In this document: piece by piece, positions 1-55,105 of the stretch
Layout of the letters: each line of letters starts with the position of its first letter
Position numbering within the stretch: position 1 is the stretch's first letter
Source: a virus
DNA length: 55,105 nucleotides
Reading direction: 5' to 3' (one strand)
UHGV virus genome: UHGV-0308106
Translations under genes and position numbers: made by a program
Notes under the pieces: model-generated
What the model saw: only the letters and a program-made list of their open reading frames with translations
Told to the model about the DNA's origin: nothing
Databases searched by the model: none

Positions 1-448
1 TGATACCTCTGTAACCACAATTTTGTTTAATTATCTCAACGTGCACATTTTCTGAACATACATGCGGCACGTGAATGTGTTAAACAATAGTAGATGACTT
101 TATCCGCAGTAATCAAAGGTTTTGAGTGAGCAACTCTGCGTCAGGAAAGGGCATTTTTCCTGAATATGCTCACATCATATAAAGAAATACAGATAAAGTT
201 ATTATCTGCTTGTGGGGGTGAATGCACTGACCGACCTATAAGGAAAGGCCAAACAAGAACACGGTTGCAAAAACCGTGCCCTTAAATATTGAATCTCTAT
301 TCAGAACACTTTCTTAAATTGTCATTTGGCATATTACGAACAATTCCGCGTAAAAACGTTCTGTTACGCTAAACCCTTATCCAGCAGGCTTTCAAGGATG
401 TAAACCATAACACTCTGCGAACTAGTGTTACATTGCGTGTAGCTTTGA

Positions 449-1699
449 GTGGGCAACTTTGTGTACACTTTTGTGTACCCAAAAACAAAAATGTGTACCC
501 ATTCAATGATCACCGACACAAAGCTCAGGAAGGCGCTCGGCAAGAAAAGAGATGATATCGAGATTATTTCTGATTCGCACGGGCTCAACGCCAGAATCAG
601 CCAGGCCGGAAAAATATCATTTTTCTATCGGTATCGCTGGGCCGGTAAAGCGGTAAAACTCAATGTTGGTGATTATCCTGCAATGAGTATCACCCAGGCA
701 AGAGAGCGTCGCCAACAATTCAGAAACTGGTTAACTGAGGGACTGGATCCGCGAGAGCAGGTGAAGCTGGATAAGCAGACCCGACAGGAAGCGATGTCCG
801 TTGCCGAAGCGTTCAATTACTGGATTGAAAGGCACTGTATCGCTAACGGGCTAGTTAAAGTCGATTACTATCGCCAGGTGTTTGAGAAACATATCGCCGA
901 ACCGATGAAGAATGTCAAAGTCGATAACACAGCGAAAATGCACTGGATCAACGTCTTCGATTCTATAGAAAGCAGGGTGATGGCTCATTACATGCTTTCG
1001 CTGTGCAAACGGGCGTTTAGGTTCTGCGTTAACAGAAGTGTGATCGCCTCAAACCCACTCGAGGGATTACTGCCATCTGATGTCGGGCAAAAGCCTAAAA
1101 AGAGAACTCGCAGGATGGACGATGACGATCTGCGCAAAATCTATCAGTGGTTGAAAAGCCATATGTCGATAGAGTCCGTTTTCCTGGTGAAATTTATTAT
1201 GCTTACCGGATGCCGTACGGCTGAGATTCGACTTAGTGAGAGATCATGGTTTCGATTGGATGATAATGAGTGGGTCGTGCCTGCGGGCAGTTATAAAACT
1301 CGGGTACATATTAGAAGGGGACTCTCAGACGCCGCCGTTAACCTGGTCAGAAATCACCTCAAGAAAATAAACACCAATCACCTGGTGACTTCACAACGTA
1401 AAATTGATGGCGGGATCAAAGATTCGCCCGTTCATTCACCTGTGGCATCCAATTACGCCCGTTCTATTTGGAATGGAACAGGTATGGCAGAGTGGTCGCT
1501 TCATGATATGAGGCGGACGATAGCCACAAATCTCTCTGAGTTAGGTTGCCCGCCGCACGTAATTGAAAAGCTGCTCGGGCATCAGATGGTGGGGGTTATG
1601 GCGCATTACAACCTTCATGACTATATCGATGATCAGAAACACTGGCTCCGCGTTTGGCAGAGCCATCTTGAAGAGATCATCGGAGAGCCCTTCAGTTAA
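449..1699 (+). CDS. int: tyrosine integrase (P4/Rac-type)
   Basis: 416-aa ORF; N-terminal [10 protein letters not shown] arm-binding-like segment; C-terminal RRTIATNL and LGHQ..MAHYNLH catalytic-type motifs; true start may be an internal ATG at 491 or 506. Confidence 0.85.
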
Positions 1700-1938
1700 T
1701 TTATCTTCTTTTTATCCTCCCACTCTTTGATTGACTCAGAGCGCCAGCGGTTAGGGTTGCCGGGCCAGTCAGGGGGTGGGAACGGGCATACGAAGCCCCG
1801 AGGCATTGTGTCTGCACTTTGCCATGACCAAAGGGTTTTGCGTGAAATTTTGTAGCGACTGGTCAGGTCTGACGTTACCAAAATATCATCCATAGCTCTC
1901 TCCAGTTGCCCGTTCGGGCCATTCAAAATCTTTTTCAA
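1696..1938 (-). CDS. small DNA-binding protein, excisionase/AlpA-like
   Basis: 80-aa ORF convergent on integrase stop (4-bp overlap); HTH-like [10 protein letters not shown] segment; position typical of xis. Confidence 0.45.
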
Positions 1939-2177
1939 CCAACCTGCCCGGGCAGGGAGCGGAGACGGCGCATGCCGGTCATCGCTGTGGCCACGTAGCT
2001 CGCCTTTCGGTTCACCACCTCCACCCAGACTTTCACGCCTTCAACCTTCACCGTATAAGTCTCTTTCATCTTGCTTCGCCCATAGTCGCCATATGTTTGC
2101 AAGTGAGCTGCCAGCGCGATGTCGCATGCTTGGCGAGCTAAAGGTGATTGCTTACTTCCTCGATTGATCAGTCGCAT
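1935..2177 (-). CDS. hypothetical small phage protein
   Basis: 80-aa ORF, 4-bp overlap with downstream gene, same leftward operon as recombination genes. Confidence 0.35.
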   Translation of the reverse strand: MRLINRGSKQSPLARQACDIALAAHLQTYGDYGRSKMKETYTVKVEGVKVWVEVVNRKASYVATAMTGMRRLRSLPGQVG

Positions 2178-2215
2178 ATAATCTCCTTGAGGGAGGGTTA
2201 CCCCTCCCGGTTTCG

Positions 2216-3334
2216 TCAGGCCACGTATTCCGGTTTCATATCCGCCAGGGTGATGCTGAATTGATCGTGCAGTTCATCGCCTAAGTGACGCTTTGAAGAT
2301 GCAAGCATGCGCTCGGCTTCAGCGAACCGTTCGGCTGCATGCGGCTCGTCGGGCTGGGGCAGGGATTTAATAGCCTCCTCAACCTTGTTGCGTGCATCCA
2401 CTAGGTAATAACGCTTTACGGCTTTGTTTTTCAGCTCGGTGAATAGTGCGGATCCCAGCGTAGCTTTCGCCGTTTCAATGTCGGCACGCAGCGATTTGGC
2501 GCTATCCACGTCCTGAGCAGATTCGATGCGTTCGCGGAAATCATCGGCAAGAGAGTCGACATTTACCGACGATTCCTGTGCGCTTTGCGTGGTTGTGACG
2601 GTGTCACCTGAGATATCAGCCAGGCTAACGCGTTGCGGCGTTGGGTTGATCTCTTTTTCTGTGCGCTGTTCAATCTCATCAGGGGTGTACACACCAAGAA
2701 CAACTGCAGGGCAATACAGGCGCGCCCAGTATTTGAGTGCCAGATAAGCGATCTGCTGTTTCGGGTTTGATACCCAAAGTGGAGAATTACGTGTGATTAC
2801 GCTGGAGAGGAAAACAGGCTCTCCCCAGGTGATATCACTTTCACCGCGAATAACGGCACCTACCCGTACCGACAGTCCTTGTTCATCAGCACTTTCCCAA
2901 CCGCGTACCATTTCTTTCTTGTCGTACGTCCCGCCACCTTTCGCAGGCTTTTTAACGGTTATCTCGCGGCTGCTGGCACATTTCGACCAGTCGCCCTCGT
3001 ACTCATAGTGAAAGCGGCCAACGATGGCGTTTGAGCTGGAGATCACCGCATTAACCAGTTGCGCTTCGTATCCCAGGACACCGTTAACCAGGTGCGTCTT
3101 TTGCGCCACGGCGTAAGGGTTCATACCCCACTGCATCGCCTGCATGATGATGGCCATGCAGTCTGCCGGATTGCCGCGGAGGTGCTCAGGCACCGTTACG
3201 GCTGCCTGTGCCATCAACCCGGCGACAGACTGAAGCTGGGTTAAAGCCTGCACGTTGAAAATGGCATTGCTGGCTGAGATCGTGTTTGGAGTCTGCTGTT
3301 CAGCGGTTACGATATTCGTGTTTTCCATCATCAT
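2216..3334 (-). CDS. single-strand annealing protein (Bet/RecT superfamily)
   Basis: 372-aa ORF immediately downstream of RecE-like gene; segment ADCMAIIMQAMQWGMNPY resembles the lambda Bet region DAQFIALLIVANQYGLNPW as recalled from memory. Confidence 0.65.
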   Translation of the reverse strand: MMMENTNIVTAEQQTPNTISASNAIFNVQALTQLQSVAGLMAQAAVTVPEHLRGNPADCMAIIMQAMQWGMNPYAVAQKTHLVNGVLGYEAQLVNAVISSSNAIVGRFHYEYEGDWSKCASSREITVKKPAKGGGTYDKKEMVRGWESADEQGLSVRVGAVIRGESDITWGEPVFLSSVITRNSPLWVSNPKQQIAYLALKYWARLYCPAVVLGVYTPDEIEQRTEKEINPTPQRVSLADISGDTVTTTQSAQESSVNVDSLADDFRERIESAQDVDSAKSLRADIETAKATLGSALFTELKNKAVKRYYLVDARNKVEEAIKSLPQPDEPHAAERFAEAERMLASSKRHLGDELHDQFSITLADMKPEYVA

Positions 3335-3339
3335 TCCCC

Positions 3340-6300
3340 TTATGCCTGAGTACGCAGCGCTTCAAGGCGGCGCAGGTCGAAGTCGTTCAGTTCGTCGGTG
3401 TAGTCAGCAGTGATTGGCGCTGGCCATTCACCTGTGTCGAATCCGGTTGCGATATTGCGCATCGCTTTGCGGTACTCGAGCATACCCAGCTCCAGTAGTT
3501 CAGCGGATGCCTCGATGATGGCGATCCAGTGGTAGTTCTCGTCTTTGTTGACGAAAATCCAGAAGAACTGATCCAGCGCTGCGGTTTCGCAGTACATAGC
3601 CGCGCTCAGGTGATAATCACGTTCAATAATTTCCCGGTGTAGCCTGGCGCGCAGGCTTTCCTGCTTAACATTCCACATGCTGATGGTTTTCAGGTCAGCA
3701 CCGATACGCACGCCGTCTAGGTCGATCTCAAGATCAGGGCGCACACGAACTTCCAGTCCCGTCTCCTCGTCAAAGCCAAAGTAGCTCACCTCAACGGCGC
3801 GGCTCGGGTGGGTTAGCAGCATGCCTGCGGTCGGGTGTGCCAGAAGCGCTTTTTGAATATTCAGCGCGGTGCTCAGCTGCTGGCGGGTGACCAGCACTTT
3901 TCCTTCCGGGTTATCGCGCCAGGCATCCAGCAGTTCGTCGGCAAATACGGCATCTGGTTTGACTGCCTTCACGGCCTGGATCATGTCTGCTTTGGTACCG
4001 GACACTTTCAGTGGTGCCGGTTTCTGTGCTTCCTGAGCCACAAGGTCAGGGTTGATGATTGCCAACTGCTCCAGCAGCGCGTCACGGCTGCCGCTGGTTT
4101 TAACCGGCGGCGGCAGGGTGGCGTTGTACTCTTTAATGCATGCCTTCATTGCCGTCGCCGTCTGCTTCTGGTCACCATCAATACGCTGGAAGTCAGCTGG
4201 CAGCGCCATATAGTTCTGTGCCGTTTCTTCCAGGTTAGCGCCAAGCGGAACCTGCGGCGGCAGGGTGGCGTTGTACTCTTCCAGTAACACCTTGATGTCG
4301 TCGGCAGACAGCAGCGCCGGCAGGCTGGCATTGTGCTCATCGATAAAGGCGCGCAGGGTCGCGGCCGTTGTGAATGCGCCTTCAGGGATCACCGGTTCAA
4401 CGCTGAATTCTGCGTCCAGTAGTTCAGGCTGCAACGCCAGCGCATGCACCAAGTTGCCCATGTCCAGCACCGCTGAGCGCTCTTTGACGATGGTTTTCTC
4501 TACGTGGCGCGCATTGAAGTACATCAGCGAAACGCGCGCATCTTTCACCTGGGTTGAGCTGATGCCGTTGGCGGCGTGGTAAACCTCGTTTGGCAGCCCT
4601 TCATAGCGGCCTGGCTCGAAATAAGCGGGATAAACAACAGCTGGTTCGTCAGATTGCGCTTCTGGCTCGGTTTGTGCTGCAACTGGTTCGGTTTGGCTTA
4701 CAGAATCGCTATTTTTGGCGACAGAATCCGTATTCTGGTTTACATCGTCCTTCTGGCTGGTATCTGACTCTTCACCAGACTCCAGACTGCTTTCGCCTGG
4801 CTGTACTTCATCACCAACATTTTTTTCATCACTGACAGTTTCTTGAACCTGCACATTGCTGGTGGTTTCCGTAGCCTGTTTCGTGCCATGAGTTGCTGAG
4901 TTCTGCAGTAAAGCCGTAACATCGAATATTCCGTTGCCGACATTTTTAACCAGTTCTTGTTCGGCTTTATGTGGTTGTGCTGTCGCTTCCTCTGCGCGGC
5001 GGCGTGCTTCTTCTTCACGTACGCGTTGCAGGTTCTCTTCGTGAGTGCAGAAGGATTTGCGCGGAGACTCCTTACCTTCAGGTTGGGGAATTTCCTGTGC
5101 TGCGGGTTCAGCCTCATGCAACGGCAATAACTCGACCGCGGAATTGAACGCGGCTGTCATGGTCTGGTTAACAAATTCCAGGTGAGCGACAGGAGTTAAA
5201 TGAATATTTTCCGGTGCGATACGTACCAGGTTAAAAATAGCCGTGCGGTTAACACCCAGAACGCCTGGCTGATTGCGCAGGATGTTGCTCCATGATTTCC
5301 ATGGTTCTTCTTTTTTGGTCACGATTTCTTTAGCGCGACGAAGAATGCTGCCCGGGATCTCGAAGTGGTTGAAGTCCATAGGCAGAAGGGCACATGCAAT
5401 CTCTAAATCGAGAGTGTCAAGGGTATGGTATGTATCAGGTCCACGGTCAGTGACGTAACCGCCGTTGGCATTGGTTCCGGAATCAGTACGCTGCACACTA
5501 CTGATGCGATTACCGGCGGCCCATTCGCGAACAAGGATACCGCGGTCGATGTGATCTGTAGCGAACCACAATTTCAAAAACTGGATTAAGGTTGCGAGTT
5601 CAGGGATTTTTCCATCGACAGGGAAGACTTTCTTAACGGCATTCACGACTTTATGAATATCGTGCTCAATGGCTTTTTTGAATGCTTCCACATTCTCAGC
5701 TGCCAGCAGCAGGTTCTGGACGTACGCGTCATCGGTGTCCATCTCAAGGCGGACAATCTCATTTTTCTGCCCTGCGTCGATGTGATAGAGATATTCACCA
5801 TCACCGATGAACTGAGCCAGTACGCGCTGGCGGAATGGCAGGGTGGCAACAACGATCAGGTTCGGTTGCTGTGTCTGCTGGGATTGCTCTTCGGTATCGA
5901 CTTCACCATCAACGACGCCACCTTCTGCCCGGCCGTTCTCGTCGGTCTGGATACCGTCCTCAACAGTGAGATCTTGACCAGTTGTAACGTCAGCAGCGTT
6001 GCTGGTTTCAGTTTTGAGCAACTGCAACTTACCACTGCGCCAGTCTTCTACCAGTTGATTGCGGTCACCGGCATCGGTGTTCACCCAGTCAGACATGAAT
6101 GCAGCGATCAATCTTGGTTCGTGCTCTTCGTCTGGTGTGAAAATGTCCTTAACCGCCCGAATCATTTTCCACTCAGCATTCAGGCTGAGTTTGGCGGTCG
6201 CGGGCACATCGTTCCTTGCCACAAGCAGGCTATGGAGATATGTATTGCCTTCATCCAGTGACATTTCGCTGGCAGCCAACTGCTGCTCTTTAGTGACGTG

Positions 6301-6729
6301 GGTTTGGTATTTATCGTTCATCAGATGGACGGCAAAGCGGACCGCTGGAGTACGGTTTTCAACCGGGACAATTTCGGACGCAGTCGCATCTTCAACGATT
6401 ACGGTCGGAGTAGGTGTGTAGGGGGCGTCAACGGAACCAGTAGACACACCAGCGGCTTTTGGCAGCCAGGTGCGCCCATCGTCCTGAAGCTCGTAGCGAT
6501 CACACCAGGTAAAATCAACTTCACCTTCTTTCGGCAGACCGTCGACAACTGGGAAATCAGTGCGAATCGGTTTGGCGTAGTCCTTACCCCGACCTGTTTC
6601 GATACCTGCATCTTCCAGCGCAACATCCAGCATCAGATTGGCGCGAGCCTCGGTTTTAGCAGTGAACCAGACCACTGCATCTTGCTTTCCGGATTTCTGA
6701 GTGGCTTTAACCACATTAAAGAATTCCAT
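3340..6729 (-). CDS. recE: RecE-like exodeoxyribonuclease VIII
   Basis: 1129-aa ORF; N-terminal TDFPVVDGLPKEGEVDFTW and GNRISSVQRTDSGTNANGG match my memory of E. coli RecE; long acidic low-complexity middle; C-terminal nuclease-like region; paired with annealing protein. Confidence 0.8.
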   Translation of the reverse strand: MEFFNVVKATQKSGKQDAVVWFTAKTEARANLMLDVALEDAGIETGRGKDYAKPIRTDFPVVDGLPKEGEVDFTWCDRYELQDDGRTWLPKAAGVSTGSVDAPYTPTPTVIVEDATASEIVPVENRTPAVRFAVHLMNDKYQTHVTKEQQLAASEMSLDEGNTYLHSLLVARNDVPATAKLSLNAEWKMIRAVKDIFTPDEEHEPRLIAAFMSDWVNTDAGDRNQLVEDWRSGKLQLLKTETSNAADVTTGQDLTVEDGIQTDENGRAEGGVVDGEVDTEEQSQQTQQPNLIVVATLPFRQRVLAQFIGDGEYLYHIDAGQKNEIVRLEMDTDDAYVQNLLLAAENVEAFKKAIEHDIHKVVNAVKKVFPVDGKIPELATLIQFLKLWFATDHIDRGILVREWAAGNRISSVQRTDSGTNANGGYVTDRGPDTYHTLDTLDLEIACALLPMDFNHFEIPGSILRRAKEIVTKKEEPWKSWSNILRNQPGVLGVNRTAIFNLVRIAPENIHLTPVAHLEFVNQTMTAAFNSAVELLPLHEAEPAAQEIPQPEGKESPRKSFCTHEENLQRVREEEARRRAEEATAQPHKAEQELVKNVGNGIFDVTALLQNSATHGTKQATETTSNVQVQETVSDEKNVGDEVQPGESSLESGEESDTSQKDDVNQNTDSVAKNSDSVSQTEPVAAQTEPEAQSDEPAVVYPAYFEPGRYEGLPNEVYHAANGISSTQVKDARVSLMYFNARHVEKTIVKERSAVLDMGNLVHALALQPELLDAEFSVEPVIPEGAFTTAATLRAFIDEHNASLPALLSADDIKVLLEEYNATLPPQVPLGANLEETAQNYMALPADFQRIDGDQKQTATAMKACIKEYNATLPPPVKTSGSRDALLEQLAIINPDLVAQEAQKPAPLKVSGTKADMIQAVKAVKPDAVFADELLDAWRDNPEGKVLVTRQQLSTALNIQKALLAHPTAGMLLTHPSRAVEVSYFGFDEETGLEVRVRPDLEIDLDGVRIGADLKTISMWNVKQESLRARLHREIIERDYHLSAAMYCETAALDQFFWIFVNKDENYHWIAIIEASAELLELGMLEYRKAMRNIATGFDTGEWPAPITADYTDELNDFDLRRLEALRTQA

Positions 6730-6868
6730 GTGAGATCCTCATTTTTGGGTGTTAGAATCCCCGGACCATTGATAGCGCCCATTGGGTTAACTTTGGTTTT
6801 AATGTTGTTTCCGGTGTAACTTTGGTCGGTACCACCGGACGTAGATCCCGCCTTGCGCGGGTTTTACG

Positions 6869-7030
6869 TTAGCCTTCGTGAGCCATCTGGTCGTGCGAAG
6901 CGCAACGTTTGGAGCAATACTCTTTTTCTTTGCGCGCCAGCTGTGAGCCGTTGCGATAGAGAAGGGTGCTCTTGATTACTTCCTCCGTTTTAACCGGCTT
7001 GCCGCAATATCCGCATTTCTTGTCTAACAT
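6869..7030 (-). CDS. small zinc-ribbon protein (YdaE-like by size and position)
   Basis: 53-aa ORF not in supplied track: MLDKKCGYCGKPV...YCSKRCASHDQMAHEG; CxxC plus CxxxC; GGAGG 5 nt upstream of ATG. Confidence 0.45.
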   Translation of the reverse strand: MLDKKCGYCGKPVKTEEVIKSTLLYRNGSQLARKEKEYCSKRCASHDQMAHEG

Positions 7031-7041
7031 GACATCCTCCG

Positions 7042-7248
7042 CTAGTGGCTGAGTCCATGCCCCAGACCGTTCAGATAAACTTCAACCAGCAAATCCTTGG
7101 TGTAAGTCATTTCTACGCCGCGATGCAGATACAAACGTCCGCGAGCGTTAGCTGATGCCGTCCAGGTTGAGTCTTTGTGTTTGACGAGCATCCCCGGCTG
7201 AACTGCGCCGCGGTTTACTGTCTGTGTACCGTAGTGCTGATGAACCAT
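7042..7248 (-). CDS. small protein at Kil position (function unknown)
   Basis: 68-aa product from internal ATG with GGAGA Shine-Dalgarno; the longer 116-aa track ORF (7042-7392) probably over-extends. Confidence 0.35.
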   Translation of the reverse strand: MVHQHYGTQTVNRGAVQPGMLVKHKDSTWTASANARGRLYLHRGVEMTYTKDLLVEVYLNGLGHGLSH

Positions 7249-7632
7249 GATGTTCTCCAGTTTTTCTGAGTGAACTTCGCTGGTGGTGCCGCGGCGCTGA
7301 TCTTCACGGTTGAGCGTTTTAACTCTGCAATTCACCACCGCGAAGCTCACTCTGTGCTTTGCCCTTGTCGCCAGGCTGGCGGAACGTTTCAAACCTACTG
7401 CGCGTTAATCTCACCACCTCATTCCGGTCTTCGTATGCCCCGGACGGCTTCTTCGTGGGCGTCCTGCTTTGGTGGTTGTGTTGATGGAGTAATTAAACAC
7501 AATGTTTATTTGCGTGTCAACATAATGAGTGTTTTTATATAAACAAAAAGTTTAGTTGGTTGCGCTCGTTGGCACGAGTAGTATGTTTTATGGTCTATTT
7601 TGTGGTTATAAAAAAATCGATGAGGGTGAGTT

Positions 7633-7839
7633 ATGGATCGTGACGAACTGGAAGAAGACCGCGCAGCGTTTATTGCGGGGGAGATTGGTGGCGCAGTTGT
7701 CAGTCTGATAGCTAACGGGATTGTGATCAGCCGCGATGCGATTGTGGATAGTCTAGAGGCTAAGCGCAGGGTAGTGGGAAACGTCATTCACAAGTGGGTA
7801 TTGCGGGATGCGGTTGCTATGGTGAGAAAAGGGCAATAA
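7633..7839 (+). CDS. hypothetical protein
   Basis: 68-aa ORF followed directly by a hairpin terminator. Confidence 0.35.
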   Translation: MDRDELEEDRAAFIAGEIGGAVVSLIANGIVISRDAIVDSLEAKRRVVGNVIHKWVLRDAVAMVRKGQ

Positions 7840-7874
7840 AAAACCCAGTTCGGTAACTGGGTTATTGCTTTATT
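7838..7874. terminator. bidirectional intrinsic terminator
   Basis: 9-bp stem aacccagtt/aactgggtt with 4-nt loop, A-run on one side and T-rich tract on the other, between convergent genes. Confidence 0.5.
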
Positions 7875-8328
7875 CAACAGATGATGGGGGGGTCGGTGCT
7901 TTCTTAAAGATCGACCACTGAGAAATGTAGGTCAGCAACCTTGAGCTTAACTCGAGTTCTTTTCGTAATATTTCGTCATAACGTTTTTTTGCTGCTTGCA
8001 TGGTCGCATCACTAGCGTGATTGTCATCCATAATGATCTTTAGCCTTTTCTTTTCTCGGCTTGAGCATATTGTAAATAACAGACCTGTAAATGACATTCC
8101 ACCAAAATCCTTTAACGTTTTGATTACAAAAAGAAGAATCAAAGACAGAAAAGGAACAGATCTGTAGGCCCAATCACGAAACTCACCGTCAGGAAAGAAG
8201 ATAGGAATAGCATCTGTAGCATAACCACATATGAGGGAGACAATTAGAAAAGGTAGTCCATTTTTAGCTACATTTTTAACGTTATCGTTAGCCATGATTT
8301 TTTCCCGAGAACGATTTCGAGTCAACAT
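7870..8328 (-). CDS. membrane protein, possible superinfection-exclusion component
   Basis: 152-aa ORF with hydrophobic helices, AT-rich; in operon downstream of repressor; start may be ATG at 8295. Confidence 0.45.
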   Translation of the reverse strand: MLTRNRSREKIMANDNVKNVAKNGLPFLIVSLICGYATDAIPIFFPDGEFRDWAYRSVPFLSLILLFVIKTLKDFGGMSFTGLLFTICSSREKKRLKIIMDDNHASDATMQAAKKRYDEILRKELELSSRLLTYISQWSIFKKAPTPPSSVE

Positions 8329-8671
8329 GTAACTTTTGTGTTTTGACTACATAATACGCAAATCCAATCTTAACTAACCAATAAGCTACTGGTATGAGTG
8401 CTGCGTAAAGAGGGATATAGTACATAACCTTACCTCCTGTTAACCACACTATAACACCTAGCATCACTATTAGCGCGACAGAAAATGCTTTCAGCCCAAC
8501 ACAGCTATCAGGATGTGAAACACTGTTCCTTAGCAACAATATCCTGGATTCATCAAGTGTGTAAGGAATATCGCCAACATGATTTTCGATTTTTGGGAAG
8601 GTCTCAAATACTTCAACCCGATCAATCGAAATAATTGAGCTTGATTGATGATCTAAGCAAACTGCAGCCAC
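8288..8671 (-). CDS. membrane protein, possible superinfection-exclusion component
   Basis: 127-aa ORF with two hydrophobic helices; AT-rich; immediately upstream of 7870-8328 gene. Confidence 0.45.
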   Translation of the reverse strand: MAAVCLDHQSSSIISIDRVEVFETFPKIENHVGDIPYTLDESRILLLRNSVSHPDSCVGLKAFSVALIVMLGVIVWLTGGKVMYYIPLYAALIPVAYWLVKIGFAYYVVKTQKLHVDSKSFSGKNHG

Positions 8672-8673
8672 TG

Positions 8674-9009
8674 TTATCCCTCTCGAACCTTTAGTGATAC
8701 TCGGTTAGCAGCAAATGTGGCAATGAAACCACATTCTACACATATAACAGGGAATGCCCATATACCTCGGCCAGCTGAATGAGGTAGAGGAAGGGTAATT
8801 ATTGCAGGATAGTCTTGACTATCTTCTCGTGGAGGAACTCCCCAAAGCGTATGCTTACAAAGCGGACAGGCCATCTCGCCATGTTTTTCTTCGAGGCGTT
8901 GAAAATAATCTCGAAATTCTTGTCTTGATATTGATAGCGTCAATGCTGTTGTATTGACACTTTCCTGACTTTTTTCTTCTTCAACCTGTTCGCCCATCTC
9001 AGCTCTCAA
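8674..9009 (-). CDS. hypothetical Cys-pair protein
   Basis: 111-aa ORF with CPLCKH and CVECG pairs; first gene after repressor on the same strand. Confidence 0.4.
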   Translation of the reverse strand: MRAEMGEQVEEEKSQESVNTTALTLSISRQEFRDYFQRLEEKHGEMACPLCKHTLWGVPPREDSQDYPAIITLPLPHSAGRGIWAFPVICVECGFIATFAANRVSLKVREG

Positions 9010-9108
9010 TATAATGATAATTAACTGGTAAGTGAATTTTGCATATCGTTAAGATGTATCCCATTGGTACAGAAACATCTGAGGGGTAAGTAGCTTTTAA
9101 CTACCGTG

Positions 9109-9504
9109 CTACTCACCATCCCCCTTAATCCGCCGTCCCATGTACTTGGCGTACAGTTCATCGAGTTCTTTCAACCGTAGAGATACGATCCGCAACATGT
9201 TCTGTTGTTCTTCTTCGTTTGGGAGTTGATTATAGAGTTCCAACAGTCTCCGTTCGTCGTGTCTCAAACCGTCCTTAGCATCCACGTCCTGACCTAGAAC
9301 CCACTCAAGACTTACGCCTAGCGCATCGGCAAGTTTTATTGCTGAGCTTTTTCCTATCGCTCCTCTGACAAACCAGTTGTTGACTGATTGTGCGCTCACA
9401 CCACAGATTCTCGCTATATCCGCTTTGGATATGCGCTTCTTCTCGATGATTTCATTTAACCGCCGAACCTGCGGGTTATCTGTTTGGTGTGTGTTTTTTC
9501 TCAT
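9109..9504 (-). CDS. prophage repressor (HTH, CI/RacR-like role)
   Basis: 131-aa ORF; N-terminal HTH ISKADIARICGVSAQSVNNW; divergent from Cro-like gene across operator palindromes. Confidence 0.65.
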   Translation of the reverse strand: MRKNTHQTDNPQVRRLNEIIEKKRISKADIARICGVSAQSVNNWFVRGAIGKSSAIKLADALGVSLEWVLGQDVDAKDGLRHDERRLLELYNQLPNEEEQQNMLRIVSLRLKELDELYAKYMGRRIKGDGE

Positions 9505-9518
9505 ATATCAAGATTCTA

Positions 9519-9580
9519 AACTAAAAGTTTATCGCCTCAACATTCATAATGTTGACTTGAACATAAACATAATGTTTAAT
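9519..9580. promoter_or_regulatory. operator/promoter region between repressor and cro-like gene
   Basis: Three palindromes: aaact-aaa-agttt (9519-9531), aacatt-cat-aatgtt (9539-9553), aaacat-a-atgttt (9565-9577); TTGACT -35 at 9552-9557 and TTTAAT -10 at 9575-9580 with 17-bp spacing. Confidence 0.55.
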
Positions 9581-9607
9581 TTGGTTCGTTATTACTTGGA
9601 GCCAAAT

Positions 9608-9841
9608 ATGAAAGCACTTGATAAAGCAATATGCATCGTAGGGGGTGCAACCCGTTTAGCAGAAAAGCTCAATGTATCCCCAATGACGGTCAGTCACTGG
9701 CGTCACCGTGACAATGGATTCGTACCGGCTAACCGTGTCATTCCTATTTTCAATGCTACAGGTGTAACTCCACATGAGTTACGCCCTGATTTGTACCTCA
9801 ACCCTACGGATGGATTACCGGCTCAGGAAGCGAGGGCATAA
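9608..9841 (+). CDS. Cro/YdaS-like HTH regulator
   Basis: 77-aa product MKALDKAICIVGGATRLAEKLNVSPMTVSHW; GGAG SD; track ORF 9377 start is over-extended. Confidence 0.7.
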   Translation: MKALDKAICIVGGATRLAEKLNVSPMTVSHWRHRDNGFVPANRVIPIFNATGVTPHELRPDLYLNPTDGLPAQEARA

Positions 9842-9843
9842 CC

Positions 9844-10383
9844 ATGCAGTCACTATCACTTCATCAAAATAGCGGATATCAAACGGCTGCGATGATAAAT
9901 CGCAATCAACCTGTCTCGGTAGATAAACATGACCAGATCCGCGATGCCGTTCGTGCGTGGGCGGGTGTAGATGGTCAGGATGTCGTTTCTGCTCTGATCA
10001 TCGAAGAGTACCAGGCTCAAGGGGGAGACGAGATCACTTTCCCTGATGACCTCAGCCGACAGCGTCAGAAGCTTTTCCGCTTTCTGGATAACCATTTCAA
10101 CAGCGAACGGTACCGCGAAAACGTTCGCCAGCTGACTCCGGCAATCCTCGCTGTCCTGCCGATTGAATACCGCAATCGTCTGCTACCAGAAGACAACGTA
10201 ATGGCTCGTCTGGCAAGGCTGGAGAAGGAAACCAGCGAAGCGAAGATTGCTGTCGCAATGGATGCGCCACGTCATCAGAAGCTGAAAGAGTTGAGCGAGG
10301 GGATCGTGGAGATGTATCGCGTTGACCCTGGGTTAACCGGTCCGTTGATGGAAATGGTGCAGATTATGCTGGGGGCTATATGA
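9844..10383 (+). CDS. YdaT-like regulatory protein
   Basis: 179-aa ORF; IIEEYQAQGG and LTPAILAVLPIEYRNRL resemble my memory of Rac YdaT; sits at CII position. Confidence 0.6.
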   Translation: MQSLSLHQNSGYQTAAMINRNQPVSVDKHDQIRDAVRAWAGVDGQDVVSALIIEEYQAQGGDEITFPDDLSRQRQKLFRFLDNHFNSERYRENVRQLTPAILAVLPIEYRNRLLPEDNVMARLARLEKETSEAKIAVAMDAPRHQKLKELSEGIVEMYRVDPGLTGPLMEMVQIMLGAI

Positions 10384-10467
10384 CCGGTTCAAAAATGGCG
10401 AAAGCCGCGGTGCTCGAACACCAACGGCTTTCAGGTGCAAAAACAGTGCGTAATTGCGGAGAACAGT

Positions 10468-11376
10468 ATGTCAAACACCGCTGAAATAATCAATTTCCCA
10501 AATAAAACCGAACAACCGGGAGGTCGTATGGCCGACCTGTCGAACGGGTATACCAAGGTCGCTAACGAGATCCAACAGCTTAAGCCTCGCCTGAGACTGT
10601 CAGGCCGGGAATGGCAATGTTTTGAGGCGGTGATCTGGCTTACCTACGGCTGGAACAAGAAACAGGACCGCGTGACAAATACGGTTATTGCCGAGCTTAC
10701 GGGCCTGAGCGATACGCATGTATCGGACGCGCTTAAGTCTCTCGCAGAACGCAAAATCATCTTTTCACAGAAGCAGGGCATGATGAAAATCGTCGGTGTA
10801 AACACTGACCTTTCAGCATGGATTTTAGACAAACCGGAAACGGGAAGAAAATTCCCGAAAACGGGAAAATCCTTCCCGAAATCAGGAATAACCTTCCCGA
10901 AAACGGTAGACACCCAATACAAGAACAAGAACAGTATTAAAAGATCTTCGTCCGAGAATTCTGACGAATCCTCTGACGCACGTCTGAAGAAATTTTTATC
11001 AACTCATCCTGAAGCTGCGGTCTACACACCATCCGGTGCGAAGTGGGGCTCTGCTGAAGACCTCGAGACAGCTAAGTGGATTTCCTCCAGGGTGAAGCTG
11101 ATTAACCCAACCTGCAAAGCCCCGGACATGACCTCCTGGTCTAACACTGTTCGCCTGATGCGCCAGATAGACGACCGGTCGCACCAGGACATCTGCGCGC
11201 TGTATGACTGGGCTAGCAAACACCACTTCTGGCAGACCAACATCCTGAGTCCCGAAAGCCTGCGTAAGCAGTGGGACAAGCTGACAATGCAGCGTAACGC
11301 CGGAGGTGAGCAGCGCGCTGTCAAGCCAGATCTGGACTTCAACAACACTGACTGGGCCTATGGGGTGATCCGATGA
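10468..11376 (+). CDS. replication initiation protein (lambda O-like)
   Basis: About 302-aa from ATG with GGAG SD; N-terminal O-like domain (REWQCFEAVIWLTYGW); iterons embedded mid-gene; 4-bp overlap with P-like gene. Confidence 0.8.
   Translation: MSNTAEIINFPNKTEQPGGRMADLSNGYTKVANEIQQLKPRLRLSGREWQCFEAVIWLTYGWNKKQDRVTNTVIAELTGLSDTHVSDALKSLAERKIIFSQKQGMMKIVGVNTDLSAWILDKPETGRKFPKTGKSFPKSGITFPKTVDTQYKNKNSIKRSSSENSDESSDARLKKFLSTHPEAAVYTPSGAKWGSAEDLETAKWISSRVKLINPTCKAPDMTSWSNTVRLMRQIDDRSHQDICALYDWASKHHFWQTNILSPESLRKQWDKLTMQRNAGGEQRAVKPDLDFNNTDWAYGVIR
10831..10910 (+). repeat. origin iterons inside O-like gene
   Basis: About four direct repeats of roughly 20 bp with core TCCCGAAAACGGGAA (units starting near 10834, 10852, 10873, 10893), encoding the repeated KFPKTGKSFPKSGITFPKT peptide. 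Confidence 0.6.
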
Positions 11377-12062
11377 AATCTCTTGCAGAGCAGATGCGTA
11401 ACCACGACCGCGAGCAGATGAGCCGCATGGCCCATAACCTGCCAGAGCAGTACCAGGAGTGCGCGCCGGTCGAGCAGGTGGCGCAGGTATTCAACAAGCT
11501 GTTCAACGAGCTGCGCGCCGCGTTCCCGGCCAGCATGGCGAACTTCCGCACCCAGGAAGACCTGAACGAATTCCGCCGTCAGTGGCTGCTGGCGTTTCAG
11601 GAGAACGGGATCCACACCATGGCTCAGGTCGATGCCGGCATGCGCATTGCCCGCCGCCAGGAGCGCCCATTCCTGCCGTCGCCGGGCCAGTTCGTCGCCT
11701 GGTGCAAGCAGAGCGGCGGCGCGCTGGGCGTCAACGTTGACCAGGTGATCGCCGAATACTGGGACTGGCGTAACCGCTCGTTCGAATTCATCTCCAGCGA
11801 GCAATTTCCATGGTCGCAGCCGGTCATGTACCACATTTGCGTAGAATTGCGCCACCGCAGCACCGAGCGCCAGTTAACGCATGGTGAACTGGCACGCGAG
11901 GCAGGCGATCTGCTGGACATGTGGGAAAGGCGCGTCACCGAGGGTAAGCCAGTGCCGCCGGTACGCCGGGCTATTGCCGCACCAGCTGCCGAGCAAGGGC
12001 CGACGCCGATCCAGCTGCTGCTGGCCAAGTACAACCGCAACAAGTCGAACGGGATGGTGTGA
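11373..12062 (+). CDS. P: replication protein P-like helicase loader
   Basis: 229-aa ORF; near-collinear similarity to lambda P as recalled (REQMSRMAHNLPEQY, RPFLPSPGQFVAWC). Confidence 0.85.
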   Translation: MKSLAEQMRNHDREQMSRMAHNLPEQYQECAPVEQVAQVFNKLFNELRAAFPASMANFRTQEDLNEFRRQWLLAFQENGIHTMAQVDAGMRIARRQERPFLPSPGQFVAWCKQSGGALGVNVDQVIAEYWDWRNRSFEFISSEQFPWSQPVMYHICVELRHRSTERQLTHGELAREAGDLLDMWERRVTEGKPVPPVRRAIAAPAAEQGPTPIQLLLAKYNRNKSNGMV

Positions 12063-12063
12063 C

Positions 12064-12303
12064 ATGAACATAACAATCCGTGAGCAGGTGCTGGCAGCCC
12101 TGCGCAACAACCCAGGGTTGAACAACGCCAAACTGGCAGGGCTTCCCGGAGTGGTACATCATCGATCAGGACTATCGGGGGCAGAAGTACGCGAAGGACA
12201 AGCAGGTTGCGCGTTGTGGCAACGCAGTTCCGCCGCCATTCGCCGAGGCACTGGTGAGGGCTAATTTACCGGAGCTTTGTCAGCAGAAAGAGATCGCAGC
12301 TTA
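12064..12303 (+). pseudogene. DNA methyltransferase remnant (frame-disrupted)
   Basis: ATG at 12064 opens frame MNITIREQVLAAL; a different frame carries the C-terminal tail ARCGNAVPPPFAEALVRANLPELCQQKEIAA ending at 12303; no intact long ORF. Confidence 0.3.
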
Positions 12304-12403
12304 ATGTCCGAGTTTCAGAACATGGTGTAACAAATCCTGCTACTTCAATGACGTAGATTCAAACCTGATATAATTAGGCTCTTCACAACACGAGGAGCCT
12401 AAA

Positions 12404-12640
12404 ATGCACCATTACATGATCCCTATCAACGGAACTGTTCACCTGATCAAGACTGACTCTCTAATCCCTGAAGGGACTGAGTATAGCTTTGAAGGAGAAA
12501 GTCTAATCTGCGCTCATGCCACTTTTAAATCTGGGACGTATGGCTTCCTGATACCAAAGGGAAATCAGTTGAATAGAGAGCATGCGTTCTGGCATGTAAG
12601 TGGAATTCACCCTAATCCCCTGGGAATGGATAAATCGTAA
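12404..12640 (+). CDS. hypothetical protein (moron)
   Basis: 78-aa ORF in AT-rich insert; AGGAGCC SD and TATAAT-like element upstream; flanked by duplicated methyltransferase 3-prime ends. Confidence 0.4.
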   Translation: MHHYMIPINGTVHLIKTDSLIPEGTEYSFEGESLICAHATFKSGTYGFLIPKGNQLNREHAFWHVSGIHPNPLGMDKS

Positions 12641-12910
12641 TCCATAATATGCATGCCATCGTCCTGAACATACGGTGGCATGCATCCGGCACTACAACAG
12701 AAACGTTAAAGTGCAAACAATACAATTCGAGCAATATTCAACCTGTCACAGATGGCGAATACCACCGCCATTTCGTGCATTCTGTGGTTTCTATTACCCA
12801 TTGCGTTAATGCTGTCCAATCATCAGCTCGCTGAGGCGCTGGTTAGGGCTAACCTACAGGAGCTTTGTCAGCAGAAACAAATAGCGGCGTAATAAAACAT
12901 CGCTAATTCA

Positions 12911-12938
12911 ACCCGCTACGGCGGGTTTTCTTTTTTTA
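12911..12938 (+). terminator. intrinsic terminator
   Basis: acccgc-tacg-gcgggt hairpin followed by ttttcttttttt. Confidence 0.6.
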
Positions 12939-12996
12939 CTACTGACAGAAAATTAACAATTTGTGCTCTTAAAGCGTTGATCATTTCCGCGCATAG

Positions 12997-13019
12997 GTAT
13001 ACTGTATAAAAACACAGTA
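12997..13019 (+). promoter_or_regulatory. LexA box overlapping -10 of dinI promoter
   Basis: TACTGTATAAAAACACAGTA (13000-13019) fits CTGT-N8-ACAG; TATACT -10 at 12997-13002. Confidence 0.7.
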
Positions 13020-13037
13020 AATGCAATGGGGGCCATT

Positions 13038-13271
13038 ATGAAAGTTGAATTAACCATTGATCGCATGAAAGAACTTCCTAAAGGCGCAGTACCAGCACTG
13101 GAGAAAGAACTGCTTAAGCGCCTGAATGATCACTATGACAATTGCAGGCTCACAATCCGCCGTGCCGGGGCCGATGGGTTAAGTGTTTTTGGTGGTGACA
13201 AGGACGATAAAAAGAAAATTGAATCAATCCTCCAGGATACCTGGGAAAGCGCTGACGACTGGTTTTATTAG
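13038..13271 (+). CDS. dinI: DinI-family damage-inducible protein
   Basis: MKVELTIDRMKELPKGAV...ILQDTWESADDWFY, DinI-like throughout; alternative start 13026. Confidence 0.85.
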   Translation: MKVELTIDRMKELPKGAVPALEKELLKRLNDHYDNCRLTIRRAGADGLSVFGGDKDDKKKIESILQDTWESADDWFY

Positions 13272-13388
13272 AATTGCGCTTAAGGCTGGCGCGCATTTTT
13301 CAGAATACCGCAATTTGCGTAACCCTCTGATGCTGCTGCCGACAATCTTTAATCGCGTCTGTTAGTCGCTCGAAGGGAGAACATAAAT

Positions 13389-13637
13389 GTGAGTGATTCA
13401 GCTTTGCAAACGTCAGAAGACAACTGGTATGACATTGTAAGAAGGTCTGACGGCTGCGTGGTGTTTAGCTTTCCTTCATCGGGCAGGCATCTAATTTATC
13501 GCGTCAATGGCATGGTTTCTATGCGGCCTTTGCTGGATGATGAAGAGGTCTTTACTCCTAATGGTTTTATGCAGTTTATTCACCGTCTCGGCTACCGGGT
13601 AACCCCACCTTCTGATAATATGAAATCAACGGTCTGA
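13389..13637 (+). CDS. hypothetical protein
   Basis: 82-aa ORF, GTG start. Confidence 0.35.
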   Translation: MSDSALQTSEDNWYDIVRRSDGCVVFSFPSSGRHLIYRVNGMVSMRPLLDDEEVFTPNGFMQFIHRLGYRVTPPSDNMKSTV

Positions 13638-13671
13638 ACAACCGTAACCTACTGCGCCACGGAGAGAAACC

Positions 13672-14271
13672 ATGGCGCACGAACTACAACTCATCAAGCA
13701 TTCCTCAGGAATCCTGATCCCCGCTACGCCGGAGACCAGTGATTTACTGCAATCAAAAATCAAACTCGGCTCCGTACTGGTGGCTGAGTTCCGGCAGGTA
13801 CGCAACCCGGCCTTTCACCGTCGTTTCTTCGCGTTACTCAATCTCGGTTTCGAATACTGGGAACCCACCGGCGGGGCAATCTCCTCCAACGAACGCAAGC
13901 TGGTAACCGGCTATGCCAAGTTCCTTGCCTCATTCGCGGGAAGTGAAGCAGCACTCCTGGATGCTGCTGAGCAATATCTGGACCGCATCGCCGATAAGCG
14001 TACTGGTAGCATCTGCGCCTGTAAGTCATTCGATGCATATCGTGCATGGGTCACTATTGAGTCCGGCCATTACGACGCCATTCAGCTGCCTGACGGCACC
14101 CTCCGCAAACATCCCCGCAGTATCTCATTCGCAAATATGGATGAAACTGAGTTCCAGCAGCTGTACAAAGCCGCGCTCGATGTTCTGTGGCGATGGATAC
14201 TCTCCCGATCATTTCGCAGTTGTGAAGAGGCAGAAAACGCCGCCGCCCAGCTGATGAGCTTTGCGGGGTGA
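13672..14271 (+). CDS. nin-region protein (DUF1367/YbcN-like)
   Basis: 199-aa ORF; motif RNPAFHRRFFALLNLGFEYWEP; position upstream of ybcO-like and rusA. Confidence 0.45.
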   Translation: MAHELQLIKHSSGILIPATPETSDLLQSKIKLGSVLVAEFRQVRNPAFHRRFFALLNLGFEYWEPTGGAISSNERKLVTGYAKFLASFAGSEAALLDAAEQYLDRIADKRTGSICACKSFDAYRAWVTIESGHYDAIQLPDGTLRKHPRSISFANMDETEFQQLYKAALDVLWRWILSRSFRSCEEAENAAAQLMSFAG

Positions 14272-14477
14272 TGGCGATGAAATTTTCCTGGTTCCACCAT
14301 CACGAATGCACCACCGAACAGGCCGACGAGCTGGTGGAGAAATACCGGGCGCGCGGTGTAAAGACAGAGCGCAGCCTGAATCGCGACAACATCACCTGGA
14401 CCGTCAGCGCGCAATTGCCGGAAGGCGATAACGCGCCTCGCCCGAGCCGGGTATGGCAAAGCAAGGCGTGGGGGTGA
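14268..14477 (+). CDS. hypothetical nin-region protein
   Basis: 69-aa ORF, ATGA overlap with upstream gene. Confidence 0.35.
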   Translation: MMAMKFSWFHHHECTTEQADELVEKYRARGVKTERSLNRDNITWTVSAQLPEGDNAPRPSRVWQSKAWG

Positions 14478-14479
14478 GC

Positions 14480-14770
14480 ATGGCAAATTTACGCAAAGAG
14501 GCTCGTGGTCGTGATTGTCAGGTTCGAATTCCCGGCGTCTGCAACGGTAACCCGGAAACGTCTGTACTGGCGCACATTCGCCTGGCCGGGTTATGTGGCA
14601 CCGGAATCAAACCGCCTGATCTGATTGCCACCATTGCATGCTCTGCCTGTCACGACGAGATCGACCGCCGTACACATTTTGTCGATGCTGAGTATGCTAA
14701 AGAATGCGCGCTGGAAGGTATGGCGAGAACGCAGGTTATCTGGCTGAAAGAGGGGGTAATCAAGGCGTGA
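14480..14770 (+). CDS. YbcO-like Cys-rich putative nuclease (DUF1364)
   Basis: [32 protein letters not shown]...CSACHDEID; overlaps rusA GTG start. Confidence 0.55.
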
Positions 14771-15129
14771 ATACTTACAACATCACATTGCCCTGGCCGC
14801 CGAGCAATAACCGCTACTACCGCCATAATCGCGGGCGCACGCACATCAGCGCAGAAGGGCAGGCATACCGCGATAACGTCGCCCGAATCATTAAAAACGC
14901 AATGCTGGATATCGGTCTGGCTATGCCTGTGAAAATCCGCATTGAGTGCCACATGCCGGATCGCCGTCGCCGTGACCTGGATAATCTGCAAAAGGCCGCT
15001 TTTGACGCACTCACCAAAGCAGGTTTCTGGCTGGACGATGCTCAGGTCGTTGATTATCGCGTTGTGAAGATGCCCGTTACCAAAGGTGGAAAGCTGGAAC
15101 TGACAATCACCGGGCTGGAGGCCGTATGA
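14767..15129 (+). CDS. rusA: Holliday junction resolvase RusA
   Basis: [24 protein letters not shown]...[18 protein letters not shown] near-identical to E. coli RusA as recalled; GTG start. Confidence 0.9.
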
Positions 15130-15262
15130 CATTTGAATCCTGTTTTTCCGATCACCTCCGCGTTCGCTGGCAGCGGCTTCGCTTATACCACTTTCCCGGC
15201 TCTGTGCTAACGGACTACCGGATACTGAAGAATTACGTGAAAACTTATGCTGGAGAAGCGCT

Positions 15263-16045
15263 ATGAACCTTGAAAACACAGTGAAATACCACTTCGCTAA
15301 ATCCACACTGATTAGCGATTCTCCGCGCGCTACCGCCTCCGATTCACTGACCGGTACCGACATAATGGCTGCCATGGGCATGACGCAGGAACGCGCCGCA
15401 ATGGGTTACAGCGCCTTCCTCGGCAAGATGGGCATAAGCAATAACGACCGGGATCGGGCGATCGGTCTGCTGGCTGAGTACGCGATGACAAAATGCGACA
15501 AGGTTGCCGCACTGCGTAAGCTCGGTGCCGCGGTTAAACCTCAGGTGATGCACCAGTTGGCCACCTTCGCTTTTGAGGACTATTCCCGCAGCGCTGCCAG
15601 CGTGAAGCAGTGCGATTGTTGTGACGGTCAGGGCTTCATTGAGGCTGACGTGTTTACCAATAAATTCCGTAAGCCAGAAGGGAAAATGACCGTGTCCGGG
15701 ATGGTGAAGGTCAAAGAATCCATCAAAGTGCTATGCAAAAAGTGTAATGGCTCTGGTGTGGTTAGTGCTTCTTGCAGTGATTGCCATGGGCGCGGCAAGG
15801 CAGTGAACCAGGCTCTTACTGAGAAACAGGGCGTTCCTGTTCTGGCTGACTGTAAGCGCTGCGGAGGGCGTGGGTATGAACGACTTCCGTCGACTGAAGC
15901 CTATGCTGCTGTATGCCAGATTACTGACGCCATTAGCCTGGACACCTGGAAAAAGTCTGTTAAGCCATTCTACGACCTGCTGATCACGAAATTTGATATC
16001 GAAGAGTCCTGGGCCGAAAAACAGCTTAAGCAGATAACGCGGTAA
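15263..16045 (+). CDS. late-gene antitermination protein Q-like
   Basis: 260-aa ORF after rusA and before lysis genes; multiple CxxC pairs (CDCCDGQG, CKKCNGSG, CSDCHGRG, CKRCGGRG). Confidence 0.6.
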   Translation: MNLENTVKYHFAKSTLISDSPRATASDSLTGTDIMAAMGMTQERAAMGYSAFLGKMGISNNDRDRAIGLLAEYAMTKCDKVAALRKLGAAVKPQVMHQLATFAFEDYSRSAASVKQCDCCDGQGFIEADVFTNKFRKPEGKMTVSGMVKVKESIKVLCKKCNGSGVVSASCSDCHGRGKAVNQALTEKQGVPVLADCKRCGGRGYERLPSTEAYAAVCQITDAISLDTWKKSVKPFYDLLITKFDIEESWAEKQLKQITR

Positions 16046-16143
16046 CGCCTATAGCGATAGCCTATGATTTTGTCTTGGGCTATTTACTTTTCCCGAATCT
16101 GTGTTAATTTTGTCCCAACGATGGGTTAATGCCTTCGTTTCAA

Positions 16144-16176
16144 GCCCTGCGGATAACACCGTGGGGTTTTTTGCGT
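16144..16176 (+). terminator. intrinsic terminator (tR-prime-like)
   Basis: ccctgcgg-ataaca-ccgtgggg stem with G-U pairs followed by tttttt, about 100 bp after Q stop. Confidence 0.45.
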
Positions 16177-16249
16177 TTCTGGAGACAGCAATACCAAGGT
16201 TCGAGACATTCAGGTAAAATTGATGCATTACAGGATGTGAGGTTGGGGA

Positions 16250-16819
16250 ATGAATAATCTACCCGATGATTACTTTTTGGATGCGGACGACGAACTCGTT
16301 GCTTTTCTGGAGAAGCAGGGCGAGGATTGTATACGCGAAATTCACCAGTCCAACGCACTAAACAAAGAAAATGGCCAGAAGTTATTGAGTATACTCATTG
16401 CTGGCGTGGGCTCGTCATTTTTGTTATTAACGCAACGTACAGGTTTTGATTACCTCACCGCTGGAATGTCTGTTTTTTTAGTCTACTGGGCAATGTGTGC
16501 GGCTTATCTTGTTCGCTGCGTCCTCGTTGTAAGGTCACGAGCTCTCGTGTCATCGACACCCTATGCGCTTTACCATGATGGCTATAAAGGGTTTACTGAA
16601 GATGATTACACTGGTTTTGAGTCGAAAGGATTTTCAGGAAAGCGTTCAACATTGAACGTCTTGCGGCGCTACCGGCTTGCGGATTTAACCAGAATGGCTG
16701 AAATGAGTAAAAAAGAGAATGCCAGAATAGGCCGAGAACTAGAAAGGGTAAGGATCGCTACAATCCTCACCCCTGTTTGTGCACTTGTAATCTCAGTACT
16801 TACTTACCTTTTTTTCTGA
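16250..16819 (+). CDS. membrane protein (moron between Q and lysis)
   Basis: 189-aa ORF with three hydrophobic segments; AT-rich; bracketed by two terminators. Confidence 0.45.
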   Translation: MNNLPDDYFLDADDELVAFLEKQGEDCIREIHQSNALNKENGQKLLSILIAGVGSSFLLLTQRTGFDYLTAGMSVFLVYWAMCAAYLVRCVLVVRSRALVSSTPYALYHDGYKGFTEDDYTGFESKGFSGKRSTLNVLRRYRLADLTRMAEMSKKENARIGRELERVRIATILTPVCALVISVLTYLFF

Positions 16820-17041
16820 TGTTTTCAGCAGAATCGGCAACAAAGGTATAACCTGTCCTCAGATTTCTTTCGGCTGGCTGTGGAGCCGGTTTAGGCTGTG
16901 GTGCGGGTTGAGGCTTATTTTCTCCAGATGGTTTGTTTGATTCACTCATATAATTCTCCATGTTTGATAGGGTTATTTTTGGCGATTTAACGATATCAAA
17001 TACAGTGATTTGCTGCTAGAGCATGCACTTATCTATAACTC

Positions 17042-17069
17042 GCCCCGGCACCCGCTGGGGCTTTTTTAT
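17042..17069 (+). terminator. intrinsic terminator
   Basis: gccccggcacccgctggggc hairpin followed by ttttttatttcc. Confidence 0.6.
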
Positions 17070-17183
17070 TTCCGGCTCACGGTAATCATCCGCTACGTGC
17101 TTTGTTGATAAATCCAACCCGTGAAGCCTGAGCCTATTTCCCCTCATACCTGAGAGGACTCACAGCAATTAAGAGGGGGCTAA

Positions 17184-17570
17184 ATGTCCGATCCAATTTC
17201 CGGTACTGGGCTGGCTGGTGGTGCCCTGACGGGTGCCAGTGTTTATGGACTGCTGACCGGAACTGATTACGGCGTTGTATTTGGCGCATTTGCAGGGGCT
17301 GTATTCTACATAGCAACAGCAGCGGATCTGAGCGCATCGCGCCGACTGGCATATTTTATCGTGTCGTATATTGCCGGGATCCTTTGCTCTGGGTTGGTTG
17401 GCTCCAAGCTGGCAAGCTTGACCGGATACAGTGATAAACCTCTGGATGCCATTGGTGCCGTAATCGTATCTGCTTTAGCCGTTAAGATCCTGACGTTCCT
17501 GAATAATCAGGATATCGGGTCGCTGGTGGCGCTCATAACGCGCCGGGGAGGTTCAGGTGGAGCTAAATGA
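17184..17570 (+). CDS. putative holin
   Basis: 128-aa Gly/Ala-rich multi-TM protein, first gene of lysis cassette. Confidence 0.45.
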   Translation: MSDPISGTGLAGGALTGASVYGLLTGTDYGVVFGAFAGAVFYIATAADLSASRRLAYFIVSYIAGILCSGLVGSKLASLTGYSDKPLDAIGAVIVSALAVKILTFLNNQDIGSLVALITRRGGSGGAK

Positions 17571-17838
17571 CCCGACAGCAACTATAAACGCGCTGTTATG
17601 TGCTTGTGTTGTTATTACTCTGATGTTTTATCGTCGTGGTGATTCGCGGCATCGTCCTTGGGTTTCACGTTTAGCCTGGCTGATTACTGTTACATACAGT
17701 GCTGTTCCGTTGGCCTATCTCTGTGGGATTTATCCCCATTCCTCATGGCCCATTATCGTGGCGAATACTATTTTTCTTTCCGTGCTGGTGGCCGTCAGAG
17801 GCAACGTTGCACGCCTGGTTGATCATCTGAGGCACTAA
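17557..17838 (+). CDS. membrane protein (holin/antiholin-like)
   Basis: 93-aa ORF with two or three TM helices, overlaps neighbours, directly upstream of endolysin. Confidence 0.4.
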   Translation: MELNDPTATINALLCACVVITLMFYRRGDSRHRPWVSRLAWLITVTYSAVPLAYLCGIYPHSSWPIIVANTIFLSVLVAVRGNVARLVDHLRH

Positions 17839-18452
17839 TGAACCAACAATTATTTCAAAAGGCGGCTGGTATCAGCGCCGGACTGGCTGTGCGCTGGTTT
17901 CAACCAGTAGATGCAGCGATGAAAGAATTCGGCATTACAGCACCCGCGGATCAGGCCATGTTCATCGCTCAGGTAGGTCATGAGTCTGGTGGCTTTAGCG
18001 CTGTAGTTGAAAATTTGAACTACACACCATCTGCGCTGGTGGCGACGTTCGGAAAGAGGATCACACAGCAGCAGGCTGATGCCCTTGGCAGAACATCCGG
18101 ACATGCAGCTCGTCAGGATGCTATTGCCAATCTGGTGTATAGCAACCGCCTGGGTAACAAAGCGCCCGGCGACGGCTGGAAATATCGCGGCAGAGGGTTA
18201 ATTCAAATCACTGGCCTCGACAATTATCGCACCTGCGGGGCTGCTCTGAAGTTAGATTTGGTGACTTCACCTGAACAACTGGAACAGGAACTACAGGCTG
18301 CGCGCTCAGCTGCATGGTTCTACACCTCTAAAGGCTGCATGATCTACGGTGCCGATATTAATCGTGTTACTCGCATCATTAACGGCGGTCTGAACGGTAT
18401 TGAGGATCGTAAGGTCCGATACAACAAGGCGCGGGCGGCGCTGCTGGTATGA
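17838..18452 (+). CDS. endolysin, glycoside hydrolase family 19 (chitinase-like)
   Basis: MFIAQVGHESGGF...YRGRGLIQITGLDNYR...INGGLNG motifs typical of GH19 phage lysozymes. Confidence 0.85.
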   Translation: MNQQLFQKAAGISAGLAVRWFQPVDAAMKEFGITAPADQAMFIAQVGHESGGFSAVVENLNYTPSALVATFGKRITQQQADALGRTSGHAARQDAIANLVYSNRLGNKAPGDGWKYRGRGLIQITGLDNYRTCGAALKLDLVTSPEQLEQELQAARSAAWFYTSKGCMIYGADINRVTRIINGGLNGIEDRKVRYNKARAALLV

Positions 18453-18841
18453 AGATGAGTTATTGGGCGCTTATTTTAACGTTTATTGCTTGTATTGCTG
18501 GTGGTCTTGTCTGGTCAGCGAATCATTACCATGGAAAGTTTCTGGAGGAACAGCGGCGCGCTGACGATGCAGAACAGCGCGCTGATTCCTTTGAGACCAT
18601 CACCGCGAATGTCCTGCGCACCGTAGCAATAACGAACATCATTCTGGAGACAAATCAATATGCCAGGCAGCAGATCGCACTGGAGTCACAGAGAACCGAG
18701 AACGATATCAAGGCTGCTGTTGCGGATGATGATTGTGCTGTTCGTTTTGTGCCTTCTGGCGCAGTTAAGCGGCTGCACGACTACGCGAACGGTCTACGTT
18801 CCAGTTCCGGTGGTTCCGTTACCAGCCAACCTGACGGCTGA
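18449..18841 (+). CDS. Rz-like inner-membrane spanin
   Basis: 130-aa; N-terminal TM then coiled-coil-like region; ATGA overlap with endolysin. Confidence 0.65.
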   Translation: MKMSYWALILTFIACIAGGLVWSANHYHGKFLEEQRRADDAEQRADSFETITANVLRTVAITNIILETNQYARQQIALESQRTENDIKAAVADDDCAVRFVPSGAVKRLHDYANGLRSSSGGSVTSQPDG

Positions 18842-19004
18842 AACACCCCAGCCAGATTTACCCGATCCGTTTACGTGGGGAGCAAGCCTTAACCTGAATG
18901 TTGCGTTGTTGTCAGCGTTAGCACAGTGCAACAGGGATAAGGCTGATATCAGGACTTTCGAGAACAACAGGGCAGGACAAACAGATGGCACGATTAAACG
19001 TTGA
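18726..19004 (+). CDS. Rz1-like outer-membrane lipoprotein spanin
   Basis: Starts inside Rz in another frame; MMIVLFVLCLLAQLSGC lipobox; Pro-rich. Confidence 0.6.
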   Translation: MMIVLFVLCLLAQLSGCTTTRTVYVPVPVVPLPANLTAETPQPDLPDPFTWGASLNLNVALLSALAQCNRDKADIRTFENNRAGQTDGTIKR

Positions 19005-19224
19005 AGTTATCCCACCAGACAGCGAGGTGCTGAACGGGATTTTTGCAGAGATTGAGCGCAAATATGCGCGTCAGCCGCTGACGCCAAAAGTAATTGATGA
19101 AATGCAACGCGAAGCGACGCGCCTTGTACGGCGAATGATAACCACAAAGGTTACGTTCGTCCGGGACTGACATTACAGAAGCCCTTCACTGAGGGGCTTC
19201 GATAATGGAGCACTGGGATTATTC

Positions 19225-19845
19225 ATGAACAGACCACACCCACCAGCGCATTTTACGATGCCACCTGACCCGAAGCCTTACATCAGCATAATGCCCGCCA
19301 TTGACGTTGGCGAGTGGCTGAATCAGCACATCCTGAGCGATGAGGGTGACCTCTACAACCCTGACCACCAGCATTTGCTTGAAGCGGATCTGTGCTTTCT
19401 CTGGGCGTCGAACACTTTCGAGAAGAAAGGGCGGTCCGTGCTGGGGCAGGCGGAAGAAGTGGCAATGCGGGCTGGAGGCTGGCAGAAAGCGCGGATGGAG
19501 CAGCAGATGTATGAATGGTTCGGCAGGGTGCCGCAGTTCATCATCACGCTGGCCGCCGATTACTGCTCGCAATGTTCCGATCTGGAATTCTGCGCGCTGA
19601 TAGAGCACGAGCTTTATCACATCTGCCAAGCGACAGATGAATTTGGTGTGCCGAAGTTCACGCAGGAAGGGCAGCCAAAGCTGAAGCTGCGCGGCCATGA
19701 CGTGGAAGAGTTTGTGGGCGTGGTTCGCCGTTACGGTGCGAGCCGTGATGTGCAGGAAATGATTGATGCGGCGAATCAGCCAGCGGAGGTTGCTCATCTC
19801 GATATTGCCAGAGCTTGCGGGACGTGCATGCTGCGACTGGCTTAA
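19225..19845 (+). CDS. HExxH motif protein (putative metallopeptidase)
   Basis: 206-aa ORF; CSQCSDLEFCALIEHELYHIC contains HELYH plus flanking Cys. Confidence 0.45.
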   Translation: MNRPHPPAHFTMPPDPKPYISIMPAIDVGEWLNQHILSDEGDLYNPDHQHLLEADLCFLWASNTFEKKGRSVLGQAEEVAMRAGGWQKARMEQQMYEWFGRVPQFIITLAADYCSQCSDLEFCALIEHELYHICQATDEFGVPKFTQEGQPKLKLRGHDVEEFVGVVRRYGASRDVQEMIDAANQPAEVAHLDIARACGTCMLRLA

Positions 19846-19875
19846 AACTGGACTGAATAAGACGAATGGTGATTT

Positions 19876-20349
19876 ATGGCTGCATTAAAACCTGATGTGA
19901 AAGCCTTCATCATTCAGTCGCTTGCGTGCTATGACACGCCGACGCAGGTGGTTGAGGCTGTCCAAAAAGAATTCGGGATCAAGATCACCCGCCAGCAGGC
20001 TGAATCTCACGACCCCACGAAGGCCAGCGGTAAGACGCTCGCCAAAAAGTGGATCGAGATGTTCCACGCTACGCGCGAACGGTTCCTGACCGAAACCAGC
20101 GACATTCCGATCGCGAACAAATCCTATCGCCTCCGCGTGCTTGACCGCATGGCAACCAAAACCGAGGGGATGAAAAACTTCTCCCTGACGGCGCAGCTGA
20201 TTGAACAGGCCGCGAAAGAGGTTGGCGACGCTTACACCAATAAGCTGAAGGTTGAAAGCACTGGCAAGGATGGCGGCCCGATCAAGACCGAGACGACCAA
20301 CCTCACCGCAGATCAGGCCGCAGAGATTTACCGCAAGATGATGGGGTGA
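19876..20349 (+). CDS. putative terminase small subunit
   Basis: 157-aa ORF upstream of large terminase; paralog at 37662-38135. Confidence 0.5.
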   Translation: MAALKPDVKAFIIQSLACYDTPTQVVEAVQKEFGIKITRQQAESHDPTKASGKTLAKKWIEMFHATRERFLTETSDIPIANKSYRLRVLDRMATKTEGMKNFSLTAQLIEQAAKEVGDAYTNKLKVESTGKDGGPIKTETTNLTADQAAEIYRKMMG

Positions 20350-20374
20350 TAGCCGCATGTTGCGGCTATGGATT

Positions 20375-20587
20375 CTAGGCTTGTTTTGGTCGAGTAATAC
20401 GGCCAAGAGCTTTAATTGCAGCGACTTTGACGTTGTGATTTAGATCCGAAGATAAATCAAGTAAGCGATTTACATGAGCTGGCGTTGCTGAAGCACTCTC
20501 GCCGAGAGCATAAATTGCAGACAATTTTACTTCGTTGTTAAGGTCGTTGGTTAATTCCAACAACTTAGCGCTAACTGCTGGTGTCAT
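20375..20587 (-). CDS. HEAT-repeat-like small protein (antisense moron)
   Basis: Two repeats DLNNEVKLSAIYALGE and DLNHNVKVAAIKALGR; GGAGG SD before ATG at 20587; AT-rich; track ORF extends to 20635 via TTG. Confidence 0.45.
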   Translation of the reverse strand: MTPAVSAKLLELTNDLNNEVKLSAIYALGESASATPAHVNRLLDLSSDLNHNVKVAAIKALGRITRPKQA

Positions 20588-20658
20588 AAAACCTCCTGTA
20601 ATTGGTACATAAACAATATCAACTTTGTTACGCAAAAACTCAATGCCTGGAATTGTTT

Positions 20659-22281
20659 ATGCCTCTGCCGTTTGAATTCGATTTCAGAAACCCTGATTAC
20701 CAGATGGTTTTTGAATGGCGGATGGAGCGCTTACAGCGCATTCGCCAGAACCCTGAAATGCTGCCAGCACTAAAGCAGTTTTACCGCACCAACCCGGCAC
20801 AGTTCATCATCGACTGGGGTATGACTACTGACCCGCGTAACATCGATTATGGCCTGCCGGTCACAATCCCTTTTCTGCTGTTCCCGAAACAGGAAGAGTG
20901 GATTCACTGGATCATTGAGCGGCGCGAACGACTGGAGAACGGCATCACCGAAAAGAGCCGCGAAATGGGGCTCAGTTGGACCGCGATCGGGCTGGCCTGC
21001 TCGCTTTGTCTCTTCAACAAAGAAATGGTTATCGGTTTCGGCTCCCGTAAAGAGGAATACGTCGACAGCACCGGTGACCCGAAGGCGCTGTTCTGGAAGG
21101 CGCGAAAGTTCGTGGAAACACTGCCCATCGAGTTTCGTGGTTCGTGGGACGAGAAGAAGCATGCGCCGTATATGCGCGTTGAGTTTCCAGATACTGGCGC
21201 GGTTATCAAAGGCGAGGCTGGCGACAATATCGGACGTGGTGACCGTACCACGCTCTACCTGGTGGATGAAGCTGCATTCCTCCAGCGTCCTCTGTTGATT
21301 GATGCGGCGCTGTCGCAAACCACCCGTTGCCGTATTGACCTGAGCTCGGTTAATGGCATGGCGAACCCGTTCGCGCAGAAGCGCCACGGCGGAAAAATAC
21401 CAGTATTCACGTTCCACTGGCGAGATGACCCGCGCAAGGATGAAGAGTGGTATCGCAGGGAGTGCGAGAAAATCGACAATCCGGTGGTGGTGGCGCAGGA
21501 ACTTGACCTGAACTACAGCGCATCTGCGGAAGGCGTCCTGATCCCGTCCGACTGGGTACAGGCTGCCGTCGACGCGCATATCAAACTTGGTATTCAGCCA
21601 ACGGGCAAGCGACTGGGCGCGATGGACGTCGCCGACGAAGGCCGGGACAAAAATGCCTTTTCGACCCGTCACGGCTTCCTTCTGGAGAACGTGCGTGAAT
21701 GGTCCGGCGTTGGCAGCGACATTTACCAGTCTGTTGAGAAGGTCTTCGGCTTTTGCGAACAGGACAACCTCGAAGAGTTTCGCTTCGACGAGGACGGCCT
21801 GGGTGCTGGCGTTCGCGGCGATGCGCGCGCCATCAACGAACTGCGTTACGCAGCGCGCCGACCGTCAATACTCGCCACACCGTTTCGTGGTAGCGGCGCG
21901 GTATTTGATCCGGACGATGAAGCGGTGCGCGGGGACAACGGACAGGCCGCACGCCTGAACAAGGACTTCTTCGCCAACGCCAAGGCCCAGAGCTGGTGGT
22001 GGCTACGCAAGCTTTTCCAGAACACCTATCGCGCCGTGGTTGAGGGCATGGCCTACAACCCGGACGAAATCATCTCAATCAGCAGCGCCATGGCGAGCAA
22101 AGACAAACTCATCATTGAGCTGTCGCAGCCGACCTACTCCATTAATGGCGTGGGGAAAATCGTTGTTGATAAACAGCCTGATGGCACCAAGTCGCCGAAC
22201 CTCGCCGACTCGGTGATGATCAGCTACGCGCCAATGAATTCAGCCCTGAACATCTGGGAGCTGCTAGGGAGACAGGCCTGA
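20659..22281 (+). CDS. terminase large subunit
   Basis: About 540-aa from ATG 20659; ATPase and nuclease-type motifs ([18 protein letters not shown]); followed by portal. Confidence 0.85.
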
Positions 22282-23750
22282 TGGCACGAAACAAACAAGC
22301 CCTGCGGCGAACGGCACAGGCCACCGCTGACGGCTACGAGAACTTCGTCGCCCGCGTTGGGATGCAGACGCCTAACCAGCATTCAGCATCGACCTACCGG
22401 GCGAACTTCACCAGCCGCAACCGCATGCTGGTGGAATGGTCATATCGCGGTTCGTGGGTTATCGGTGAAGCGGTCGACGCTATCCCGGACGATATGACCC
22501 GAAAGGGCATTCGCATCACTTCGGAGATTGACGCCAAAGACCGTGGCACCCTCGAAGCGCAACTGGATGAGTTGCAGATCTGGGATGCGCTGAACGACGT
22601 GCTGAAATGGTCGCGCCTCTACGGCGGCGCGGTCGGCTTCATCATGATCGAGGGGCAAGCACCAATGACCCCGCTGCGACTCGAAACCATTGGCGAGGGC
22701 AAGTTTAAGGGCATTCTCCCGCTCGACCGCTGGATGATTAACCCGGTGCTGACACGCCGCATTAAAGAGATGGGGCCGGACCTCGGCAAGCCTGAGTTTT
22801 ACGACGTGGTGACCACCGCAACGGGCATTCCGGCCTGGCGCATCCATCACAGCCGCCTGATCCGCTTTGATGGCGTCACGCTGCCATTCCAGCAGAAGAT
22901 GACCGAAAACGAATGGGGAATGTCGGTTGTAGAGCGTATCTGGGATCGGCTTACTGCGTTCGATAGCGCTACTGTCGGCGCGGCGCAGCTGGTCTATAAA
23001 GCGCATCTGCGTACCTATAGCGTGGAGAAGTTGCGCGAGCTTATCGCGCTTGGAGGCCCGGCGTTCGAAGCGTTGCTGAAGAACATCGACCTGATCCGCC
23101 AGTTCCAGAGCAATGAAGGTATGACGCTCATGGACTCGCGGGATAAGTTCGAAACCCACCAGTACAGCTTTAGTGGTCTGGATGACATTCTTTCGCAGTT
23201 TGCTGAGCAGATCAGCGGTGCCGTTGGTATCCCGCTGGTACGCCTGTTCGGTCAATCCCCGAAAGGCTTCTCTACTGGTGATGCAGACCTCGCCAACTAT
23301 TACGACCGGGTGAGCTCATTGCAGGAGCGCCGCTTACGACTGCCGATGCGCCGGATACTGGACATTATGCACCGCTCGGAACTCGGAAAGCCGCTGCCGG
23401 ACGATTTCACGTTTGAGTTTAACCCGCTATGGCAAATGTCAGACGTTGACCGATCAACGGTGGCCGTAAACACCACCAACGCGATCAGTACCGCGCTGGG
23501 CGACGGATTGATGACGCGTAAGGCGGCGATGACCGACCTGCGCGAAAACTCTGACGTCACCGGCATCGGGGCATCCATTACCGACGAGGATATCGAGAAT
23601 GCCGAAGACGAAGCGCCGCCAGGCATCGGCGAACTTGGCGACAAACCGCCAGAGCCGCCAGGCGGAGATCCGATATCGAACGAGCCTACGGCAGATAGCG
23701 CGGGCGGTCGGGGATATCGTAAATGGGCGCTACGATGGTTCAAACGATAG
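22281..23750 (+). CDS. portal protein
   Basis: 489-aa ORF immediately after large terminase (ATGA overlap); acidic C-terminus. Confidence 0.8.
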   Translation: MARNKQALRRTAQATADGYENFVARVGMQTPNQHSASTYRANFTSRNRMLVEWSYRGSWVIGEAVDAIPDDMTRKGIRITSEIDAKDRGTLEAQLDELQIWDALNDVLKWSRLYGGAVGFIMIEGQAPMTPLRLETIGEGKFKGILPLDRWMINPVLTRRIKEMGPDLGKPEFYDVVTTATGIPAWRIHHSRLIRFDGVTLPFQQKMTENEWGMSVVERIWDRLTAFDSATVGAAQLVYKAHLRTYSVEKLRELIALGGPAFEALLKNIDLIRQFQSNEGMTLMDSRDKFETHQYSFSGLDDILSQFAEQISGAVGIPLVRLFGQSPKGFSTGDADLANYYDRVSSLQERRLRLPMRRILDIMHRSELGKPLPDDFTFEFNPLWQMSDVDRSTVAVNTTNAISTALGDGLMTRKAAMTDLRENSDVTGIGASITDEDIENAEDEAPPGIGELGDKPPEPPGGDPISNEPTADSAGGRGYRKWALRWFKR

Positions 23751-24372
23751 CGTCACCGAAATAATGGATGCGCTGGAGCGCTACAGCGAAATCATCACCC
23801 CCTGGGCGACTAAGGTTGCTGAGAGCTTCACCGCCGACATTGCGCGCCAGAATGAAAAGCAGTGGCGTCAGCACAGCCGGAACATCAGCGCAGAGCTGCG
23901 CAACATGGTTGACCGCGCCCCGGTAGGCCAGGTGATGAAATCCATCGTTGCCGAGCAAATTAAGTACATTAAATCGCTGCCTCTTGAGGCCGCCGATCGG
24001 GTGTATGACATTCAGAACAAAGCCATCGAGGCTGTTGTGACTGGTGGCCGCGCTGAGCCATTCGCGAAAGAGATAGCTGCGTCCGGTGACGTGTCACGCT
24101 CGCGAGCGAACCTTATCGCCCGTACCGAGCTTGGACGCGCAACCGGCGCGCTCGATCAGGCGCGTGCGCTGTCAATCGGCTCGAATGGTTATATCTGGCG
24201 TACAGCCGAAGATGGCGACGTCCGGCATTCTCATCGGGAGATGGAAGGTAAGTTTGTCGAATGGGGCCGACCTCCAACGCTTGACGGTATGACCGGTCAC
24301 GCTGGTGAGCTGCCGAACTGCCGCTGTTACAAAGAAATCGTCTTCCCCAACCCTCATTCTTATCTCGCCTGA
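23599..24372 (+). CDS. head morphogenesis protein (Mu F-like)
   Basis: C-terminal region with RTELGRA and GELPNCRCY; start ambiguous (23599 overlaps portal; alternative ATG 23764). Confidence 0.65.
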   Translation: MPKTKRRQASANLATNRQSRQAEIRYRTSLRQIARAVGDIVNGRYDGSNDSVTEIMDALERYSEIITPWATKVAESFTADIARQNEKQWRQHSRNISAELRNMVDRAPVGQVMKSIVAEQIKYIKSLPLEAADRVYDIQNKAIEAVVTGGRAEPFAKEIAASGDVSRSRANLIARTELGRATGALDQARALSIGSNGYIWRTAEDGDVRHSHREMEGKFVEWGRPPTLDGMTGHAGELPNCRCYKEIVFPNPHSYLA

Positions 24373-24386
24373 ATCGCAGGTAAACC

Positions 24387-25619
24387 ATGAAATATTTTTT
24401 CAATACCCGGCTGGGGGAAACCCGCTATCAGCTGGCTGACGGCTCGCTGTTGTGTAAAGACGTGCCGATAGGTCGAACGGGTAAGCAGCTCTACGGCGCT
24501 GCCGATCTGCCAAACCTCAAACCCGACAAGCTCGGTGAGATAGTCGTAACGCGTTCTCCTGAGCAGGTATTCCATCCGGCCACGCTCGCCTCATTCGAAG
24601 GGATGAGCATCACGATCCTGCATCCTGAAGATGAAAACGGGAATGTGCGGCTGGTAAATCCCGAGAACTGGAAAGAGCTTGCGGTCGGGCATTTTCAGAA
24701 CGTTCGGCGCGGGACTGGTGACCAGTCTGATTTGATGCTGGCAGACCTTATCGTCAAAGACGAAAGCGCCATTCAGCTTATCGAAGATGGTCTGCGCGAA
24801 GTGTCGTGCGGCTATGACGCGGAGTACGAGCAGACCGAGCCAGGTAAAGCCGAGCAGGTCGATATTACCGGAAACCATGTGGCTCTTGTCCCTAAAGGCA
24901 GAGCCGGAAATCGTTGTGCAATTGGAGACAGAGACACAATGGCAAATCAAAAGAAAAGCTGGTGGACCCGCATGCGCACGGCCATCAAAACGGGTGACGC
25001 TGACACCATGAACGAACTGCTGGACTCTGCGCCAGCGGCGGTAACGGGTGACGAAGGGGATCTGCCGAGCGGCGTTAACCTCAACATTAACCTTTCACCG
25101 CAGCAACCATTGCCGGACAAAAAGCCGGAAATGGGCGGAGATCCAACCGGCGACGGCGAGGACGATATCAAAACCTTGCTCAAAGCCCTGCTGGCTAAGC
25201 TCGAAGGAACTGCGACGGGCGATAACGACAATAAGCCTGACGAAAAAGACAAAAAAGATCCGACCGGCGACGGCGAGGACGACGAAGAGGAAACCACGAT
25301 TACCGGTGACTCTGCCTATCGTGCCGAGGTTATCGTCCCGGGTATCGATCTGAGCCGTAAGGTGAAACCGACCGCGTTCAAACGTGATGTGCTGGCTGCC
25401 GCTGACAAAACACTGGTTCGCCAGGTTGTCGGTGATGCGGATATCCGCAAATTGCCCAAGCAATCGGTAGATATGGCGTTTAACGCCGTGTCAGAGATTG
25501 CCAAAGGGCGAAACACCCGCAGCACCACGGGCGATGCACAACGTCCAAATATGGGCATGACCAGCATCGCTTCCCTGAACAAACAAAACGCCGACTTCTG
25601 GTCTAACCGCAAAGGATAA
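24387..25619 (+). CDS. scaffold/protease-like head protein (DUF2213-like)
   Basis: 410-aa ORF; acidic repeats DPTGDGEDD x2; C-terminus TTGDA...NADFWSNRKG. Confidence 0.5.
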   Translation: MKYFFNTRLGETRYQLADGSLLCKDVPIGRTGKQLYGAADLPNLKPDKLGEIVVTRSPEQVFHPATLASFEGMSITILHPEDENGNVRLVNPENWKELAVGHFQNVRRGTGDQSDLMLADLIVKDESAIQLIEDGLREVSCGYDAEYEQTEPGKAEQVDITGNHVALVPKGRAGNRCAIGDRDTMANQKKSWWTRMRTAIKTGDADTMNELLDSAPAAVTGDEGDLPSGVNLNINLSPQQPLPDKKPEMGGDPTGDGEDDIKTLLKALLAKLEGTATGDNDNKPDEKDKKDPTGDGEDDEEETTITGDSAYRAEVIVPGIDLSRKVKPTAFKRDVLAAADKTLVRQVVGDADIRKLPKQSVDMAFNAVSEIAKGRNTRSTTGDAQRPNMGMTSIASLNKQNADFWSNRKG

Positions 25620-25833
25620 TCCAATGACTGCATATCTGTACCTTATGCAACTAATATCTATTAATCAGTGCGTTATCGTTCGGAATCATACTGCGTTACT
25701 GGCCTGAACCATAAAAATGACACTCCGAACATGTGCGGATTTATTCGCCGGATTTCGCTTTGATTCGGTACGTGAGGGACTAGAGCGAGAATCATGCGCC
25801 GTTTGCATTACATGGTAGCCAGAGAGGTGTTGA

Positions 25834-27063
25834 ATGATTGTTAGGCCACTAACTAACGTCGAAGTGAAAAGCGCGAAGGCACAGGGCAAGGATTTCAGTT
25901 TGCACGATGGTTTCGGTTTGTTGCTTTACATCACAAGCCGGGGCGGTAAGTCATGGCGTTTTCGGTATGTACACCCGGTAACGAAGAAGAGACAAACCTA
26001 TACCATTGGAAGATACCCGGAGTTTACTTTGTCCGAAGCGAGGGAGGAACGTTCGAAACTGCGCCGTATGGTAGCGCGGGGGATAGATCCGAACGAAGTC
26101 AAAAAAGATACCAGGAATGAACAGCGTAAAATGTACGCGCAGTCATTTCAGGCCGTTGCCGATGAATGGCTAAAAATCAAGATTAAAGAAGGTGCGAGAA
26201 GCAACACGCTTGAATCGCACAATGTGACGTTGAAGCATCTTTCCACGATTTTTAGGCATACCACAGTACATAAAATAAACGCAGCCGATACTATTCAGGC
26301 TTTTAAACCTTTCAGGGAAAGGCCATCAACGCTTACGAAAATGGTTATTACCATCAACGCCATAATGGATTATGCGGTAAATATTGGGGTTATTGAGCAC
26401 AACCCACTATCGAAAATTGGTAAAGCATTCCCGGCTGAAAAAAACGAACCAAGAGCGACTTTACAGAAAGAGCGGTTGCCAGAATTTTTAAGCGCATGGA
26501 ACGAGTTGAGCTTATGGGAGCCATCAAAGCTGGCATTATTATTTCAGATCATTACGATGGTCCGACCTTCGGAAGCTGGCGGCGCTCTCTGGAATGAGAT
26601 TGATTTTGATAATTCAATCTGGCAAATCCCTGCAAGCCGGATGAAAGGAAAGCGCCCCCACGTAGTCCCATTATCGAGCCAGGCTATAAACGTGCTTAAA
26701 GAGGCCGAAAAGTGGAAGCGCTGCGATTATGTTTTCCCCTCATGGCGAAAAGAAAATAAGCCGATCTCACGATGTGCGACTCAGGCCGGAATACACAAAA
26801 CGTCGTTTAAAGGAATGATTGTTCCTCATGGGTTCAGGGCGTTGGCATCTACAGTTTTAAATGACGAGGGGTTCAACCCTGATGTGATTGAGGCTGCACT
26901 CGCTCACAAAAGCGCCGATGCGATTCGAAATGTTTATAACCGTAGCGACTATCTGGAAAAACGCCGGGTTTTAATGCAATGGTGGGGGGACTTTATCGAG
27001 GCCGCAGAGCGTGGAGAGATACTGGAGACCAGCGGCGATAAGGGCTTAAGGCTGGTTGTGTAG
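25834..27063 (+). CDS. int: tyrosine integrase (P4-type) of nested element
   Basis: 409-aa ORF; N-terminal arm-binding-like GKSWRFRYV; catalytic domain (HGFRALAST, AALAHKSADAIRNVYNR). Confidence 0.85.
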   Translation: MIVRPLTNVEVKSAKAQGKDFSLHDGFGLLLYITSRGGKSWRFRYVHPVTKKRQTYTIGRYPEFTLSEAREERSKLRRMVARGIDPNEVKKDTRNEQRKMYAQSFQAVADEWLKIKIKEGARSNTLESHNVTLKHLSTIFRHTTVHKINAADTIQAFKPFRERPSTLTKMVITINAIMDYAVNIGVIEHNPLSKIGKAFPAEKNEPRATLQKERLPEFLSAWNELSLWEPSKLALLFQIITMVRPSEAGGALWNEIDFDNSIWQIPASRMKGKRPHVVPLSSQAINVLKEAEKWKRCDYVFPSWRKENKPISRCATQAGIHKTSFKGMIVPHGFRALASTVLNDEGFNPDVIEAALAHKSADAIRNVYNRSDYLEKRRVLMQWWGDFIEAAERGEILETSGDKGLRLVV

Positions 27064-27104
27064 GGCATATCCATTTTTGGATAATTATGATTTCAAACGG
27101 GAAT

Positions 27105-27129
27105 AGCTGGCTTTAAGCCAGCTTTTTTT
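27105..27129 (+). terminator. intrinsic terminator after integrase
   Basis: agctggc-tttaa-gccagct hairpin followed by tttttt. Confidence 0.55.
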
Positions 27130-27206
27130 ATGCCCAAAGCTAACCGGAATGCGTTTTTTTTTATTCAAATCATATATAATCATATCGAATATATACGGAG
27201 GTTTTT

Positions 27207-27419
27207 ATGTCTATAAGTGGCGGTGATATTCTGCTAAAAGGTGAAGTGAAAGCGCGTTTACGTTATCGCTCAGACTCGTCATTCTACGAGTTTCTAAAAG
27301 ACGAGAAAAACGGCTTTCCAATGCCTTTTAAAGTCGGTGGGCGTAACTGCTGGTATGAAGATGAAGTAGATGCCTGGATAAGTAAACAAAGCGAGAAGCG
27401 CGGGATCTGCACATCATGA
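27207..27419 (+). CDS. AlpA-family transcriptional regulator
   Basis: 70-aa ORF; GGAGG SD; short HTH protein (FPMPFKVGGRNCWYEDEVDAWI) adjacent to integrase. Confidence 0.65.
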   Translation: MSISGGDILLKGEVKARLRYRSDSSFYEFLKDEKNGFPMPFKVGGRNCWYEDEVDAWISKQSEKRGICTS

Positions 27420-27558
27420 ATGTTTGCAGATTTGGGAAAGAGGGCTTGCTAACGGCTATCCGGGCAAGCCCTTTTTATTGTCAGTGGTGGGGATCTGTAA
27501 CTTACGGCCACCAGCGCCGGTAATCACCTTCTGGCTGGTGGCTTCACTGGCATGGCTA

Positions 27559-27918
27559 TTACGCTGCCGCATCATCTGAATTGAATTCAATGTGAATTCG
27601 GTCATAAGGCAGCACGATTTTTTCGCCGTCTTTGTCCAGAACGCCGCCGTTAAGCAGTGACTGAACATCGTTATAAACACCGCGAAAATCACGGTTAACA
27701 ATGCGTGATAGTTCGCGGATTGATACGGCTTGCGCTCCCTCCATCGCTTTGATGATCTGCCAGCGGTTAGGGGCAAGCATAGTTTTAGCCAGTTGTTCTA
27801 CAGTGGGAAAAATCAGTTCGGAACCGATGAAATCCCCGTTCATTGCGCGGGAGGCGTCGGACATTGCCACCCGGAAAGCATCATCAACGGTCATTACTCT
27901 GACGGTCAGCACTCGCAT
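27559..27918 (-). CDS. winged-HTH protein (antitoxin/regulator-like)
   Basis: 119-aa ORF, GGAGG SD, 4-bp gap after upstream 93-aa gene; HTH-like AVSIRELSRIVNRDFRGVYNDV. Confidence 0.5.
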   Translation of the reverse strand: MRVLTVRVMTVDDAFRVAMSDASRAMNGDFIGSELIFPTVEQLAKTMLAPNRWQIIKAMEGAQAVSIRELSRIVNRDFRGVYNDVQSLLNGGVLDKDGEKIVLPYDRIHIEFNSDDAAA

Positions 27919-27922
27919 GGTA

Positions 27923-28204
27923 TTACCTCCTCAACAGGTTTATGTCAGCCTGAAAGCTGGCGATCAGGTTCTCAATGGTGGTGAATGTCACCGGATATTC
28001 CCGATCATGGATGTGTTTGTGGTCGCCTTTGCCACGTTCGTTGTCGTAACGCATGACGCACTCGCCATCTACGATGTAGGCCAGACTGTACTTGTATTGG
28101 TGCTGGCTACCTAAAATTGCCGGGTCTACTTCCAGAATGCGGATCGAGGCGAAAGCGTTATCAGCTATCTGGATACGGCGGTTCATCAACTCAACAGCGG
28201 GCAT
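27923..28204 (-). CDS. small protein (toxin-like partner, family not recognised)
   Basis: 93-aa ORF, AAGGAG SD, operator palindromes immediately upstream. Confidence 0.45.
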   Translation of the reverse strand: MPAVELMNRRIQIADNAFASIRILEVDPAILGSQHQYKYSLAYIVDGECVMRYDNERGKGDHKHIHDREYPVTFTTIENLIASFQADINLLRR

Positions 28205-28220
28205 TGGCTTATCTCCTTGT

Positions 28221-28270
28221 TGATGTAAATAATAACATCACAAACGAATGATGTAAATGATTACATCATT
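28221..28270. promoter_or_regulatory. inverted-repeat operators upstream of two-gene cassette
   Basis: tgatgt-aaataata-acatca (28221-28240) and aatgatgtaa-atga-ttacatcatt (28247-28270). Confidence 0.45.
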
Positions 28271-28412
28271 GCGGGTAAGTTACCGATGGCATGAACGGTT
28301 CGCTGCTGGTGGCTCTCGATCTCCTGAAAGCTCAGGATATTGCCGGGCATGATTTTAATCGGCGGACTTTTCGGCCGATTGAATACGGGCAGTTCGCTCC
28401 CTGTGTATCGGC

Positions 28413-28552
28413 TTCGTTTCTGGATGATTCGCGTTTCGTTTCTGGTGAATTCGCATTCGCAATTTGTCCGCGAAGCCTTATCAGGCCTGATTTGAGCGGT
28501 GCTCTCTCTTTGCGAATTCGCAGTTCCATTTCGCACTTTGATTCGCAGTTTT
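28413..28552. repeat. cluster of palindromic GAATTCGC/GATTCGC motifs
   Basis: Tandem 20-mers ttcgtttctggatgattcgc (28413-28432) and ttcgtttctggtgaattcgc (28435-28454); further gcgaattcgca and gattcgca copies to 28552; overlapping ORFs look non-coding. Confidence 0.4.
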
Positions 28553-28713
28553 CAAATGTTCCCATTCCGGGGACACGGACGATTAGACAGGTGTTACAAA
28601 CGTTGGTGGTGAAATATCTTCTTGCGCTGGCGGGCACGGTGTGGTTATGATTATTTCGCACCTCACAAAACGGGTGCCGGGCGTGAGAACCCGGATAAGG
28701 TCAAAGGCGACAA

Positions 28714-28737
28714 CAGACGCCTATCGCGTCTTTTTTT
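28714..28737 (+). terminator. intrinsic terminator in leader upstream of icd-like gene
   Basis: agacgc-ctatc-gcgtct stem followed by tttttttt. Confidence 0.4.
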
Positions 28738-28931
28738 TGTCGCAATGTCAGTACCCCCATATGTAGCGGCGCAGATCCGCGCACAGAATCAATGGTGGCT
28801 CTGGCAGGGCAGCTTTCGGGCTGGCCGGTTCCCTTTGACGCCGGTATTCTCACCCCTGTCAGTGTCACCACCCTTTAGAGCGTGAGAACTCAGGTGGTGG
28901 CTCCTTAAATTAGTCAAAGGAGATCATCATC

Positions 28932-29129
28932 ATGATGACTATCCCTACCCTCGCTCAAACAAAATTCACCTGGCGCTTTCTCGCGCTGAATCGCCACGAT
29001 AAAAAAGCCAAACCTTGCCGTCTGTCCGTTGAGGCTGCGACCGAACGCGAAGCCCGCCGCATCCTTGCGCCGCACTTTATTTTGTCTCTGGCCGCACGTC
29101 TGCCAGTGCCGGAGGTGCGTCATGTTTAA
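28932..29129 (+). CDS. Icd-like small protein (P4 family)
   Basis: 65-aa; KFTWRFLALNRHD...RLSVEAATEREARRILAPHFILSLAARLP resembles Icd/Ash proteins as recalled. Confidence 0.45.
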   Translation: MMTIPTLAQTKFTWRFLALNRHDKKAKPCRLSVEAATEREARRILAPHFILSLAARLPVPEVRHV

Positions 29130-30000
29130 CCTCCAGACACTGACAGCTAAAGCCCGTGAGCTGCGCGGCAACGTCGTTAAAGCGGCGAGCACAAAGGGAA
29201 GTCGCACCATGACTCCTGTCTATGACCGTGACGAGCAGCGCAAGCTACGCGAGCGCATCCAGCAGACACAGCCCGATTGGGTGTTGCTCTGGTGGGATAT
29301 TGCGACCGTAACCGGCTGGCGTACCAGCGACGTTTGCAACCTGCGCTATTCCTGCGTCAATTGGGAAACGGGGCAGGCGACAATTATCGTTGCCAAGCAG
29401 ACCAAAGCCGCCGAAGCGCGGGCAACCCGCAAAGGTATTGAAATTGTGCGCCAGCAGCGCAAGGACGCCGCGCGGCTCGCCGCTGACCATATCGCCTACA
29501 TGAAGTGGGATAGTATCGGTTGTGACGAACTGGCCGCCGATATGAACGACGAGGAACAGGCGATTGTGTTCGGGCTGGTGGCAAAGGCTGACGTCAAGCA
29601 CGACACCAAACAGTTACCGCCCGGCATTATCAAGCGGCTGCGTGACCGTCAGGATCGGAATCTGGTGGAGGACGACCTGGTATTTTCACGCTCTCAAATC
29701 GAAAGTAACCGTTGTCAACGTCTGGAAGGTAGCGTTACTCGCCAAACCATCTGGCGCAAACTTCATGGCGTCATGGCGTGGTTTACCCGTTTCATTAACG
29801 CTAAATTGCGCCTGAGCGCGTACTCAAGCCGAAAAATAGCAGCCTTTAATCTTATGTCCGCAGGTGGCGAACAGGGATTATTGGTGGCTTCTGAAATGCT
29901 GGGGCATAGCAACCCGGCGATAACTCGCACTTACCTTCAATTAGGCAGCAAAGCCGCCGCTATCCAGTCCCGTTTAGCAATGGAGGTGTGCCATGCGTAA
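29122..30000 (+). CDS. tyrosine recombinase-like protein (catalytic domain only)
   Basis: 292-aa from ATG 29122 (GGAGG SD); WDIATVTGWRTSDVCNL and C-terminal LGHSNPAITRTYLQ; no N-terminal core-binding domain. Confidence 0.55.
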   Translation: MFNLQTLTAKARELRGNVVKAASTKGSRTMTPVYDRDEQRKLRERIQQTQPDWVLLWWDIATVTGWRTSDVCNLRYSCVNWETGQATIIVAKQTKAAEARATRKGIEIVRQQRKDAARLAADHIAYMKWDSIGCDELAADMNDEEQAIVFGLVAKADVKHDTKQLPPGIIKRLRDRQDRNLVEDDLVFSRSQIESNRCQRLEGSVTRQTIWRKLHGVMAWFTRFINAKLRLSAYSSRKIAAFNLMSAGGEQGLLVASEMLGHSNPAITRTYLQLGSKAAAIQSRLAMEVCHA

Positions 30001-30172
30001 TCTCTTTCATATCACTGGCTACGCCGTCAATAAACGCGGCCTGACAGTCGGTTTTAGCTATCTCATCGACGCCGAGGACGCCATGCAGGCAAAAGTTAAT
30101 GCCATTGCTGAGGCGAAAGACGATGAACTCACCCACGTATCTATTGCCCGTATTCTGGAGGTGGCAGCATGA
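29993..30172 (+). CDS. hypothetical small protein
   Basis: 59-aa ORF not in track; GGAGG SD; coupled to neighbours. Confidence 0.35.
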   Translation: MRNLFHITGYAVNKRGLTVGFSYLIDAEDAMQAKVNAIAEAKDDELTHVSIARILEVAA

Positions 30173-30381
30173 GCAAAGTATCCCTGGCCGATTCAACCTG
30201 CCGTATCCAACAGGCGCAGGAAGTCCTGTCTCTCTGGCTTGAGGCGACGAATAAAAACGATAGCGGCACGGCTAAATTAATCGGCGCAATCATTTCCCTT
30301 CTGGATGGTATCCCCGAATTGATGGATTCAGTAGAGGATGAATTGGCTGGCATGGACTTAAAAGCGATGGATAAAGCATGA
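30169..30381 (+). CDS. hypothetical protein
   Basis: 70-aa ORF, ATGA coupling on both sides. Confidence 0.4.
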   Translation: MSKVSLADSTCRIQQAQEVLSLWLEATNKNDSGTAKLIGAIISLLDGIPELMDSVEDELAGMDLKAMDKA

Positions 30382-31004
30382 GCAACGTAGAGAAATTCAC
30401 ACCGGGAAATGCCGACTTATTACACGCCGAAGCCACACCGCACGGCGTAAACATCATGACCCGCAATGATGCCGGGATGTATGAGCATGTAGCCATTATC
30501 ACCTATGAGAGCGCTGTAAGCCGTCTGGATGCGGGAGAGTACGACGATACGCCAGATATCGGCTACGCCATTCATTTTGCCGTTGCTGATGGCGGGGCGC
30601 GTGGCTGGTTCGACTTTACCGCGCAGCATGAAGTAACCATGTGGCGCTGGCTGATTGCTGCGACGTTCGTTTCTGAGATGAAGCGCGAAAACGGCACAAC
30701 CTCCGTCACGGAGGCTGACGGCACAACATCGCAGGTGGCGATTTACTCCAATGGTAATGCGGGCATGGTGATTTACCCGTTTGCTGAACGGCTGGCGATG
30801 GCGAACAACATCGAGGGCGCAATGATTGAGCGATACGGCGTCGAACAGGGTACGGAAAAAGCCATTGTGTTTTATCAGGCCATGCTGGATACGGAGCGCG
30901 GCGAGCTTACCCCGTTCGGACGTGAAACGCTGGCAGAGCTACACGATCACTTCATTGCTGATCTGGATGAAAACGGCTGGCCTGAAATGCCAGCGGCGCA
31001 CTGA
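30378..31004 (+). CDS. hypothetical protein
   Basis: 208-aa ORF upstream of primase in same operon. Confidence 0.45.
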   Translation: MSNVEKFTPGNADLLHAEATPHGVNIMTRNDAGMYEHVAIITYESAVSRLDAGEYDDTPDIGYAIHFAVADGGARGWFDFTAQHEVTMWRWLIAATFVSEMKRENGTTSVTEADGTTSQVAIYSNGNAGMVIYPFAERLAMANNIEGAMIERYGVEQGTEKAIVFYQAMLDTERGELTPFGRETLAELHDHFIADLDENGWPEMPAAH

Positions 31005-31016
31005 GGGAGCGACACA

Positions 31017-33797
31017 ATGCGTAATATCGACCTTATCCGCGAAGTGACCAGCGCCGCAGCAGGGCGCTGGCCTTATGTGCTGGCTGGGTTGTCTATCGAC
31101 GTGCCTGATTCATCGCGCCGCCATTCTCCATGCCCTGCATGTGGTGGAAAAGACCGTTTCAGATTCGACGACAACGGGCGCGGTAGCTTTATCTGCAACC
31201 AGTGTGGCGCTGGTGACGGGCTGGATTTAATCAAGCGGGTTAACAACTGCGACACTACGGAGGCGGCACAGCTTGCCGCTGACGTGCTGGGTATTGATTA
31301 CCGGGCAGCGCAATCCGACCCGGTGGCAGCGAGCCATATAAGGGAGCAACTGGAAGCTGACCGCCAGCAGCGTGAGCAGGAGCGCCAGAAACAGGCAGCA
31401 GGGGACGCAGAGCAGCGAAGGGCTACGTTTGCCCGTCTGTATGCCGGAATGCGCCAGAGTGCCACACAGGGCGAATCTGATTACCTGCAATCAAAAGGGC
31501 TGACCGGGTTTAACTATCCGGTTATGCCTGATGGTTCGTTATTGCTGGAGCTGGTGGACGAATCCGGCGCAGTGGCAGCAGCGCAAACCATTACACCGCA
31601 GGGAGAGAAGCGACTCCTGACAGGTTCAGCAAAGCGCGGGGCATATCACGCCGTAAACGCGCCAGAATCGCCGCAGAGCGTTTTAATTGCCGAGGGGCTG
31701 GCGACGGCCCTTTCAGTTCACCTGATGCGCCCGGACGCGCTGGCAGTGGCAGCAATTGACGCGGGCAACCTGCTACCCGTTGCCGAAGTGATGCGCCGGA
31801 AGTACCCACAGGCACAAATCATCATTGCCGCAGATAACGACCAGATGGGCGAAAGTGACGGAATTAAAGGAGTGAAAGTTAACACTGGCAAGGAGGCCGC
31901 AGAGAAAGCCGCGAAAGCCGTTTCTGGCTGGGTTTCCATGCCACCAGTGGACTATAAAGCGGACTGGAACGACTACCACCAGCAATACGGCCTCGAAGCG
32001 GCCACAGCAGCATTTAACGACTCAATGTATCAACCGGAGGGTAAGAAAGTGGGTGCGACACTGACAGCTATCGACGGCGGCAAGAAAAAACTTGGTATCG
32101 ACGACGATCTGAAACCGCGAGTAGAGAGCCGTGCGGATGGCATTCACTGGATCACCCCGAAAGTGGACAAAGACACAGGAGAAATTATCAATACCGAGGC
32201 GTGGCTATGCTCTCCGCTGGAGATTGCTGGTGCGGGGAGTGATAACGCCAGACAGCGCTTTCTGATCCTGCGTTGGGACGTCCCCGGCAACCGGGGGCAA
32301 GTTACCCGTGCGCTTCCATGGGAGGACATTGGCGACCGTGAGGGATGGCGCACGCTGAAAAACGGCGGTGTCAGTGTGACAACCAAACCATCGTTGCGGG
32401 CAATTCTGGCCGACTGGCTGCAGCGAACTGGTAGCGGCAAGGAATGGCAGATCAGCCACACCACAGGCTGGCACAACGGGGCGTACATCATGCCGGATGG
32501 TGATGTTATTGGTGAGCCAGAGATACCGCTGTTATTCAGTGGTCGGAGTGCGGCGGCTGGTGGCTATACCGTCAGTGGAACGCCGGAAAGCTGGCGTGAT
32601 TCGGTGGCGCGTCTTGCGCTGGGAAACCCGTCAATGATGCTGGGCGTTGCTGCTGCGCTTTCTGCGCCGCTGATCGGGCTTGTTGGCGCTGACGGGTTCG
32701 GCGTGCATCTTTTCGAGCAGTCCAGCGCAGGGAAGACAACCACCGCCAACATTGCCAGCAGTTTATACGGTGAACCGGATGCCTTGCGCCTTACCTGGTA
32801 CGGTACAGCGCTGGGTATCGCCAACGAAGCGGAAGCGCATAACGACAGCCTGTTACCGCTGGATGAAGTGGGGCAGGGCAGTAGCGCCAAAGACGTTGCT
32901 ACGTCTGCTTACACGCTGTTTAACGGTGCCGGAAAGCTACAGGGGGCCAAGGAGGGCGGCAACCGTGAGTTAAAGCGCTGGCGCACCGTGGCGATCAGTA
33001 CCGGGGAAATGGACATTGAGACGTTTCTTTCTGCTGGTGGGCTGAAAGTTAAGGCCGGGCAACTGGTGCGATTGCTTAATTTACCGATGGAGAAATCAGT
33101 AACGCACCATGAGTACCAGAACGGGAAGCAACACGCCGACGCACTCAAAGAGGCTTACCAGACGAACCACGGAGCCGCAGGCCGTGAATGGATTAAATGG
33201 CTTGCAGGCCACCAGCAGGAGGCAAAACAAGCTGTCAGGGCGGCGCAAGAGCGCTGGCGCAGTCTTATCCCCGCTGATTATGGCGAACAGGTTCATCGTG
33301 TCGGTGAGCGGTTCGCCATTCTGGAGGCGGCGCTGGTGCTGGGGATGCCTGTCACTGGTTGGGGGGAGCAGGAAAGTCGGGACGCTATCCAGCATGGCTT
33401 TAATGCTTGGGTAAAAGAGTTTGGCACGGGGAACCGTGAGCATAAGCAGATCATCGAGCAGGCAGAGGCGTTTCTTAATGCCTACGGCATGAGCCGTTTC
33501 GCGCCGTTCCCGTATAGCCCGGCTGACATGCCGATCCGGGATTTAGCCGGATACCGTCAGAAAGGTGAGCATGACGAAAGCCCCGTAGTGTTCTACACCT
33601 TTCCGGCTGCGTTCGAAAAGGAGATAGCGCAGGGCTTTAATGCGAAACAGTTTGCCCGTGTGCTGGCCGGGGCTGGGGTACTGAAACCGCCAGCCAGCGG
33701 AAGGGGATATCAGCGTAAATCCCCGCGAATTGATGGACGCCAGATAAACGTTTATGTGCTCCAGCTACGACCCGACGAGATAGAGGGCGAAGAATAA
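31017..33797 (+). CDS. primase-helicase (P4 alpha-like)
   Basis: 926-aa; zinc ribbon CPACGG...CNQCG; TOPRIM-like AEGLATALSVH and IIAADNDQ; P-loop-like SSAGKTT. Confidence 0.9.
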   Translation: MRNIDLIREVTSAAAGRWPYVLAGLSIDVPDSSRRHSPCPACGGKDRFRFDDNGRGSFICNQCGAGDGLDLIKRVNNCDTTEAAQLAADVLGIDYRAAQSDPVAASHIREQLEADRQQREQERQKQAAGDAEQRRATFARLYAGMRQSATQGESDYLQSKGLTGFNYPVMPDGSLLLELVDESGAVAAAQTITPQGEKRLLTGSAKRGAYHAVNAPESPQSVLIAEGLATALSVHLMRPDALAVAAIDAGNLLPVAEVMRRKYPQAQIIIAADNDQMGESDGIKGVKVNTGKEAAEKAAKAVSGWVSMPPVDYKADWNDYHQQYGLEAATAAFNDSMYQPEGKKVGATLTAIDGGKKKLGIDDDLKPRVESRADGIHWITPKVDKDTGEIINTEAWLCSPLEIAGAGSDNARQRFLILRWDVPGNRGQVTRALPWEDIGDREGWRTLKNGGVSVTTKPSLRAILADWLQRTGSGKEWQISHTTGWHNGAYIMPDGDVIGEPEIPLLFSGRSAAAGGYTVSGTPESWRDSVARLALGNPSMMLGVAAALSAPLIGLVGADGFGVHLFEQSSAGKTTTANIASSLYGEPDALRLTWYGTALGIANEAEAHNDSLLPLDEVGQGSSAKDVATSAYTLFNGAGKLQGAKEGGNRELKRWRTVAISTGEMDIETFLSAGGLKVKAGQLVRLLNLPMEKSVTHHEYQNGKQHADALKEAYQTNHGAAGREWIKWLAGHQQEAKQAVRAAQERWRSLIPADYGEQVHRVGERFAILEAALVLGMPVTGWGEQESRDAIQHGFNAWVKEFGTGNREHKQIIEQAEAFLNAYGMSRFAPFPYSPADMPIRDLAGYRQKGEHDESPVVFYTFPAAFEKEIAQGFNAKQFARVLAGAGVLKPPASGRGYQRKSPRIDGRQINVYVLQLRPDEIEGEE

Positions 33798-33811
33798 AAC
33801 ACACATACGAG

Positions 33812-34104
33812 ATGTTTTTTTGTTGGTTCAGTTGGTTCAGTAACTATTTAATTAAGATAAGTATATGTATTTAATATATTTCTATACCCATAAGTGAACC
33901 AACACTGAACCAACAAATACCCATTTTGAACCAACAAATGCCGCTATTGAACCAACGCCCTTTTCTGGCTGGCCTGTAAATCTTTCCCACTGAACCAACA
34001 CGAAAATAGCGTTTGTTGGTTCAAAACAAGGCTTTGTTGGTTCACTCCTCAAGAAATAATCCTTACAAAACAACAATCTTTACAAATTGAACCAACTGAA
34101 CCAA
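33812..34104. repeat. iteron array / candidate origin of replication
   Basis: 12 copies of GAACCAAC in both orientations (e.g. 33812, 33821, 33886, 33897, 33918, 33939, 33982, 34005, 34026, 34079, 34088, 34097) flanking an AT-rich tract 33830-33880. Confidence 0.65.
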
Positions 34105-34397
34105 CTGAACCAACATGTTTTTGTTTATCTATAGAGTTTTTTCGGAGAGTAATTACGAATTTGGAGGGGCATCGCCTAAGCGACAGTATGCGGAAACGGC
34201 AACTTTGCGGAGCGGAAAAGAAAAAGCCCGCGCTGGAGAGGCGAGGGCTTTTGTTAACCATGTTTATGCAATCACACAATGGTGGATCACCGTCATAGTA
34301 CCACGTCGATTTATCATTTCAATGTACGCAATGATGTTTACTAATATTGCAATTTATGCAATGATCAGAATTTAAACAACGCAAAAGGTTATGAACA

Positions 34398-34961
34398 ATG
34401 AAACAGATAACCAATGTTAATCTGGAAAGTGATAACGCTGGTGGTACAGTCGAGGTGACTTACTCCGATGATACGTTCGAAAGGCTGACCTGTTCGCTGC
34501 CTGTGGCTCTCGTCATTGCGAACCTTGCAACGACGCTTAAGCAGGAACGTGCAACACGCATTGCAACCGGCGACCGCCTGCGCCGGATGTATACCCGCGA
34601 TAGTGACATGATTACCCGCAGCGGCAGCGGCGCTTCTACGACCTCCACCGCGCCAACGTCAATGGACGCTGAATTTATGCGCCTGGTACGCGCTGTAGCA
34701 CCAAAGTATGACAACGCCCTTCCTGATACCGATCCTCGCCTTGTTGCGCTTGATGTGCTGCGTTACGCACCCGCTGAGGCATTCAGTGCGGTACACCCGA
34801 CCCCGCTATCAGAGATTCAGCTTGATCAGGCTATCGACGTTCTGGAACAGGTTGGCGACTACATGCGAGTTAACAACGTTTCACCGAAGATTCTCACCAC
34901 AGGCGACGCCATTCGCAGCATTAACACCGACAACGCCAGTTTCTGGCATCGCACGAAGTAA
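34398..34961 (+). CDS. hypothetical protein with scaffold-like C-terminal motif
   Basis: 187-aa; C-terminus TTGDAIRSINTDNASFWHRTK resembles helper 24387-25619 C-terminus. Confidence 0.5.
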   Translation: MKQITNVNLESDNAGGTVEVTYSDDTFERLTCSLPVALVIANLATTLKQERATRIATGDRLRRMYTRDSDMITRSGSGASTTSTAPTSMDAEFMRLVRAVAPKYDNALPDTDPRLVALDVLRYAPAEAFSAVHPTPLSEIQLDQAIDVLEQVGDYMRVNNVSPKILTTGDAIRSINTDNASFWHRTK

Positions 34962-34967
34962 GGAGCA

Positions 34968-35162
34968 ATGAGCATGGCTATTTATGACCCGAAATTAGCA
35001 GCAGGAAACCCGCAAAGCGCCGGGCGTAAACTCTTTGGCCGTGAACAGGCCGAGCAATTGCGGATGCGTAACAACTTCAACAACGAATGCCGCAATCTGG
35101 AAAAAGTCAACGAAGCGAATGCAAAGTTCTGGAGTGAACAGGATGAAAAAGCCAAACGTTAA
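34968..35162 (+). CDS. hypothetical small protein
   Basis: 64-aa; contains NAKFW near C-terminus. Confidence 0.4.
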   Translation: MSMAIYDPKLAAGNPQSAGRKLFGREQAEQLRMRNNFNNECRNLEKVNEANAKFWSEQDEKAKR

Positions 35163-35310
35163 GCCGGTATTACTCTCTGGCGACCAGTTCGCCGCAATCT
35201 GCAAGATCCAGGAGCGCGAACGCCAGCGCTCCGATATTGGCGTAGCGCCGTCTGTCCATCAAATTGCCCGTGGGCTGGTGGCGAAAGCGCTGGCATCAAT
35301 TCAGGAATAA
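35143..35310 (+). CDS. hypothetical small protein
   Basis: 55-aa from ATG 35143 with GGAG SD. Confidence 0.3.
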   Translation: MKKPNVKPVLLSGDQFAAICKIQERERQRSDIGVAPSVHQIARGLVAKALASIQE

Positions 35311-35315
35311 CGACT

Positions 35316-36383
35316 ATGTCATATAACTGGATGCGCCATTTCGAGCTACAGCTCATCGATGAGAATGGCAAAGGAATTAGCCTTAGTGATTTCAAAGTTA
35401 CCTTTGATATAGAGCGTAACGATAACAAATGGCCAGCTGTTGCGACGGTCAAGATCTACAACCTTTCACCAACTACTCAGAACCGTATTATGCAACGTGA
35501 GTTTGCCAAAATTGTGTTGATAGCGGGGTATGATGGTCGTGCGCAGGATGTAAGGGCAAGTGATGTGGGGATTGCACGTGAAATATCAGCAAGCGAAGTG
35601 GGCCAGGCTAACGGCGCAAACTACGGAGTCATTTTCAGCGGTGATATCCGCTTCACTGTGACCGGAAAAGATAACCCTGTCGATTCATGGGTACAGGTGC
35701 AGGCTTGTGACTCTGTGGAGGCGTTTACCAGCGCATTTATCAACACCACTATCAGCAAAGGCTACACCACAGAAGATATTTATGTTGAGCTTATGAAAAG
35801 GCTGGAACCTTACGGCATTTCTCGCGGTATTGTTCCTGAATTCCCGGCAACGGTATTTCCTCGCGGTCGAGCCCTCTTTGGCTATGTCCATAACTATCTC
35901 GATGAAGTGGCCGCGCAGTGCAAAGCCACTTGGCAATTCAACTATGGAAAAGTCGATATTGTTCCCAGAGACAAGGCCACTCATGAAGCTGTGGTTCTCA
36001 ACGCTAATACCGGGCTTATCGGTATGCCTCAGCAGACCATCGGTGCGGGTGTGAATGTCAAATGCCTGATTAACTCACGGATTCACCTGAACGGGCTTAT
36101 CCAACTGGATCAGGCTTCGGTATATCGTAGCGCCTTATCTGCGGATCAAATTGCCCAAGCTGGTGGGCCAATTTCGGTGGAAAGCCAAAACGGAAACCTT
36201 GTCACTACTGGATTAACGCAGAGTCCGGCGAGCATTGCTACCGATGGTATCTATAAGGTTCGGTATATCAGTTACACGGGCGACACGCGCGGTCAAGCGT
36301 GGTATATGGATCTGGCGTGTGAGGCTCGCGGGAATTCTGATTTATTTTCAAGTTCATTTATGAATAAGCAGAGTGAAGAATGA
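35316..36383 (+). CDS. baseplate hub-like protein (paralog of 47472-48536)
   Basis: 355-aa; about 70 percent identical by eye to helper hub-like protein (MSYNWMRHFELQLID vs MSLNWMRHFELQLLD). Confidence 0.5.
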   Translation: MSYNWMRHFELQLIDENGKGISLSDFKVTFDIERNDNKWPAVATVKIYNLSPTTQNRIMQREFAKIVLIAGYDGRAQDVRASDVGIAREISASEVGQANGANYGVIFSGDIRFTVTGKDNPVDSWVQVQACDSVEAFTSAFINTTISKGYTTEDIYVELMKRLEPYGISRGIVPEFPATVFPRGRALFGYVHNYLDEVAAQCKATWQFNYGKVDIVPRDKATHEAVVLNANTGLIGMPQQTIGAGVNVKCLINSRIHLNGLIQLDQASVYRSALSADQIAQAGGPISVESQNGNLVTTGLTQSPASIATDGIYKVRYISYTGDTRGQAWYMDLACEARGNSDLFSSSFMNKQSEE

Positions 36384-36724
36384 AGAAGATTATTTTACTG
36401 ATTGGTTTATTGGGCGCATCTGGAAGTCATGCTGCGCAGGTTATTACCATGCAGTGCGGAAACTTTCGCTTTGAGATGATAGAAAACTCGATGGCGAGAA
36501 TTAATGGTGAGTATGTAACATCTCAGAAAATTACAGAGTTCGGACAGAACGGGGCAAAAGTAGAAATGACGCTTATGCCTGCCAGCGATGGGAATCTGTA
36601 TGGGTTTGAATACATCCATCCTGACGGTAGCAAAAAGCGCTGGCTGAATGTTGAGCTTATCCGCACCAATATGAATCAGGCGCGGATCATTGGCTCGTTT
36701 GATTGTAAGCGCGTGAAGGGGTAA
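36380..36724 (+). CDS. secreted small protein (paralog of 48549-48893)
   Basis: 114-aa; signal peptide MKKIILLIGLLGASGSHA; two Cys; shared C-terminal DCRKVK. Confidence 0.5.
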   Translation: MKKIILLIGLLGASGSHAAQVITMQCGNFRFEMIENSMARINGEYVTSQKITEFGQNGAKVEMTLMPASDGNLYGFEYIHPDGSKKRWLNVELIRTNMNQARIIGSFDCKRVKG

Positions 36725-36732
36725 GGGGAATC

Positions 36733-37395
36733 ATGCCATTCATTCGACCCGCAAATGAGCAGGATGTAACACAGCTTGTTCAGGACAATGCTAAAGCATC
36801 TGTAACCAATGCGTTACCTGGCATTATTCGTTCGTTCGATCCCGAAACTGTCACCTGCGATGTTGATATAGCCATTACGGCAAGAATGACGAAGGCTGGC
36901 ACAATGGGTGAAGATTTCCAGTATGAGTCCGTCCGCTATCCGATTCTTAACGATTTGCCTGTGGTTTTTCCGCGCGGGGGCGGAGTTACGCTTACTTTCC
37001 CGGTTAAAGATGGTGATGAATGCCTCATCGTATTCTCTTCGCGTTCGATTGATTTCTGGTGGCAGAACGGCGGTGTGCAGGAGCGAGCTGATGGGCGTAT
37101 TTTAGATCTGTCTGATGCGTTCGTTATTCCTGGCCCCCAATCACAGGTAAAGAAGATATCCAATATCAGTACCAACGCTGCGCAGCTGCGTACAGATGAT
37201 GGAGCGGCATTTGTAGAGGTGTCCGCTGGTGGAGCCATTACTATTACCAGCTCTCAAATCACCCTTAACGGGCCCGTGCAGGTAAACGGAACGATCACTT
37301 CCACTGGCGACCAAACGGCCAACGGTATCAGCCAGATTAACCATACCCACGGCGGCGTACAATCAGGCGGCAGCAACACAGGAAAACCACAATGA
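36733..37395 (+). CDS. baseplate spike protein gpV-like (paralog of 49430-50170)
   Basis: 220-aa; PGIIRSFDPETVTC, FPRGGG, C-terminal HTHGGVQSGG; about 65 percent identical to helper gpV. Confidence 0.7.
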   Translation: MPFIRPANEQDVTQLVQDNAKASVTNALPGIIRSFDPETVTCDVDIAITARMTKAGTMGEDFQYESVRYPILNDLPVVFPRGGGVTLTFPVKDGDECLIVFSSRSIDFWWQNGGVQERADGRILDLSDAFVIPGPQSQVKKISNISTNAAQLRTDDGAAFVEVSAGGAITITSSQITLNGPVQVNGTITSTGDQTANGISQINHTHGGVQSGGSNTGKPQ

Positions 37396-37571
37396 GCAAT
37401 ATTGAAAAACTGAAACCAGAAGAAAGCGGATCCAGCCAGAATGGTAAGGTTCGTACCTGGCTGGATGATATCAACGGGCAGCCGGAACCAGATGGTATTG
37501 GCAGCTTCGGTGAGAGTGCGATCTGCGAAGAATCACGCACAGCGGAAACCATGCGAAATAACGTAGGGTGA
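37392..37571 (+). CDS. hypothetical small protein
   Basis: 59-aa ORF, ATGA overlap with gpV-like stop. Confidence 0.3.
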   Translation: MSNIEKLKPEESGSSQNGKVRTWLDDINGQPEPDGIGSFGESAICEESRTAETMRNNVG

Positions 37572-37599
37572 CGGTCAGATGACGTGATCTGTAACTTTA

Positions 37600-37647
37600 A
37601 GTAGCGGTGCAGGGGCAGAACTCAGCACGCTACTTTTATTTTCTTTG
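37600..37647 (+). terminator. intrinsic terminator upstream of orphan small-terminase paralog
   Basis: agtagcggtgc...gcacgctact stem with one bulge, followed by tttattttctttg. Confidence 0.5.
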
Positions 37648-37661
37648 TCAAAAGGTGAACA

Positions 37662-38135
37662 ATGGCGGCATTACCAACAATGGCTAAGGTTATGATTATT
37701 CAATCATTAGCTTGCTACGAACCCCCTTCCAGAATCGTTGAGCTTGTAAAACAAGATTTTGGCATCGTCGTTACCCGGCAGCAGATATCGGCCTACAACC
37801 CTGAAAATACAATGGCAAAAAATCTTAGCCAAAAATGGGTAGAACTCTTTAATCACACTCGCGCCCGCTTCCAGAGTGAAATATCCGAGATCCCTATCGC
37901 TAACAAAGCGTACCGGCTGCGTATGCTCGATCGCATGGCTAACCGTGCAGAGGCAATCAAGAATTACGCATTAACAGCGCAGCTTATTGAACAGGCCGCG
38001 AAAGAGTGCGGGGACGCTTACACCAACAAATTAAAGGTTGAAACAACGGGTAAAGATGGTGGTCCGATCAGAACGGAAACAACGAACTTAACCGCCGAAG
38101 AAGCCGGGGAGGCATACCGCAAATTTATGGGATAA
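37662..38135 (+). CDS. small terminase paralog (orphan)
   Basis: 157-aa; same length as 19876-20349 product, C-terminal half nearly identical; no large terminase or portal follows. Confidence 0.5.
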   Translation: MAALPTMAKVMIIQSLACYEPPSRIVELVKQDFGIVVTRQQISAYNPENTMAKNLSQKWVELFNHTRARFQSEISEIPIANKAYRLRMLDRMANRAEAIKNYALTAQLIEQAAKECGDAYTNKLKVETTGKDGGPIRTETTNLTAEEAGEAYRKFMG

Positions 38136-38366
38136 CCACCAGCGCCGTGACACGTCACACGCAAAAATAGCACCGCCCATTAATGGGCTGGTGGCACAGC
38201 TTGCATATTGAAATTCCCTGTAAATCTTACAGATCTGGTATTGAGTAACTTACCCCATTCAGCGCCATACATCACAGAGCAGCCTATGGACTACACACAA
38301 AATCAGGCTGCAAATAAATCCTTATATTTCAGTTGATTAAATAATAGCCTTGCATTCCTGTACCGG

Positions 38367-38849
38367 ATGCCTGTTGGCATTGCCGGGGCTATCTCTCGCC
38401 CGCAGGACTTAACCGTCGAACCGGTGATCCTTAAATCCGCTAACGCCTTCGCTGCCTATGGTCTGGCTGGCAAATATGACGCTGACGGCTTTTTCGTGCC
38501 GCTGGCGGACGGTGACACCGCCGACAAGGTGAAGGGGATCTACGTTCGTCCGTATCCGACCACATCGCAGCCAGACATGGTTCGCCAGGTGGGGACGGAT
38601 AAGAACTTCCCGGGTGACGCCATGAAGCGTGGCTACATGACCGTTAATCTCGGTTCTGATTTTGATGCCAGCACCATCAAAAAAGGCGACCCGGTATACG
38701 TTGTCGTCTCCACTGATGAATCCATAAAAGTGCCGCTGGGCGGCTTCATGTCCACGTCCGTCAGTGGCAAAAACGTGGCGCTGACCAACGCCGAATTCAC
38801 AGGGGCCGGTGACGCTAACGGCAATGTAGAAATCTCCTGGAAGATTTAA
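38367..38849 (+). CDS. head protein (decoration or scaffold-like), hypothetical
   Basis: 160-aa ORF directly upstream of major capsid gene. Confidence 0.4.
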   Translation: MPVGIAGAISRPQDLTVEPVILKSANAFAAYGLAGKYDADGFFVPLADGDTADKVKGIYVRPYPTTSQPDMVRQVGTDKNFPGDAMKRGYMTVNLGSDFDASTIKKGDPVYVVVSTDESIKVPLGGFMSTSVSGKNVALTNAEFTGAGDANGNVEISWKI

Positions 38850-38860
38850 GGAACAGACAA

Positions 38861-39802
38861 ATGATTACTTTTGATCAGGCAACCGTAGATAGCTCCGGTG
38901 CCTTTCTCATCGGGGAGCTGGAGCGACTCGACCAGACGCTGAACCTGCCTCTGGTGGGGTACACCTGGACCCGAGATATTCAACTGCGTGAAGACGTGTC
39001 TATCGCAGATGACATTTCCAGCTGGACGAATACCAGCTTCGCCGCTGCGGGTACTGGTGCAAATCCGAATGGTAAAAACTGGGTAGGCAAAGACTCCACC
39101 GCTATTGCTGGCGTGAACGTGGATATCAGCAAAGACGGCAATCCACTGAACCTCTGGGGTATGGAACTGGGCTGGACCGTTGTAGAGCTGGCAGCTGCTC
39201 AGCAGGTAGGCCGCCCGATTGATACCCAGAAGTACGACGGGATGCAGCTCAAATGGCAGATGGACAACGACGAGCAGGTTTACATCGGTGATGACGCACT
39301 CGGCCTGAAAGGTCTGGCAAACCTCGTCGGTGTGACGCTGAACAACGCGCCGAAGACCTGGGCGAACTCAACCAACGACGAGATCCTCGATAGCGTGAAC
39401 AGCATTCTGTCTAATGCCTGGGCAGCATCCGGTTATTCCATCGTGCCTTCTGATCTGCGCATTCCGCCAGAGCAGTATTCACTGCTGGCGAGCCGTAAGG
39501 TTTCCGAAGCGGGTAACCAGTCACTGCTGACCTATCTGGCTGTGAACACTATCGCTTTCCACCAGAACGGCGTTCCGCTTGAAATCAAAGCGGTCAAATG
39601 GCTGAAAGGGCGTGGGGTTGGCGGTAAAGACCGTATGATCGCCTACACCAACGACAAGAAATACGTGCGCTATCCGCTGGTGCCGTTGCAGAGCGTTCCT
39701 GTCCAGTATCGCGGTCTGTATCAGATTGCGACCTACTACGGCAAGCTCGGTGCGGTTGAGCCAGTGTACAAAGAAACCCTGTCCTACGTGGACGGTATCT
39801 GA
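38861..39802 (+). CDS. major capsid protein
   Basis: 313-aa ORF in head module; size, position and composition typical of coat proteins. Confidence 0.55.
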   Translation: MITFDQATVDSSGAFLIGELERLDQTLNLPLVGYTWTRDIQLREDVSIADDISSWTNTSFAAAGTGANPNGKNWVGKDSTAIAGVNVDISKDGNPLNLWGMELGWTVVELAAAQQVGRPIDTQKYDGMQLKWQMDNDEQVYIGDDALGLKGLANLVGVTLNNAPKTWANSTNDEILDSVNSILSNAWAASGYSIVPSDLRIPPEQYSLLASRKVSEAGNQSLLTYLAVNTIAFHQNGVPLEIKAVKWLKGRGVGGKDRMIAYTNDKKYVRYPLVPLQSVPVQYRGLYQIATYYGKLGAVEPVYKETLSYVDGI

Positions 39803-39843
39803 TAACCAGAACGGCCCCGAAAGGGGCCAGAAGGGAACTGAAA

Positions 39844-40233
39844 ATGGCGAAAGAAAAGCTGGTTACCATCCATGTTCACACCCCGTTTACGCTGACGCTC
39901 GGCGATCAGTCAAAAAGGGAGTTTGGCCGGGGACGGCATAACGTACCGGAAGAGGTCGCGTCGCACTGGTTCACCCAGGCGCACTCCGAGCTTTCCGAAA
40001 GCGTGATTAGCGACACCGATGATCTGCAACCCATTATCGACAGCCTGCAAGCTCAGATTGCCGACAAAGATAAGCAGATTATCGATAAAGATCAGTTGAT
40101 TGCCGATCTGCGAGAAGCGCTGCTCAAGCTGCAAGAGCAGAACGACAGCCTGCAAGCGCAGATTGCTGCCGCCCAGACTGGCGGTAATGGGGCGAAAGAT
40201 GCCAAAGAATCAAAGCCTGCCAACAGTAAGTGA
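39844..40233 (+). CDS. hypothetical head-associated coiled-coil protein
   Basis: 129-aa; heptad-like [44 protein letters not shown]. Confidence 0.4.
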
Positions 40234-40606
40234 TTTTCGGCGCGACTTTCCACAGTTTGCTGACCCTGCCAAATATCCCGAAGCACAAATCCAGTTTCGT
40301 CTGAATCTGGCTGATGTGCTGCTGAGCGAAAACGTCACCGGCAAAGAGTTGTTTCCGTACTTTGTCGAGTTGTTCGTGGCTCACTACATGACGCTCTGGG
40401 CGGCAGATAGCCGGGCAATGCTCGTCGGCGGCCCGGGTGGCTCAACCAATGGTGTTCAGTCCTCCAAGTCCGTTGACAAGGTAAGCGTCAGCTATGACAC
40501 CAGCGCGACGCTAAACCCTGACGCAGGCTTCTGGAATAACACCCGATATGGCGCTGAATTTTATCAGCTGATCACGATGTTCGGTGCGGGCGGTCGCCAG
40601 CTATGA
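40199..40606 (+). CDS. head-tail connector/completion-like protein
   Basis: About 135-aa from ATG 40199 overlapping upstream gene end. Confidence 0.4.
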
Positions 40607-41157
40607 GTTTCAAAAGTGGTGTAACAACGAGGGTTGATAACGCTCAGGCCATTCTGGATGCGCTCCGGTCGCTAACCAAAAAGGATGTGCTGGTGGGCAT
40701 CCCGGAAGAAGACAGCGAGCGTGAGGATGTTCCGTTTGGTAATGCCGGGATCGGTTACGTCAACGAATACGGCTCACCAGCGCAAAACATACCCCCACGC
40801 CCGCACCTGATCCCCGGCGTTAAATCCGTAGAGGAACAGACGGTGCCGCAGCTCAAAGCAGCGGCGCAGGCTGCGCTTGATGGAAATGCGGCGGGTGCGG
40901 AAAGAGCGCTTAACCGCGCCGGAACGCTGGCCGCGAATGGTGTCAGGCGTTACATGACCATTACCGGCTTTACACCGCTTGCTGATAGCACCGTTGAAGC
41001 ACGCGCACGCCGTGGGCGCAAAGGGGCAAAAGAGGAACTTGCGCGGCGCGCTGCTGGTGAGTCTCCTGGAACCGATCTGGTGAAACCGCTAATCGACACC
41101 GGGCAATATCGCAGAGCTATTACCCATATTGTGAGGGATAAAGATGCCGACTCTTGA
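40603..41157 (+). CDS. virion morphogenesis protein, hypothetical
   Basis: 184-aa, ATGA-coupled. Confidence 0.4.
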
Positions 41158-41533
41158 TGTAACAGACGTGCTTTTTGACCCCGATTTTTGCGACTTCAAC
41201 CTGTGGGTAACGCGTCGCGCGCAAACGGTGGACGATGACGGGATCGGCAGCGACAGCGAAGTTAAAACGCAGTTTGCCGGGGTTGTTACTGTTGACCGCT
41301 CCCTGGAAAACCGCCGCATGCAGGCCGGGCAGGTTATCAGCGGCGCGATTCTCATCGTGACAACTGAGCGGCTGACGCAGGGGCAGACTGGCCGTGATGC
41401 CGATATCGTGACGTATCAGAACCGTGATTATCGCGTGACATTCGTCGACCCGTATACGGCTTACGGTGCTGGCTTCGTCCAGGCTCATTGTGAATTACTG
41501 CCGTTTGATGGGGGAACTCCCATTGAGCAATAA
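41144..41533 (+). CDS. head-tail joining protein, hypothetical
   Basis: 129-aa, overlaps upstream gene. Confidence 0.4.
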   Translation: MPTLDVTDVLFDPDFCDFNLWVTRRAQTVDDDGIGSDSEVKTQFAGVVTVDRSLENRRMQAGQVISGAILIVTTERLTQGQTGRDADIVTYQNRDYRVTFVDPYTAYGAGFVQAHCELLPFDGGTPIEQ

Positions 41534-42071
41534 CACCAGCACAGAGCGCGGCTGGCTGATACCAACCAGTGGCGATCCGGATTATGACGAAGCGCTCGAC
41601 AGGCTGCTAAGCCAGTGGATGCGCAATGTTTCCGGCTTGCCGTCTGGAATGGTTCGTCCGCGCTGGCAGAAAAATCAGCCGCCACAGCCACCCGTTGAAA
41701 CGAACTGGTGCGCGTTTGGCGTTACCGGGTTGCTCATTGATAACAACCCTGCATTCACCAATCAGACCGACGAGGGCGCTCAGCTCTGGCGGCATGAAAC
41801 GTTCGAGTGCATGGCGTCGTTCTATGGCCCGGCTGGTATGTCTTATGCGTCCCGTTTTCGCGATGGCATATCTGTCCCGCAAAACAATGCTGAGCTGAAC
41901 GCGCTTGGTTTGTCTCTGGGCGACTATACCGGTCTGACCCCTTTCCCCGAACTTATCAACCAGCAATGGGTTCGCCGCTACGACATGACGGTGCGCCTGC
42001 GCCGGAAGGTCGTGCGCGAGTACGGCATTAAATCGCTGGTGGAAGCGCCAGTCACCTTTTTTGGAGAATAA
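41508..42071 (+). CDS. tail completion protein, hypothetical
   Basis: About 187-aa from ATG 41508; immediately upstream of sheath gene. Confidence 0.4.
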   Translation: MGELPLSNNTSTERGWLIPTSGDPDYDEALDRLLSQWMRNVSGLPSGMVRPRWQKNQPPQPPVETNWCAFGVTGLLIDNNPAFTNQTDEGAQLWRHETFECMASFYGPAGMSYASRFRDGISVPQNNAELNALGLSLGDYTGLTPFPELINQQWVRRYDMTVRLRRKVVREYGIKSLVEAPVTFFGE

Positions 42072-42074
42072 ACT

Positions 42075-43235
42075 ATGACGCAGGGCTTACCTGTATCCAA
42101 CGTTGTAAACGTTGATGTGATCATCTCGCCGAAAGCGGCTACTGGTCGTAACTTCGGCGCGCTGCTGATCCTCGGTTCTTCCACTGTCATTCCGGTGCAG
42201 GAGCGCGTTCGCCTTTATGCGTCTGTTGAGGACATTGGCGAGGACTTCGGAGTCGACAGCCCGGAATATGAAGCGGCGCAGGTTTTCTTCAGCCAGTCGC
42301 CGAAGCCGACGCAGGTTTATGTTGGCCGCTGGGCGAAGACGCTGACCTCTTCCGAAGGTGGAAGCGTGGAAACCATCGTGCAAGCTGTTAATGCCTGCCT
42401 GCAGTATACCAACTGGTATGGGCTGGTTGTCGCTGATGATGTTGCTGATGGCGATGATGTGCTTGATGCTGACGACGTGATTGAGGTTGCTAAACTCATC
42501 GAAGCGTCCAGCCTGAGCCGCATTTTCGGGGTAACGTCAGCCGACGCTGAGATCATCAGCACGACTTCGACGACCGATGTTGCGTCTAAATTAAAGGCCG
42601 GTAAGTATACCCGTACCTTTATTCAATATTCCACCAGCAGCCCTTATGCGGCGGTTTCAGCTTTCGGTCGCGCGTTTACTGTCAATTTCAACGGCAGCAA
42701 TACTACCATTACCCTGAAATTCAAACAGGAACCGAGCGTAACCTACGAAACGCTGACGGTAGGACAGGCGGCGGCTGTGGATGCGAAGAATGCGAACGTG
42801 TTCGTGTACTACGCCAACGACACGGCGATCCTGCAACAGGGTGTCATGGCGAACGGTGACTTCTTCGACGAGCGCCACGGGCTCGACTGGTTGCAGAACT
42901 ACGTTCAGACCAACCTCTATAACCTGCTTTACACCAGCACCACCAAAATTCCGCAGACTGATGCCGGTGTGACCCGTCTGCTTTCCAACGTTGAACAGTC
43001 CATGGATCAGTCCGTCACGAATGGTCTGGTAGCGGCTGGCGTGTGGAATGGTGGCCCTATCGGACAGCTGAATTCCGGCGATACGCTGACCAAAGGCTAT
43101 TACGTGTATGCGCAACCGCTGTCCGAACAGGCGCAGGCCGACCGCGAAGCGCGCAAAGCACCGTTAATCCAGGTGGCCTGTAAGCTGGCTGGCGCAGTTC
43201 ATTATGCCGATGTGCAGATCAACGTGGTTCGCTAA
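42075..43235 (+). CDS. tail sheath protein
   Basis: 386-aa ORF preceding tube and chaperone genes. Confidence 0.65.
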
Positions 43236-43245
43236 GGAGCGATAA

Positions 43246-43686
43246 ATGGCAACTTATTCTTTTCTCGATGTAACCGCGTCGCTCACCGGGCCGACCGGAG
43301 TTATCGATCTTGGTCAGGGTTCTGCGAACTCTGAGGAAGGTATCACCCAGACTATGGGCGGCAACAAGAACACCATGACCATCGGTGCCGATGGCGAAGT
43401 GATGCACAGCCTGCACGCCGATAAGTCAGGCACCATTACGGTGACGCTGCTGAAAACCTCCCCGGTGAACAAGAAGCTGTCTCTGGCGTATAACGCGCAA
43501 AGCCAGTCCTCTGCCACCTGGGGAAATAACGTGATCGTCATTCGCAACACGGCATCGGGTGATATTTCTACTGCGCGTTCGTGTGCATTCCAGAAACAGC
43601 CTGATTTCAATAACGCCAAAGAGGGCGGAACCGTAGCCTGGGTATTCGATTGCGGCAAGATTGACCAGCTGCTCGGGGAGTTTTAA
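43246..43686 (+). CDS. tail tube protein
   Basis: 146-aa ORF between sheath and chaperone. Confidence 0.6.
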   Translation: MATYSFLDVTASLTGPTGVIDLGQGSANSEEGITQTMGGNKNTMTIGADGEVMHSLHADKSGTITVTLLKTSPVNKKLSLAYNAQSQSSATWGNNVIVIRNTASGDISTARSCAFQKQPDFNNAKEGGTVAWVFDCGKIDQLLGEF

Positions 43687-43689
43687 CGC

Positions 43690-44115
43690 ATGGAATTCGA
43701 AATTAAAGGCGTGAAATATCGCACCGCAAAGCTCAGCGTTTTCGAACAGCTGAAGGTGTCCCGAAAGCTGTTGCCGGTGCTGGCCGGGATGGTTTCTGAC
43801 TTCCGGAGCGTTCAGGAGAAGATCAGCAGCAAAGACACCGAAGGCGCGATGGCTACCATCCTGCCAAAGATTGCCAATGCTGTGTCCGATCTGAGCGATG
43901 GCGACGTTGACGCTATCCTGTTCCCCTGCCTTTCCGTTGTTTCACGCGAGCACATGAAAGGCTGGGTGCCGGTCTGCCAGCATGGCGAAATGGCGTTTGA
44001 CGATATCGACCTGCTGACCATGCTGCAACTGGTGGCGCGGGTGGTCGCCGACTCGCTGGGAAATTTTTTGCAAGGACTCCCTACCAGCGAGACGCCCACC
44101 CCGCCAGCGGAATAA
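43690..44115 (+). CDS. tail assembly chaperone (with probable -1 frameshift extension to about 44298)
   Basis: 141-aa ORF before tape measure; slippery-type aaattttttg at 44061-44070; -1 frame stays open to TAA at 44296-44298. Confidence 0.5.
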   Translation: MEFEIKGVKYRTAKLSVFEQLKVSRKLLPVLAGMVSDFRSVQEKISSKDTEGAMATILPKIANAVSDLSDGDVDAILFPCLSVVSREHMKGWVPVCQHGEMAFDDIDLLTMLQLVARVVADSLGNFLQGLPTSETPTPPAE

Positions 44116-44292
44116 CCTTCAACAGCCTGCCGGGCGGTGAAGACTTTATTCTTCGTCCGGCGCTTGCCTTCCATATTGACCAGAAAGACCTTAACAGCGG
44201 TGCGGTAGACCTCTGCCGTATCGCGCTTCTCAATGACTACCTCGACATGCGCGAGGATAACGACGCCCGGGTAGATAAATGGAGAGCGGCCA

Positions 44293-46560
44293 ATGAGCGG
44301 TAACGCAGATACGATTAAAGACTTCCTTGTTTCGCTGGGATTCGATATCGATCAGGCTGGCGCTAATAAGTTTGAAGCCGTGCTGAAAGGCGTTACCGCA
44401 AACGTTCTGAAGGTCGGCGCGGTGGTGGAAGGCGCAGCGCTGAGCATTGTCGGATTTACCACCCAGATCGCGAATGGTCTGGATAAAATTTACTGGGCAT
44501 CCCAACGGACGGGGGCCAGCGTCCAGGGCATCAAAGCGCTGGGCTATGCCGCGTCGCAAACCGGTGCCAGCGCCGAGTCGGCCATGTCCTCCCTCGAAGG
44601 GCTGGCCGGTTTCATGCGTAGCAATCCGGGGGCGGAAGGCTTCCTGAACCGTCTTGGTGTCCAGACCCGAGATGCCAGCGGAAAGATGCGTGATACTGCG
44701 GCCATCTTTACTGGCGTTGGGCAAAAGCTCAACAACATGCCGTATTACCGCGCGAAGCAATACGCGCAGATGCTTGGCATCGATGAAAACACGCTGATGG
44801 CGATGCGGCGCGGCATGAATGGCTTTACCGCCGATTACCAGTCTATGCTGCAAAAGACTGGGTTCAACGCTGATAAGGCGGCTGTGCAGTCCAATAAATT
44901 CATGACGTCCATGCGCGGGCTTACGTCGCTGTTCGGCATTATGCGGGACAAGATCGGCTCAAACCTCGCTGGTGGTCTTGCTGGTTCGCTGGACAGCCTG
45001 CGGCGGCGCATCCTCGACAACTTCCCGAAGATTGAAGAGACGCTGACCAGAGTTATTAAAGGCGTGATCTGGCTTGCGAACGCCTTCACGCGAATGGCGT
45101 GGCGGCTCATACAGGGCGCTGGCTCTGTCATTGACTGGTGGAAGCGTCTTGACGATGGCAGTAAAAATCTGCTGAAAATATTCGGTGCTCTACTTGTCGC
45201 ATGGCGTCTGCTTAATTCTGCGTTCCTGAAATCCCCGATTGGAATTATCACCACGCTGATTCTGGCGATCGGATTACTCTATGACGATTATCAGACGTGG
45301 AAAGAAGGCGGTAAAAGCCTGATTGACTGGTCCAAGTGGGAGCCTGCAATAGAAAAGGCGAAAAAGGCAATTCTCTGGCTGCGCGATAAGCTTCTGGGGC
45401 TGAAAGATTCTGTTGGTGGATGGCAGAACTCGCTGGAAATTTTGGCTACTTTCATCGCTGGGGTATGGGTAACAAAAGTATTGGGAGCATTCGCAAAAAT
45501 ATCCGGTCTTCCGATACCTCCATGGCTTAAATTATGGGGAGCGTATGCTGGTTACCTGGTTTCAGATCGTGAAAACATAAAAGCCAGTGCTAAATCATCT
45601 TTGGACTATACCAAAAGGAACATTGGTGATGCTCTTGCTACGGTTGGCATCAAAACCGACCTTGGGCGAAAAGATGTTAGCGAGGTAAGAGAATGGCCCG
45701 CATGGATGGATTGGCTGCATGGTGGCCCAGGTAAGATTATTCGTCAGGCGCAAAGCAATGGCGTCGTTTATGGCGATAATGTTCAGCCTGACATTCCCGG
45801 GGCGGAACAGCATGTTCGTAGTAATGAAATTGCCCCGCATGAAAGAGATGAAATAAAAAACCGTCAGCAGGCTGCTAATGGTTATCTTGAAAAAATCTCA
45901 GACGGGATTGCCAAAATCGGTAATTTATTTTTCTCCCCGGCTGGAGCTGCTGAAATCTCTCCAAATATATCGGGTGACCCCTCCCAGTTTGCGCAATCAG
46001 TCAAACGTCCACAGGCCACAGCCCAGGGCAAAGTATTGCTCGACTGGATGGGGCCAATGTTCAATAAACTTGAGTCGCTTTATCAACTTCCAGCTGGTCT
46101 ATTGAAAAGTGTGGCGATAACCGAGTCAGGTGGTAACCAGTTCGCCATGTCCGGCGCGGGTGCAAAGGGGCTGTTCCAGTTCATGGATGGCACGGCGCGA
46201 GACATGGGCCTGCGTGGTAACGATGTGTTCGACCCGGAAAAGTCAGCTCAGGCAGCCGCTAAGTACCTTAGCCAGCTATTGCGGCAGAACGGCGGAGACC
46301 TTAGCAAAGCACTTGCATCATATAACTGGGGAATCGGGAACGTTCAACGTTATGGAATGGGGCTAATGCCGCAGGAAACGCGCAATTACATTCCGAAAGT
46401 AATGAGCAATATGCCCACCAGCGCCCCGGTGATTCAGCAGGAAACGAACATTAACATCCACGGCGTTTCCGATCCTCGCGAAGCTGCCCGTTTGACTGTT
46501 GACCGTCAAAAGGGTGTGAATTCACAGTTAACCCAGCAACTCCCCGCAGGACCGAGATAA
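44293..46560 (+). CDS. tail tape measure protein with C-terminal lytic transglycosylase domain
   Basis: 755-aa; hydrophobic central segments; SLT-like ITESGGNQFAMSGAGAKGLFQFMDGTARDMGL...ASYNWGIGN. Confidence 0.8.
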   Translation: MSGNADTIKDFLVSLGFDIDQAGANKFEAVLKGVTANVLKVGAVVEGAALSIVGFTTQIANGLDKIYWASQRTGASVQGIKALGYAASQTGASAESAMSSLEGLAGFMRSNPGAEGFLNRLGVQTRDASGKMRDTAAIFTGVGQKLNNMPYYRAKQYAQMLGIDENTLMAMRRGMNGFTADYQSMLQKTGFNADKAAVQSNKFMTSMRGLTSLFGIMRDKIGSNLAGGLAGSLDSLRRRILDNFPKIEETLTRVIKGVIWLANAFTRMAWRLIQGAGSVIDWWKRLDDGSKNLLKIFGALLVAWRLLNSAFLKSPIGIITTLILAIGLLYDDYQTWKEGGKSLIDWSKWEPAIEKAKKAILWLRDKLLGLKDSVGGWQNSLEILATFIAGVWVTKVLGAFAKISGLPIPPWLKLWGAYAGYLVSDRENIKASAKSSLDYTKRNIGDALATVGIKTDLGRKDVSEVREWPAWMDWLHGGPGKIIRQAQSNGVVYGDNVQPDIPGAEQHVRSNEIAPHERDEIKNRQQAANGYLEKISDGIAKIGNLFFSPAGAAEISPNISGDPSQFAQSVKRPQATAQGKVLLDWMGPMFNKLESLYQLPAGLLKSVAITESGGNQFAMSGAGAKGLFQFMDGTARDMGLRGNDVFDPEKSAQAAAKYLSQLLRQNGGDLSKALASYNWGIGNVQRYGMGLMPQETRNYIPKVMSNMPTSAPVIQQETNINIHGVSDPREAARLTVDRQKGVNSQLTQQLPAGPR

Positions 46561-47162
46561 TGGATATTTTATCAGCGATTTTTCGCCAGCAATCACGGCG
46601 AATTGGCCTGCTGATCCCCAGCGTGGTCGTTTCCGAAAAGCATTCTGATGCGCTCGAAATTACTGAGCACCCGGTGGAGAAGCCAACAACGAATAGCGCC
46701 TCGGGTTTCATCGCCGATCATGCGTATAAGCGCCCCAGCGAAGTCACAATGGAATGCGGCTTCGCTGGGGGCGGTTCGTTGCTGGACTTCATTGATACAT
46801 CTTCAATCGGCCTCAGCGCCGGACTGAGCCCGAAAGAGACCTATCAGCAACTGCTGGATCTCCAGTCCTCCCGGGTGCCGTTCGATGTGGTGACCGGGAA
46901 GCGGGTGTACAGCAATATGCTGGTGAGAGCCATCGAGGTGACAACGGACAAAACCAGCGAGAACGTGCTGAACTGCACGCTTACCCTGCGTGAAGTGATC
47001 ATGTCGCAAACGCAGAGCGTTAGCGTTGCTGATAAATCAGATATGCAGGATGGCGTCAGCACATCGGCGGTGCAAAATTCCGGGACGAAATCCACTACAC
47101 CGCCAAACGAATCTTTGCTGAGCCAGCTGGGCGGAAGCGTTACATCAGCATTCGGGGGATGA
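46560..47162 (+). CDS. tail/baseplate protein, hypothetical
   Basis: 200-aa, ATGA overlap with tape measure. Confidence 0.4.
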   Translation: MDILSAIFRQQSRRIGLLIPSVVVSEKHSDALEITEHPVEKPTTNSASGFIADHAYKRPSEVTMECGFAGGGSLLDFIDTSSIGLSAGLSPKETYQQLLDLQSSRVPFDVVTGKRVYSNMLVRAIEVTTDKTSENVLNCTLTLREVIMSQTQSVSVADKSDMQDGVSTSAVQNSGTKSTTPPNESLLSQLGGSVTSAFGG

Positions 47163-47163
47163 T

Positions 47164-47469
47164 ATGCAGTTTAACGAAATACCGCTTTCTCCTGACAATC
47201 AGCAGTTCCGCGTTTTGCTGGGCAATACTACGTATACGCTCAGGATCATCTGGCGCGATGCGGCTGGTTGGATTATGGACGTGATGGATAGCGGCGGTGC
47301 CGCGCTTCTCTCTGGCGTACCTCTACTGACCGGCGTGAACCTTTTACGACAATTTCCACAGCTTGGCATTGATGGTGCGCTGGTGGTGGCGACCGATAAG
47401 GGCGCACCAGACGAGCCCACCAAAACCAACCTCGGCACATACAGCCACCTCATTTTCGTGCAGGAGTAG
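47164..47469 (+). CDS. baseplate protein, hypothetical
   Basis: 101-aa ORF. Confidence 0.4.
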   Translation: MQFNEIPLSPDNQQFRVLLGNTTYTLRIIWRDAAGWIMDVMDSGGAALLSGVPLLTGVNLLRQFPQLGIDGALVVATDKGAPDEPTKTNLGTYSHLIFVQE

Positions 47470-47471
47470 AA

Positions 47472-48536
47472 ATGTCTCTTAACTGGATGCGCCATTTTGA
47501 GTTGCAGCTGTTGGACCAGAACGGGCAGGGTATTTCCCTGTCTGATTTTAAGGTCACGTTCCAGATCGAGTGGGCAGATACACGCTGGCCGCGCGTGGCA
47601 AACGTGAAAATTTACAACCTTTCGACCGATACCACGAACAAGATACTGGGGCAGGAGTTTGCAAAAATTCGCATCATTGCCGGGTATGACGGTATTGCGC
47701 CGGATGTTGATGCGAGCCAGGTTGGTGTCGCCCGGGAGATTTCACCAGACCAGGTAGGGCAGGTGAACGGTCAGAACTACGGCCTGATATTTGACGGTGA
47801 TATTCGCTTCACCGTCACCGGGAAGGACAACATCACCGATTCCTGGGTGCTGATTCAGGCCATCAGTAACCACGAAGCGTTCCTCTACGCGACTACCATC
47901 ACCACGCTTGCCGCTGGCTATACCGTTGCGGATCTGCACCGGGCGACGATGCAGGATTTCAACGCGTTCGGCGTGACACAGGGCATTACCGGCGATTTTC
48001 CTGATACCGTGTTTCCTCGTGGCCGCGCGATTTACTCATCCAGCCGCAACGTGATGGATAATATTGCTGCGCAGTGCAAAGCGACATGGCAACTGGTGGA
48101 TGGTCAGGTCCAGATGGTGCCGGAGGATAAATATATTCACGAAGCCATTGTGTTGAATGCCAATACTGGCCTGATCGGTATGCCGCAACAAACGATGGGC
48201 GGCGGAGTAAACGTGCGGTGCCTGATAAACCCAAACATCCGTATTAATGGTCTTATCCAGCTCGATCAGGCTTCGGTGTACCGCGCCACGCTCGGCAATA
48301 GCGAAATAGCACAGTCGCCCGGGCGTATCACCGAAACAGAAGAGAACGGCAACCGTGTGCTGACCGGCACGACGTCACAGGCTGCCAGCATTGCGACGGA
48401 TGGCGTTTATATCGTCAAAGCTATCGACTATACTGGCGACACCAGAGGTCAGGCGTGGTACATGGATTTGATGTGTTTTGCGCGTGGCGCTCGTGATCTT
48501 TATAGCCCGAAAGCAATGCAAGGGACGACGAATTAG
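47472..48536 (+). CDS. baseplate hub-like protein
   Basis: 354-aa; position before gpV-like spike, as Mu gp44; paralog in nested element. Confidence 0.5.
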   Translation: MSLNWMRHFELQLLDQNGQGISLSDFKVTFQIEWADTRWPRVANVKIYNLSTDTTNKILGQEFAKIRIIAGYDGIAPDVDASQVGVAREISPDQVGQVNGQNYGLIFDGDIRFTVTGKDNITDSWVLIQAISNHEAFLYATTITTLAAGYTVADLHRATMQDFNAFGVTQGITGDFPDTVFPRGRAIYSSSRNVMDNIAAQCKATWQLVDGQVQMVPEDKYIHEAIVLNANTGLIGMPQQTMGGGVNVRCLINPNIRINGLIQLDQASVYRATLGNSEIAQSPGRITETEENGNRVLTGTTSQAASIATDGVYIVKAIDYTGDTRGQAWYMDLMCFARGARDLYSPKAMQGTTN

Positions 48537-48548
48537 TGAGGTGGGGCC

Positions 48549-48893
48549 GTGAGACATTTACTTTGCACTGTTACCGTGTTCGCGGTGCTTATATCAGCAC
48601 CCGCTTTTGCGGATCAGCAATGTGGTGATTTTAAAATCCATTGGGCAGATGATGGCTTAGCCAGAATCAATGGCGCAAAGCCAGAAATGCAAAAAATCAC
48701 CTTCCTGAAAAACAAAGGCGATTATAACAATATCAAGATGGATTGGCGTATGGCTACCGATCAGCCTGGAAGATGGGTTGGTCTTGAGTACATCAATCGA
48801 AACGGCAAAGCCATTCTCAACGCACAGTGGTTGCAAGCCAGCATGGATTCGCCGCGTCAGTATGCAACATACGACTGCCGAAAAGTAAAATAG
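48549..48893 (+). CDS. secreted small protein
   Basis: 114-aa; signal peptide MRHLLCTVTVFAVLISAPAFA; two Cys; C-terminal DCRKVK. Confidence 0.5.
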   Translation: MRHLLCTVTVFAVLISAPAFADQQCGDFKIHWADDGLARINGAKPEMQKITFLKNKGDYNNIKMDWRMATDQPGRWVGLEYINRNGKAILNAQWLQASMDSPRQYATYDCRKVK

Positions 48894-48916
48894 CCCGCCA
48901 GATAGGCGGGCATGCG

Positions 48917-49207
48917 TCAAAAATATTGAGCTTTAATTATAATAAACACAATAATTACGAACAGGATGTTTCTAATTATTTTTTGCTTATGAGTAAGTTG
49001 TTTTTTTTCTGTCGATTTCCCGGGAGAGTAAAGGTTAGTGGTATGCGACAGCCCCGTGCCGGGAAGGCCATTTGTCATCTTTACGCCTTTTTTCCCGATG
49101 TTAATGGTGGAACCTTTACCACCAATTGAAGTGCTTACTCCGCTTTTACTAATGTTGATCGCGAGTCCGGGCGCAATCCGGATTCTTTTACGAAATCTAA
49201 ATCCCAT
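48917..49207 (-). CDS. DUF4236-like protein (antisense moron)
   Basis: 96-aa; RIAPGLAINISKSGVSTSIGGKGSTINIGKKG; C-terminal TM; AT-rich; hairpin terminator at 48895-48912. Confidence 0.45.
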   Translation of the reverse strand: MGFRFRKRIRIAPGLAINISKSGVSTSIGGKGSTINIGKKGVKMTNGLPGTGLSHTTNLYSPGKSTEKKQLTHKQKIIRNILFVIIVFIIIKAQYF

Positions 49208-49429
49208 TTGTTACTCCTGTAGTCAATAATGCGATGGTGCAGGTCCACTCTATGGCGGCTTCATGGCTGAAATTGATTTTCAATGCTTACTTGTTGCAAA
49301 CATATCCTAATACACCTTGTGAATGTGTGCCATTGCAGCGGAAAAGCCTTACTTCACACTGATGTAGCTTAGTTACTAAGAGATAATTGATACCAAACCA
49401 GCTTCGGCTGGTTTTTTTATGGGGGTTTT

Positions 49430-50170
49430 ATGCCAATTCCAACTCAATCACAGATCGGCGGTGAGCAGCAGACCGCGCAGGCCATTGCCGATTCGGTGTC
49501 GACCCAGATGCGCGTAGCGATGCCCGGCATCATTCAGTCGTTCGATCCTGAGACTGTTACCTGCACAGTAGAGGTGGCGCTACGCGGTATTGTTGGCGAT
49601 GGATCCACCGAATTAAAACCGCTGGTGGATGTGCCGGTCATCTTCCCGCGCGGCGGCGGTTGCACGCTGACCTTTCCGGTAAAAGAAGGCGACGAGTGCC
49701 TCCTGATTTTTGCTGACCGTTGCATCGATTTTTGGTGGCAGAGCGGCGGCGTTCAGGAGACCGTCGACCCGCGCCAGCATGACTTATCTGATGCGTTCGC
49801 CATCGTTGGCCCGCAGTCGCAAGCACGGAAAATCAGCGGTATCAGTACCAGCGCCGCGCAGCTGCGAACCGATGATGGTGCGGCGTTTGTAGAAGTCGCC
49901 GCAGGACATAACATCACCATTAAAACACCGGGCCAGCTTACAGCTACGGCTGAAGGTGGAACGACAATCACATCCCCGACTATCACGCTGAACGGCAACG
50001 TAACGATTAATGGCAACTTGTCTCAGGGAATGGGCGAAAGCGGCGGTACTGCGACGATGCTTGGGCCGGTGACGGTAACGAATGACGTAACAGCTTCTGG
50101 TATCAGTGTCGCCACGCATAAACATGGCGGAGTACAGACTGGCGGGGGAACTACCGGAGGGCCGCAATAA
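49430..50170 (+). CDS. baseplate spike protein gpV-like
   Basis: 246-aa; FPRGGG, C-terminal THKHGGVQTGG; followed by W/J/I-like genes. Confidence 0.75.
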   Translation: MPIPTQSQIGGEQQTAQAIADSVSTQMRVAMPGIIQSFDPETVTCTVEVALRGIVGDGSTELKPLVDVPVIFPRGGGCTLTFPVKEGDECLLIFADRCIDFWWQSGGVQETVDPRQHDLSDAFAIVGPQSQARKISGISTSAAQLRTDDGAAFVEVAAGHNITIKTPGQLTATAEGGTTITSPTITLNGNVTINGNLSQGMGESGGTATMLGPVTVTNDVTASGISVATHKHGGVQTGGGTTGGPQ

Positions 50171-50523
50171 TGCGATACCGTCGCGAAGATACTGAAGGCG
50201 ATTACACTTTCGGCCAGGGTGACGATACTTTCCTTATCGACAGTCCGGAATGTGTCGCCCAGGCCGTAAAAACCCGTTTCGAGCTGTGGCGCGGTCAGTG
50301 GTTTCTCGATCTGACGGAAGGCACGCCGTATGTTCAGTCAGTGCTTGGGAAGCAGCGATCAGATGTCTACATCCTGGCTATACGCGAACGCATACAGGAT
50401 ACACCGGGCGTTCTGTCGATTCTTTCCTTCGATACCAATTATGACGGCACCAGCCGTCGCGTCACCTTCACTTCCTCCATTGACACAATCTACGGCCAGA
50501 CGACTGTAACAAGCGAGGCATAA
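50170..50523 (+). CDS. baseplate protein (gpW/Mu gp46-like)
   Basis: 117-aa, ATGA-coupled between gpV-like and gpJ-like genes. Confidence 0.5.
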   Translation: MRYRREDTEGDYTFGQGDDTFLIDSPECVAQAVKTRFELWRGQWFLDLTEGTPYVQSVLGKQRSDVYILAIRERIQDTPGVLSILSFDTNYDGTSRRVTFTSSIDTIYGQTTVTSEA

Positions 50524-51723
50524 ATGGCTTTGAACCTCGACACGCTGGGGCTATCGGCAACGGTAACCGCCCAGGGGATTAGTGCGCCTGATTACCAGAC
50601 AATCCTAGATACACTGACCAGCTATTTCAGGCAGATTTACGGTAGTGATGCCTACCTCGAACCAGACAGCAAAGACGGGCAGATGGTCGCGCTGGTGGCT
50701 CTTGCCGTGCATGACGCTAACAACACCGCTATCGGGATCTACAACTCTTTTTCACCGACGACAGCGCAGGCCGCAGCGCTTAGCAGCAATGTGAAAATTA
50801 ACGGGATCACGCGAAAAGTAGCGACAAACTCTACTGCTGACCTTCTGTTAACCGGTACGGCAGGCACGACTATCACGAATGGCTCCGCACGGGATAAAAA
50901 CGGCATTATCTGGAATTTTCCCGCAAGTGTAGCGATCGGCGTTGATGGTACTGTGCTGGTGACGGCCACATGTGCGAATAGCGGTTCGGTTGCGGCGCTG
51001 GCCGGGACTATTACCACTATCAACACCCCGACCCGAGGTTGGGTGTCGGTAACCAATCCAGTTGCGGCTACTGTCGGTTCACCAGCCGAAACCGACGCAG
51101 AGCTGCGCATTCGGCAGGGGCAAAGCGTCGCGCTACCATCGATCACACCGTTTGAAGGTGTCGACGGTGCTATCGCTAATGTTGCTGGCGTGACACGTCA
51201 CAAACTATATGAGAACGACACTGGGGCAACCGACAGCAACGGGCTGCCGCCACACTCTATTTCCGCCATCGTCGATGGAGGGGATGTTACCGAGATAGCC
51301 CAAACAATCCGGGGGAGTAAAGGGCAGGGAACCGCAACTTACGGTACAACTTCTGTCACCGTGCCGGATACTTACGGTAATCCTCACGTCATCAGTTTTT
51401 CGCGTTCTACCGATGTGCCAATTTTTGTAGCCATTACCCTGAAAGTTTTTACCGGGTATACATCTCAAATCGGCGAGCAGATAAAACAGGCTGTTGCCGA
51501 TTATATAAATGGCCTGGCAATTGGCGATGACGTTCTGCTGAGTCGTATTTATTCCCCGGCAAACCTTGGCGTGGTAAGCGGAGGCAGTGCTCGCTATTAC
51601 GACATTCAGGAGCTGCTCATCGGCAAATCCTCTGACTCAGTCGCAAGCGGAAATATCGATATTGCTTATGACGAATCTGCGTCATGCGTTGCGAGTCACG
51701 TCACTATCACGGTGACCTCATGA
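50524..51723 (+). CDS. baseplate J-like protein
   Basis: 399-aa; ETDAELRIRQ motif; position typical of gpJ. Confidence 0.7.
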   Translation: MALNLDTLGLSATVTAQGISAPDYQTILDTLTSYFRQIYGSDAYLEPDSKDGQMVALVALAVHDANNTAIGIYNSFSPTTAQAAALSSNVKINGITRKVATNSTADLLLTGTAGTTITNGSARDKNGIIWNFPASVAIGVDGTVLVTATCANSGSVAALAGTITTINTPTRGWVSVTNPVAATVGSPAETDAELRIRQGQSVALPSITPFEGVDGAIANVAGVTRHKLYENDTGATDSNGLPPHSISAIVDGGDVTEIAQTIRGSKGQGTATYGTTSVTVPDTYGNPHVISFSRSTDVPIFVAITLKVFTGYTSQIGEQIKQAVADYINGLAIGDDVLLSRIYSPANLGVVSGGSARYYDIQELLIGKSSDSVASGNIDIAYDESASCVASHVTITVTS

Positions 51724-52400
51724 GCAAATACACCGAACTGATCACTAACTACCATGCTACCAAGCCACTCTTTTTTGACCATATAGATCTGAGCACCCGC
51801 CCGCTGATTGATGTGTCCAGCACTATGTCAGGGCTTGTAACAGCCTTCGATATCGATACGGCGGTTGGCGTGCAACTCGATATCCTCGGCCTGTGGATTG
51901 GGCGTAGTCGTATAGTCAGCCAGCCAATTAGCGGCGTTTATTTCAGCTGGGACACTGACGGGCTCGGATATGACCAGGGCATCTGGCAAGGGCCATATGA
52001 TCCTGATTCTGGCTATACGACGCTGAGTGATGAGACGTACCGCATCATTCTGAAAGCGAAAATCGCTATCAACAACTGGGATGGTCGGAACGACTCTCTG
52101 CCTCCCATCCTTGACGCTGCTACCGCAGGCTCTGGACTGAAGATGCAGATCGTCGATAACCAGGACATGACGATATCGGTCTGGGTTTTTCCCGAGACTG
52201 ATATTTCTGATGTGTCACTCGAACTGATAGCCGCTATCAAACAGGGTTATCTCACCGTTAAAGCTGCTGGTGTATGGGCTGGCGGCGTTGAAACACCCTC
52301 AGTCGAAACACCGTCCGAAGGAACAAAATTCTTTGGATTTGACATGGATAACGAATACATCGCCGGTTTTAATGACGGCGCATGGGGGAGATTACTTTAA
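51720..52400 (+). CDS. tail protein (gpI/YmfQ-like)
   Basis: About 226-aa from ATG 51720 (ATGA overlap with J-like gene). Confidence 0.5.
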   Translation: MSKYTELITNYHATKPLFFDHIDLSTRPLIDVSSTMSGLVTAFDIDTAVGVQLDILGLWIGRSRIVSQPISGVYFSWDTDGLGYDQGIWQGPYDPDSGYTTLSDETYRIILKAKIAINNWDGRNDSLPPILDAATAGSGLKMQIVDNQDMTISVWVFPETDISDVSLELIAAIKQGYLTVKAAGVWAGGVETPSVETPSEGTKFFGFDMDNEYIAGFNDGAWGRLL

Positions 52401-53026
52401 TGGCTGGAACTAATGATTTTAAAGCGTTTGCGACAGATGCTAATGCAAATGTTACCTCGCAGGAGGAATGGGAGACGCTAACCGCACTGAAGAAAGGATT
52501 CTCCTCGGGTAAAGCATCCAGCGCACAGGTCAGTAAAGCGCTGCGCCAACCGTCGACGATGGCGGCTGTACTGGGGCAGTTTATCGCGAACGCCGAACTG
52601 GACGCGCTCGATGATGGTGACGTTGATGGACTGGTGGCAAAGCTGGCGACAGCGATTACCACAAACCTTGGTTTAGGAGAAGCGGCGAAAAGGGATGTGG
52701 GCACAGGAGATAATCAGATACCGGATATGGGAGCATTCGCTTCTGGTTCGGGATGGTTCAGGCTACCAGGTGGATATATTGTTCAGTTTGGCACTTTTTC
52801 AGGAAACACGACCCGCTTTATCAGTGGACACTTCCCTATACCATTCCCTAATCAGCCGATGGTTTCAGTCAGTGTTATGTCTGATGCCGTTCAGTCAGAC
52901 CCGTCGAATCCTGCCCCGCAGGTTTTGTCTGTAAATTTTGAACATATCAGTAATTCAGCGTGGCGTGTGGCAACCAGTGATATCTCACAGCAATACAGAT
53001 TCAGTTATATTTCGATAGGACGGTAG
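52400..53026 (+). CDS. tail fiber protein (constant N-terminus plus variable C-terminus)
   Basis: About 208-aa; crossover-site peptide LGLGEAAK near residue 90 mirrors VGLGEGSA in the inverted alternative gene. Confidence 0.6.
   Translation: MAGTNDFKAFATDANANVTSQEEWETLTALKKGFSSGKASSAQVSKALRQPSTMAAVLGQFIANAELDALDDGDVDGLVAKLATAITTNLGLGEAAKRDVGTGDNQIPDMGAFASGSGWFRLPGGYIVQFGTFSGNTTRFISGHFPIPFPNQPMVSVSVMSDAVQSDPSNPAPQVLSVNFEHISNSAWRVATSDISQQYRFSYISIGR
52660..52681. repeat. candidate invertase crossover site (left)
   Basis: acaaaccttggtttaggagaa is near-inverse of the 54472-54497 site. Confidence 0.4.
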
Positions 53027-53028
53027 AA

Positions 53029-53469
53029 ATGCAGAAATATATTTTCAGTGCCGATAAAAATGCGTTTTTCCCTGTGGAGCTTAAAATCGCTTATCAGGAA
53101 TCCGGCGAATGGCCCGATGATGGAATCGAAATTGACGACACTGTTGCCGCCGAATTTATGAAGGAAGCACCAGAAGGAAAATACAGAGGTGTCATCGACG
53201 GAATGCCAGCATGGATTGATATTCCACCGCCAACTCATGAGGAACAAATTGCCGCAGCCGAACTGGAAAAGCAGCAATTGATTAATCAGGCCAACGATTA
53301 TATGAACAGTAAACAATGGCCTGGTAAAGCGGCTATTGGTCGTCTGAAAGGTGACGAGCTGGCGCAATATAATTTGTGGCTGGATTATCTGGACGCACTG
53401 GAGCTGGTCGATACTTCCGGTGCGCCAGATATTGAATGGCCTACACCTCCGGCAGTTCAGGCCAGATGA
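53029..53469 (+). CDS. tail fiber assembly protein
   Basis: 146-aa; C-terminal DIEWPTPP typical of Tfa chaperones. Confidence 0.7.
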   Translation: MQKYIFSADKNAFFPVELKIAYQESGEWPDDGIEIDDTVAAEFMKEAPEGKYRGVIDGMPAWIDIPPPTHEEQIAAAELEKQQLINQANDYMNSKQWPGKAAIGRLKGDELAQYNLWLDYLDALELVDTSGAPDIEWPTPPAVQAR

Positions 53470-54049
53470 CATCCGGCGCGGTGCTGGTATCTGTTGCCGT
53501 CACCGCGTCAATGTAATCCAGCACAGCGTTAAGGCGGGTTGTTTCTGCCTGCGTCAGTTTACGTCCGGCCTGCAATTTCAGTTGAATCAGACTGATGGAA
53601 GCCATAGCAGCATCAATCAGCGACTGGCGCTGTGCTTCTGCCGCGTCTACTGCGGCGCTATATTGTGCCTCGGTATCGGTCACCCATTTCTCTCCATCCC
53701 ATTTATCGTATGGCGTTAATGGGGCGATAGTGGTGGTTCCTTCCGGGTATTCTCCCAACTGTGAAATAGTCACAGGTTTGCCAGTAGCCGTGCTGTAAAC
53801 GGTTTCGCCGCGATGGTCTGCAACGTATTCCCAACCGGTCAAATCAGCCGTCCGGCAGACAGCAAAGCCGTCCTTTTTGCTGATTGGCGCATCCACGCAT
53901 GAATTGCCTGGAACGCCAACGCCAACGGGAAGATATTCTAACGATGCGGAAGTAAACTCCATCGTTTCTCCGTTGTAGTTGTAAACAGTGATAAAGCCAG
54001 CTTCCGTGGCGAACCCGTTTTCATCCAGGGTGATTTCTTTTGTGGTCAT
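53441..54049 (-). CDS. alternative tail fiber assembly protein
   Basis: 202-aa on opposite strand; C-terminal DVIWPELP; convergent with 53029-53469. Confidence 0.7.
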   Translation of the reverse strand: MTTKEITLDENGFATEAGFITVYNYNGETMEFTSASLEYLPVGVGVPGNSCVDAPISKKDGFAVCRTADLTGWEYVADHRGETVYSTATGKPVTISQLGEYPEGTTTIAPLTPYDKWDGEKWVTDTEAQYSAAVDAAEAQRQSLIDAAMASISLIQLKLQAGRKLTQAETTRLNAVLDYIDAVTATDTSTAPDVIWPELPEV

Positions 54050-54504
54050 TATACTGCCCTTACAATGTAGTTGAATGCAATGTTGCGCGGACGGGTTTCT
54101 GAACCACCTGGCGCGTTGGTCGCTATAGTTTTCAAGTTAATTCTCGCGCCAGTGGCATCAGCCCCCACGACGTATGGGCCGCCCGTTCCGTCTGGACCAG
54201 TCGCCCCCCATATTTCTTGGAAATAGTGGTCGTGGGCTTTAAACGTATCACTTTGTAACGAAAGGATTGTTCGCCCTGAATCCACACCACGCCCGTCATC
54301 CCAGCCACGAATGAATTCACCGCGTAAATCAGGCAATTTATTTGTCGGGTAAGCCTTTGCCAGTTCCGGGTATTCTTCAGCAGAAAAATCCGCACCATTG
54401 CATTTCAGCCAGCCTGTTGGCGGTGTGGCTGAAGGCCACGGAACAGGCACCCCAACAGGTAATGCTGAGCCTTCTCCCAAACCAACCTTTTTTATAACCA
54501 TCAA
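54049..54504 (-). CDS. alternative tail fiber variable C-terminal segment
   Basis: 151-aa on opposite strand; N-terminus spans the invertase crossover site. Confidence 0.55.
   Translation of the reverse strand: MMVIKKVGLGEGSALPVGVPVPWPSATPPTGWLKCNGADFSAEEYPELAKAYPTNKLPDLRGEFIRGWDDGRGVDSGRTILSLQSDTFKAHDHYFQEIWGATGPDGTGGPYVVGADATGARINLKTIATNAPGGSETRPRNIAFNYIVRAV
54472..54497. repeat. candidate invertase crossover site (right)
   Basis: TTCTCCCAAACCAACCTTTTTTATAA resembles hix/gix sites as recalled (TTCTTGAAAACCAAGGTTTTTGATAA). Confidence 0.4.
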
Positions 54505-54556
54505 AAATCTGGTGATGCTTCGCCGTTTCTCCTGTTTTCATAACAGGAGAAATCCC

Positions 54557-55105
54557 ATGATTTACGGTTATGCCCGAGTATCAACAAACCACCAGGACAC
54601 TGAATTGCAACTAACGGCGCTCAAGTCAGCGGGTTGTGAGAAAATTTTTGAAGAGCATGCCAGCGGGAGGAAATCGAATCGGCCGGTTCTAAAACGGCTG
54701 ATCGCCACTATGCAGCCGGGGGATGAACTGGTGGTCTGGAAGCTGGACAGGATAGGCCGCAACGTTCTGCATGCGCTGTTGATGTTCCAGCAGTTACAGG
54801 AAAAGGGTATCAACTTCCGCAGTATTACCGATGGCGTGGATCTCAAAACAGCCAGCGGCCGCTATAACTTTCGTAACATCCTTTCCGCAGCACAATATGA
54901 ATCTGATCTTAATAGCGAACGTACCTTAGCAGGGCTGGCCGTAGCCAGGGCAAAAGGGCGAGTTGGTGGTCGCAGGCCTAAGTTCACGGATGAGCAATGG
55001 TGGGAAATGGGGGAGCGGATGGCAACCGGTGAATCACGACAAAGCGTATCAAAAACATATGGAGTAGGGCTCTCAACTCTGTATAAAAAGTTTCCAGCTA
55101 GCTGA
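54557..55105 (+). CDS. serine DNA invertase (Gin/Hin/Pin family)
   Basis: MIYGYARVSTNHQD...QLTAL...VVWKLDRIGRN; AGGAG SD; ORF ends at last base of window. Confidence 0.9.
   Translation: MIYGYARVSTNHQDTELQLTALKSAGCEKIFEEHASGRKSNRPVLKRLIATMQPGDELVVWKLDRIGRNVLHALLMFQQLQEKGINFRSITDGVDLKTASGRYNFRNILSAAQYESDLNSERTLAGLAVARAKGRVGGRRPKFTDEQWWEMGERMATGESRQSVSKTYGVGLSTLYKKFPAS

Follow-up and report, generated by a model that had tools for sequence, protein, structure and literature searches.

An antisense DUF4236 gene in a probable cargo slot beside the gpV-type spike gene of a temperate myovirus, with a possible role in superinfection exclusion

The window analysed here, a stretch of 55,105 nucleotides from the virus genome UHGV-0308106, carries rightward genes for a baseplate hub, a 114-residue secreted protein (p114) and a gpV-type baseplate spike. 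Between the last two lies a gap at 48894-49429 that holds a single gene on the opposite strand (Table 1). The preliminary description had put this gap at about 540 bp and had read a leftward, 96-residue DUF4236-like gene in it; the exact size is 536 bp, and the product is a true member of the DUF4236 family (Pfam PF14020). The p114 product begins with a Sec signal peptide whose end reads AFA/DQQCG, and a search of p114 against Pfam matched no family. The spike is identified by its N-terminal domain (141 bits) and by the GpV Apex motif (33.7 bits), and RefSeq names the gene 'phage baseplate assembly protein V'.

The segment 47400-50300 of the window is 100% identical to the chromosome of Escherichia coli TOK-001, in which the prophage sits between kch and yciI and combines lambda-like early genes with a SEN34/Omnitron-like myovirus head and tail module. 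RefSeq has already annotated the same antisense gene in TOK-001 as 'DUF4236 domain-containing protein', and E. coli WEM25 likewise has the cassette in identical form. Relative to TOK-001, the window carries an extra 12.7-kb element at approximately 25620-38345, a position at which the DUF2213 and Gp24 head genes of TOK-001 lie just 4 bp apart. This element encodes an integrase, the isrK and C4 RNAs and a Toprim/DUF927 primase, as well as its own hub, p114 and gpV and a DUF2280 protein 64% identical to that of the helper. Its location and gene content make it reasonable to speak of a satellite and its helper prophage.

Table 1. Features of the window that bear on the DUF4236 locus.
Feature	Position	Strand	Basis or remark
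Q-type antiterminator gene, helper prophage	15263-16045	+	Pfam PF03589 (Antiterm), 153 bits
Satellite p114 (36380-36724) and gpV (36733-37395)	36380-37395	+	No cargo and no terminator between the two genes
Baseplate hub gene, 354 aa	47472-48536	+	Upstream of p114; weak E217_GP41 match, 26.6 bits
p114, 114-aa secreted-protein gene, left flank of the slot	48549-48893	+	ORF; phrog_3443 at 6.9e-46
Predicted intrinsic terminator of the DUF4236 gene	48883-48911	-	Stem-loop 48911-48893, 7 G-C pairs, 5-nt loop
DUF4236 gene, 96 aa	48917-49207	-	ORF; Pfam, 73.6 bits; AlphaFold
Shine-Dalgarno sequence AGGAG	49214-49218	-	6 nt before the DUF4236 ATG; within the conserved motif TTGACTACAGGAG
Conserved non-coding segment upstream of the DUF4236 gene	49288-49394		Alignment
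Plus-strand intrinsic terminator	49395-49421	+	AAACCAGC, loop TTCG, GCTGGTTT, seven T
gpV-type baseplate spike gene, right flank of the slot	49430-50170	+	Pfam, RefSeq

The PF14020 profile aligns with residues 3-55 of the DUF4236 protein over positions 1-54 of its 55 (E = 1.8e-20), with a score of 73.6 bits against a gathering threshold of 27. The domain lies at the extreme N terminus, starting at residue 1-3, as it does in almost every one of the 150 top-scoring representatives of the family. Homologs share a layout in which a 55-residue N-terminal domain, counted from Met1, carries a basic MGFRFRKRI motif and hairpin repeats rich in glycine, serine and lysine; from there a variable linker, in many cases basic (as in the window), leads to a hydrophobic C terminus, a pattern that is kept in 25 short homologs. 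The AlphaFold model, computed from a 90-sequence alignment, agrees with this layout in placing six antiparallel strands (a β-meander, residues 3-55) before a helix at residues 73-95, with a mean pLDDT of 80.8 overall and of 84-95 within the helix. The hydrophobic core of the helix is short in the allele of the window, at 11 residues (I81-I91). In three homologs from Vibrionaceae and Oceanimonas, the helix is followed by an SH3_3 domain, an arrangement that fits an N-in, C-out topology. On this model, the product is probably a tail-anchored membrane protein, and the positive-inside rule together with the architecture suggests that the N-terminal domain is cytoplasmic and that the C-terminal helix serves as an inner-membrane anchor.

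The combination of domain and membrane helix is conserved across Proteobacteria, and the family is large, with 8,801 cluster representatives at 50% identity (E ≤ 0.001). Annotation resources have little to say of its role. All ten matching PHROGs families are listed as of unknown function, and a scan of the DUF4236 protein and p114 against PADLOC-DB 2.0 matched no defence model (no family at E ≤ 1). A literature search for functional work on DUF4236 returned none, the single mention being an annotation, and the hits for 'PF14020' were Plasmodium gene names.

Two hairpins had been reported to bracket the gene, at 48895-48912 and 49397-49420, and both exist, with stems at 48893-48911 and 49395-49414. 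The left stem-loop, read on the minus strand, begins 5 nt past the DUF4236 stop codon and runs on into TATTTTACTT, a stretch shared with the final codons of p114. The T-rich tail is found on the minus strand only, with no T-run after the stem on the plus strand, and this polarity, together with the position just past the stop codon, identifies the left hairpin as the predicted minus-strand terminator of the DUF4236 gene itself. It is kept in the cassettes of EC2001 and SY3626, and the version found in ST361 and GZ7 has the same layout.

The right hairpin behaves differently, and the suggestion that it marks the end of the moron did not hold up. Its stem has 8 pairs and its T-run extends to 49421, 8 nt before the ATG of gpV. 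A hairpin with a T-run precedes gpV in every one of 80 related viral contigs that were retrieved with gpV and in 27 of the 28 phages of a second set (107 of 108 related phage loci), as opposed to one of 28 loci in the clade of the satellite. Its stem varies through paired changes (ACCAGC/GCTGGT, AGCCGC/GCGGCT, ACCCGCC/GGCGGGT and ACCCACC/GGTGGGT) while the T-run and the ribosome-binding site stay constant. Where the gap is empty (56-63 bp), this terminator is all that it contains. The stem variant of the window occurs in 12 loci, 11 with the DUF4236 cassette and one, L015, with different cargo. Since the terminator is present whatever the cargo, in empty slots and in L015, it is a feature of the slot or of the phage backbone rather than of the DUF4236 gene. 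A pattern scan of the 1.3-kb region gave three terminator-like sites where shuffled sequences gave 1.9 ± 1.4; the hairpins alone are thus not significant, and their reality rests on the comparison across related loci.

Upstream of the DUF4236 gene, two scans for a minus-strand σ70 promoter, one of them with spacers of 16-18 nt, yielded no site matching at 9 or more of 12 positions (best, 8 of 12). The non-coding segment that is conserved in the alignment presumably is the likeliest place of the promoter. EC2001 has lost or exchanged the stretch between this segment and the ATG (approximately 49223-49287). A 10-of-12 match, TTGATA-17-GATAAT, is present in the diverged cassettes L088, L089 and L133 (ST361-like and LHM10-1), where it overlaps the start codon of gpV, and the motif around the Shine-Dalgarno sequence recurs in L088 and L089. 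The possibility that a small RNA is encoded between gpV and the start of the DUF4236 gene was considered and rejected, as the region folds no better than shuffled sequence on either strand (z = 0.0 and 0.36). The single Rfam hit, an isrK match (RF01394) on the plus strand at 49335-49417, was likewise set aside: its 23.4 bits fall short of the gathering score of 50, and it is driven mostly by the terminator and aligns poorly with the genuine isrK of the window at 28658-28736.

Comparison with relatives shows that the interval between p114 and gpV differs greatly in size and content. The gap measures 63-2121 bp in the 80 related contigs and 56-1867 bp in the 28 further phages, and by sequence its cargo sorts into 44 clusters, the majority encoded on the plus strand and others on the minus strand. 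Combinations of Arc-like repressors with BRO-N/P22 antirepressors and of Phd with Fic/Doc are found among the cargo, as are a YafO toxin, a membrane protein with DUF2335, secreted proteins of the tRNA_anti-like type and several proteins resembling lipoproteins. Of the 80 related loci, 11 hold the DUF4236 cassette, as does none of the 28 further phages, with the rest holding unrelated cargo or none, and most of the cassette is found in 19 complete E. coli genomes. When the window is aligned with relatives carrying other cargo, homology breaks at approximately 48878-48891 on the left and at 49407-49412 on the right.

The cassette protein is 96-100% identical where the neighbouring p114 alleles are 65-99% and the gpV alleles 53-100% identical; a cassette that is near-identical beside such varied flanks moves independently of them. 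Near-identity between cassette loci starts within the last 50-90 nt of p114, which is itself a hypervariable allele with 44-80% nucleotide identity between loci whose flanks are approximately 100% identical. The gap has a G+C content of 41.4%, compared with 53.4 ± 3.4% for the late region, and just 0.35% of the 536-bp windows of that region reach so low a value. Taken together, the slot is very probably a hypervariable cargo hotspot, in which 48894-49411 forms an exchangeable accessory cassette of a SEN34/Omnitron-like temperate myovirus.

The earlier reading of the locus as a moron is largely right. As in the morons of Juhala et al. (2000) and Cumby et al. (2012), the cassette is extra DNA with a deviating G+C content and its own terminator, the last recognised as a sequence pattern, and it lies antisense to the late operon, an orientation that had been correctly noted. 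What needs correcting is the picture of a single insertion, as the cassette is one allele of a hypervariable slot.

The satellite carries a diverged second copy of the region (35316-37395), whose proteins share 63% (hub), 31% (p114) and 52% (gpV) identity with those of the helper. Its p114 and gpV genes had been described as adjacent, and they are indeed separated by only 8 bp, the p114 stop lying at 36724 and the gpV start at 36733. The preliminary description had also placed the cassette in the helper copy only, and this pattern generalises: in the clade of the satellite, defined as 28 loci with hubs 60-100% identical to the satellite hub, the p114-gpV gap is 0-10 bp in all 28 and the cassette is absent from every one. 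A search of the satellite for duplicates of the helper's Dit-like and plug genes found none. The alignment of the two loci that had been proposed does contrast a gap of 8 bp with one of 536 bp, yet the polarity of insertion and deletion is not readable from copies that are 31-63% identical. We therefore set the satellite copy aside as a guide to polarity, since with this divergence, separate clades and no outgroup, gain of the slot by the phages and its loss by the satellites are not separable. A satellite independent of the helper's Q would be expected to dispense with the terminator.

The same gene recurs at the same place well beyond the close relatives. The ST361 and LHM10-1 prophages and Klebsiella phage GZ7 have, at the same position and again antisense, alleles approximately 75% identical in the N-terminal domain. 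An antisense DUF4236 gene lies between hub and/or p114 and gpV in 46 of the best 80 viral loci, and in 8 of these 46 the hub is 25-30% and the spike 30-34% identical to that of the window; in one more, L154, the values are 22% and 24%. For this distant lineage, Pfam confirms both the hub (E217_GP41) and the N-terminal domain of the spike. When it was sampled directly, approximately 28-30 of 68 loci carried an antisense DUF4236 gene in the hub-spike gap, in several diverged forms, and most of the remaining loci carried an antisense secreted-protein gene there. Within each lineage the N-terminal domains are 67-100% identical, against 55-71% from one lineage to the other, and the DUF4236 protein of the second lineage has a longer architecture of its own. 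This clustering of alleles by lineage points to long residence rather than random recent capture, and the association of DUF4236 with the hub-spike junction is, as judged from such comparisons, old or recurrent.

Four siphovirus settings place a DUF4236 gene at other points near the tail-tip genes. An enterobacterial lambda-like phage has it between the tape-measure gene and gpM, and a Pseudomonas syringae prophage has it between gpK and gpI/J, on the strand of the tail genes. In Clostridioides difficile phage phiCD38-2 it directly precedes the tape-measure gene, and in an Acinetobacter phage it is near a very large gene, taken to be the tape measure. Further members are encoded away from the tail genes in large phages (137-357 kb) and in non-phage chromosomal islands of Vibrionaceae, so the family is not restricted to prophage tail modules.

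These observations suggest a model in which the cassette acts in the lysogen. The DUF4236 gene would then be transcribed as its own unit, and any rightward transcription arising in the slot would be stopped before gpV. After induction, polymerase modified by Q would pass the terminator and run antisense over the DUF4236 gene, shutting it off; with a Q-type antiterminator encoded in the window, late read-through of the terminator before gpV is expected, as in HK97. At the inner membrane, the DUF4236 protein would stop the DNA delivery of incoming phages and so bring about superinfection exclusion. As a function for DUF4236, exclusion is drawn by analogy with HK97 gp15, P22 SieA and T4 Imm, and we regard it as possible though doubtful. 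The best explanation of the locus as a whole, an exchangeable moron cassette that supplies a prophage-expressed inner-membrane exclusion protein, is one that we favour tentatively, with the balance still tilted slightly against it. Wider still is the idea that DUF4236 proteins form a large, unrecognised class of inner-membrane factors targeting tail-tip channel opening through the cytoplasmic membrane, which seems rather unlikely. On that idea they would be kept beside tail-tip genes in unrelated myoviruses and siphoviruses as exclusion specificity and tail-tip alleles co-evolve or are exchanged jointly.

A role in the lytic cycle is an unlikely alternative, in which the protein would work with the hub and spike proteins in tail or baseplate maturation, DNA delivery or the timing of lysis. 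The persistence of the gene at the hub-spike junction in lineages whose hubs are only 22-30% identical, with alleles that cluster by lineage, would sit well with such a role, as would the members near siphovirus tape-measure genes and the homologs in large (137-357 kb), probably virulent phages. No tail function can depend on DUF4236, however, when only 11 of 80 and 0 of 28 close relatives possess the gene, and the satellite clade manages without it. The orientation is a further difficulty, as late transcription would oppose the expression of a gene antisense to the late operon.

Lysogenic conversion without phage exclusion strikes us as quite unlikely. The host envelope would here be changed to the benefit of stress tolerance or colonisation, in the manner of lambda Lom and Bor. 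The moron anatomy and the predicted membrane protein agree with this idea; the many secreted proteins and lipoproteins carried by the slot need not be related to defence, and homologs outside phages, in Vibrionaceae, bear periplasmic SH3_3 domains. Against it, prediction puts most of the protein in the cytoplasm rather than at the surface, and its repeated placement at the tail tip of unrelated phages has no obvious tie to host physiology.

The gene could instead encode a membrane-active toxin, either as an abortive-infection effector or as part of a type-I-like module whose antisense RNA would end at the plus-strand terminator. The small size of the protein, its hydrophobic C terminus and the frequency of toxin-antitoxin pairs in the slot speak for a toxin, and a plus-strand promoter-like sequence, TTGAGC-18-AATAAT (48926-48955), could bracket an antisense RNA together with the terminator at 49395-49421. 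That terminator is nevertheless found family-wide whatever the cargo, so an antisense RNA is not needed to explain it, and promoter-like sites are no more frequent than in shuffled sequence (2 found, 2.0 expected). With an isrK match below the gathering score, a region that folds no better than shuffles and a product of 96 residues that contains a folded soluble domain and is larger than typical type I toxins, we consider a toxin improbable.

That the reading frame is a non-functional remnant or a chance product of junk DNA, as the lack of an identified promoter and of a known function might hint, is scarcely credible given the strong Pfam match, a protein that recurs at 96-100% identity in 25 viral loci and is encoded in complete E. 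coli genomes as well, a good Shine-Dalgarno sequence with a flanking terminator, an architecture conserved across Proteobacteria and a family of 8,801 representatives.

The recurrence of the family at the tail tip in unrelated phages provides a concrete and cheap hypothesis, that of superinfection exclusion at the level of the membrane. The slot itself, delimited by the p114 stop codon, the cargo, the terminator and gpV, could serve as a place to look for genes of exclusion, defence and toxin-antitoxin systems in what is a common family of enterobacterial temperate myoviruses. The satellite copies, which lack the cargo and, with one exception among 28 loci, the terminator, bear on the expression by satellites of tail genes taken over from a helper. 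Two points are modestly new: the definition of a hub-spike cargo slot that has its own terminator, and the finding that a very large protein family is placed repeatedly at the tail tip. The DUF4236 cassette is otherwise an ordinary moron, already annotated in public genomes, and an unusual mechanism is without support.

P22 SieA and T4 Imm are examples of small phage proteins of the inner membrane that prevent the entry of DNA and leave the receptor alone. The likeness of the DUF4236 protein to these is a purely functional analogy and serves as a working model. A closer parallel is HK97 gp15, a small inner-membrane moron protein encoded in the tail operon that has been shown by experiment to block genome injection (PMC3594210). 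Both loci consist of an extra unit of low G+C content within the tail operon of a temperate phage with a Q-type antiterminator. The product in each case is a small protein predicted to lie in the inner membrane, and each locus has a hairpin with a T-run that stops only a few nucleotides short of the next tail gene's start codon. The HK97 tail operon holds annotated terminators, and the one in question reads CCCGC-tatcaa-GCGGG with eight T, followed by ATGGG..ATG, where the next gene is the tape-measure gene. The two differ in that gp15 has 62 residues with an N-terminal helix and is encoded on the strand of the tail genes, whereas the DUF4236 protein has 96 residues with a C-terminal helix and is encoded antisense, with a second terminator. 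A BLASTP comparison of the DUF4236 protein with gp15, which belongs to the YebO family, gave no alignment at E ≤ 100.

The slot also resembles the hotspots described in 2022 (PMC9122126), in which fixed positions of a conserved temperate-myovirus backbone hold many alternative, horizontally exchanged accessory cassettes in close relatives. Those hotspots belong to another phage family and lie at other positions, whereas the slot described here is located between the hub-associated p114 and gpV. P4-like satellites have hotspots of their own, in contrast to the satellite copy of the present locus, which is always empty.

An intrinsic terminator lies directly 5′ of the start codon of the spike gene gpV, and a plus-strand terminator occupies this position in 107 of the 108 phage loci compared (L008-L087 and L199-L226), including those in which the gap between p114 and gpV is empty. 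The same element precedes gpV in only one of the 28 satellite-clade loci. Within an operon read by Q-modified polymerase, the terminator might insulate gpV in lysogens; alternatively, it might set the ratio of the hub module to the wedge module.

Where the window encodes its Q-type antiterminator, the comparison prophage in the chromosome of E. coli TOK-001 has, at the corresponding late-gene regulator position, a different protein of 227 aa that matches no Pfam family. These otherwise similar prophages therefore differ in their early regions.

The gene p114, which encodes a secreted protein assigned to phrog_3443 and matching no Pfam family, is found between the hub and spike genes in phages and satellites alike. 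It is hypervariable: even where the flanking hub and gpV genes of two loci share about 100% identity, their p114 genes are 44-80% identical at the nucleotide level. The presence of a fast-evolving secreted protein within a baseplate operon is puzzling.

The DUF2213 and Gp24 head genes of the helper, which are spaced 4 bp apart in TOK-001, are split precisely by a 12.7-kb satellite-like element (25620-38345). The same arrangement is present in E. coli ECONIH5, ABWA45, ET791 and EC2001. It looks unusual for a satellite to integrate in the head operon of its helper and to bring a baseplate hub and spike of its own, and the case is worth studying separately. The element also carries genuine matches to isrK and C4 antisense RNA, a pair that suggests antisense immunity control of the P1/P7 type.

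Features of the window and of a Clostridium phage record (SLE, satellite-like element)
Feature	Position	Strand	Remarks
Q-type antiterminator	15263-16045	+	PF03589, 153 bits
DUF2280 small-terminase-like gene	19876-20349		helper copy
Integrase	25834-27063		SLE
isrK	28658-28736	+	SLE; Rfam 61.3 bits (gathering score 50)
C4 antisense RNA	28788-28875	+	SLE; Rfam 78.8 bits (gathering score 45)
Second integrase-like gene	29029-30000		SLE
Zn-ribbon/Toprim/DUF927 primase	31017-33797		SLE
Hub, p114 and gpV genes	35316-37395		SLE's own
p114, satellite	36380-36724	+
DUF2280 small-terminase-like gene	37662-38135		SLE; 64% identical to helper's
p114, helper	48549-48893	+	114 aa; Sec signal peptide; two conserved cysteines
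Intrinsic terminator	49395-49421	+
phiCD38-2 gp15 (L309)	10168-10809 of its record		213 aa; DUF4236 domain N-terminal

Antisense cargo also fills the hub-to-spike gap at nearly all loci of a distant myovirus lineage (L237-L308; hub 22-30% identical). It consists of a secreted protein of 123 aa, of a DUF4236 membrane protein of 167-251 aa, or of the two together. These DUF4236 proteins share a conserved LTNKQFRKLS..AGGKV motif N-terminal to the helix. In variable islands of Photobacterium and Vibrio chromosomes (L232-L235), with no obvious phage genes around them, 167-aa homologs combine DUF4236, a membrane helix and SH3_3. Each is followed by a conserved 179-191-aa gene lacking a Pfam match, with which it may form a two-gene module. 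In the Clostridium phage phiCD38-2, the DUF4236 gene gp15 immediately precedes the tape-measure gene, a position identical to that of the HK97 moron gp15, which encodes an inner-membrane protein of the tail operon.

Follow-up and report, generated by a model that had tools for sequence, protein, structure and literature searches.

Does this prophage carry two tail-fibre genes, or one gene with two interchangeable ends? The window, by which we mean the whole stretch of 55,105 nt analysed here, is an E. coli prophage, apparently complete, with a contractile-tail module and located at the phi80 attachment site. Its attL core (ACACTTTCTTAAATTGT, 306..322, plus strand) is identical to the phi80 attP core and is followed by a phi80-type integrase gene (449-1699). 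Positions 303-2171 are 99.3% identical to the phi80 att-int region, and the attR core is found 124 nt beyond the window end in one public contig, L011. Near the far end of the window the first-pass annotation had proposed an invertible tail-fibre segment: convergent pairs of fibre and Tfa genes, flanked by nearly inverse sites and followed by an invertase of the Gin/Hin/Pin type. We conclude that the segment is very probably a working, or very recently working, programmed inversion system of the Pin/Gin type that switches the receptor-binding tip of the prophage fibre.

The fibre gene in its assembled form (52400..53026, plus strand; 208 aa, delimited by ORF and Pfam analysis) consists of two parts. 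The constant N-terminal part of 89 codons (52400-52667, plus strand) ends inside a 26-bp recombination site, and the variable C-terminal part that follows the crossover contains a Gp53-like_C domain (Pfam PF21882, E = 1.5e-8). Exactly this 208-aa protein is encoded on 26 public contigs. The gene is followed by that of a Tfa chaperone for the Gp53-like tip (53029..53469, plus strand; 146 aa; Pfam Caudo_TAP, E = 3.5e-34). On the minus strand lie the gene of a second Tfa chaperone (53441..54049; 202 aa; Caudo_TAP, E = 1.7e-31) and that of the alternative tip which it would serve, a fibre C-terminus with a Collar domain (54049..54504; 151 aa; Pfam Collar, E = 2.2e-15). In the window the latter ORF is detached from the constant part, and just its first 6-7 codons lie outside the segment. 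The two Tfa genes overlap by 29 nt at their 3' ends. The invertible segment (52668..54485, no strand assigned) measures 1818 bp from centre to centre and comprises two convergent cassettes, in each of which a fibre C-terminus is accompanied by a Tfa chaperone of its own. The four genes are placed and paired as first annotated, and the Pfam assignments agree. NCBIfam gave a family-level name to none of the five proteins of the locus; the invertase reached only scores under the curated cut-offs, and the remaining four were unmatched. A scan for promoters and terminators gave nothing above background (for promoters, 7 sites versus 3.3 +/- 1.8 expected).

The flanking sites, also anticipated by the first-pass annotation, are two 26-bp elements of the hix/gix/pix type in inverted orientation with matching central dinucleotides, TT and AA. 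The left one (52656..52681, plus strand; TTACCACAAACC-TT-GGTTTAGGAGAA, centre 52668-52669) is inside the fibre gene; the right one (54472..54497, plus strand) reads TTCTCCCAAACC-AA-CCTTTTTTATAA, with its centre at 54484-54485. Together they form the longest inverted repeat of the region (27 nt, 78% complementary). A pattern derived from the shared inner half occurs exactly twice in 55 kb (0.01 expected), and a hix/gix-type consensus finds the same 2 places at up to 3 mismatches (0.00 expected). The outer half of the left site is identical across 10 related loci, while that of the right site is degenerate, having CC where hix/gix sites show GG. The resemblance between the peptides of the two fibres at the predicted crossover, pointed out earlier, is real, and it arises because the recombination site itself is read as protein: AAC CTT GGT TTR GGA GAA encodes N-L-G-L-G-E. 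Additional crossover sites, as in a Min-like multi-site system or a shufflon, were considered and dropped, the window having only two sites at up to 3 mismatches. A third, partial site was suggested by a 15-nt inverted match between 52675-52689 and 54519-54533. We treat it as a chance match because its right-hand copy belongs to an invertase leader conserved in all members of the invertase clade, and because about 0.3 such matches are expected by chance in 2.8 kb by our own estimate.

If the segment is flipped in silico at the site centres, the constant 89 residues become joined in frame to the Collar C-terminus, giving a protein of 234 aa. The locus has its crossover within a fibre gene, a chaperone for each tip and a reading frame that is kept both ways. 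The predicted 234-aa recombinant exists exactly, as WP_410232536.1 of Escherichia sp. WS553. The contig that carries it, L010, differs from the flipped window at 1 of 7657 nt; its segment lies on the opposite strand at 100% identity and its flanks keep their orientation. Over 8706 nt, L011 and L014 are 100% identical to the window as it stands, unflipped. Looking for both orientations had been the check suggested with the original proposal, and both are present in public assemblies of different isolates. One polymorphic base of the inner half-site, A in one arm (52675) and G in the other, moves with the segment and the outer halves stay, which confines the exchange to 52668-52674, a stretch that includes the predicted centre. 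The flip that separates L010 from the window must, given their near-identity, be very recent, and within a site of 26 bp it was exact to 7 bp.

More distant comparisons give the same picture. Ten related prophages that occupy the same chromosomal locus have flanks of fixed orientation, and the segment between them lies either way round, with the breakpoints at the centres. Both orientations occur among the relatives L001-L009, whose inverted stretches end at the first and the last position of the segment, and the strand of homology between the window and its relatives switches exactly at 52668. Exchange at the site centres with both orientations represented, as in the Hin/Gin/Cin/Pin (Din) inversion systems, is therefore seen across public isolates. 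The window orientation was found on 26 contigs versus a single contig with the flipped form, and from this imbalance switching may be slow or biased. Contigs that end inside the segment (L010, L015 and L016) might be taken as a sign of mixed orientations. We dropped this idea: the ends fall in or near the Tfa genes and not at the 26-bp sites, and they are better explained by the recurrence of Tfa sequences in other prophages.

The switch probably operates as follows. The constant 89-codon part, whose end lies inside the 26-bp site, is transcribed from the tail operon, and only the cassette joined to it is translated as a full fibre. By analogy with Mu, P1 and e14, the adjacent PinL-type invertase would bind the two inverted sites, cut at the central TT/AA, rotate the ends by 180 degrees and rejoin them. 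The flip exchanges the Gp53-like tip (208-aa fibre) for the Collar tip (234-aa fibre) together with the matching chaperone, and host range would be expected to change. The tip domains, Gp53-like_C and Collar, are unrelated, which fits different receptors.

A role in the virion may not be the only one. Perhaps the benefit of the switch goes also, or even chiefly, to the lysogen, the detached ORF supplying in one of the orientations a free fibre-tip protein that blocks the adsorption of other phages. Whichever way the segment lies, the detached cassette is entered by a short ORF, of about 150 aa or of 125 aa, that has its ATG at 54501-54499 on the minus strand and begins in the outer half-site. 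There is also a precedent, the e14 equivalent StfE2, which is reported to block T2 adsorption (PMC12529663). However, a convincing Shine-Dalgarno sequence or promoter for the detached ORF was not found, and the virion role suffices to explain the switch because this prophage, unlike e14, looks intact. We regard a benefit of this kind to the lysogen as improbable.

Which enzyme performs the inversion? The gene that follows the segment (54557..55105, plus strand; ATG at 54557; 182 aa) encodes a serine DNA invertase of the phi80 PinL type, with Pfam matches to Resolvase (3.7e-39) and HTH_7 (5e-9). It aligns with the Gin structure 3uj3 over residues 1-181 without gaps (E = 3e-56), with YARVS9T conserved. 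It thus bears out the invertase first annotated here and has what is expected of a small serine DNA invertase: a serine nucleophile (Ser9, as in Gin; Ser10 in Hin), a C-terminal HTH and a length within about 180-195 aa. It is 98.9-99.5% identical to pinL of phi80, mEp237 and HK225 (98.9% to that of phi80). Din-family invertases have high mutual identity and cross-complement one another functionally; the window protein is outside this range, being 51-55% identical to Gin, Cin and PinE, whereas those three are 77-83% identical to one another. It belongs to a separate PinL clade, the best 120 database matches being all at least 79% identical to it. The clade is widespread in Enterobacterales.

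It could be argued that the segment does invert, but in trans, by the Pin-type enzymes of other prophages such as e14 PinE and Qin PinQ, and that PinL is inactive or otherwise employed. In its inner half-sites and centre the locus is identical to the repeat of the e14 P segment (the inner 16 nt of the right site match TTGGTTTGGGAGAAGG; PMC12529663), and that segment was inverted experimentally both by PinE and by PinQ, which is only 38% identical (PMC12529663). Many E. coli strains hold further invertases of the Pin type, which recognise the same inner half-sites. Moreover, several regulatory positions of PinL are occupied differently in Gin, Pin and Cin, and phi80 retains pinL next to a mere relic of the segment. 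Against this, the clade has outer half-sites of its own (TTACCACAAACC and TTATAAAAAAGG), conserved across genera beside its invertases. The PinL clade is also under purifying selection with invariant catalytic residues, and its invertase adjoins a two-cassette fibre segment in 4 of the 5 further genera examined. These observations make catalysis solely in trans quite improbable, and PinL is probably the enzyme of its own segment.

That the two arrangements are a frozen relic, alternatives of old standing spread between prophages by homologous recombination without ongoing inversion, might be supported by the high mosaicism of the cassettes among relatives (77-95% identity) and by the dominance of one orientation in public assemblies, but it is extremely improbable given that L010 and the flipped window differ at one base, far from the segment, and that such precision is not expected of general homologous recombination on a 26-bp repeat.

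If PinL inverts the segment, how is its activity controlled? Immediately ahead of the gene is a perfect 11-bp hairpin (54526..54552, plus strand; TTTCTCCTGTT-TTCAT-AACAGGAGAAA; folding energy -25.5 kcal/mol, z = -4.5) whose 3' arm contains the invertase Shine-Dalgarno sequence, 4 nt ahead of the ATG. The stem is invariant and the loop variable in homologues from Salmonella, Klebsiella, Serratia, Morganella and Citrobacter; the phi80 record annotates the same hairpin as repeat IR3. No such hairpin was found upstream of gin, pinE or cin. It probably limits translation of the invertase.

In the classical systems, inversion is activated by Fis bound at a recombinational enhancer that lies in cis, in the first ~100 nt of the invertase gene; for cin, the P1 annotation places it at nt 19-90. 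The putative counterpart by position in the window is 54575..54646 (plus strand; likewise nt 19-90 of the gene). Its proximal core is conserved (GTATCAACAAACCAC). In the distal core, the G and C of gin, pinE and cin are replaced by C and A: at nt 71 all 7 clade genes have C or T and none has G, and the window allele has A at nt 85. Variation at synonymous sites dips at nt 1-54 and 73-108 both in the PinL clade and in the gin/pinE/cin group, the two being similarly conserved at these sites. Fis sites are too degenerate to allow a decision from sequence.

The protein itself also differs in the relevant places. [quoted passage not shown] The first three, which sit in helix 1 of the DNA-binding domain, are Q/R/L also in Gin, PinE and Cin but Glu150, Glu153 and Arg154 in the window allele. 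In helix B, where Gin, PinE and Cin have three basic residues, the window allele has Lys46, Arg47 and Ala50, the last in place of Hin Lys51. Some members of the PinL clade retain Q/R/L; the third basic residue of helix B is kept in 0 of 13 aligned. At the position of Phe105, which locks the Hin dimer, the clade invariably has Asn, and the residues that correspond to His107 and Met109 of Hin and to Met114 of Gin are Arg, Ile and Tyr; the window allele shares the Asn, Arg and Ile. The Hin mutation F105N results in Fis-independent inversion in vivo (PMC4513852).

With E/E/R in place of Q/R/L and an unconserved distal Fis core, the classical mechanism may not hold here as far as regulation is concerned. 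Asn at position 105, the other regulatory substitutions and the Fis contacts missing from the window allele suggest, very tentatively, that the PinL clade is a natural variant that inverts without classical activation by Fis and enhancer, or with a rewired version of it; we consider this doubtful. Control of the switching rate may come instead from the clade-specific hairpin that buries the ribosome-binding site of the invertase. If true, such regulation would be a natural counterpart of the engineered hyperactive mutants of Hin and Gin, and it is the sole point of wider reach here. For annotation, it matters that the fibre gene of a common family of E. coli prophages has two products. One of them is as a rule wrongly annotated as an independent short 'phage tail protein'. 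Differences in orientation among assemblies at this segment are biological rather than assembly errors.

The kind of switch is a textbook one, since phage Mu and the e14 prophage do likewise. Its closest working relative is the P segment of e14 in E. coli K-12, with the same order of baseplate gene, short fibre, Tfa, inverted Tfa, inverted fibre C-terminus and invertase, the same 29-nt overlap of the Tfa genes, the same TT centre and an identical inner repeat (TTGGTTTGGGAGAAGG). This identity with a segment of proven inversion also speaks for inversion in the window. Lengths are also close: 1797 bp in e14 versus 1818 bp in the window for the segment, and 209 aa for StfP versus 208 aa for the fibre. 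TfaE and StfE are 78% and 58% identical to the inverted cassette of the window and TfaP is 57% identical to the 146-aa Tfa, and with cassettes in common the invertases of the two prophages may cross-talk within one cell. In contrast, PinE and the window invertase are only 55% identical, the outer half-sites differ, and neither the constant part nor the Gp53-like cassette of the window shows similarity to StfP. Furthermore, e14 is a defective lambdoid remnant, whereas the window is an apparently complete prophage with a contractile-tail module.

The pinL region of phi80, as well as those of mEp237 and HK225, has the same hairpin, the same right-hand site and the same position by the attachment site. 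The tail of phi80 is non-contractile, and what remains of the segment is a collar-domain pseudogene and 63 nt of the start of the Gp53-like cassette. With just these fragments left, pinL in phi80 is without an intact substrate, and the window shows the intact form of a switch that survives as a relic in this classical phage.

With the G segment and Gin of Mu and the C segment and Cin of P1 the logic is shared: a constant N-terminus, two convergent cassettes of variable fibre part and chaperone, recombination sites of 26 bp around a 2-bp centre and, next to the segment, a small serine invertase that shares the fold. The window invertase is 51-52% identical to Gin and Cin, which are about 77% identical to each other; at 1.8 kb the segment has about half the length of that of Mu or P1 (about 3.1 and 4.2 kb, respectively) or less, the constant part, of 89 codons, is much shorter, and the centre is TT versus GA. 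The Tfa proteins of the window, of the lambda-gpK type, have no BLAST similarity to Mu U or U'. Hin and the hix sites of Salmonella represent the same enzyme family and site architecture; Hin flips a promoter, whereas the system described here flips coding cassettes.

The 1818-bp segment between the centres of two 26-bp sites (52668-54485), which the first-pass annotation proposed to be invertible, is found in both orientations in public genomes. By exact-sequence look-up, the 208-aa fibre protein of the present orientation occurs in 26 E. coli contigs, and the 234-aa protein predicted after inversion was found as WP_410232536.1 of Escherichia sp. WS553. The contig encoding the latter (L010) matches the window at 100%, on the same strand over 46400-52682 and on the opposite strand over 53097-54485; a base-by-base comparison with the window flipped in silico shows a single mismatch, at 49149, across 7657 nt. 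L011 and L014, two further records, are identical to the unflipped window for 8706 nt. The inner half-sites differ at one base only (A at 52675), and this base follows the segment, whereas the outer halves keep their place; the exchange must therefore fall within 52668-52674, an interval that contains the predicted centre. Ten related prophages, all at the same chromosomal locus beside yciI-tonB, and Citrobacter phage Omnitron have fixed flanks and the segment in either orientation, the strand of homology switching exactly at the site centres. Two related prophages (L001 and L002) are inverted relative to each other, with 93% identity across nearly the whole segment. The finding is real, rightly placed and rightly interpreted. 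We infer that switching is ongoing within one culture, that the resident enzyme catalyses it and that the two forms differ in host range.

Three short-read assemblies (L010, L015 and L016) end inside the segment, at window equivalents 53097, 53476 and 53385. These breaks are in or near the Tfa genes, away from the 26-bp sites, and their likely cause is that Tfa sequence is repeated in other prophages.

The flanking near-inverse sites noticed earlier proved to be the longest inverted repeat of the region (52656-52682 paired with 54471-54497). They are two 26-mers, TTACCACAAACC-TT-GGTTTAGGAGAA on the left (52656-52681) and TTCTCCCAAACC-AA-CCTTTTTTATAA on the right (54472-54497). The pattern of their shared inner half has two matches in 55 kb, both at these sites (0.01 expected), and a hix/gix-type consensus, allowed up to three mismatches, finds the same two places only (0.00 expected). 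Since neither scan of the 55-kb window gives a third site, this is a simple two-site switch. Strand exchange by serine invertases such as Hin and Gin requires matching central dinucleotides; TT and AA, the two centres here, match after inversion of one site. In-silico inversion of the segment keeps the fibre frame and yields the 234-aa protein, with 89 constant residues, then ...TTNLGLGEGSALPVGV... leading into the Collar-domain tip. The peptide resemblance pointed out at the crossover is the site itself translated.

The two fibre and Tfa pairs and the invertase gene were found as ORFs where the first-pass annotation had put them. The fibre gene (52400-53026, plus strand, 208 aa), whose tip is Gp53-like_C in Pfam, is followed by the first Tfa chaperone gene (53029-53469, plus strand; Caudo_TAP). 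On the minus strand are the second Tfa gene (53441-54049; Caudo_TAP) and an ORF for a fibre C-terminus (54049-54504; Collar). The 3' ends of the convergent Tfa genes share 29 nt (53441-53469), exactly as do those of tfaP and tfaE in e14 and of the Tfa genes in all relatives examined. The recombinase gene (plus strand) runs from an ATG at 54557 to a stop codon at the window's last base. Baseplate genes (Baseplate_J, DUF2612/wedge) lie upstream of the fibre gene, which thus closes a contractile-tail operon. A minus-strand ATG at 54499-54501 lies in the outer half of the right-hand site and starts a short reading frame that runs into the detached cassette and is about 150 or 125 aa long, depending on the cassette. 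The stfE start is its analogue in e14, where the chimeric product reportedly blocks adsorption of phage T2. Within the forward tail operon there is also a small reverse gene (48917-49207, minus strand; DUF4236 in the annotation of relatives). In its place one relative (L006) has a gene for an EACC1 'effector-associated constant component', and two others (L005 and L008) have hypothetical genes on the forward strand; the position looks like a slot for variable cargo.

The window holds an entire prophage, located at the phi80 attachment site. After 305 nt of bacterial flank comes an attL core (306-322) with the phi80 attP core sequence, then a region 99.3% identical to phi80 att-int, the phi80-type int gene lying within 1-2171. 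The window breaks off at the stop codon of the invertase gene; in L011 the attR core lies 124 nt past that end. Whereas phi80 has a non-contractile tail, here its int-att-pinL is joined to a contractile-tail module, and the structural module is kin to Omnitron and SEN34-like phages. Beside the integrase is a RecT/RecE-type recombination module (2216-6729, minus strand; ORFs of 372 and 1129 aa), whose names follow the annotation in E. coli prophages that are near-identical.

The invertase is of the Gin/Hin/Pin type, as had been suggested (Pfam Resolvase and HTH_7), but Gin, Cin and PinE are only 51-55% identical to it, against 77-83% among themselves. It belongs to a large clade, the PinL clade, present in Escherichia, Citrobacter, Klebsiella, Enterobacter, Salmonella, Serratia and Morganella. 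A two-cassette fibre segment adjoins the clade invertase in four of five loci examined from further genera; the fifth, from Klebsiella, has the outer half-site only. Decayed switches are seen in a Klebsiella P2-like prophage (L023, 3900-4000; outer half-site) and in phi80 (L027, 4733-4940; cassette fragments). Both retain the clade invertase, so the gene outlives its substrate.

Ahead of the invertase gene, a clade-specific perfect 11-bp hairpin (54526-54552; z = -4.5) holds the Shine-Dalgarno sequence in its 3' arm and so buries the ribosome-binding site. Among clade homologues from five further genera the loop varies but the stem does not; no such hairpin lies upstream of gin, pinE or cin. 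It is plausibly a brake on invertase synthesis. The phi80 annotation calls it 'IR3' only.

Helix E opens with GRYNFRNILSAAQYESDLNSERT throughout the clade, the corresponding sequence of Gin, Pin and Cin being GRFFFHVMGALAEMERELIxERT. Phe105, His107 and Met109 of Hin become Asn, Arg and Ile in the clade, and Met114 of Gin becomes Tyr. Phe105 and Met109 keep the Hin dimer locked in its inactive form, and Hin carrying F105N inverts DNA in vivo independently of Fis (PMC4513852). The third basic residue of helix B is absent from every aligned clade member, and the Fis-contacting Gln/Arg/Leu (PMC3798978) are Glu/Glu/Arg in the window allele. The divergent positions are codons 46-50, 103-114 and 150-154 of 54557-55105 (plus strand). 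These differences from Gin, Pin, Cin and Hin fall where Fis/enhancer dependence is known to be controlled. The candidate enhancer, at the position of the one annotated in cin (nt 19-90), keeps the proximal core and has a distal core without the flanking G and C; its synonymous-site conservation is like that of gin, pinE and cin.

The switch is another instance of a textbook kind, and the sole lead beyond routine is how the PinL clade has diverged in its regulatory features. A systematic survey of programmed inversions found tail-fibre genes among the targets and DUF2612 genes enriched as neighbours (PMC9881135), so the architecture has already been picked up in bulk. The invertase shares 98.9% identity with phi80 PinL and 99.5% with its mEp237 counterpart; phi80 pinL adjoins only fragments of a fibre cassette, and the window has the intact version. 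The closest working system is the e14 P segment, whose inversion by PinE and PinQ was shown experimentally (PMC12529663). It shares with the window the gene order, the length of the Tfa overlap, the TT centre and the sequence of the 16-nt inner repeat, and its TfaE and StfE are 78% and 58% identical to their counterparts here.
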